From Alphaproteobacteria bacterium (lineage in GTDB: Bacteria > Pseudomonadota > Alphaproteobacteria > Rs-D84), in assembly GCA_017475605.1 (NCBI GenBank), contig JAFVFD010000005.1, positions 210,001 to 242,000 on the forward strand: a stretch of 32,000 bases of DNA, written 5' to 3'. Below, piece after piece: positions 1-32,000 of this stretch. Position 1 is the first letter of the stretch. Each line of letters opens with the position of its first letter. The notes beneath the pieces were generated by a model. It saw nothing but the letters and a program-made list of their open reading frames with translations, did no database searches and had not been told where the DNA came from. The position numbers and the translations under genes were made by a program.

Positions 1-465
1 TAATTTTACCGGGTTGTTATCAAACACGACCGTCATATTGCCCAACCCTTCCTGGCCACGCAAATTCATCTTTAATGAAAATGTTTTTTCATTTGAACTT
101 GTATCAACAACATTTATATCGGCATTTCTTAAATCAATATTTTTGCGAATCAATATACCGGCCGGTGTACTGGTAAGGGGCACAGTTGTAATTTGATCCA
201 ACGATTTATCAAAAAAATATAAATCTTTGCCATCCGCAATAAGTTGTACCGGCATTTCATTATAGTCAAGACGCACACGCCCCGGACGCAACATTGAAAA
301 AGCTCCCTTGTCCGTACGCGCACCGGCCGTCTGGACAAAATCACCAGACAAGCCCGTTATACTATTTAAATATTTTTCCGCACGCGCGACCAATGCCGTA
401 TCCACCGCCGCATACGATGAATTAAAAGCAAGCACCGACAAAACAAAAACTAATAATTTTTTCAT
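1..465 (-). CDS. lolA: Outer-membrane lipoprotein carrier protein LolA (3' end cut by window edge)
   Basis: Absent from the supplied ORF track because it is open to the window edge. Minus-strand ATG at 463-465 reads MKKLLVFVLSVLAFNSSYA (signal peptide). It continues ...ITGLSGDFVQTAGARTDKGAFSMLRPGRVRLDYNEMPVQLIADGKDLYFFDKSLDQITTVPL..., the LolA-family pattern. No stop occurs before position 1. An SD-like AAGGGGA lies inside the upstream gene end. Confidence 0.7.
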   Translation of the reverse strand, partial: MKKLLVFVLSVLAFNSSYAAVDTALVARAEKYLNSITGLSGDFVQTAGARTDKGAFSMLRPGRVRLDYNEMPVQLIADGKDLYFFDKSLDQITTVPLTSTPAGILIRKNIDLRNADINVVDTSSNEKTFSLKMNLRGQEGLGNMTVVFDNNPVKL

Positions 466-468
466 TTC

Positions 469-1422
469 CTACATCCCCTTGAACGCATCTATTATTCTTT
501 TGTGGACATTTTCCAATGTGTCCCCACGCACAACCGCCCCCGCGGCACGTTCGTGTCCACCACCACCAAACGCAGATGCGATTTTATCAATCGCGACACT
601 GCGACTGCGAATAGAAATACCAATCTGGGTCTCTTTTTGTTCCTTTAACAAAACAACATATTCAACACCCTTAATCTGACCCAGGATATTAAGAATCATT
701 TCCCCACGCCCATCCATATTGCGATAATCACGACGTGAAATAGTCGCAATTGCCAACCGATTGCGATAGAAAAATTCGGCCCCCGCGGCAGCGGCTGCTT
801 CTACTAAAACAGCCTTGCGTGGTTTATTGTTCATCAATTCAACAAGATGATGAATATTTACCCCACCGTCAACTAAATCAGCCATAATTGACAATGACAT
901 ACCATTATGCGCAAATTTAAAATTGCCGGTATCTGTTAAAATAGCAATTGCCAACAAATCACGTATATCGGCATCATCGCGCCATGCCAGGTTTCGCATA
1001 ATACGATATAAAATCACACCAGTTGCATCTGCCCCATCATCATCAATACATAAATCTGCAATCGGGTTATCATTTATATGATGGTCTATTTCGACAACAT
1101 ATTTTGCGTTTTGAACAAATGTTAACGGACCGCCAACCTGGTGTTCGGCACCATAATCAAGCAATATTGCCAAATCAAAAGATTTTTTTACATCAACCTT
1201 GTCCCAACAATGTGCATTATTGCGCAACGGTATGTTATCCAGATAATCTGGCACATTACCGTCATAAACACATACGCACCTGGTGCCATAATTTTTTTCA
1301 ATCAACTGTGCCATCGCCAGCACAGAGCACAACGCATCGCCATCAGGATTTTTGTGTGCCATAACAACAATGCTTTTTGCACTGCGTAATTTTTCATCAA
1401 AGATTTTTATATTCTTTTCCAT
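469..1422 (-). CDS. nrnA: DHH/DHHA1 phosphoesterase, NrnA-like (oligoribonuclease / pAp phosphatase)
   Basis: 317 aa. Motifs seen: HKNPDGDALCS, EIDHH (DHH motif) and the C-terminal GGGGHERAAG (DHHA1). The ATG overlaps the recJ stop (TAATG at 1420-1424). Confidence 0.75.
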   Translation of the reverse strand: MEKNIKIFDEKLRSAKSIVVMAHKNPDGDALCSVLAMAQLIEKNYGTRCVCVYDGNVPDYLDNIPLRNNAHCWDKVDVKKSFDLAILLDYGAEHQVGGPLTFVQNAKYVVEIDHHINDNPIADLCIDDDGADATGVILYRIMRNLAWRDDADIRDLLAIAILTDTGNFKFAHNGMSLSIMADLVDGGVNIHHLVELMNNKPRKAVLVEAAAAAGAEFFYRNRLAIATISRRDYRNMDGRGEMILNILGQIKGVEYVVLLKEQKETQIGISIRSRSVAIDKIASAFGGGGHERAAGAVVRGDTLENVHKRIIDAFKGM

Positions 1423-3188
1423 TATCCCAACGCGATATCTTCTATCATGAACTGGGGCGACACATGCCCGTTATATTCATTCTTCTTTAATTTACCCAAC
1501 AATGTTATTGTAGTGTTTGTATTCGCATCGTCCAGTAAAAAATTACCAACCGGCGTACCAACCAAATTAAACCCGACAAACGCCAAATTATTACCCTGCA
1601 TAGTCGAAACATTCCCACGAAGGTGTGAACCATTCCCCATAACCGTTGCATAGCGTAACCTTGCACCGTGCAAAACCAATGTTGGTTCTGGATTTCCCTG
1701 GCCGAACGGTTCCAAAACAGATAACTTTTCAATCAAATCCAGGGTTGCGCCGGCGGCATCTATTTCTGCATCAACCAAAGTTTCCCTTTCTGGTGCCTGA
1801 CCATTTAATTGTTCGCGAACGGCACTTTCCAAAAATTCACAGAACGCGTTTTCGTTTCCTTCTGGCAGCGAAAAACCGGCTGCCGCCGCATGCCCGCCAC
1901 CTTCGGACAATATACCGGCCGCCAGTGCCATATGTATAATATGCCCCAAATCAACCCCGGCAATTGAACGGCCCGAACCGTTAATCATACCATCTGATTT
2001 TGTCGCAACACATGTCGGCAGGCAATATCTGTCTTTTAATCTTCCGGCAATAATTCCCATAACCCCACCATGCCATCCATCGCCACAAACGAACAGACTG
2101 CATTTACCACTTTCGCAACAACGGTCCGCCATTTCGGTCGCACGTGCCATAATAGCATTTTGAATATCAATGCGTTCCCGGTTCATATCATTTAATTGAT
2201 GCGCCAAATCAGATGCAACCAATGAATTGTCGGTCAATAATAATTCCAACGCAGGTGCCGCCGAATCCAAACGCCCCGCCGCATTAAGCCGCGGCCCAAG
2301 TGCAAACCCCGCCGAATAGACCGATGCATGCTTAATTTCTGCAACGTCCATTAACACCCGCAACCCAAGGTTCTGCCGTCTGTCCAGGACCTGAAGTCCG
2401 GTCGCCACAAATGCGCGATTAAGTCCCACCAGTGGCATTGTGTCGCATATAGTCCCAAGTGCAACAAGATCTAAATAAGAACTTGGGTTTATATTATCTA
2501 TCTTTTCACGCAGGTCCGCATTCAAATCACGTCCACGCAATTCGCGTCGCAACGCAACAACTGTCATAAACGCGACCCCAACCCCAGCCATATAGGACAA
2601 ACCCGAAGTATCATCGGCACGTTTTGGATTCACAACGGCATCACCCGCCGGCAATGTTTCATCTGGTGAATGATGGTCTGTTACAACGATTTTTAAACCG
2701 CGTGATTTTGCGTATGCTACTTCATCAATACCACTTATTCCACAATCGACAGTTATTATCAATTTTGCGCCACCGGCAATAATATCGTCAATTGCACTTG
2801 TATTCAAACCATAGCCTTCGCCTTCGCGGGTGGGCAAATGCCATGTAACATCACACCCCAACGCGCGCAGGTATTTAACCAACACCGCAGTTGATGTAAT
2901 ACCATCAACATCATAGTCGCCATATATCGCAATTTTATCATGCGCCAAAACCGCATCTGCAATTACACGCGCCGCCACATCCATATCACGCATAGTTGAC
3001 GGGTCCGGCATATTATTTTTGATGCTGGGATTAAGGAAATGTTCAACATCATCGGGCGATGTAATACCACGCCTTGATAATATTTTTTCTACTAAACGGT
3101 CGGTTGCATATGTACTATTTTCCGAATCTTCATACGCATCCACAACCCATGTCCGACCCAACATGGATTTATCAACTATTCTTCTCAC
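1422..3188 (-). CDS. recJ: Single-stranded-DNA-specific exonuclease RecJ
   Basis: 588 aa. Motifs seen: YGDYDVDGITS, VTVDCGIS, VVTDHH and GGGHAAAAG, the RecJ DHH/DHHA1 motif set. The track start at 3188 is GTG with AAGAG 7 nt upstream. An alternative ATG lies at 3164. Confidence 0.9.
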   Translation of the reverse strand: MRRIVDKSMLGRTWVVDAYEDSENSTYATDRLVEKILSRRGITSPDDVEHFLNPSIKNNMPDPSTMRDMDVAARVIADAVLAHDKIAIYGDYDVDGITSTAVLVKYLRALGCDVTWHLPTREGEGYGLNTSAIDDIIAGGAKLIITVDCGISGIDEVAYAKSRGLKIVVTDHHSPDETLPAGDAVVNPKRADDTSGLSYMAGVGVAFMTVVALRRELRGRDLNADLREKIDNINPSSYLDLVALGTICDTMPLVGLNRAFVATGLQVLDRRQNLGLRVLMDVAEIKHASVYSAGFALGPRLNAAGRLDSAAPALELLLTDNSLVASDLAHQLNDMNRERIDIQNAIMARATEMADRCCESGKCSLFVCGDGWHGGVMGIIAGRLKDRYCLPTCVATKSDGMINGSGRSIAGVDLGHIIHMALAAGILSEGGGHAAAAGFSLPEGNENAFCEFLESAVREQLNGQAPERETLVDAEIDAAGATLDLIEKLSVLEPFGQGNPEPTLVLHGARLRYATVMGNGSHLRGNVSTMQGNNLAFVGFNLVGTPVGNFLLDDANTNTTITLLGKLKKNEYNGHVSPQFMIEDIALG

Positions 3189-3231
3189 ACTATACTCTTT
3201 TTTTTATTATCAAGAGTATTATAACTGAAAA

Positions 3232-4863
3232 TTATTCAAATAGCAATGGCAGTATCGCGCTTAATATTTTCCCAGCCGTCGGCACCGCATTCCATGCCGA
3301 TGTTCGCAGGTTCCAAGTTTCCTTGATTCCCTTTGGCTCGTCCAAAATTACCAACAAAATATATTGTGGTGCATCAACTGGGAACACCGCAACAAAGGCC
3401 GTTTGGTTGCGTTTTGTATCGTTATGTCCCCCAAGGTATTTTTCCGCGGTTCCTGTTTTACCACCAATCTTAAACCCGGCAACACGCGCATTACGACCAC
3501 TGGTTTCTTCGACAACGCCATACATTATTTGACGCAACCTCGCCGATATTTCTTCACTTAAAACGCGTTCGCCACGCACCGCACCAATGGTGCGTTTTTG
3601 TATTGTTGGATAAATATAAATACCACCATTTGTCATCGCATTAACCGCCAACAATAAATGCATAGGCGTTACCGAAATACCATGGCCATATGACATTGTT
3701 GCGCGTTCAACCGGCCCCCATTTGCGTGGCATAAGCGGACGTTCGGTTCTGCCGAATTCAAGATTTAATTTTTCATCCAAATGTAACCGATGGAAAAATT
3801 CTTTCTGGGTGCCATCTGGAAAATCCAGCGCAATTTGCGCACTGCCTACATTACAAGAATGTAACATAATTTCTTCGACCGACATTGTCGGTGTTTTGGG
3901 CTTAAAGGACGCGACATCTGTAACACGATGTGCCACACGACCATTTTTATCTAATATTGGATACGGCTTGTTTATAACATATTTTTTGTTTATGCCGTTT
4001 TCCATCGCCATGGCTGTATTAAATATTTTGAAAATAGACCCCATTTCAAAAACACCACGCAACGGTTTGAACATATGATTTGCCGCCGGGTCCAGCCCCC
4101 TGTTTTCCGGATCAAAGTCCGGCAAAGACACCATCGCCAGCATTTCACCCGTACGCGAATTCATAAGCAACCCAATCGCACCACGTGCATCGTATTTCTG
4201 CATAGCAATAGATAATTGTTCGTATACAACCGTCTGTAATCGCGTATCCAACGACAGTTTCAACGGATCAAGATTTTCAGACAAATAATCATCAAATATG
4301 CTTTCCACCCCTTCAAGTCCATGGCCGTTTTCCCCAACAAAACCAACTATATGTGAAAACAATCTGTGTTTCGGATATTTACGTGTCTGAACACGTTTGA
4401 CATCAAGACCTTCTATACGGGCGGCGCGCACCATATTACATTTTTCTTCTGATATATTTTTCGCCAACGGTTTATAGCGCGTCGTGTTATATACCAATGA
4501 AATAGCATCCGACAAAGAATATTTATACGGTAAAACATTATGTATTATTTCAGCGGCACGTTCTTTATTTTTATCCGCCAGACGAGATGGCACCAATGCC
4601 ATATCACACGAAGCTATGTTTTTAGCCAAAATATCAACCCCGTTTCTGTCCACGATATCCGCACGCGATGCATTCCAGTCTGTTGCACGAAAACTGCGAT
4701 TTTCATCAGACCCCACAAACCCAAGATACAATGTCCGAATCACAAAAATCGCAAACACCACACAAAAGAACCCCAACACAAGTGCCATACGCAATCTGCT
4801 TACGCGGGGCGTTTGTAAATCATTCATATTGTGTTTAAAAATATCGTGGCCTATTTCAAACAT
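3232..4863 (-). CDS. ftsI: Peptidoglycan D,D-transpeptidase FtsI (PBP3-class penicillin-binding protein)
   Basis: 543 aa with an N-terminal TM helix. Motifs seen: SxxK (GSIFKIF), SxN (HSCNVG) and KTGTA. It sits directly after an ftsL-like gene, with a TAATG overlap at 4861-4865. Confidence 0.85.
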   Translation of the reverse strand: MFEIGHDIFKHNMNDLQTPRVSRLRMALVLGFFCVVFAIFVIRTLYLGFVGSDENRSFRATDWNASRADIVDRNGVDILAKNIASCDMALVPSRLADKNKERAAEIIHNVLPYKYSLSDAISLVYNTTRYKPLAKNISEEKCNMVRAARIEGLDVKRVQTRKYPKHRLFSHIVGFVGENGHGLEGVESIFDDYLSENLDPLKLSLDTRLQTVVYEQLSIAMQKYDARGAIGLLMNSRTGEMLAMVSLPDFDPENRGLDPAANHMFKPLRGVFEMGSIFKIFNTAMAMENGINKKYVINKPYPILDKNGRVAHRVTDVASFKPKTPTMSVEEIMLHSCNVGSAQIALDFPDGTQKEFFHRLHLDEKLNLEFGRTERPLMPRKWGPVERATMSYGHGISVTPMHLLLAVNAMTNGGIYIYPTIQKRTIGAVRGERVLSEEISARLRQIMYGVVEETSGRNARVAGFKIGGKTGTAEKYLGGHNDTKRNQTAFVAVFPVDAPQYILLVILDEPKGIKETWNLRTSAWNAVPTAGKILSAILPLLFE

Positions 4864-5150
4864 TATTGTCGTTCCGGTATATCAGTTATGGAAATATTTT
4901 TTTGGAAACCGACCGTTTCCGCCTTGCTATTTATAATTTTTACTGCGTTACCTAAAACTTCGGGGCGAACATAGGATGCAAAATCTGTTTCCGCAACAGC
5001 AATCGCCTGTTTAGTTTGGATAATATCAGCACGCACACGATTTAACACACGATTTTGCGTACGATAACACACCTGTAACATAACAGTCAGCACCGCCATT
5101 ATAATCAACGACCATGCACCGATGTGAAACATTTTCTCGTCTTCGTTCAT
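4863..5150 (-). CDS. ftsL: Small single-pass membrane protein in the ftsL position (FtsL-like division protein)
   Basis: 95 aa with one hydrophobic helix (AWSLIIMAVLTVMLQV). SD-like GAAAGGGGA lies upstream and the stop overlaps the ftsI ATG. The call rests mainly on position immediately 5' of ftsI; the sequence itself is not diagnostic. Confidence 0.5.
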   Translation of the reverse strand: MNEDEKMFHIGAWSLIIMAVLTVMLQVCYRTQNRVLNRVRADIIQTKQAIAVAETDFASYVRPEVLGNAVKIINSKAETVGFQKNISITDIPERQ

Positions 5151-5187
5151 ATCCCCTTTCCCCGATTTTATTCTTAAATACAGTTTA

Positions 5188-5550
5188 TCATAAATTATGT
5201 AAAAAGCGAATCATTGAATTTACCCCATTCAATCGCCCCGCCCCAAGATTTATATTCAGGTCTGAAAATAATTTCATAATATCTATTTTTTTTATTTCGT
5301 CCGGTGTTTTCCCATCCACAATTGCCACCATTATCGCAACAATTCCACGCACCAAATCTGAATCAGCCATACCATAAAACCGATTCCCCGCACGGCATAT
5401 TTCCACATGCGATGCACAGCCCGTAATCTCGCTACATACCGCCCCATCCGGCACCGGCGATAATTGTTTACCAAGGTCCATCACCATTTCCAACCGTACA
5501 ACCGGATCGTCCACCGCCGACAAAATATTTTTAATTTCGTCATATGTCAT
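5188..5550 (-). CDS. sufE: Sulfur acceptor SufE/CsdE-like protein
   Basis: Motifs seen: ITGCASHVEI (the GCxSxV active-site Cys motif), then MADSDLVRGIVAIM and GKTPDEI, as in SufE. I place the start at ATG 5548-5550 (MTYDEIKN). That is 2 nt after the stop of the upstream DUF59 gene. The longer track ORF to 5631 would overlap that gene. Confidence 0.75.
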   Translation of the reverse strand: MTYDEIKNILSAVDDPVVRLEMVMDLGKQLSPVPDGAVCSEITGCASHVEICRAGNRFYGMADSDLVRGIVAIMVAIVDGKTPDEIKKIDIMKLFSDLNINLGAGRLNGVNSMIRFLHNL

Positions 5551-5552
5551 TT

Positions 5553-5867
5553 TTACCAGCCCCCTTCGGTAAGGTCCAGTTCCACACGCGCCGCATCCGA
5601 CATCATGGAAAGGTTCCATGGTGGGTCCCATACCAATTCCACGCGCACCGGCGTACCCTGGGCCACAGCAATAACCGCATTTTTAATTTGTGCCAACATT
5701 TCCTCCATTAACGGACATGTCGGACTGGTAAAAGTCATTGTTACAACAACTTCCTTGTCGGTTATTGCGATATCGTACACCAAACCCAAATCCCAAATAT
5801 TAACCGGGATTTCCGGGTCATACACCGTTTTCAATGCGCCGATAATATCTTCACGTGTTGTGACCAT
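5553..5867 (-). CDS. sufT: DUF59/MIP18-family Fe-S assembly protein (SufT-like)
   Basis: 104 aa. TVYDPEIPVNIWDLGLVYDI and TFTSPTCP form the typical DUF59 core. TAATG overlap with sufS at 5865-5869. Confidence 0.7.
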   Translation of the reverse strand: MVTTREDIIGALKTVYDPEIPVNIWDLGLVYDIAITDKEVVVTMTFTSPTCPLMEEMLAQIKNAVIAVAQGTPVRVELVWDPPWNLSMMSDAARVELDLTEGGW

Positions 5868-6973
5868 TATTTTACAATTCCCCGTATTACATCAACCACC
5901 ACTTTGGCATCGTCCATTGTATTCCATGGCCCAACAGAAATACGAATTGAACCATCTATTCCCATGGCACTGTGTATCCATGATGCACACATATTTCCAA
6001 CACGCACACAAATATCATGCGCACCTATCAATGCCCCGAAATCCAGCACATGCATATTGTCCACCACAAAAGAAATCAATTTAGCATCTGGTTCTGTTAA
6101 CAAACGAATGTGCGACATTTTTGAAAGCGCATCATACATATAAGAAATAATATCACCTGCGCCAGACCACGATTGCCATTCTTGTATTGCGACCGGCAAT
6201 CCGGCAATTTGTGTTAATGGTAATGTGCCCGCCTCGAACTTATTTGGGGACGCATCAATTGTCCAATTATCCCCAGATATTGTTTGTACCATTCCGCCAC
6301 CGAATTTATCAGGATTATACGAATCGGAGTTTGCAATATACATTACACCAACACCCGTATCAGCCCCGATTTTATGCCCCGAAAAACACATAAAATCACA
6401 GTTCCATGTTTTCACATTAATTGGTTTGTGCGCCACATATTGCGCGGCATCAACAATTGTAATTACATTCCTTTTCTTTGCGCGCGCTGCCGCAACGATT
6501 TCCCGTACATTTTGCGCGGCCCCCAACACATTGGACATAGCAGTAATCACAACAACATCGGCGGTCGGCATATTTTCATAATCAATATCATAATTTTTGG
6601 TAAGTGGTATTTTTACCAATTTTATTTTGCCAGTTCGCGCCAAATGTTCCCACGGCATACGCGCACTGTGATGGTCCAAATCAGACACCGCAACGGTTTT
6701 TATATCACATGATTCGCGCACGATATTCACGATTCGGTTCATTCCATCGGTTGTGCCAGATGTAAAAACGACCTGGTTCGGATATTCGGCACTGATAAAA
6801 TCTGCAACTGCGAACCTTGCATCTGCCAACATTTTATCCGCCGCTGCCGCGCGACCACATACCCCCCGCCCGGTATTAGCATATGATTCGCGTAAAAATG
6901 CGCCCTCGGCCGCGATAACAGATTCCGGTTTTAATGCGCTTGCCGCCGCGTCTAAGTATATGTTTTTATTCAT
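5867..6973 (-). CDS. sufS: Class V aminotransferase, group II cysteine desulfurase (SufS/CsdA-like)
   Basis: 368 aa. PLP-lysine motif FSGHKIG and a C-terminal active-site Cys segment VRVGNMCASW, comparable to the SufS R-x-G-H-H-C-A motif. Co-oriented with sufT and sufE. Shorter than typical SufS. Confidence 0.75.
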   Translation of the reverse strand: MNKNIYLDAAASALKPESVIAAEGAFLRESYANTGRGVCGRAAAADKMLADARFAVADFISAEYPNQVVFTSGTTDGMNRIVNIVRESCDIKTVAVSDLDHHSARMPWEHLARTGKIKLVKIPLTKNYDIDYENMPTADVVVITAMSNVLGAAQNVREIVAAARAKKRNVITIVDAAQYVAHKPINVKTWNCDFMCFSGHKIGADTGVGVMYIANSDSYNPDKFGGGMVQTISGDNWTIDASPNKFEAGTLPLTQIAGLPVAIQEWQSWSGAGDIISYMYDALSKMSHIRLLTEPDAKLISFVVDNMHVLDFGALIGAHDICVRVGNMCASWIHSAMGIDGSIRISVGPWNTMDDAKVVVDVIRGIVK

Positions 6974-7002
6974 TTATGTTTTCTCTTGCTTTTTCTAGCG
7001 AT

Positions 7003-7008
7003 TATAAT
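7003..7008 (+). promoter_or_regulatory. Candidate -10 box (TATAAT) for trxA-dksA
   Basis: A perfect TATAAT lies 40 nt upstream of the trxA ATG. AAGGGAG SD at 7034-7040. No convincing -35 at 17-nt spacing: TTGCTT is only 11 nt away. Confidence 0.3.
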
Positions 7009-7047
7009 ACACTTTAGCCAAATATCAATAACCAAGGGAGAAAAAAG

Positions 7048-7368
7048 ATGGCATTACAACACGCTAACGACGAAACTTTTTCAAGTATGATTGGTAATGG
7101 CATTACATTGGTTGATTTTTGGGCAACATGGTGCGGTCCATGCCGTATGTTCGGCCCAATTTTCGAAAGTGTTTCCGAAAAAATTACCGATGTTAATTTT
7201 GTCAAATTTGAAATTGATGACACAAACCGTCAAACACCTGTTAAGTTTGGCATCCGCAGTATCCCAAGTGTCTTGGCATTTAAAAACGGCGAACTAGTCG
7301 AGGCTCGTACAGGGTTAATGGACGAAGAAACAGTTGTGGCATGGATTAATGAATTAAAGGCTTCCTAA
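7048..7368 (+). CDS. trxA: Thioredoxin
   Basis: 106 aa with the WCGPC active site (DFWATWCGPCRM) and the IRSIPSVLAFKNGE cis-Pro region. Confidence 0.95.
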   Translation: MALQHANDETFSSMIGNGITLVDFWATWCGPCRMFGPIFESVSEKITDVNFVKFEIDDTNRQTPVKFGIRSIPSVLAFKNGELVEARTGLMDEETVVAWINELKAS

Positions 7369-7369
7369 G

Positions 7370-7801
7370 ATGGCAAAAAAAGATTTCAAAAAGATTGTTT
7401 TACCACCAAAATATGTTCCAAAGAAATCTGAACCATATATGTGTCCAGAACAGTTGGCTTATTTTTATCAGTTATTGACCGCACAAAAGACAGAATTACA
7501 ACACGCATCTGGCGATGTATTAAATTCTGTTCGTATGGCGGAAAAATCATCATCAGAAGGTGTTGGCGACGATTCGGACAGCGCAACATTGGAACAAGAA
7601 ATCACAATGAATTTGCGTATGAGTCAACGCGACAGCAATTTGATGCGCAAAATTGATGCCGCATTGGCCCGCATTGAAGACGGCACATATGGTTACAGTG
7701 TCGTATCCGGTGATGAAATCGGTATTGGACGTATGTTGGCACGCCCCCTGGCGACAATGACTATCGAAGAACAGGAAGAATACGAACAACGCAAAAATTA
7801 A
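7370..7801 (+). CDS. dksA: RNA polymerase-binding transcription factor DksA (zinc-finger cysteines absent)
   Basis: 143 aa. Coiled-coil tip motif DDSDSATLEQE (DxxDxA). The C-terminal IEDGTYGYSVVSGDEIGIGRMLARPLATMTIEE aligns with the E. coli DksA C4 region, with Ser/Ser/Thr/Glu in place of the four Cys. Confidence 0.8.
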   Translation: MAKKDFKKIVLPPKYVPKKSEPYMCPEQLAYFYQLLTAQKTELQHASGDVLNSVRMAEKSSSEGVGDDSDSATLEQEITMNLRMSQRDSNLMRKIDAALARIEDGTYGYSVVSGDEIGIGRMLARPLATMTIEEQEEYEQRKN

Positions 7802-7814
7802 AATAAAAAGATAT

Positions 7815-7845
7815 AAAAAACACCGGCAAACGCCGGTGTTTTTTT
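7815..7845. terminator. Bidirectional rho-independent terminator (dksA / tatA convergent)
   Basis: Stem CACCGGC (7821-7827) pairs with GCCGGTG (7832-7838). It is flanked by an A-run at 7815-7820 and a T-run at 7839-7845, so it works on both strands. Confidence 0.7.
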
Positions 7846-7860
7846 GTCCAACCAAACTTA

Positions 7861-8115
7861 TTATTTTTTTACCGTTTTTTTCGCTGGTACTTTTTTAGCA
7901 ACCGCTTTTTTTACAGGTTTCTTTTTCGCAGGTACCTTTTTCACAACAGGTTTTTCCACCGGTTCCGCAGATGCCTTTGGTTCCGATTTCATTTCTTTTT
8001 TGAAAACATTTAACCCATCTGCCAGATTCTTCATCATACCAGGAATCTTGGCATGACCAAAAAGAATCACGACCAACAAAACGATTAAAAGTATTTCCCA
8101 AACACCCATACGCAT
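7861..8115 (-). CDS. tatA: Twin-arginine translocase subunit TatA/E
   Basis: 84 aa. The N-terminus MRMGVWEILLIVLLVVILFGHAKIPGMMKNLADGLNVFKKEMK matches the TatA TM-hinge-amphipathic helix pattern (LLFG). It has a Lys-rich repetitive tail (KKVPAKKKPVKKAVAKKVPAKK). AAGGAGA SD lies 5 nt upstream. No tatB or tatC is adjacent. Confidence 0.85.
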   Translation of the reverse strand: MRMGVWEILLIVLLVVILFGHAKIPGMMKNLADGLNVFKKEMKSEPKASAEPVEKPVVKKVPAKKKPVKKAVAKKVPAKKTVKK

Positions 8116-8137
8116 TTTTATCTCCTTATACTAATCA

Positions 8138-8974
8138 CTATTTTGCGACATAGCAATCAAGGCCATCAGATTTCGCATTCTGACAGAATCCATTTGCATC
8201 ATTTGATGTTGCAAACGATACACGCAAACGATATGTCGTTTTACCATTTGGCAACTGCGCCGCCAAAATCACGAATTGTTTACCACTAAACAAACTTGCA
8301 TGGCCTTTGCGCATTTGACGTTCTGCGCTTTCCGCCGCCGCACGCGTTGTGTACGAACCAAATTGAACAAACCATTTGCCCGCTGCAATTGGTGCCGTTT
8401 TTTGAACAGTCTTGGCCGCGGGTTTCGCAACAGGTTTTGGTTGCGCGACCGGTTTTGGCTGTGGCTGGGCCACAGGTTGCGGTTGTGCCGCAGGTTTTGG
8501 TGCCGCCTGGGTCGCCGGTTTATCCGGATTAAATGTAACATCACGACGGTCGGCCACCACGCGTACAGGCACGCCATTGTTTTCCGCAACTGGTGCCGGC
8601 ATTGGTGCTGGTTGTGGCTGGACCGCAGGTTTTGGTGCTGGGGCCGGCATTGGCATCGGTGCTGGCTGTACAGCAACCGGTTGCGCCGGAACATTTAATG
8701 TATCATTTGGTGCCGGTACATTAACCATCGTGGGTTCTGGTTCGGCGACCACCTCGGGCGCATCCAAATTGATTTCCACAGATTTCGATGAATTACCACC
8801 GATGGTACGAATGATGACATATGTTGCCAAAATAATAACGATTAACCCCAGCCCCATTAACAACCATGGCTTGCGCGGACGTGGTGCGGCAAAAGGTGTT
8901 GTTTCCGGCAACGATTCAACAGGTGTATCATCGTCTAAATCTAAAAAGTCCATATTGTTTTCTTCTTGTTCCAT
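8138..8974 (-). CDS. SPOR-domain (septal peptidoglycan-binding) membrane protein with Pro-rich linker
   Basis: One TM helix (WLLMGLGLIVIILATYVII), then a long P/A/Q/V-rich repeat region. The C-terminal GKWFVQFGSYTTRAAAESAERQMRK...YRLRVSFATSNDANGFCQ is SPOR-like. Start chosen at MEQEE (8974), which has GGGGGA 6 nt upstream. The track ORF extends to 8989. Confidence 0.75.
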   Translation of the reverse strand: MEQEENNMDFLDLDDDTPVESLPETTPFAAPRPRKPWLLMGLGLIVIILATYVIIRTIGGNSSKSVEINLDAPEVVAEPEPTMVNVPAPNDTLNVPAQPVAVQPAPMPMPAPAPKPAVQPQPAPMPAPVAENNGVPVRVVADRRDVTFNPDKPATQAAPKPAAQPQPVAQPQPKPVAQPKPVAKPAAKTVQKTAPIAAGKWFVQFGSYTTRAAAESAERQMRKGHASLFSGKQFVILAAQLPNGKTTYRLRVSFATSNDANGFCQNAKSDGLDCYVAK

Positions 8975-9001
8975 GCGAAATCCCCCCATATGTATGGCTA
9001 T

Positions 9002-9010
9002 ATTATATCA
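9002..9010 (-). promoter_or_regulatory. Candidate extended -10 promoter (TGATATAAT) for the SPOR-tatA unit
   Basis: The minus strand reads TGATATAAT. It lies 28 nt upstream of the 8974 ATG. Confidence 0.35.
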
Positions 9011-9044
9011 TAAAAAAAGCCATTTACCAAATGTTATCGGCAAA

Positions 9045-9188
9045 TTATTTTGGCATTTGTCCGAAATGTGGTGGAACGATTAATTTATGGTTTTCTTCGA
9101 CGATTGGTTCTGTTTCGCATTTATGAACACAGCCAGCAACACCAACCGCAATTACAGCCAACAAAATAATTGATAGAAATTTTTTCAT
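9045..9188 (-). CDS. Small putative lipoprotein (47 aa)
   Basis: Below the track's size cut-off. The minus strand reads MKKFLSIILLAVIAVGVAGCVHKCETEPIVEENHKLIVPPHFGQMPK*, with a lipobox-like VAGC and a GGAAAGG SD upstream. No family recognised. Confidence 0.45.
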   Translation of the reverse strand: MKKFLSIILLAVIAVGVAGCVHKCETEPIVEENHKLIVPPHFGQMPK

Positions 9189-9212
9189 AGCCCTTTCCTT
9201 TTTATATCATTT

Positions 9213-9232
9213 GGGGCGCGAACACGCGCCCC
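9213..9232 (-). terminator. GC-rich hairpin downstream of thrS
   Basis: GGGGCGCG-AACA-CGCGCCCC, an 8-bp stem starting 9 nt after the thrS stop. The U-tract on the minus strand is poor; the T-run is on the plus strand. It may be a partial terminator or processing site. Confidence 0.4.
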
Positions 9233-9240
9233 AGTTTTTA

Positions 9241-10974
9241 TTACAACGGCATTTTTATCGCATCCGCCATTTCCGCAACGAACGCATCCAACGATTTTGT
9301 TTCTTGCTTTTCAACACCCAAACGGCGCAGGGTTACCATTTTATCGGCCGCCTCTTTATCACCAACAACGGCGATAATCGGTGTTTTTGCCAACGACAAT
9401 TCACGAATCTTGTAATTAACCTTTTCATCACGTAAATCGGCACGAACATATACACCCGCCGCACGCAATGCACTTACCACTTCATTCGCATAGTCTGCCT
9501 GCTTTTCGGAAATCGGGGTTACAACCACCGGTTCTGGCGACAACCACAATGGTAAATTACCACCCGTTGATTCCAGCAAGATTCCCATAAAGCGTTCAAT
9601 AGAACCCAACATTGCGCGATGTAACATAATCGGACGATGCTTTTCGCCATCTTCGCCAACATAGGACAAATCAAAACGTTCTGGCAGATTCATATCCAAC
9701 TGGACCGTTCCACACTGCCATACACGTCCCATAGAATCTTTAAGATAGTTATCTATCTTTGGACCATAAAACGCAGCATCCCCTTCGGCAATTTCATATT
9801 CAATACCGTTTGCATCCAGCGCATGCTTCAATGCACCTTCGGCCATGTCCCAAACCTCGTCAGAACCAATACGGAATTCAGAATTTGGACGCGTTGCCAA
9901 TTTCATTGAAATCTTATCAAAACCGAATTTGCCGTAAATATCCTTGATAAAGCGCAAGATTTTTACAACTTCCGTTTCCAACTGTTCTTCGGTACAGAAT
10001 ATATGTGCATCGTCCTGGGTAAATTCGCGAACTCGCATTAAACCAGATAATGCGCCTGCGGCCTCGTAACGATTCACCTTGCCGAATTCAGACAAATACA
10101 TCGGCAAATCTTTATATGATGTAATTCCATGACCAAACACCAACATGGCACCTGGGCATGACATCGGTTTTACACAGAACGTTTTTCCATCCTGGGTTTT
10201 GCCGGAATAATTGTGTGCGCCATATTTCGCCCAGTGGCCACTGCGTTCCCACAAACTGCGATCCATAACAGATGGTGTTGATATTTCCAAATAACCTGCG
10301 CGTTCCTGACGTGCACGGATATATTCAATTAAACGGCGATAAATCTTGTACCCCTTGTCGTGCCAGAACACTGCACCCGGCGCATAGTCCGGTTCAAAGT
10401 GGAACAGATCCATATCCTTGCCCAGTTTTCTGTTATCGCGTTGTGCGGCTTCTTCCTGCATCTTTAAAAATTGTTCCAGGTCTTCCTTGGTTAAAAACGC
10501 ATCAACATAGATACGTTGTAACATTTTGTTTTTGGAATCGCCCTTCCAATATGCACCCGCAACGTTGCGAATTTTAAACCCATCGCGTGGCAAATCTTTG
10601 GAACTTTCAACATGCGGACCGCGGCACAAATCTGTAAAATCGCGGAAAGAATACACCGACAGTTTTTCGCCCGCCGCATCATATTCGTTTAACCATTCCA
10701 TTTTATATGGCTGTGATGCGAATAATTCCTTGGCTTCGTCAAGTTCGACAAAACGTTGTTCGAATCGACCATTTGATTTAATAAGTTCGCGCATTTCCCG
10801 TTCGATTTTCGCAAAGTCTTCTTCGGAAAAACGATGTTCGGTGTCAAAATCGTAATAGAACCCGTTTTCAATTGCCGGGCCACCCGCGAATTTAACATCT
10901 GGGAATAATTTTTGGACCGCTGCCGCCATAACATGCGCCAACGAATGACGAACCGTTTCGATTGGATATGACAT
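9241..10974 (-). CDS. thrS: Threonine--tRNA ligase lacking the N-terminal TGS domain
   Basis: 577 aa, collinear with E. coli ThrRS from about residue 66 (RHSLAHVMAAAVQKLFP...GPAIENGFYYDFD). Also seen: DLCRGPH, MSCPG, FTQDDAHIFC, GPKID and the C-terminal anticodon-binding domain. Confidence 0.95.
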   Translation of the reverse strand: MSYPIETVRHSLAHVMAAAVQKLFPDVKFAGGPAIENGFYYDFDTEHRFSEEDFAKIEREMRELIKSNGRFEQRFVELDEAKELFASQPYKMEWLNEYDAAGEKLSVYSFRDFTDLCRGPHVESSKDLPRDGFKIRNVAGAYWKGDSKNKMLQRIYVDAFLTKEDLEQFLKMQEEAAQRDNRKLGKDMDLFHFEPDYAPGAVFWHDKGYKIYRRLIEYIRARQERAGYLEISTPSVMDRSLWERSGHWAKYGAHNYSGKTQDGKTFCVKPMSCPGAMLVFGHGITSYKDLPMYLSEFGKVNRYEAAGALSGLMRVREFTQDDAHIFCTEEQLETEVVKILRFIKDIYGKFGFDKISMKLATRPNSEFRIGSDEVWDMAEGALKHALDANGIEYEIAEGDAAFYGPKIDNYLKDSMGRVWQCGTVQLDMNLPERFDLSYVGEDGEKHRPIMLHRAMLGSIERFMGILLESTGGNLPLWLSPEPVVVTPISEKQADYANEVVSALRAAGVYVRADLRDEKVNYKIRELSLAKTPIIAVVGDKEAADKMVTLRRLGVEKQETKSLDAFVAEMADAIKMPL

Positions 10975-11026
10975 AATAAATACCTTCTTTTAATATTTGT
11001 TTGTTTATTTAATTTTTCGTTTTTTG

Positions 11027-11054
11027 ATTATAGCGCGCGCACATAAAAGCGCAA
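11027..11054 (-). promoter_or_regulatory. Candidate sigma70-type promoter for thrS (TTGCGC-16-TATAAT)
   Basis: On the minus strand, -35 TTGCGC is at 11054-11049, the spacer is 16 nt, and -10 TATAAT is at 11032-11027. The -10 lies about 50 nt upstream of the thrS ATG. Confidence 0.4.
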
Positions 11055-11130
11055 ATAGAAATTACACCCCCGCGGGGGTTGTAGTAGTTGTGGTTGTGAA
11101 AACAAACATATATTTATACATAGCCCATCT

Positions 11131-11158
11131 ATTATACGCAGTTTTTATTACGATGTAA
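11131..11158 (-). promoter_or_regulatory. Second candidate promoter in the thrS upstream region (TTACAT-16-TATAAT)
   Basis: On the minus strand, TTACAT is at 11158-11153, the spacer is 16 nt, and TATAAT is at 11136-11131. It sits immediately after the hlyIII terminator. Confidence 0.35.
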
Positions 11159-11160
11159 AG

Positions 11161-11186
11161 AAAAAACCGCCACATTGGCGGTTTTT
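11161..11186. terminator. Rho-independent terminator after the hlyIII-family gene (bidirectional shape)
   Basis: A6, then ACCGCCA-CAT-TGGCGGT, then T5. It begins 2 nt after the stop at 11188. Confidence 0.7.
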
Positions 11187-11187
11187 A

Positions 11188-11949
11188 TTACATTGGCAAT
11201 ATGGGGTAATCTATGATTGAACCATACAGCACCGCAAAGAAGAAACACACCGATCCCCCAATCACAAAAAGGTGCCAGATTGCATGACTGAACTTTAACC
11301 GACGCCATACATAGAATATAACCCCAATTGAATACGACAGCCCCCCCGCCAAAATAAAGGTCATACCGCGTGCGGAAATATGACTTATCATATATGGCAA
11401 AATAAACAGCAACGTCCAACCCATAACAAGATAAAGACCAACCGTCCATTTTGGTTGCTGATGCGGATTGCGAATTTTAATAATCGCACCAAATATTGTA
11501 ATCGCCCAGAGCAAACCAAACACACTCCACCCAACCGGTCCCCGACAATTAACCAACATAAACGGCGTGTATGTACCGGCAATCAAGGCATAGATGGCGA
11601 TATTATCCCAAACCTCGAAAAAGCATTCGCCACGATGTCCAATCAACGCATGGCACATTGTCGAACCCAAATACAGTGTAATCATTGTCGTTCCAAAAAT
11701 CGCACAGGACACAACCGCCCATGCATCGCCCGCAATCGCAGCATATACAACCAACAATACCAACCCCGCGATTGCCAGGCCAATTCCAATGCCGTGGGTT
11801 AAAATATTCAACGCCTCTTCCCCGCGGGTGCTGGGGCGTTCCCACCGAAACAGGCCCGTTGCACGCAAAGCCTTTAATATTTTGCACGCATGCGAATCGC
11901 ACTTTATTTCGCGCAATTTTTTCCGCACAACAGATTTTGATTTAGTCAT
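11188..11949 (-). CDS. Hemolysin III / PAQR-family membrane protein
   Basis: 253 aa and multi-pass. Motifs seen: EEALNILTHGIGIGLAIAG, STMCHAL, and the C-terminal HAIWHLFVIGGSVCFF, typical of HlyIII/YqfA. The ATG overlaps the gltX stop (GATGACTAA). Confidence 0.8.
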   Translation of the reverse strand: MTKSKSVVRKKLREIKCDSHACKILKALRATGLFRWERPSTRGEEALNILTHGIGIGLAIAGLVLLVVYAAIAGDAWAVVSCAIFGTTMITLYLGSTMCHALIGHRGECFFEVWDNIAIYALIAGTYTPFMLVNCRGPVGWSVFGLLWAITIFGAIIKIRNPHQQPKWTVGLYLVMGWTLLFILPYMISHISARGMTFILAGGLSYSIGVIFYVWRRLKFSHAIWHLFVIGGSVCFFFAVLYGSIIDYPILPM

Positions 11950-13534
11950 CTAATACCCCTTTTATTCTTTCCATTACCATATCCCCCCCCATAACCGTCA
12001 TTATGGAATAAAGGTCCGGTGTGTTTGTCCGCCCAGCCAGCGCAACCCGCAGGTTCATCGCGACATCGCCATTTTTAACACCAGTCTTTTCGGCAATTGC
12101 GACAATCTTATTCCACCATGTGTCTTTATCATCCGCCGGGTTGTAAGTTTCCAAAAATGCGCGCAATACATCCGTGTTATATTCGTAATCGGTTGCCGGC
12201 TGGAATAATTTATCCCAGAAAAACGCCACATTTTCCAATGTTTGATGCCACGTGATAAAATCTTTACGCACGCGTTTCGGGTTGTCGCGTTCAATGCCCA
12301 GCACCGCCGCCAAATATTTTTCATCTGCAACCTGCATTTTATTATCATCACTGCCATATTCATTTGCCCAGGATGCCACCCGCGCAACCAATTCATCAAC
12401 CGGCAACGAACCAATAAACTCTTTCGCCCACCATTCCAGTTTGTCCATATTGAATAACGCGCTGCTGGTTGGAATCTTTTTAACACGCAATGGATAATTC
12501 CATATCGTTGTGTCTGGCTTTTTATTTTTTTCTTCTTCAAAGCCGGCGGCAACAATATTAAACAAATAGTTCAACACGGCTTCCTGGGGATAACCATCTT
12601 GCAAATAATGCAATGTGTTTGCCTCGGGATCTGTGCGTTTAGACAATTTACGCGAATTGCCCGTTGTTTCATCCAATTTATTTATGGTTGCCACATGGAT
12701 ATATTCTGGTGCATTCCAACCCATCATTCTAAATAACTGCAAATGCAGGTTTAATGACGACAACCATTCTTCGCCGCGTTGTACCAATGTTGTCCGCATA
12801 AAGTGGTCATCACACAAATGCGCAAAATGGTATGTCGGCAATCCATCGTTTGATTTAATTAAAACAATATCTTCTTCGTTTTCTGGGAATACAAGACGAC
12901 CACGAACCTTGTCATTATAAATAACCTTGTTATCCTTGTTTCCTGTTGAATATAAACGAATCGATGGAACCTCGCCATTATCCAGATGTGCAATAATTTC
13001 ATCAGCGGTTAAATCACGGTCGCGTGCAAATTCGCCATATATACCGGTGGCAAAACCCGCCGCCTTTTGCCGTTCACGAATTTCATCCATTTCTTCTGCG
13101 GTTAAAAAGCATGGATATGCCAAGCCACGCGCCAACAATTCCGCCACTACCGAATGATAAACTTCTTTGCGCATTGACTGATAGTATGGACCATATTCGC
13201 CACCATTTTCTGGCCCCTCGTCTGGCAACAAATTAAACGCATGCGCACATTTTAAAATAACATCGACGGCACCGGCAACCTCGCGCTTGGTGTCTGTATC
13301 TTCGATACGCAACATAAATACCCCATCTGATTGACTTGCTAATTTTTTTGCAATCATCATTTGGTACAAAGTCCCCAAATGCATAAAGCCAGTGGGGCTT
13401 GGTGCAACACGCGTCACCATGGCGCCATCTGGTAAATTACGTGGCGGGAACTTTTCTTCCAATTCCGCAAGTGTATATTTCGGTGCCGCGCCCAACACAC
13501 GCGCAATTAAATCTTTATCTAAACCTTGTCTCAT
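11942..13534 (-). CDS. gltX: Glutamate--tRNA ligase
   Basis: Class I motifs seen: APSPTGFMHLGTLY (HIGH-type), RIEDTD, and KLSKR (KMSKS-type). The C-terminal LRVALAGRTNTPDLYSIMTVMG is typical of GluRS. The track start at 13540 is TTG; I prefer ATG at 13534 (MRQGLDKD). Confidence 0.9.
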   Translation of the reverse strand: MRQGLDKDLIARVLGAAPKYTLAELEEKFPPRNLPDGAMVTRVAPSPTGFMHLGTLYQMMIAKKLASQSDGVFMLRIEDTDTKREVAGAVDVILKCAHAFNLLPDEGPENGGEYGPYYQSMRKEVYHSVVAELLARGLAYPCFLTAEEMDEIRERQKAAGFATGIYGEFARDRDLTADEIIAHLDNGEVPSIRLYSTGNKDNKVIYNDKVRGRLVFPENEEDIVLIKSNDGLPTYHFAHLCDDHFMRTTLVQRGEEWLSSLNLHLQLFRMMGWNAPEYIHVATINKLDETTGNSRKLSKRTDPEANTLHYLQDGYPQEAVLNYLFNIVAAGFEEEKNKKPDTTIWNYPLRVKKIPTSSALFNMDKLEWWAKEFIGSLPVDELVARVASWANEYGSDDNKMQVADEKYLAAVLGIERDNPKRVRKDFITWHQTLENVAFFWDKLFQPATDYEYNTDVLRAFLETYNPADDKDTWWNKIVAIAEKTGVKNGDVAMNLRVALAGRTNTPDLYSIMTVMGGDMVMERIKGVLDD

Positions 13535-13568
13535 GTTCAAATACCTTGTTTTTATAACATTATGATTT

Positions 13569-13574
13569 TATACT
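13569..13574 (+). promoter_or_regulatory. Candidate -10 box (TATACT) placing the transcription start at the trmB ATG (leaderless)
   Basis: TATACT ends 7 nt before the A of ATG 13581. There is no SD in the intervening AAATAT. Confidence 0.35.
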
Positions 13575-13580
13575 AAATAT

Positions 13581-14216
13581 ATGCAAAATCAAGAAATACG
13601 AACTTTTGGCCGGCGACATGGCAAAAAACTTTCCGCACGCAAAGTGTGGCTGATGGATAATGTTTTGCCGGCAATTTTGCCAAAAAATATCAAAAAAGCC
13701 GGTAATCTTATTTTGGAAATCGGATTCGGCAATGGCGAACACGTGCGCGATTTGGCGCACAAATATCCCGATTCTGTTATTGTTGGTGCGGAACCATTTG
13801 CGAATGGGGTTGCGGCATTGCTTTCTGCAATATGCGATGAAAAAACAAACGAAGTAAAACCAGAATACAAAAACATTCGCATTTGGCCGGATGATGTGCG
13901 CGATTACCTGCGCGATACCGATTCGCAGTTTTCACAAATTTGGGTTCTGCATCCAGACCCATGGCCCAAAGCCAGACATGAAAAACGCCGATTGCTGAGC
14001 GCCGATTTTATAAAAATGTTGGCAACACACCTAGCACAACATGGGCAAATTATTATCGGCACAGACCACTGGGAATATTTCGATTGGATTTGTGAACAAG
14101 TAAAAACTACGGGCTTAAAATATTCAACACCCGATATCGAAACAATACATACCAGATACCAAGAAAAAAATATGGCTGAAACAGTCGCCCCCAAATACAT
14201 AATTATTGAAAAATAA
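13581..14216 (+). CDS. trmB: tRNA (guanine46-N7)-methyltransferase
   Basis: 211 aa. SAM motif LEIGFGNGEH, plus HPDPWPKARHEKRRL and GTDHWEY, as in TrmB. Confidence 0.9.
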   Translation: MQNQEIRTFGRRHGKKLSARKVWLMDNVLPAILPKNIKKAGNLILEIGFGNGEHVRDLAHKYPDSVIVGAEPFANGVAALLSAICDEKTNEVKPEYKNIRIWPDDVRDYLRDTDSQFSQIWVLHPDPWPKARHEKRRLLSADFIKMLATHLAQHGQIIIGTDHWEYFDWICEQVKTTGLKYSTPDIETIHTRYQEKNMAETVAPKYIIIEK

Positions 14217-14257
14217 AAAACGCGCTATATACACATTTACGCGGCATACATCGATTT

Positions 14258-14452
14258 TTACATACGTCTATTTCGTCGTGCGGTTGCAACCCGTCGCAGT
14301 TGAACCGGGTGCTTTGCCACCGGGTGTAATGCGACCCGATTATCACGAATCACATGGGTATTTGCCGGACGATATATTGGATAACGCACACACGCATTTG
14401 TAACGCATGGTACAAACAATAAAACCACTAAAATTATAAATCGTTGTAACAT
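14258..14452 (-). CDS. Possible small secreted Arg/Pro-rich peptide (hypothetical)
   Basis: 64 aa. A signal-like MLQRFIILVVLLFVPCVTNA is followed by a basic 44-aa tail (CVRYPIYRPANTHVIRDNRVALHPVAKHPVQLRRVATARRNRRM). It starts 5 nt after the stop of the upstream gene. The AAGGA sits too close to the ATG for an ideal SD. No family recognised, and it could be spurious. Confidence 0.3.
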   Translation of the reverse strand: MLQRFIILVVLLFVPCVTNACVRYPIYRPANTHVIRDNRVALHPVAKHPVQLRRVATARRNRRM

Positions 14453-14457
14453 TTCCT

Positions 14458-15132
14458 TTATCCATTATTAACCAAGAACAACATTTTTGACAGCATATTC
14501 GGACGCATTTGACCAACCAAACGGTAAAACTGATCTATGCGCGCAATATTTTCCCCCGACACAAAATATAATGCCCCATGCCAATCGCCCATATCAGTAT
14601 CCATCATTGAATAAACGCGTCCAACAAAGTCTGACTTGTCGCCATCATCATCTGATAAAAACAAGGTTAACGAATCGGCCCGCAATGTTCGCATGGTTTC
14701 AAACACCCTTGCCCAATCTGCCACATCTATTTCGTTTATATCCAGTCCCACAGAAAGAGTTTTATTAAAAAACAAATCATCACGAACAAAGGACATTTCC
14801 GATGCGAATTTGTCTAAATCACGAACACGCATAAATACAATTGCACCATCTGCACCGGCACGAAAAGACGCATTAACCCGCGTTGCAAAATCGGACATAA
14901 ATGCATCGTCTATATCAGATTTGATATAAAACCGACTAAATATTTTAACATTGGTATTTTCCAACCACGCCCACAATTGTTCTATTTCCGTTGGTGCGAC
15001 CACGACGGCATGTAATTGATTTGTAATGGCAACACCCGCCGCCGCCGCCAAATCAGCCCCCGAACAATCATCCCCACACCACAGTCCAAGGTTATCTTTT
15101 ACTTCGGTAAAAATCTCGTTTTGTTCAATCAT
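14458..15132 (-). CDS. Hypothetical protein (224 aa), function unknown
   Basis: A long clean ORF. Start set at ATG 15132 (MIEQNEIF). The track's TTG start at 15255 would overlap the divergent gene by 80 nt. There is only a weak by-eye resemblance to the strand/helix layout of DeoC-type class I aldolase barrels (RAGADGAIVFMRVRDL against AYGADEVDVVFPYRAL). Non-lysine residues sit where the Schiff-base lysines would be. This is not enough to name a family. Confidence 0.55.
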   Translation of the reverse strand: MIEQNEIFTEVKDNLGLWCGDDCSGADLAAAAGVAITNQLHAVVVAPTEIEQLWAWLENTNVKIFSRFYIKSDIDDAFMSDFATRVNASFRAGADGAIVFMRVRDLDKFASEMSFVRDDLFFNKTLSVGLDINEIDVADWARVFETMRTLRADSLTLFLSDDDGDKSDFVGRVYSMMDTDMGDWHGALYFVSGENIARIDQFYRLVGQMRPNMLSKMLFLVNNG

Positions 15133-15146
15133 TCTACTTTTTACTT

Positions 15147-15162
15147 TATCATAAATATGATA
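15147..15162. promoter_or_regulatory. Perfect 7-2-7 inverted repeat TATCATA-AA-TATGATA in a 43-nt divergent intergenic region; doubles as two extended -10 elements
   Basis: The palindrome is seen directly. The right arm plus flank reads TGATACAAT on the plus strand, with the hexamer ending 10 nt before ATG 15176. The left arm plus flank reads TGATAAAGT on the minus strand, with the hexamer ending 11 nt before ATG 15132. Confidence 0.5.
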
Positions 15163-15175
15163 CAATAAAAGACAA

Positions 15176-16078
15176 ATGAATAACAGAATAAATAACTTTT
15201 TAATTGGCTTGTTATGGCTGTTGGCATCAACATTGGCGGCGACCTTTTGGTTCAATGTGATGTATGGCTTTAATATTTTTTCTGTTCAGCATTGGCAGCA
15301 TTTGGCCTATATGCAGGCAATCGGTCAAACGGTGAAATTATCGTTCTATATTTCGTTGGTCGTAATAGTGATTATTGTAACATTCGGTTTTTATATTCTG
15401 TTACACCCACGATTCCGTCATATAACCATGCCTATTTTTGACAAAAACACCTCGCCAAAGCCGCATACCGCACCGGTTACACAACCAGTTTCGGTCCACG
15501 CGCCACAACCAACGCAAAAAACCGAAACGGCCCCCCAACCGACCGCAACAACCGCTTCGGCACCCGGCATTGTGCGCCCGCCACGCCTTAATATTCCAAC
15601 CGTTACACGTACCGAGGTTGTACCGCGCGTACCGTTGACATCGACACCAAAAGCGCGAATTGTTCCAGAAACAGAATATGCCGATATACGCGCCGCGTTT
15701 GAATCCGCTGGCTATGTGTTCAAGGGGACACCAAAAATCCGCGGTGTTCAAACCGCTATCATCGCAATCGGCACCGGCGAGGTTTTATGGATTGGTGCCG
15801 TCGGGGTCATGGCATCAGACATGCAACGCGCCGTTGAAACATTATCTGGTGTGTTTTCAGATACTTTGGACGATATCGAAATTAACATTAACGCGTTTAT
15901 TATTGCCCCTGTCGATTCAGTTGAAAACACCGGCATTTTATCATTTGAAACTGTAAATGATTTGCGCAATTATATAAGTGGTGTTCCAAATACGCCACCA
16001 AATGCAGACGACCAAGACAACTTTGATGCGTATTCTGGCTATATAGGAACAGTTGTTGATTATATAGGAAAAATCTAA
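15176..16078 (+). CDS. Hypothetical membrane protein: 2 TM helices + Pro/Thr-rich linker + globular C-terminal domain
   Basis: 300 aa. TM segments FLIGLLWLLASTLAATFWF and LSFYISLVVIVIIVTFGFYILL. The linker PKPHTAPVTQPVSVHAPQPTQKTETAPQPTATTASAP follows. The C-domain spans about residues 165-300 and no family was recognised. Confidence 0.6.
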   Translation: MNNRINNFLIGLLWLLASTLAATFWFNVMYGFNIFSVQHWQHLAYMQAIGQTVKLSFYISLVVIVIIVTFGFYILLHPRFRHITMPIFDKNTSPKPHTAPVTQPVSVHAPQPTQKTETAPQPTATTASAPGIVRPPRLNIPTVTRTEVVPRVPLTSTPKARIVPETEYADIRAAFESAGYVFKGTPKIRGVQTAIIAIGTGEVLWIGAVGVMASDMQRAVETLSGVFSDTLDDIEININAFIIAPVDSVENTGILSFETVNDLRNYISGVPNTPPNADDQDNFDAYSGYIGTVVDYIGKI

Positions 16079-16584
16079 TGCAGTGGAACCAGGGCACAGC
16101 AGAAAAAAGGATAACAGATTTAGGCATGGACGACTTGCCACTGGTCCAGATGCGCCCATCACCACAACCTGTTGCCCCAGATTGGTTTAAAAAATATCAC
16201 GATACAGCGCGCTCTTTCATAATGTCTTTGACAGATTCTATCCAGGAACTGGCATTTATGAACCTGCCCCAAGATGATTTTATGGATTTAATCATGGGAC
16301 GACGCATACCAGAAAACCTGTCGTTAAGATTGCGCAAGCCACTTGTTTGGGGCGGAAAACTAGAAATCGATAATATGTTTCTTTGTATGACTTTCCCGCA
16401 CGCACACAATATGGACAGGTTTATTATTGAACAATCTGGGAATGATGTTATATGGATGCCGAATCCAACAAAAAAGATATATTTACCGGCGCACATGATG
16501 AATGGTGGCGACGGTGGCAACGCAACATCTGACCGGTTAAGCCAACTGGCATCACAAATCATGGCATCACGCGGAATGGAATAA
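16078..16584 (+). CDS. Hypothetical protein with degenerate HNH / colicin-DNase-like beta-beta-alpha-Me signature
   Basis: 168 aa. The ATG overlaps the upstream stop (TAATG). Residues 82-113 read SLRLRKPLVWGGKLEIDNMFLCMTFPHAHNMD, which resembles the GG...DN...P..H..H core of HNH nucleases. The His-His dyad is missing. Confidence 0.55.
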   Translation: MQWNQGTAEKRITDLGMDDLPLVQMRPSPQPVAPDWFKKYHDTARSFIMSLTDSIQELAFMNLPQDDFMDLIMGRRIPENLSLRLRKPLVWGGKLEIDNMFLCMTFPHAHNMDRFIIEQSGNDVIWMPNPTKKIYLPAHMMNGGDGGNATSDRLSQLASQIMASRGME

Positions 16585-16589
16585 AAAAC

Positions 16590-17024
16590 ATGAATATGAA
16601 TGAATTTATATCTTCGATGAAATCACGTGGTGCAATAATATTTCCACCGGCAACCACACGTGATATAACATTGGCAAACAACGCATTACAATCGCGCCGA
16701 TGCGCAATGTTTCCGGCAATTTTTAATAAACTTTACCAAACTGCATCATCAATTAACCTTGGCAACGGTTATATTTTTGGTCCGTTCGAGGTTTCGCGTG
16801 GCAACAAATACCCAATACCATCTATTGTTGATATAAATGTTGAATTATCTATTATTAGCGCCTTGCGTGGTAAAACAATATTTGGTCGGAACGATTTGTT
16901 TTTATTTGCATTTGATGCGTTTGGCGCGTTCTATATGCTGGATAACCTGGGGTTGCGCGTTTTGCGCAAATATGACGACCCCTATCGTGCCTTGTCCGAT
17001 TGTTTAATCGCAGGAAAATTTTAA
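16590..17024 (+). CDS. SUKH (SMI1/KNR4)-like protein, possible immunity protein
   Basis: 144 aa. The layout ...TTRDITLANNALQSRRCAMFPAIFNKLYQTASSINLGNGYIFGP......LFLFAFDAFGAFYMLDN...VLRKYDDPYRALSDCL follows the SUKH-1 pattern. That pattern is a ligand-like helix, x-P-x-x-(Y/F)-x-x-(F/L), a G-rich turn, then the hydrophobic FA-D-G-x-x-Y-x-LD strand pair. Judged by eye only. Confidence 0.5.
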   Translation: MNMNEFISSMKSRGAIIFPPATTRDITLANNALQSRRCAMFPAIFNKLYQTASSINLGNGYIFGPFEVSRGNKYPIPSIVDINVELSIISALRGKTIFGRNDLFLFAFDAFGAFYMLDNLGLRVLRKYDDPYRALSDCLIAGKF

Positions 17025-17025
17025 G

Positions 17026-17241
17026 ATGAAAAAAATATCTGTATCTTTATCCGGGCACCAAACCAGCATTTCACTGGAAGAAGATTTCATAGATGCCCTG
17101 CATAAAATAGCCACACACGATAATATTTCTGTTGCATCAATTATTCAAACAATTGATGACATGCGTTCACCGGAATCTAATCTTTCTTCTGCGGTGCGTT
17201 CATACATATTGCGCCGATACATGAAAGAATCAAAATTATAA
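17026..17241 (+). CDS. Ribbon-helix-helix protein, RHH_4 type
   Basis: 71 aa. SVSLSGHQTSISLEEDFIDALHKIATHDNISVASIIQTIDD...NLSSAVRSYILRRY matches the alphaproteobacterial RHH_4 pattern (G-H/R-x-T-S-x-x-L-E..F..AL..IA....NLSSAxR). The ATG lies 1 nt after the previous stop. The last 65 nt overlap the convergent lnt 3' end. Confidence 0.7.
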   Translation: MKKISVSLSGHQTSISLEEDFIDALHKIATHDNISVASIIQTIDDMRSPESNLSSAVRSYILRRYMKESKL

Positions 17242-19186
17242 TCATCCACCCATCACGACCAATTGTGCGATAAATGGTATCGTGCGCCCCCCAAATCGTG
17301 CCGTCCAGTATACCACTTTGCCCGATTGGTAACGATGCCACAACTTCACCATCTGACAAAACAAATGCACTTATTCCAGAATAATTAGCACGTATAACAG
17401 GTAACCCAGATTCAATCGCATAACGACGTACCATGTCAAGATGCTGATATGTACCCGGTGTATTTCCGAACCATGTATCATTAGTTATGTTTATAATCGC
17501 ATTCGGCCGCAATTCCGTATTATTCGGCACCAAAGAATCTGAAAAGATGATTTCATAACACACCGCCGGCGCGAATACAAAATCAGCGTTTTCCATATTT
17601 ATTGAAATCAATTCTGCACCAGTCCCAGATGCTAAATCAATCGGTGCCGGCATAAATCCCAATGGCCGATATTCCCCGAACGGCACCAGGTGTGATTTAC
17701 TGTAAATATTATTTATATTTCCATCGGGTCCAGCCACAATCAAGGAATTATATGGCCGGCCATCTGATACAGACGTTGCCCCAATAATCACATTTGTTTT
17801 TAGCGCGGTTGCCAACGGCATATCGTCAGAATCTATTATTGTGTATGGATATGATGTTTCCGGGAAAACGACCAAATCGGGTTCCCCTTCGTCCGCCGCC
17901 ATTTGAAAAAGTTTAATCAGATTTTCTTCTGCGCGCTTTAATGCGCCTTCACGCGAATAAACCATCTTTTCTGATTGTGATTGTGCCGGCTGAACAATAC
18001 GAATCATCGCCCCCGTTCCCATATCTTTTGACGACACTGAAATATTGTGTATACCGGAAAATCCGCCACATAGCGCGATTACTACAAACAATAAAAACAC
18101 AAACCAATTGCGCCACGATTTTATATTTTGTAATAATTCCACCGTCGCCGCAATTAACCCCACAATAACAAATGTTAATCCCAACGCGCCCCACACCGCC
18201 ATTGAATTAGATATAATCGGGCAAGGCATTGTTATATTTGCAACAGGATTCCATGGGAAACCTGTAAACACCCATTCGCGCAACCATAAAACAAGTGTCC
18301 AGATACCCGCGAACATAAATGGCCGTCCCGCCCCATGCGCGCGGAACAATGCCACGAAAGGAATTGTAAATATCAATACGCCCGCAATTCCCAAACCAAC
18401 CAAGCCAGGTATAGTCCATATAGCAAATTGTTTTGCAAGTTCTGGTACAACATATATTGAATGTAGTGTCCACCAAAACATAGCGATGGAATACATCGCA
18501 CCAAATGGTGCCACACGCAACATTTCACGCAAAACACCACCATGATTCATGCGCCTTGTTGTCAACCAATACGCACCACCGATGCCAATTAATGTTGCCC
18601 ACCAGGCATAAAATGGCGCAAAACCAAATGCCGCAACACAGCCAAACAGTGCATATAGCGCATATTGCCAAAAACTATTTTCACGTATTTTTATTTTTTT
18701 CAACAACGAAATTGTGCGCGCACCTGGACAACAAGAACCATTGGTGCACTCTATTTTTTCTTCATCCAAATATGGATTTTTATAGCCCAATTTTTTCATA
18801 ATTGCGATTTCACGCGATTCCATTATTTCCGCTTCATCATCGCGTATATGGTCATAACCTTGCAAATGCAACATCCCATGCACCACCATATGCGCGGTAT
18901 GTTCCGCAACCGATATGCCGGCGGCATCGGCTTCGCGTTTAACGGTATCAAGCGAAATATAGATATCCCCCAACAATATATCATCTCCCAATTCAAACGA
19001 CAGAACATTTGTTGGCTTATCCATACCACGATATTCTTTATTAAGTTTATGTATTTCGGCATCATTGGTCAGTGTAATAGACACTTCGGCATCACTACGT
19101 TTTGGGCCCGCCGCAGATGCGATTTTTTCAAAATCAACCGCATATTTTTTCCAACGTTTATCATCATAGTTTACATAAACTTTCAT
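17177..19186 (-). CDS. lnt: In-frame fusion: endoribonuclease YbeY (aa 1-139) + apolipoprotein N-acyltransferase Lnt (aa ~160-669)
   Basis: The N-terminal part has NVLSFE and the zinc motif HGMLHLQGYDH of YbeY, ending ...KKLGYKNPY. A linker follows (LDEEKIECTNGSCCPGARTIS). The multi-pass Lnt membrane domain comes next. The CN-hydrolase domain carries the catalytic E (VVFPETS), K (KSHLVPFGEY) and C (PAVCYEIIF). It is a single ORF with no stop, and GGGGGAAAAG SD precedes ATG 19186. Confidence 0.85.
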   Translation of the reverse strand: MKVYVNYDDKRWKKYAVDFEKIASAAGPKRSDAEVSITLTNDAEIHKLNKEYRGMDKPTNVLSFELGDDILLGDIYISLDTVKREADAAGISVAEHTAHMVVHGMLHLQGYDHIRDDEAEIMESREIAIMKKLGYKNPYLDEEKIECTNGSCCPGARTISLLKKIKIRENSFWQYALYALFGCVAAFGFAPFYAWWATLIGIGGAYWLTTRRMNHGGVLREMLRVAPFGAMYSIAMFWWTLHSIYVVPELAKQFAIWTIPGLVGLGIAGVLIFTIPFVALFRAHGAGRPFMFAGIWTLVLWLREWVFTGFPWNPVANITMPCPIISNSMAVWGALGLTFVIVGLIAATVELLQNIKSWRNWFVFLLFVVIALCGGFSGIHNISVSSKDMGTGAMIRIVQPAQSQSEKMVYSREGALKRAEENLIKLFQMAADEGEPDLVVFPETSYPYTIIDSDDMPLATALKTNVIIGATSVSDGRPYNSLIVAGPDGNINNIYSKSHLVPFGEYRPLGFMPAPIDLASGTGAELISINMENADFVFAPAVCYEIIFSDSLVPNNTELRPNAIINITNDTWFGNTPGTYQHLDMVRRYAIESGLPVIRANYSGISAFVLSDGEVVASLPIGQSGILDGTIWGAHDTIYRTIGRDGWMIIILILSCIGAICMNAPQKKD

Positions 19187-19211
19187 TTGTCTTTTCCCCC
19201 GCTATATACAT

Positions 19212-21125
19212 CTAGGCGCGGCTTGCACCATTTTTAACATTTGCCATTGTTGTTTTTTGGGTTGCCTTTTTCTTGATACGCGCCGCCCCATCATTAAACG
19301 CTATTTTCTGGGACGTTTGCTTTGTGTTTTTCTTTAACAAATTAGTTACACGCGTAACATCAGACTGTACACTTCGATTTCCATTTGCGACAGCTAATTT
19401 ATAATTTGCCAATGCTTTATTCAAATTACCCAATTGCTCGTATGCAAATCCGGCATTATATTGTGCGGCCGCATACTGTGATTTATCGCCAATACGTTTA
19501 ACAATTTCTTGGGCATGAAAGATGGCTTCTTCGTAACGGCCCAAATGATTGCAAGTCGCAGCCAAATCATTATGCAATAATGCATTATCAGGATATTCTT
19601 CTGCTAGATTTTCAAACAACATAAATGCTGTTTCATAGTCACCTGACTTATATACCTTTACCGCATCTGCGTACAAGTTTTCATAATTCATAACATACGT
19701 AGATTTTTCTATCTGCTTTTCTTTCACTGATTTAATTACAGGTTTTAATTCACAAATATTTTTATCACATTCCACCAATGCAAAATCTGGCATGTAATCA
19801 CGAACTTTTTTCCATCCCGCAATTGATTGTCCGTATTCATTAACCGGATTTTCTAGCCATTGTAAAAATTCTGCATATGTTGCCTTGTTTACAATTGTAT
19901 TACCATTTACATCTTTTTTCCAAAAAGCAGATTTATCTGTATTCTTGTTTTTTACATCTTTCTGTTTATACTTTAGAAAAGCAGAAAGGCCATCTATTGG
20001 ACACTTCAACAAAACATCTGGGGTTAAATCACCAGTAAGCAAACCTGCCTCGACCCAACGACGAATCCAGAGGCCACGTCCTTCGCGACAAAAATTACCA
20101 AGTGTATTTGCCACCGCCTTTTTAGATTTTCCGCCCAACCACATTTTTCCAAAACTGTATGTTGTATCTACAGGATTTTTCGCAAAAGCATCCAATACAT
20201 CTTCTTCGGAAAGCCCAGCACCCTTATCTTTATAGGCTTGTCTCAAATCTGCGAAACGATCATTTAATTGTCTGTTCCTTTTTTTGTTTATGAATTGTGG
20301 TTCAATTAAATTACTAAAACCGTTATACATAATAGATGCAATTGCCAATGCTTCTGGCACACTGTCTATATTTATAGAATTAAAGGCGGTATCATAACAA
20401 TACATTCCGAAATAAGTTTCCCCTTCTTCAAGGTGCCAACGGGCTAACTCATATGCTTCTTCGGTTGTAATAGGTTTTGTATATGACGTAACAGATGTCC
20501 CGTCCTTTAATACCGTAGAACCAAAACCAATTGTTGCACGTCCTTTTGGTTTTTGTCCTGGTCGTAATGGTTTACCTGTTGCATCATCATAGACCACATG
20601 TAAACCATCTTCGTTTACACGCACACCCTCGTTTGCGACAAGACTGGCAATCAAGAACGGTGTAACAGGTTTAATTTTTTCGCAATACCCGCCCAATGTT
20701 TTGTCTTCATATTTTAAGTCTATATTTTCAATTTTATCATCATCTATATTACCTGCCCCATCACGAGATTGAACAAACTTCGAACCGCCGATACCCAAAC
20801 TGGCCAACAACATCCACCAAGACACAATTGATGTAAAATTAGGATTTTTCTTTATAAACTTTGGGAACTTTTTATCAGCACCATTTTTATTTTTTCCGAC
20901 CTTGATTTCAGAAAATAATTTTTCACCACCGCGTGTTATATGATTATCCAATGTGATATATTTTGCCAACCACAGCAAAGCCTGGGCTGTTGCCGCTGTT
21001 GTAATACCCGTACCGCGTGCAACCTTGCCAAACATTTTTTTGGGGGTAGTATCCTTGATTTTTTTCCCCAGTTTTCCAACCGCCATGTGTGGCGCATTCA
21101 CAATGTGTTGAAATTTTTCAGACAT
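19212..21125 (-). CDS. Membrane-anchored GH24 (phage/T4-type) lysozyme-like protein with C-terminal TPR repeats
   Basis: 637 aa with a basic N-terminal region and one TM helix (FTSIVSWWMLLASLGIGG, about aa 97-114). The GH24 pattern is LVANEGVRV...VVYDDATG...GRATIGFGST...PITTEEAYELARWHL...EALAIASIMYNGF...GLWIRRWVEAGLL, with E166, D180/181 and T198 at the Glu-Asp-Thr positions. TPR-like repeats span about aa 482-583 (YETAFMLFENLAEEYPDN, LGRYEEAIFHAQE, AQYNAGFAYEQLGNLNKALANYKLA). AGGGGAAG SD upstream. Confidence 0.7.
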   Translation of the reverse strand: MSEKFQHIVNAPHMAVGKLGKKIKDTTPKKMFGKVARGTGITTAATAQALLWLAKYITLDNHITRGGEKLFSEIKVGKNKNGADKKFPKFIKKNPNFTSIVSWWMLLASLGIGGSKFVQSRDGAGNIDDDKIENIDLKYEDKTLGGYCEKIKPVTPFLIASLVANEGVRVNEDGLHVVYDDATGKPLRPGQKPKGRATIGFGSTVLKDGTSVTSYTKPITTEEAYELARWHLEEGETYFGMYCYDTAFNSINIDSVPEALAIASIMYNGFSNLIEPQFINKKRNRQLNDRFADLRQAYKDKGAGLSEEDVLDAFAKNPVDTTYSFGKMWLGGKSKKAVANTLGNFCREGRGLWIRRWVEAGLLTGDLTPDVLLKCPIDGLSAFLKYKQKDVKNKNTDKSAFWKKDVNGNTIVNKATYAEFLQWLENPVNEYGQSIAGWKKVRDYMPDFALVECDKNICELKPVIKSVKEKQIEKSTYVMNYENLYADAVKVYKSGDYETAFMLFENLAEEYPDNALLHNDLAATCNHLGRYEEAIFHAQEIVKRIGDKSQYAAAQYNAGFAYEQLGNLNKALANYKLAVANGNRSVQSDVTRVTNLLKKNTKQTSQKIAFNDGAARIKKKATQKTTMANVKNGASRA

Positions 21126-21138
21126 ATACTTCCCCTAT

Positions 21139-21501
21139 TTATTTCTTTCCAAAACCTGTACGTTTCGCAATTTTGGAACGTGTGCGCGCATAGTTCGGTG
21201 CCACGAACGGATAATCATGTGGCAACCCCCATTTTTCGCGATATTGTTCCGGTGTTAGATTAAATTTGCGTTTAATATAGCGGCGCAACATTATATGCCA
21301 TGTACCATCTTCCAAACACTGAATCTTATCTGGCCGTACAGACTTTGCTATTTCAGAATCACTTGCCGCCGACCCCAACAATGTTGTGCGCGCCTGGGCC
21401 ACCGCCGCCGCCATGGTAAGTTTCGGATTTGCAGCCATCGCCGCCGCCGCCAGGTTTGCGATTGCCAGTGCAACTTCGGGCTCTTTATTATTATTTACCA
21501 T
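21139..21501 (-). CDS. mucR: Ros/MucR-family transcriptional regulator (zinc ligands mostly substituted)
   Basis: 120 aa. KIQCLEDGTWHIMLRRYIKRKFNLTPEQYREKWGLPHDYPFVAPNYARTRSKIAKRTGFG is collinear with Ros ([58 protein letters not shown]). Confidence 0.85.
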   Translation of the reverse strand: MVNNNKEPEVALAIANLAAAAMAANPKLTMAAAVAQARTTLLGSAASDSEIAKSVRPDKIQCLEDGTWHIMLRRYIKRKFNLTPEQYREKWGLPHDYPFVAPNYARTRSKIAKRTGFGKK

Positions 21502-21580
21502 TTGCCAACCCCATATTTATGTACTATCATTATTATATCACAAATAAAGCACAAGTAAAATACAAGTAAAACAAAAATAG

Positions 21581-22858
21581 ATGACAACCGACACACGCCC
21601 TTTGGCAGATTTAATGCGTCCCAATACCATTGACGAAGTATTGGGGCAAACGGCTATTTTGGGCGAAAACGGCCTTGTTCGCCGTATGGTTGAAAATCAA
21701 AAAATATCTAATTTGATTTTATGGGGTCCGCCGGGGTGTGGTAAAACAACGATTGCGCGCGCATTGGCTAATTCAGTTGATATGGATTTTGTCCCTATGT
21801 CCGCAGTGTTTTCCGGCACCGCCGATATTAAAAAGGCGGTAGAGGCGGCAAAACTTCGCAAACAAATCGGTCGTGGCACATTATTATTTATCGATGAAAT
21901 CCATCGCTTTAATAAAACCCAACAGGACACACTTTTACCATATTTGGAAGATGGCACCGTTGTTTTTATTGGTGCGACAACCGAAAACCCGTCTTTTAAT
22001 TTAAACAATGCGTTATTGTCGCGCTGTCATATTGGGGTATTACAACCACTTGGCACAGATGATTTAATTGAATTGATGGCGCGCACTGAAAAATTCACCG
22101 GTAAAAAATTACCGCTGGATGCGGCGGCACGCACGCACCTTGCACAAATGGCGGACGGCGATGCACGATTTTTACTAAACACATTAGAATATTTATTAAA
22201 TGCAAAATTTAAAAAAGATTTATCGCCAGACGAACTTGATAACACAATTCAGAAACGCGCACCATTATCCGACAAAACCGGCGATGAACATTATAATTTA
22301 ATTTCTGCGGTACATAAATCGCTGCGCGCATCAGACACCGATGCGGCATTATATTGGGTTGCGCGCATGATGACCGGCGGTCAGGATCCTATGTATATAT
22401 TCCGCCGTCTTACCCGCTTTGCGATGGAGGATGTAGGCCTGGCCGACCCGAACGCAATTCAAATGGCAATTGCGACCTGGAACGCATACGAACGCATGGG
22501 CAGTCCCGAGGGCGACATTGCCCTGGCGGAATTGGTTGTATATCTTGGCACCGCACCAAAAAGCAATCGCCTGGACAAAGCAATACATGCGGCATACGCG
22601 GCGGCGAACGAGTTTGGGTCGTTGCCACCACCAAAAAATATTTTAAATGCCCCAACCCGCATGATGAAAAACATGGGCTATGGCGCGGGCTATATTTATG
22701 AACCAGATACCGAAAGCGGTTTTTCCGGACAAAATTGTTTTCCCGAATCAATGGGCCGACGCACTTTCTATACACCCGTTGAACGCGGTTTTGAACGTGA
22801 AATTAAAAAGCGACTTGATTATTGGAATGCCCTGCGTGAAAAATTGGGCAAGAAATAA
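21581..22858 (+). CDS. rarA: Replication-associated recombination protein A (RarA/MgsA, AAA+ ATPase)
   Basis: 425 aa. Walker A LWGPPGCGKTTIA and Walker B LLFIDEIHRFNK. GATTENPSF, HYNLISAVHKSLRASD and ALYWVARMM are all typical of RarA. Confidence 0.95.
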   Translation: MTTDTRPLADLMRPNTIDEVLGQTAILGENGLVRRMVENQKISNLILWGPPGCGKTTIARALANSVDMDFVPMSAVFSGTADIKKAVEAAKLRKQIGRGTLLFIDEIHRFNKTQQDTLLPYLEDGTVVFIGATTENPSFNLNNALLSRCHIGVLQPLGTDDLIELMARTEKFTGKKLPLDAAARTHLAQMADGDARFLLNTLEYLLNAKFKKDLSPDELDNTIQKRAPLSDKTGDEHYNLISAVHKSLRASDTDAALYWVARMMTGGQDPMYIFRRLTRFAMEDVGLADPNAIQMAIATWNAYERMGSPEGDIALAELVVYLGTAPKSNRLDKAIHAAYAAANEFGSLPPPKNILNAPTRMMKNMGYGAGYIYEPDTESGFSGQNCFPESMGRRTFYTPVERGFEREIKKRLDYWNALREKLGKK

Positions 22859-22860
22859 TA

Positions 22861-23583
22861 CTAGAATAAAATATTAACTTTTGCGCCGATTTGAACTTCT
22901 TCGTGTTCAAATTCATAGTCAAAGTGCGCAACATATTGTGTGCGACCGAATTGGGCAACACCCTTTAAATTCAGCCATTCCTGGTTATAATGTGGGTTTG
23001 TTGATTTGCGGAATGTAAAACCACCGCCCACGCGCCACATTTGGTCAATACGAAAATAAGATTCTGGGATAAAGTCAATATAACTCATTCCGCGGGTATC
23101 ATCAAAAATCCAAGTAGATTTTATTGTCGCGGCCAACGATACACCCGCCCATTGCCGACCGAAACGAAGTCCCGCGTAATATGATGAATCGGCAAACCAT
23201 GGTGTTCGTACGTGTTTCGAACCACCGAAACGAAATCCCGCAATAACATCCGAAATTAATTTCGCATTATTGTCGTCCGCGCGCGCCATGCGATATGTCC
23301 CGCCAAGGTCGATACTGGAAAAACCATCGGCATCATCAACAAAATCAATTTGGTAATGCACACGCCCCGAAATCGACAGCCGGTCGTTAAGGCCATAGCC
23401 GAATTCCTGGCCCAGCCTTAAGATATCATGTCCATATGAAATATCTGTTTTCGATAAAATTGCATCATCGCGCAAAATGAATAACGGATCAGATGTATCG
23501 GTTTCAATACCATAATCTGCGCGTGCCAAATTTGGCACAAACAAAAAAGCCAACACCGCAAAGATATTGAAAACCTGTTTCAT
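22861..23583 (-). CDS. Outer-membrane beta-barrel protein (small paralogue of the upstream OMP)
   Basis: Signal peptide MKQVFNIFAVLAFLFVPNLARA. The sequence shows alternating amphipathic strands and a C-terminal ...GAKVNILF with terminal Phe. It shares E(F/D)(G/S)YG(L/I)(N/T)DR(L/I)...G..(H/Q)Y(Q/E) with the 409-aa OMP. Start set at 23583, with AAAGGG 7 nt upstream. Confidence 0.65.
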   Translation of the reverse strand: MKQVFNIFAVLAFLFVPNLARADYGIETDTSDPLFILRDDAILSKTDISYGHDILRLGQEFGYGLNDRLSISGRVHYQIDFVDDADGFSSIDLGGTYRMARADDNNAKLISDVIAGFRFGGSKHVRTPWFADSSYYAGLRFGRQWAGVSLAATIKSTWIFDDTRGMSYIDFIPESYFRIDQMWRVGGGFTFRKSTNPHYNQEWLNLKGVAQFGRTQYVAHFDYEFEHEEVQIGAKVNILF

Positions 23584-23597
23584 ATGACAACCCTTTG

Positions 23598-23623
23598 CCC
23601 GACCGAACATTTGTCCGGTCGGG
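23598..23623 (-). terminator. Intercistronic hairpin between the two OMP genes (possible attenuator or partial terminator)
   Basis: CCCGACCG-(10 nt)-CGGTCGGG, an 8-bp GC-rich stem. There is no U-tract on the transcribed minus strand; the T-run is on the plus strand. Confidence 0.4.
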
Positions 23624-23641
23624 TATGTTTTTATTTATGCA

Positions 23642-24871
23642 TTAGAATTGGAATATAGCCTGGATACCAATGCTTGTTTCGCGATAGTCGCTGATTTTAG
23701 CATCACCAGCCTTCATCCATTCATAGATATGTGTTCCAGGATTGCCCGCATCTTCTGCGCCCCACCACCAGAACGTTAAATCTTTATCATCGGCATCATC
23801 ATACAATGATGTTTTCGCATAAAGGTTCAAAGCAAACCAGTCGTTTGGTTGCCAGCCAATTGCGCCCTTGATTGACAATTGGTTGTGCCAATCATAGTGG
23901 CCAAAGATGCCTTCGACATTTAATGTCCAATCTTCGGACAGAACACTGAATACACCCAAACCACCTTCGATATAGAATGCGTTTTTCGCATCGGCATCAT
24001 ATGCGATAAAGATTGCTTCTTCGTGATCGCCGGCATCTATGCCCTTGATACCGTTGCCATATGCGGTTCCGTCAAAGTCAACAAACCAGCCACGTGCCAA
24101 ACCATAGATTGTTGAACGGGAAACCTTGTACCCAGCCTTCAAATCTAACACATAGTTATTCGCAATATCTTTTTGATGTTGGAAATATGCAGATGCGGTC
24201 GCAATCCATTTGTCGTTATCAACAAAACGCCATTGTGCACCCAAACCAAACATATTCAAATCGTTGTCGTCCATTTTGTCATCTGGGGATGCGGACCAAT
24301 CGAATTTATATTTATTAAATTCATATTGCAACATACCCAAAACAGCAATACGATCGGTGATTCCATAACTGAAATCTTCCTTGATTGCAAATTGTTTCAT
24401 ATCCCAAGCAGCCTTAGGATCAGACAGCGAGAATCCCGTCGCTTCGGTCAAAGCGATATCATACGAACCCATGTTATAACCGAAATCGGTTATCGAACCG
24501 AACTTGCCCTGTAACGGTTGAAAGAACGGATGCGCCAAATAATATTTGCGTTTCAATTCAGTACGAACAGTTTCCGCGCGTGTTGTACGAACGGTCTGGG
24601 ACGAATTGCCCGACGCATATTGTTTATATAATGCGCTGCGGTTAGCCGGCTGGGTATAATACATATTTTTCCCGTCGTTAACCTGATATGTAGTTGTGGT
24701 TGTGCGTGTTTGATATTTCGCATAATCCACATTTTCGCGTGTACGTGTGGCCGGTGCACCGGATAAATCCACGCTGGACCCCGCACGCGTTCCCCAATTT
24801 GTCGCCGCGCCCGCCGGCAATACAACCGCCAACGCCGCCACAGCACCCAATAAAGATAATTGTTTCTTCAT
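23642..24871 (-). CDS. Outer-membrane beta-barrel protein / putative porin
   Basis: 409 aa. Signal peptide MKKQLSLLGAVAALAVVLPAGA. Aromatic-rich alternating strands and a C-terminal ...SIGIQAIFQF. A strong AAGGAG SD lies upstream. Confidence 0.7.
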   Translation of the reverse strand: MKKQLSLLGAVAALAVVLPAGAATNWGTRAGSSVDLSGAPATRTRENVDYAKYQTRTTTTTYQVNDGKNMYYTQPANRSALYKQYASGNSSQTVRTTRAETVRTELKRKYYLAHPFFQPLQGKFGSITDFGYNMGSYDIALTEATGFSLSDPKAAWDMKQFAIKEDFSYGITDRIAVLGMLQYEFNKYKFDWSASPDDKMDDNDLNMFGLGAQWRFVDNDKWIATASAYFQHQKDIANNYVLDLKAGYKVSRSTIYGLARGWFVDFDGTAYGNGIKGIDAGDHEEAIFIAYDADAKNAFYIEGGLGVFSVLSEDWTLNVEGIFGHYDWHNQLSIKGAIGWQPNDWFALNLYAKTSLYDDADDKDLTFWWWGAEDAGNPGTHIYEWMKAGDAKISDYRETSIGIQAIFQF

Positions 24872-24895
24872 TATATATAACTCCTTTTGATAAAT

Positions 24896-24904
24896 ATTAT
24901 ATCA
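24896..24904 (-). promoter_or_regulatory. Candidate extended -10 promoter (TGATATAAT) for the OMP pair
   Basis: The minus strand reads TGATATAAT, about 25 nt upstream of the ATG at 24871. AAGGAG SD is at 24886-24881. Confidence 0.4.
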
Positions 24905-24981
24905 TAAAACCACCCCTAAAAAAAGCACAAAGCACAAAAAATAATTTGGGAAAGATTTTCACAAAAAGAGGCATGCGCCCG

Positions 24982-27213
24982 TTAATAAATCTCGCGCTTG
25001 TTATGGGAATCGGCGGCACTTATAATTCCGTCCTGTTCCATGCGTTCGATTAAGCCCGCGGCCTTGTTATACCCAATCCCCAGGCGACGTTGTAAATACG
25101 ATGTTGTTGCCTTTTTATCACGACGCACGATTTCAATTGCCTGGGCATATAAATCATCGCCCTTGCCCCCGGCGGATGCGCCGGCCGGCATACCGGGCGC
25201 GCCACCCATATCATCGCCAGATTCCACAACACCCGCATCGTATTCCGGTTCGCCCTGGGACCGCAGGAAATCACCAATTCTTTGTAATTCGTCATTATCA
25301 ATCAATGCGGCATGTATACGCACCGCCGGTTTACCACCCTCACTGAACAACATATCGCCGCGGCCCAATAACTGTTCCGCACCGGTTGTTCCCAATGTGG
25401 TCATAGAATCGATACGGCTACTTGCCTGGAACGAAAGACGGGTCGGGAAATTAGCCTTGATAACACCGGTAATGGTTGTCGCGTCTGGTCGCTGGGTCGC
25501 CATAACAAGATGGATACCCGCCGCACGCGCCTTTTGTGCGATACGCTGGACGCACATTTCAACCTCTTTGCGCGCAACAGACATCAAGTCAGCAACCTCG
25601 TCAATAATAATAACGATGTACGGCATATCGGACAAATCTACTTCCTGGGTTTCGAATAATAATTCGCCCGTTTCTTCATCTTTACCGATTGGAACCTGGC
25701 GCGTTACTTTTTCGCCCGCTTCGCGTTTCTTGGCGGCGGCATTATTATATTGTTCAATGTTCTGGGCATTTAAAACCTGTAATTGTTTATAGCGGTCGTC
25801 CATTTCGCGCACCGCCCATTTAAGTGCATTAACCGCCGGCACAGGATCCAATTTCACAATAGGTGTAATAAGGTGCGGTATATCGTCCCAGAACCCAAAG
25901 TCAACACCCTTTGGGTCAATAATAATCAATTTACATTTATCTGGTGTAAAGTGATATACGATTGATGTAATAATAGATTGCACGAACACAGATTTACCAG
26001 AACCGGTACGCCCAGCAACCAACATATGTGGCATTTTTGCCAAATCAAAATACATTGGTTCGCCACCAATATTTACACCCAATCCCAACGGTATTTTATA
26101 TTTAGAATTAACAAAGATATCATTTTCCATCAAATCGCGATACCGCACAACATGCGGGTCGACATTCGCAACCTCGACCCCGATATAGTTTGAACAAGGC
26201 AATGGCGCAATACGAATACTTGCGGTCGCCATCGCACGTGTCATATCCTTGACCGTATCGGAAATCTTGGATATACGCATACCGGCATCTGGCAAAAATT
26301 CATATAATGTAACAATTGGGCCGGGCTTGATATTTTCAACCTTGCCATAGACACCATATTCCGCAAAGTGTGTTTCAAGCATAGCCGCCTGACGTTTCAA
26401 TTCTGGGGTAACGACATTTTTACCAAACTTGGATACTTCTAGTAACATCGGGTCTGGCAATTCATATTCACCGGCATCGCGTTTAACCGGGGTACGTTTT
26501 TTCGCCGCACGCACTTTGCGCTTTGGTGTTTCTTCTTCTTCTTCGGCTTCCTCTTCTTCTTCCTCGTCTTCTTCTTCATCGTCTTCTTCGTCGTCATCTT
26601 CCGTATATTCGGCCGGCGGTATCAAATGGAACAAAGACAACACCCAACGAATCGCGCGCCAAGTTGCCATCAACAAAGATTGTATGTGTGCAAACTTAAT
26701 ATGTAATAACACCGCCCCCATATATATGAACAGCCCCAGCATCAGCATACCGACCAACACCGTCCACCCACCAACAAGCGCGCTTAAATCAGATGCAACC
26801 AACGCACCCACCAGGCCACCAAATGCCGCGCCCGGTGCAATCATGCCAAACGCCATCGCCCCAACACAAATCGCGATAAATCCCCGCAGGATATTATATT
26901 CGGGCGCATATTCCGGCACCCAATTCATTGCCCACGAAATACCACACCGCATCAAACACAAAATCAAAAACAATGTCGGCATAAAACCAATCATATAGCG
27001 CACAAACCCAACAACATTACCAATAAAAGATTGATTACCAAATGTAGATGCGCACGCAAAACCATCCAAATAGGAATTATGGAACAGCAGCCCCCCCAGC
27101 ATCAAAACCCCCGCGCACAATACCACCGCACCAAACACGCGTTTTAAAAAAGTGCGAATTGCCCCGGAAACACTTTCTGGCAAAAATTTGGATTGTTGTT
27201 TCATAGCATGCAT
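24982..27213 (-). CDS. ftsK: DNA translocase FtsK
   Basis: 743 aa with N-terminal TM helices and a short acidic linker. The motor domain has Walker A VAGRTGSGKSV, plus IIIDEVADLM and ATQRPD. The C-terminal gamma winged helix reads TSYLQRRLGIGYNKAAGLIERMEQDGIIS. An alternative in-frame ATG at 27204 (MKQQSK) is favoured if the TGATAAAAT element at 27220-27212 is the promoter. Confidence 0.95.
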   Translation of the reverse strand: MHAMKQQSKFLPESVSGAIRTFLKRVFGAVVLCAGVLMLGGLLFHNSYLDGFACASTFGNQSFIGNVVGFVRYMIGFMPTLFLILCLMRCGISWAMNWVPEYAPEYNILRGFIAICVGAMAFGMIAPGAAFGGLVGALVASDLSALVGGWTVLVGMLMLGLFIYMGAVLLHIKFAHIQSLLMATWRAIRWVLSLFHLIPPAEYTEDDDEEDDEEEDEEEEEEAEEEEETPKRKVRAAKKRTPVKRDAGEYELPDPMLLEVSKFGKNVVTPELKRQAAMLETHFAEYGVYGKVENIKPGPIVTLYEFLPDAGMRISKISDTVKDMTRAMATASIRIAPLPCSNYIGVEVANVDPHVVRYRDLMENDIFVNSKYKIPLGLGVNIGGEPMYFDLAKMPHMLVAGRTGSGKSVFVQSIITSIVYHFTPDKCKLIIIDPKGVDFGFWDDIPHLITPIVKLDPVPAVNALKWAVREMDDRYKQLQVLNAQNIEQYNNAAAKKREAGEKVTRQVPIGKDEETGELLFETQEVDLSDMPYIVIIIDEVADLMSVARKEVEMCVQRIAQKARAAGIHLVMATQRPDATTITGVIKANFPTRLSFQASSRIDSMTTLGTTGAEQLLGRGDMLFSEGGKPAVRIHAALIDNDELQRIGDFLRSQGEPEYDAGVVESGDDMGGAPGMPAGASAGGKGDDLYAQAIEIVRRDKKATTSYLQRRLGIGYNKAAGLIERMEQDGIISAADSHNKREIY
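26530..26602 (-). repeat. GAA/GAC/GAG low-complexity tract encoding the FtsK acidic linker
   Basis: The tract encodes EDDDEEDDEEEDEEEEEEAEEEEE. On the plus strand it appears as a TTC/GTC-rich run. Confidence 0.9.
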
Positions 27214-27250
27214 TTTATCATAAAAAACGCAAAAGTGTTAGTCCGATTTG

Positions 27251-27278
27251 AAAAAAATAAAACCGCCATATTGGCGGT
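27251..27278 (-). terminator. Rho-independent terminator after the PAP2 gene
   Basis: ACCGCCA-TAT-TGGCGGT. It is followed on the minus strand by TTTTATTTTTTT. It begins 5 nt after the stop at 27283. Confidence 0.7.
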
Positions 27279-27282
27279 AATA

Positions 27283-27969
27283 TTATTTGCGTCTAAACGC
27301 GAAATATTTAACCAGGTCGGCGGCAACCATACCAATAAACGCCCCCAATATTACATCGGTTGGCCAATGTGCCCCCGCCGCCACACGCGACAGACCAACC
27401 AATATTGCCAACGTCCATGTTATTGGCTTGATTTTTGGTGATAACATCCCGGCCATAACCAACCCTGCGAATGTCGCGGCGGTGTGTCCCGACGGCATTG
27501 AATTAAACGCCCATTCGAACGAGCCTGGACGAAAACCAGTTATACCCAATGCTTCAAAAAATATCGGACGAAAACGACCAACGCATACCTTGATAATTTT
27601 AGCGACAATACCCGCCGATAACACAGACGAAAAAATCAAAAAAGCATAATTGGTGCGCACCTTGGACATAAAGTCGCGAAAAAGCGCAACAATGCTGAAC
27701 TTGCTTTTTACATTTTTATATTTAACACCTGATTCAAGTGATTTTTTTATATAAACCACCAACAACAAAACGGCGGTTAAAATCAGCCATACTTTCACAT
27801 CAAATATATATCCAAATATTGTCCAGGCATTACAATCAATTTTGCGCAACAAAACAAACAGCGGTTTATCAAACCACAACATTCCACACGCAATCAATGC
27901 CGCCGTTACAAGCGCACCCCATGCCAACCATTTTGTTTTTAATTTATTATCAGGTGTTAAAAACATCAC
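27283..27969 (-). CDS. PAP2-family membrane phosphatase (PgpB/LpxE-like lipid phosphatase)
   Basis: 228 aa and multi-pass. All three PAP2 motifs are present: KVCVGRFRP (KxxxxxxRP), MPSGH, and SRVAAGAHWPTD (SRxxxxxHxxxD). Confidence 0.8.
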   Translation of the reverse strand: MMFLTPDNKLKTKWLAWGALVTAALIACGMLWFDKPLFVLLRKIDCNAWTIFGYIFDVKVWLILTAVLLLVVYIKKSLESGVKYKNVKSKFSIVALFRDFMSKVRTNYAFLIFSSVLSAGIVAKIIKVCVGRFRPIFFEALGITGFRPGSFEWAFNSMPSGHTAATFAGLVMAGMLSPKIKPITWTLAILVGLSRVAAGAHWPTDVILGAFIGMVAADLVKYFAFRRK

Positions 27970-27978
27970 TTTATCCTT

Positions 27979-29517
27979 TTATTCCGCAATAAGACGATTA
28001 TAAACTTTTTTATCGGTCAAAATCTTGACAGCAACCGCCGATGCGACCGAATCTTCGTCGGCACCACTGGTAATAACCGGGCAACCCTTGCGAACATCTG
28101 CAACATTCACATTCGGCATTTTATTAAAGTCTGTCGCATTAAAATAATTGTTTATTACATTAAGGAAAAACGCATTTTGTTGTTGGCTGGTGCGAATATT
28201 TGATAGACATACAATTGGGAAAACACCACGACCATCAATATCGCGCCCCGACCCCGTTTTCAAAGATTTATTCATCAATTCCAACGCACCGCCATTTTCC
28301 AAATCAATGCGCGTTGCAATTCGTGCCAAACCCGCCGTTGGTGTTCCAACCAATACACCGCGTCCATTTTCATAAAATGCGGCCGCCAAGGCTTCGGCTG
28401 TGCCGCGGGTCATATCGGACATTAACACAACAACCGGCACCCCCGTTACCGCGGACGACCCGGGGACAACTTCAACCTCTTCTGTGGCGGTTTGTGCGAT
28501 ACGCATAACCGGGTTTTGCCCGATAAAAAGTCCCGCCAATTTTGCCGCCGCGCGTTCATCATCACCGGTTGCGGCACGCAAATCAAGAATAATTCCACCA
28601 ATATCATCATAGCGCGCTAGCGCCTCGTTCACGATGCCGACCGCACCATCTGATATATTATGTACGACAATTTCTAATATACCGCCGGATTCATCATCGC
28701 CTGCACGATGAACAACATCTGCATCGGCCAAAACAATTGTCGCCCGACGCAAAACAACATCACGATTGCCCGATGGTGTTATTAAACGAACCTTGGATGT
28801 GCCGGAATTATAACCACTCATAAATGCTTCGATTTCATCATCGGACATATCAGCAACCGGTGTACCGTTTATTTCGGCAATTATATCACCACTGTGTACC
28901 CCCGCGGCATCGGCCGGCGACCCCTTGAACACACCATGAATACGCAGGTTTCCGCGTTCGTCCCGCACACCGTTTATACCAACACTGGTAAGGATACGAC
29001 CATCTTCGCTTATTTCCGCACGTTTAGAAAAGATATAGCGGCCCCGTTCATCAATGCCACGCATTAATGCATCTACAACCATTTGGTATGTTTCGCTTTC
29101 GCTTGCGCTGTGCAAATATGGATCGTTTGCGCGTAATTTTAACACCAATGCGGTTGTAATTTCACCAAAGCCATTCCAGTCATGTGCGCTGGGGCGCGGA
29201 TAATTTGCGATAATAGAATCGCGCCAAACCAACACGACGCGTTCATCGGTTGCGGCAATATGTGCATCTTTATTTAATTTTTCCAAACTTTCAATTGCGA
29301 CATTTATGCTTTTTCCACCCCATTTCACAGAATCAAGTTTTTCGTAAATGTCTGCAAAAGTATTCGACATATCGAAAACATGCATACCGTCCTGGACCGG
29401 TTCATCGGGGAAAAACAAGCCTTCGCAAAAAGCAGGGACCGACAATGACACGCACGAGCAAACCACCAAAGCCCCAAACAATCTTTGCACTTTGAACTTT
29501 GCACTTTGAACTTTCAT
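27979..29517 (-). CDS. S41 (C-terminal processing peptidase, Ctp/Prc)-like protein with PDZ domain; catalytic Ser and Lys apparently substituted
   Basis: 512 aa with a signal peptide. PDZ segment GVFKGSPADAAGVHSGDIIAEINGTPV. The S41 body is IILDLRAATGDD...PVVVLMSDMTRGTAEALAAAFYENGRGVLVGTPTAGLARI...GRDIDGRGVFP. It is collinear with the consensus LDLRxNxGG...VLVNxxSASASEIxAGALQD...IVGxxTFGKG...G..I...GI.PD. Confidence 0.75.
   Translation of the reverse strand: MKVQSAKFKVQRLFGALVVCSCVSLSVPAFCEGLFFPDEPVQDGMHVFDMSNTFADIYEKLDSVKWGGKSINVAIESLEKLNKDAHIAATDERVVLVWRDSIIANYPRPSAHDWNGFGEITTALVLKLRANDPYLHSASESETYQMVVDALMRGIDERGRYIFSKRAEISEDGRILTSVGINGVRDERGNLRIHGVFKGSPADAAGVHSGDIIAEINGTPVADMSDDEIEAFMSGYNSGTSKVRLITPSGNRDVVLRRATIVLADADVVHRAGDDESGGILEIVVHNISDGAVGIVNEALARYDDIGGIILDLRAATGDDERAAAKLAGLFIGQNPVMRIAQTATEEVEVVPGSSAVTGVPVVVLMSDMTRGTAEALAAAFYENGRGVLVGTPTAGLARIATRIDLENGGALELMNKSLKTGSGRDIDGRGVFPIVCLSNIRTSQQQNAFFLNVINNYFNATDFNKMPNVNVADVRKGCPVITSGADEDSVASAVAVKILTDKKVYNRLIAE
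29483..29517 (-). repeat. 14-nt tandem direct repeat (2 full copies plus a partial third) covering the start codon region of the S41-like gene
   Basis: On the plus strand, CTTTGCACTTTGAA occurs at 29483-29496 and 29497-29510, then CTTTCAT. On the coding strand this reads ATGAAAG TTCAAAGTGCAAAG TTCAAAGTGCAAAG, encoding MKVQSAKFKVQ. Confidence 0.9.
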
Positions 29518-29547
29518 TGTCGCCCCCCTGTCCTTTTTGCTTTTATA

Positions 29548-30411
29548 TTAATACTTTGTTTCACGCAAATTAAAGTGATACAAAATAACATTAGAAATAT
29601 AAATACTGGTCAATGTCCCCATCACAATTGAAAAGGTCATCGCGATAGAGAATTCACGCAGCATCTGATTTCCAAAGATATAAATACCTATTAAACCCAA
29701 AATTGTCGAAATACTGGTCATCAATGTACGACTTAACATTTCGTTCACCGACAAATCAATCAAATCATTCATAGGCATTTTGTGGTATTTTTTGATATTT
29801 TCATCAATACGATCGTAATTCACAACCTTATCATTAATAGAATATCCAATACCCATCAAAATAACCGCAATTGCTGTCTGGTTGAATTCCAGCCCGGCAA
29901 TAGAAAAGAAGCCGAACATCAACACAAAGTCCAACAACAACGATACAAATGAACCCACCGCATAACCACCGCGATAGCGAATCCAGATATACACACTCAT
30001 CAAAATGAACGAAACCAAAATCGCCCAAATACCACCGCGGACCAATTCACCACCAATTTTTGGACCGACTATCTGGACCTGGGAATAGGTAACATTTTCG
30101 CCCAAAATATCCTTGATTTCGCGGACGCGTTCATTTTGCATTGTGTCCGTCGCCCCCTTGGGTAACCCAACACGCACCAAAACGGACCCGCCATCAACGG
30201 CCTGTAATTCAGGACTAAATGCCGCCAATTCGGTACGCATTTTATCAACAGTATATTCGGCAGATACTGGTGTAACCTCCATCGAAATACCACCAGCAAA
30301 ATCAATGCCATAATTTAATCCCTTGAAATAAAGTGCCAAAATTGACAACACAACCAATATACCGGAAACCCAGTATGACAATTTACGATATTTCATAAAA
30401 TGCAGTTTCAT
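29548..30411 (-). CDS. secF: Protein translocase subunit SecF
   Basis: 287 aa. FMKYRKLSYW...GLNYGIDFAGG and six TM segments, as in SecF. AAGGGGAAAA SD upstream. Confidence 0.9.
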   Translation of the reverse strand: MKLHFMKYRKLSYWVSGILVVLSILALYFKGLNYGIDFAGGISMEVTPVSAEYTVDKMRTELAAFSPELQAVDGGSVLVRVGLPKGATDTMQNERVREIKDILGENVTYSQVQIVGPKIGGELVRGGIWAILVSFILMSVYIWIRYRGGYAVGSFVSLLLDFVLMFGFFSIAGLEFNQTAIAVILMGIGYSINDKVVNYDRIDENIKKYHKMPMNDLIDLSVNEMLSRTLMTSISTILGLIGIYIFGNQMLREFSIAMTFSIVMGTLTSIYISNVILYHFNLRETKY

Positions 30412-30431
30412 TATTTTCCCCTTTGCATTTC

Positions 30432-31991
30432 TTATTTTGTTTTAACATAACCAACTTTTTTGTTTTTGCCGCCCATATACCAATCAATAATAACCTTGGA
30501 CAGCAACATACACGTAAACAGTGTTGTCAAAACACCGATAGACAGTGTAACCGCGAACCCACGAATTGGACCCGCACCGAATTGGAACAGAATTAACGCA
30601 CAAATAAGGTTTGTTAATTCACCGTCCAACACAGCCTTGTTAGAACGATGGAACCCAACATCAACCGCGCGCAAGGTCGGAACACCCGCACGTATTTCAT
30701 CGCGGATGCGTTCAAACGGCAAAATGTTTGCGTCCACCGCCATCCCCAGTGTCAACACGATACCGGCGATACCTGGCAATGTCATTGTTGCCCCGAACAA
30801 TGCCGACATACCAACAATCATGGCCAAATTCACGACCAAAACCACATCGGCAATAACACCAAAACTGCGATAAACCATCAACATAAATAACATAATGAAC
30901 AACAAACCAACAACGGCCCCCGTTGTTCCAGATGCAATTGTATCCGCACCCAAACCGGCACCAACCGTACGTTCTTCAATAACGGTTAACGGCGCAGGCA
31001 ACGCCCCCGACCGCAACAGCACCGCCAAGTCTTTTGCCCCCTGTAAAGTGAAGCCACCTGAAATCTGACCACGACCACCAGGTATCGGTTCACGAATATT
31101 TGGTGCAGACAAAACTTTGCCGTCCAAAACAATTGCGAAACGTTCGTTAACATGTTCTGTTGTTAATTTCGCAAATTTACGTGCACCCGTCGCATCAAAC
31201 ACAGTTGTTACAACCGGCATATTATTTTGGTCAAAGTCTGCCTGGGAATCTTTAAGACTTTCGCCAGATACTTCTATACGTGAATAAACCGGCACAATTT
31301 GATCCGGCATATCCATATATGGTAAAAAGTCCGTTCCACTTGGCGCACGACCAGATGCAATTTGTTCCGGCGACACATTTTCATTTACCAAATGGAAAGT
31401 CATTTTAGCGGTTTGACCAATCAAGTCCTTGATATGTTCCGGATTATCAACCCCCGGCAATTGTACCAAGATGTATTTACCACCCTGGGATTGAATTGAA
31501 GGTTCCTTGGTCCCCAGCGCATCAATACGGCGACGAACAATTTCGATACTGCGCGCCAGCGCATCCTGGACCATTTCTTCTTTCTGTTTATCAGAATAAG
31601 ATAATTTAATCGTATCACCGCTTGATTCCATATCAACGGTATTTCCAAGAACACTTTTCAAACGTCCCTTGGCCGCGGAAACATCGTCCGATTCACGAAC
31701 CTTAAACGAAACAACACCGTTGTTATTACGCAAATCAGAAAAACGAATAACACCCTTGTTTCTGTCAATCAATGCCGAACGGACATCATCGTATAACTGA
31801 TTTGCCTTGTCATGAAACATTGTGTCGGTATCAACTTCTAATAAAAGTTGCGCACCACCCTTCAGGTCCAAACCCAACGGCACAGGTTTAATCCACTTTG
31901 GGAAATAAGACGATGCCCCAGGCACAAACGTCGGCACAGCCAACAAAACCCCAAACACCGCAACAAAGATTATTGCCAACTTCTTTAACAT
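30432..31991 (-). CDS. secD: Protein translocase subunit SecD
   Basis: MLKKLAIIFVAVFGVLLAVPTF, then LGLDLKGGAQLLLEVD, a large periplasmic domain and the C-terminal TM bundle (GIAGIVLTLGMAVDANI). ATG at 31991. The track ORF runs to the window edge (GTG at 32000), so an earlier start outside the window cannot be fully excluded. Confidence 0.9.
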   Translation of the reverse strand: MLKKLAIIFVAVFGVLLAVPTFVPGASSYFPKWIKPVPLGLDLKGGAQLLLEVDTDTMFHDKANQLYDDVRSALIDRNKGVIRFSDLRNNNGVVSFKVRESDDVSAAKGRLKSVLGNTVDMESSGDTIKLSYSDKQKEEMVQDALARSIEIVRRRIDALGTKEPSIQSQGGKYILVQLPGVDNPEHIKDLIGQTAKMTFHLVNENVSPEQIASGRAPSGTDFLPYMDMPDQIVPVYSRIEVSGESLKDSQADFDQNNMPVVTTVFDATGARKFAKLTTEHVNERFAIVLDGKVLSAPNIREPIPGGRGQISGGFTLQGAKDLAVLLRSGALPAPLTVIEERTVGAGLGADTIASGTTGAVVGLLFIMLFMLMVYRSFGVIADVVLVVNLAMIVGMSALFGATMTLPGIAGIVLTLGMAVDANILPFERIRDEIRAGVPTLRAVDVGFHRSNKAVLDGELTNLICALILFQFGAGPIRGFAVTLSIGVLTTLFTCMLLSKVIIDWYMGGKNKKVGYVKTK

Positions 31992-32000
31992 ACGATACAC

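Follow-up and report, generated by a model that had tools for sequence, protein, structure and literature searches.

Toxin-antitoxin and polymorphic toxin loci are usually patchy in distribution and fast-evolving. Among the described systems closest to the locus analysed here is the E. coli K-12 gene pair in which yhhZ overlaps yrhA, YhhZ being counted among the Hcp-fused His-Me finger effectors (PMC5714182), and IncHI2 conjugative plasmids carry homologous pairs of an "HNH endonuclease" and a "YrhA family protein". An HNH domain that has lost its catalytic residues and is kept for a non-nuclease role has been described in teneurins, whose domain belongs to the GHH clade (PMC3482391). Here we analyse four coupled plus-strand genes (g1 to g4, positions 15176-17241) in the window, that is, the whole stretch of 32,000 nucleotides from an alphaproteobacterium of the Rs-D84 lineage, whose members have reduced genomes and are presumed to have a partner-dependent lifestyle (PMC12306168). 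We tentatively regard the cluster, with a probability of roughly 0.45, as an exapted, non-catalytic and membrane-anchored HNH/SUKH complex that originated from a YhhZ/YrhA-type pair with VirD4-linked ancestry and became part of the core genome in Rs-D84.

The features of the locus are listed in the table. The initial annotation had described four coupled open reading frames surrounded by housekeeping genes, and its coordinates and junctions were reproduced exactly, with a 1-nt overlap between g1 and g2 (TAATG), a 5-nt gap between g2 and g3 and a 1-nt gap between g3 and g4; the flanks were likewise found to be housekeeping genes. The 3' end of g4 and the convergent ybeY-lnt share a conserved overlap of 65 nt. 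The four are real genes, as indicated by hundreds of homologues, low dN/dS values and co-occurrence. A GC anomaly was looked for at the locus and none was found, a search with defence models (PADLOC) gave no match there, and the window contains neither secretion genes nor a gene for a VirD4-type coupling ATPase (type IV coupling protein, T4CP).

Features of the locus, with positions in the window
Feature	Position	Strand	Description
g1	15176-16078	+	300 aa, membrane protein with 2 predicted TM helices
g2	16078-16584	+	168 aa, degenerate HNH-like protein
g3	16590-17024	+	144 aa, protein with predicted SUKH fold
g4	17026-17241	+	71 aa, RHH_4 protein
orfM	14458-15132	-	225 aa (likely start), divergent from g1
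Putative promoter/operator motif	15145-15166		22-nt conserved sequence

The g2 protein itself has no Pfam or NCBIfam domain, and its detectable homology to bona fide HNH/His-Me finger nucleases of the YhhZ type emerged from comparisons between families. By hhalign, the g2 family (477 homologues) matched a T4CP-linked sister family, described below, with a probability of 99% (E = 2e-18), and this sister family in turn matched residues 252-385 of E. coli YhhZ with a probability of 98.75% (E = 1.4e-16). The g2 family also matched an IncHI2 plasmid HNH protein (E = 1e-4), which passes the Pfam HNH model (PF01844) with 27.1 bits vs a cutoff of 21.4. The homology to YhhZ and the plasmid proteins also takes in the helical stretch that precedes the HNH core, and the AF2 model of g2 (pLDDT 86.9) gave Foldseek matches that were weak but enriched for HNH domains. 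All four HNH His positions are replaced in 121/121 g2 sequences, in agreement with the initial annotation, which had noted an HNH-like signature without the His-His dyad. Position 85, the aligned counterpart of the second H of the VHHK motif of YhhZ and the plasmid proteins and thus of the general-base His, is occupied by F (90 sequences), L (23), M (7) or C (1) among the 121 and never by H; the preceding position 84 is always R, S, A or C is found at position 109, and D is invariant at position 113. Both the general-base His and the metal-ligand His residues of HNH nucleases are therefore missing, and the structural Asn, N99, is the only one retained among the metal-ligand His and Asn residues (121/121). 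The general-base His is also absent throughout the chromosomal sister family. Because it lacks all four His residues, g2 cannot act as a conventional metal-dependent nuclease, although the invariant residues R84, R86, N99, N111 and D113 could represent a new, unrecognised active site. A C-terminal extension with the sequence GGxGGNATxDR is conserved in g2, and YhhZ and the plasmid proteins have no such segment. As had also been noted initially, g2 carries no secretion or trafficking domain, and it has no hydrophobic segment (maximum KD19 of 0.72).

The SUKH-like layout that had been attributed to g3 was substantiated at the level of the predicted structure. The AF2 model (pLDDT 94.7) has the SUKH/SMI1-KNR4 fold, its top three Foldseek matches in the PDB being 3d5p, 2icg and 2pag with a probability of 1.0 and TM scores of 0.58-0.71. 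Against the NCBIfam YrhA model (NF038335), g3 scored 15.1 bits over nearly the full length (E = 0.016), below the cutoff of 55, whereas a g3-like protein from a sister lineage (L090_148) passed the same cutoff with 71.8 bits and was hit by the g3 profile; hence, g3 is a divergent YrhA relative and not a scoring member. The g3 profile matched the gene after each g2-like gene in the sister loci (E = 4e-13 to 9e-6). The g3 gene lies directly 3' of the toxin-domain gene, in an order that is the same in 84/84 related loci and in all sister loci, and it is presumed to be the binding partner of g2.

These homologies bear on the proposal of the initial annotation that the locus is a nuclease-like effector and immunity cassette, and they support it in part, in that a known HNH-toxin/SUKH-immunity pair, yhhZ-yrhA, and its IncHI2 counterparts are homologues of g2 and g3. 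An active toxin-immunity or addiction module would go further, with g2 being harmful in a non-canonical manner, either by binding DNA or by means of a remodelled Arg/Asp/Asn site, g3 neutralising it, g4 autoregulating the operon and the cluster persisting since its loss is lethal. Besides the homologies, the invariant polar residues at the former active site of g2, the tight translational coupling, and the combination of an RHH protein with a promoter palindrome, which is typical of type II toxin-antitoxin operons, are consistent with such a module. We consider it unlikely, however, not only because of the loss of the four His residues, extending for the general base to the whole chromosomal sister family, but also because of how the locus is distributed and how it evolves.

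In uncultured Alphaproteobacteria of the gut (order Rs-D84/Ca. Enterousia), whose genomes are about 0.75-1 Mb in size, the cluster, g2 included, occupied the same, syntenic position in at least 253 species genomes. The co-occurrence suggested as a check in the initial annotation was evident, g1 to g3 being present in 84/84 related loci and g4 and orfM in 83/84, and the locus was single-copy and syntenic in all 84, with an identity to the window of 58-86% (mean 64%). The mean identities of g2 (64%), g3 (59%) and g4 (63%) were in the range of those of trmB (68%) and ybeY-lnt (60%), the dN/dS values of the four genes were 0.06-0.24 (0.06-0.14 for g2), and the evolutionary rate of the cluster was about that of the slow-evolving trmB and gltX (dN/dS about 0.06-0.19), which indicates purifying selection. 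Furthermore, the cluster was intact despite different flanks in six loci (L042, L048, L051, L082, L117 and L118). The locus is thus vertically inherited and core-gene-like, and it is not a mobile or polymorphic cassette. Such single-copy fixation with housekeeping-like dN/dS, in contrast to the patchy and fast-evolving toxin loci, argues against reading the initially proposed cassette as one of a polymorphic-toxin or toxin-antitoxin type, as do the dead His site, the lack of a trafficking domain in g2 and the lack of a composition anomaly or a defence-model match. The sister g2-like family, the sole family scanned in this respect, was not found on viral contigs.

The g1 protein was confirmed by hydropathy and composition to have the initially described architecture, with two hydrophobic segments (residues about 8-28 and about 48-76), a Pro/Thr-rich linker (16 P and 14 T in 78 residues) and a C-terminal domain. 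It had 274 homologues and no Pfam match, and it is predicted from its sequence to be an inner-membrane anchor with two TM helices and a cytoplasmic C-terminal domain. This domain may be a degenerate, truncated and acid-less NERD-like domain, a link suggested by weak scores: a g1 relative (L091_389) matched Pfam NERD (PF08378; PD-(D/E)xK-like) with E = 0.007 and 17.3 bits, below the cutoff of 22.1, and hhalign gave E = 2e-4 to 9e-3. In the family alignment, the g1 of the window lacks a segment of about 30 aa ("GDWLADEE..W..SPV") and acidic residues that are found in its relatives, and it does not show the combination of a profile match and conserved acidic/Lys catalytic residues that characterises NERD proteins. 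The g1 profile also matched the gene that precedes the T4CP gene of sister loci (E = 5e-10 to 4e-5), and tblastn connected the g1 of L042, L048 and L051 to L091_389 and L090_412.

In these sister alphaproteobacterial loci, a gene for a VirD4-type coupling ATPase is situated between the g1-like gene and the g2-like and g3-like genes; this T4CP and the NERD-like character of the g1 C-terminal domain go beyond the initial annotation. The T4CP gene was directly upstream of the g2-like gene in 17/17 informative metagenome loci and also in L085, L086, L089, L090 and L119, with a g1-like gene upstream of it where the contig extends, and in L119 the genes for RHH_4, g1-like, T4CP, g2-like and g3-like proteins follow in a row. 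The sister T4CP has the Pfam domains T4SS-DNA_transf, TrwB_AAD_bind and TraG-D_C with intact Walker A and B motifs, its C-terminal tail is acidic at some of the loci, and it did not reach any curated NCBIfam cutoff. Its nearest plasmid relatives, VirD4 proteins of 31-34% identity, are encoded in canonical virB clusters that lack the accessory genes described here. No T4CP gene was found within about 8 kb in the window and all 84 related loci, nor was one present in the Rs-D84-type loci L117 and L118. No virB genes were found within about 10 kb of the sister T4CP operons, and the connection to type IV secretion is therefore uncertain.

It may be considered from this linkage that g2 is exported by type IV secretion into partner cells as an effector or adaptor, with g3 as its cytoplasmic chaperone or immunity protein and g1 as a DotM-like receptor subunit of the coupling complex, the T4CP and channel of Rs-D84 being encoded elsewhere. 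The constant adjacency of the T4CP in sister lineages, with its intact Walker motifs, its acidic tail in some loci and the order g1-like, T4CP, g2-like and g3-like, would suit this role. In the sister g2-like proteins, the "MWDWSG" at the N-terminus and a C-terminal ...GR tail are conserved and there are long disordered P/Q-rich regions, the IncHI2 HNH/YrhA pair adjoins the transfer genes trhG and trhH, and the host lineage is thought to be dependent on other cells. This explanation is nevertheless improbable, since there is neither a T4CP gene near the Rs-D84 loci nor a virB gene near the sister operons, the sister T4CP falls under all curated cutoffs, a genome survey of Rs-D84 makes no mention of secretion systems (PMC12306168), and a dead nuclease would be an odd effector.

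Alternatively, the cluster may be a remnant or an accessory of DNA uptake or processing, in which the NERD-like and HNH-like domains would act as non-cutting DNA-binding modules at the inner membrane and the VirD4-like ATPase would be the motor in the lineages retaining it. NERD, HNH and RHH are all folds related to nucleic acids, VirD4-type ATPases translocate DNA in conjugation, and RHH proteins such as TrwA are classical accessory factors of T4CPs and relaxosomes. In L119, ComEC and an Endonuclease_1 gene lie at a distance of about 3-7 kb from the five-gene set. The proximity to ComEC was seen at L119 alone, however, no relaxase or oriT-like feature was identified, and the motor is missing from the Rs-D84 operon, which makes this role quite improbable. 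There is also a minor possibility that the five-gene set constitutes an undescribed, self-contained inner-membrane machine with which uncultured Alphaproteobacteria dependent on partners would translocate or sense DNA or protein without a canonical type IV secretion channel, of which the Rs-D84 cluster would be a motor-less derivative that has both nuclease folds inactivated and is still indispensable. The set is chromosomal and has housekeeping flanks, with no VirB genes nearby.

The fourth gene was verified as a member of Pfam RHH_4 (PF13467), the match covering residues 2-64 and model positions 2-66 of 67 with E = 3.3e-19 and 69.1 bits, far above the cutoff of 25. The nearest solved structure is that of an uncharacterised protein, 3kk4 (E = 0.01), and RHH_4 also accompanies the module in L091, L117, L118 and L119. 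It is presumed that g4 is the ribbon-helix-helix DNA-binding regulator of the cluster. The palindrome to which the initial annotation had drawn attention, TATCATAAATATGATA at 15147-15162 (TATCAT-AAAT-ATGATA), is present and lies inside the 22-nt motif TTTATCATAAATATGATACAAT, which occurs once in the window. One copy per locus was found in 75 Rs-D84-type loci and two copies in one further locus, and the 43-nt intergenic region is nearly invariant across 62 loci in which the encoded proteins are merely 40-65% identical. The motif overlaps an extended -10 element (TGaTACAAT) for g1 and, on the opposite strand, a -10 element (TATGAT) for orfM, which is part of a promoter-like site, TTGTCT-16-TATGAT, at 15175-15148. 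We infer that g4 binds the palindrome in this promoter region, although the palindrome could merely consist of two overlapping divergent -10 boxes.

The conserved, divergent minus-strand orfM next to g1 is another feature beyond the initial annotation. Its listed reading frame extends to 15255, whereas the orthologues have 220-234 aa, and the ATG at 15132, which gives MIEQNEIF, is likely to be the true start of a protein of 225 aa. The gene adjoins g1 in 83/84 loci, its homologue in L118 is about 3 kb away, and it is absent from the T4CP-type loci. Without a Pfam or PDB match, orfM appears to be a conserved cytosolic protein, and whether it is part of the module is uncertain. At the other end of the cluster, the conserved 65-nt overlap with ybeY-lnt, the membrane location of g1 and an AsmA-like (envelope-lipid factor) gene convergent to RHH_4 in L091 and L118 might suggest an accessory module of envelope or lipid biogenesis tied to ybeY-lnt, or to AsmA-like genes elsewhere, and not to nucleic acids or secretion. 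This is very improbable: g4 and ybeY-lnt are convergent and, therefore, not co-transcribed, the T4CP-type loci have unrelated neighbours (MFS, DUF1189 and uvrB), and a cytoplasmic location is predicted for the C-terminal domain of g1, for g2 and for g3, all three having nuclease or immunity ancestry.

Taken together, we favour the exapted, non-catalytic HNH/SUKH complex, which may work as follows. The g2 protein would keep the HNH fold core and, with its four histidines gone, have no conventional metal-dependent nuclease activity, but most likely still bind g3, as toxins are bound by immunity proteins. The g2-g3 pair would dock on the cytoplasmic, degenerate NERD-like domain of g1, and g4 most likely represses the divergent orfM and g1 promoters via the conserved palindrome. 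The module is one form of a wider alphaproteobacterial set of RHH_4, NERD-like TM protein, VirD4-type ATPase, HNH-like and YrhA-like proteins, and its ancestral role was probably to bring DNA or a protein to a type IV coupling protein as a substrate, or to process it there. Because the ATPase gene is not in the Rs-D84 operon, the complex may use a partner encoded elsewhere or have been repurposed.

This locus suggests that a bacterial toxin-immunity pair can be domesticated as a pair, with the catalytic histidines lost and both partners under housekeeping-level selection, the genomes concerned being among the smallest of free-standing gut bacteria. Exapted conflict systems are well known from eukaryotes, teneurins being an example, and are rarely documented in bacteria that retain the immunity partner. 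The analysis also exposes, in related uncultured Alphaproteobacteria, a conserved gene set around an orphan VirD4-type coupling ATPase, of which no description was found in a literature search. Living off other cells without standard transporters is the presumed lifestyle of Rs-D84 bacteria and, therefore, a conserved membrane-anchored module with type IV secretion ancestry is a candidate for partner interaction.

In comparison with known systems, g2 and g3 resemble the YhhZ/YrhA and IncHI2 pairs in that an HNH gene is followed by a SUKH/YrhA gene of about 145-170 aa that overlaps or nearly overlaps it. Unlike YhhZ, g2 lacks a delivery domain at its N-terminus, be it Hcp or another. Neither the HH dyad nor the two His residues downstream of it are retained in g2, which, in contrast to YhhZ and the plasmid proteins, has GGxGGNATxDR. 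Whereas the YhhZ/YrhA-type pairs are island- or plasmid-borne, the g2/g3 locus is core and syntenic, and its two genes are accompanied by those for RHH_4 and the NERD-like membrane protein. The small coupled operon, the RHH protein and the palindrome overlapping the promoter are reminiscent of type II toxin-antitoxin operons, but the RHH protein is encoded by a separate fourth gene and is not the neutralising partner, the locus is universal within the lineage and not patchy, and the toxin homologue is catalytically dead. As to T4CP complexes, such as that of VirD4/TrwB and the RHH protein TrwA, small soluble proteins and an RHH protein accompany the T4CP in sister lineages, and the gene for a 2-TM protein that has a cytoplasmic domain is directly upstream of that for the T4CP, an arrangement that we take to be like that of dotM relative to dotL in the Legionella DotL-DotM-IcmSW complex. 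No sequence similarity was found between g1 and DotM or between g2/g3 and IcmS/W, and, unlike T4CP operons, the operon of the window has no T4CP and the sister T4CP operons have no VirB channel genes near them. An HNH-type toxin fold beside a SUKH protein is shared with polymorphic toxin systems (PMC3482391, PMC5714182), from which g2 differs by having no trafficking or pre-toxin domain and no active site, and g1 to g4 by housekeeping-rate conservation without C-terminal polymorphism or an immunity gene array. The teneurin case is similar in that an HNH toxin domain without catalytic residues is retained under selection in g2 as well; the teneurin domain is eukaryotic, extracellular and RHS-fused, whereas g2 is bacterial, cytoplasmic and stand-alone and keeps its immunity-type partner.

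The initial annotation placed four coupled plus-strand genes of unrecognised family (g1–g4, encoding a membrane protein, an HNH-like protein, a SUKH-like protein and an RHH protein) among housekeeping genes, and an ORF listing reproduced them exactly, together with their junctions, namely, a TAATG overlap between g1 and g2, a 5-nt gap between g2 and g3 and a 1-nt gap between g3 and g4. An AGGA/GGAA-like motif was read from the sequence ahead of every g1–g4 start. The flanks were confirmed to be housekeeping genes, with gltX and trmB on one side and ybeY-lnt, MucR/Ros, mgsA, ftsK, secDF and others on the other side, and the GC content of the cluster (0.42–0.45) was the same as that of the remaining window. 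An Rfam scan of 13500–17600 detected no RNA family. Minus-strand ORFs within g1 and g2 (e.g., 16197–16562) were rejected as genes because conservation and low dN/dS reside in the plus-strand frames.

Features of the window, with mean identity of related proteins to the window protein
Feature	Position	Strand	Description	Mean identity (%)
gltX				71
trmB				68
orfM	14458–15132	−	225 aa, abuts g1 divergently, cytosolic	42
TTTATCAYAAATATGNTAYAAT	15145–15166		22-nt motif	
g1	15176–16078	+	300 aa ORF	42
g2	16078–16584	+	168 aa ORF	64
g3	16590–17024	+	144 aa ORF	59
g4	17026–17241	+	71 aa ORF	63
g4/ybeY-lnt overlap	17177–17241	+/−	convergent 3' ends, 65 nt	
ybeY-lnt	17177–19186	−	one 669-aa ORF joining RNase YbeY and apolipoprotein N-acyltransferase Lnt	60
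TPR protein	19212–21125	−	637 aa, TPR repeats at C-terminus	
ORF upstream of ftsK	22861–23610	−	249 aa	
ORF upstream of ftsK	23642–24871	−	409 aa	

The gene divergent from g1, orfM, extends to 15255 as listed; its orthologues are 220–234 aa long and an ATG at 15132 gives MIEQNEIF, and its length was therefore taken as 225 aa, with a 43-nt spacer to g1. It is kept across Rs-D84-type genomes with W54, W56, E58 and a DLFF motif invariant. Searches of Pfam, NCBIfam and PDB sequences gave no match for orfM, even using a 19-sequence profile, and a Pfam scan of 19 orthologues gave none either. On the other side of the cluster, ybeY and lnt, which are usually separate genes of a single operon, are fused (YbeY, Pfam E=7e-36; Lnt, TIGR00546 E=4e-70), and the fusion is retained in four related loci (L001, L003, L082 and L117; 596–804 aa). 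Its overlap with g4 is identical in length in L001 and L003, and the dS of g4 (0.35–1.1) is below that of the neighbouring genes, as expected because the sequence is doubly coding. The TPR protein, which shows a weak phage-lysozyme match in relatives, has ~41% identity and is missing from many related loci, in contrast to the adjacent genes. The two ORFs upstream of ftsK had no Pfam match at E≤0.001.

The four genes also co-occur elsewhere. In a neighbourhood check of 84 related loci, g1, g2 and g3 were present in 84/84 and g4 and orfM in 83/84 each, the sole exception for the latter two being a 1.3-kb contig, and gene order and orientation were constant throughout. Homologues numbered 477 for g2, 636 for g3 and 274 for g1, all unnamed proteins and all from MAGs of gut, rumen and termite-gut Alphaproteobacteria, Ca. 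Enterousia and 'Rickettsiales bacterium' being examples. When a single genome was scanned for each species, g2 relatives turned up in at least 253 genomes. The order Rs-D84 has genomes of ~0.75–1.0 Mb without the TCA cycle, respiration or standard transporters, and its dependence on other cells has been proposed by the describing authors (PMC12306168). Pairwise dN/dS against the closest loci was 0.06–0.13 for g2 and 0.10–0.19 for g3, and in the same comparison 0.06–0.10 for trmB and 0.15–0.20 for gltX, all rough values because dS is near saturation. A tblastn search of the plasmid collection with the window g2 gave no match, and no relative of the sister g2-like family, found in other alphaproteobacterial lineages, was detected among viral contigs; together with the ordinary GC content, these results led us to reject horizontal acquisition. 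The data rule out a toxin cassette that is mobile, polymorphic or of recent acquisition. The cluster is intact despite differing flanks in six loci (L042, L048, L051, L082, L117 and L118). An envelope-linked role, suggested by lnt or AsmA-like genes as convergent neighbours, seems highly improbable. In L082, from the MAG 'Rickettsiales bacterium' Gsp477_bin73, a 3.4-kb insertion between g3 and g4 was rejected as a VirD4-type coupling protein (T4CP), being an unrelated 742-aa minus-strand gene. The same locus carries ~70–85 nt palindromic repeats, (AAGGAC)n...(GTCCTT)n, at 300–660, 1229–1311 and 7155–8172, which sit in frame in the orfM, g1 and ybeY-lnt homologues and add peptides such as KGQKDKRTNGQ...SFCPFVLLSF; they resemble Rickettsia palindromic elements, which invade coding genes, and no such element is present in the window.

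Scans of g1, g2 and g3 with Pfam, NCBIfam and PADLOC gave nothing significant, and profiles of these proteins and orfM matched PDB sequences at chance level only, g2 having no match in Pfam or PDB sequences. The g2 model (pLDDT 86.9) gave weak single Foldseek matches, in lists dominated by HNH domains. An exhaustive HMM search with g2 collected 73 cluster representatives, among them relatives of 180–420 aa; the g2 profile matched the profile of these relatives with 99% probability (E=2e-18, 144 columns), which in turn matched E. coli YhhZ over its C-terminal HNH part (98.75%, E=1.4e-16). The relatives' family also matched the 'HNH endonuclease' of IncHI2 plasmids (tblastn E about 5e-10), a protein that passes Pfam HNH. 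Active sites were compared on the basis of alignment A4, with residues counted over 121 g2 sequences. The two motifs read V-H-H-K-x-P...GG...DN and (S/E)PYH in the IncHI2 HNH protein and YhhZ, V-H-L-K-x-P and THPYHxxIH in the sister chromosomal family, which has lost the general-base His and retained three possible metal ligands, and L-R-L-R-K-P and TFPHAHNMD in the window g2. The HNH-like signature lacking the His-His dyad, noted earlier by eye, was thus substantiated, with all four His positions replaced: position 84 is R and position 113 is D in 121/121, position 85 is F, L, M or C, and position 109 is S, A or C. H108 and H110, motif-like by eye, are neither invariant nor aligned with catalytic positions. 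Invariance does hold for the structural GG and for N99. R84 and D113 may pair in place of the metal site. As judged from the data, g2 is very unlikely to act as a conventional nuclease. We also regard as unlikely an active toxin–antitoxin-like module with a remodelled site.

For g3, the predicted SUKH layout was borne out by the AF2 model (pLDDT 94.7), whose top three Foldseek matches in the PDB were SMI1/KNR4 (SUKH) proteins (probability 1.0, TM 0.58–0.71). The NCBIfam YrhA model scored g3 at only 15 bits (cutoff 55). In more distant lineages, the g3 profile picked the gene that comes after each g2-like one (E=4e-13 to 9e-6), and one of these g3-like proteins, L090_148, exceeded the YrhA cutoff (71.8 vs 55 bits). 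Furthermore, yhhZ and yrhA overlap in E. coli K-12, and IncHI2 plasmids carry an HNH gene followed by a 'YrhA family protein' gene. The profile chain to YhhZ, the YrhA-scoring relative and this shared gene pairing therefore make g2–g3 a genuine relative of a toxin–immunity pair. Thus, of the proposed effector–immunity cassette, the toxin–immunity ancestry of g2–g3 stood, and the mobile or polymorphic cassette and the conventional nuclease did not.

The architecture described for g1 was also recovered: two hydrophobic segments are followed by a 78-residue linker with 16 Pro and 14 Thr, and this by the C-terminal domain. No hydrophobic segment is present in g2, g3 or g4. We infer from the cluster of Arg and Lys after TM2 (positive-inside rule) that the C-domain would be cytoplasmic. 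A third hydrophobic stretch, residues 193–213, was rejected as a TM helix, as it aligns with NERD-like core strands in relatives. The g1 profile matched the sister gene upstream of the T4CP from the TM region to the start of the C-domain (E=5e-10 to 4e-5), and tblastn linked g1 of deeper Rs-D84-like loci to the relatives L091_389 and L090_412 (E=5e-8 to 1e-5). L091_389 has a sub-threshold NERD match (E=0.007), and the g1 family alignment has the common pattern AGY...I.G...AI...D..GDWLADEE..W...SPV, of which ~30 residues are deleted in the window g1 with loss of acidic residues. The C-domain is probably a degenerate NERD-like domain, a grading kept at this level because hhalign scored the direct comparisons weakly (E=2e-4 and 9e-3). 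A weak IcmG/DotF match of g1 (E=0.068) falls in the TM/Pro-rich segment and was treated as compositional. The sister proteins L090_412, L102_348 and L108_411 showed no significant family in an NCBIfam scan, which therefore gives no support for a DotM or IcmG assignment. In L102, from a T4CP-carrying lineage, the g1-like gene is tandemly duplicated (3777–6012; 387 aa and 348 aa), and the g1 profile matches both copies.

In these sister lineages, the gene immediately upstream of g2-like encoded a 726–784 aa VirD4/TraG-type coupling protein in 17/17 informative metagenome loci and also in L085, L086, L089, L090 and L119, with the g1-like gene ahead of it wherever the contig reaches further. This coupling protein has Pfam T4SS-DNA_transf, TrwB_AAD_bind and TraG-D_C domains, its sequence shows Walker A and B motifs, and it scores below all curated NCBIfam cutoffs. 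In L119, RHH_4, g1-like, T4CP, g2-like and g3-like genes are consecutive; L091/L092, L117 and L118 have RHH_4 without T4CP. The T4CP may have been lost in Rs-D84 or gained in the sister clade. The sister-group members that carry names come from MAGs of 'Alphaproteobacteria bacterium ADurb.Bin438' and 'Rickettsiales bacterium'. We assign a low probability to a reading that the adjoining T4CP would suit, in which a type IV secretion substrate is encoded together with its chaperone. The T4CP operons are embedded in housekeeping genes such as cysS, uvrB/C, dnaK/J and PBP1A, and VirB genes are absent from the surrounding ~10 kb. The nearest plasmid T4CPs (31–34% identical) are VirD4 of alphaproteobacterial virB clusters with the accessory genes missing, and the 160-aa gene after the closest, from Erythrobacter, is unrelated to g1, g2 and g3. 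In L119 (969–13461, GCA_045598925.1), the five-gene set lies ~3–7 kb from ComEC, Endonuclease_1 and UDG genes, which may be a coincidence because this is one locus only. An accessory role in DNA uptake or processing appears quite unlikely. In L087 (1945–7034), a g2-like/g3-like pair occurs without g1-like or T4CP; encoded divergently from it are two very large proteins, of 582 and 704 aa, which lack Pfam matches and whose N-terminal segments resemble type IV pilins.

By its Pfam score (69 bits, cutoff 25), g4 is clearly an RHH_4 protein, and its closest solved relative is 3kk4, an uncharacterised protein. The orfM–g1 spacer is nearly invariant in 62 loci, in which the proteins are 40–65% identical, and its 22-nt core, TTTATCAYAAATATGNTAYAAT, occurs in exactly one copy per locus in 75 Rs-D84-type loci and once in the window, vs 0 expected by chance; it was not found in the deeper lineages L042, L048, L051, L117 and L118. 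It contains the palindrome TATCAT-AAAT-ATGATA and an extended −10 for g1, TGaTACAAT, ~12 nt ahead of the ATG and therefore with a very short leader (predicted transcription start ~5 nt ahead of the ATG, nearly leaderless), and on the orfM strand a promoter-like site, TTGTCT-16-TATGAT. Binding of g4 to this site is a reasonable inference from the sequence, and the symmetry of the palindrome could also come from two back-to-back −10 boxes alone.

All functional readings derive from the sequence, from predicted structures and from the genes' surroundings. Taken together, the results support a toxin–immunity origin of g2–g3 and the joint retention of both partners in a role that is not catalytic. 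The pair has ties to a membrane protein and also to a VirD4-type ATPase, the latter either ancestrally or in parallel lineages. From this retained pair and these ties, we tentatively favour, at a probability of roughly 0.45, a model in which g1, g2 and g3 would form an adaptor complex anchored in the membrane and g4 would control its expression.

Within the incomplete coverage of our literature search, no description of a set of VirD4, NERD-like, HNH-like, YrhA and RHH_4 genes was found. The IncHI2-type HNH/YrhA pair was found in 458 plasmid records, 433 of them typed conjugative, including the Salmonella IncHI2A plasmid NC_021845.1 (L094:7359–8936), in which a 353-aa HNH endonuclease gene and a 168-aa YrhA-family gene lie by the transfer genes trhG/trhH; no functional description of this pair was found in the literature. 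In a published classification (PMC5714182), YhhZ is a His-Me finger effector fused to Hcp. The sister g2-like proteins begin with an additional conserved 'MWDWSG' and contain a disordered region rich in P/Q; a Gly-rich/DR segment at the C-terminus and a ...G(R/K) tail are common to them and g2. YhhZ and the IncHI2 HNH proteins have none of these features. The closest known system to the window pair is the YhhZ/YrhA-type HNH/SUKH pair, to which it is homologous but from whose functional hallmarks it departs: it lacks the catalytic and metal-binding His residues, a delivery domain and polymorphism. Teneurins offer a precedent for inactive HNH toxin domains being retained in other roles (PMC3482391).
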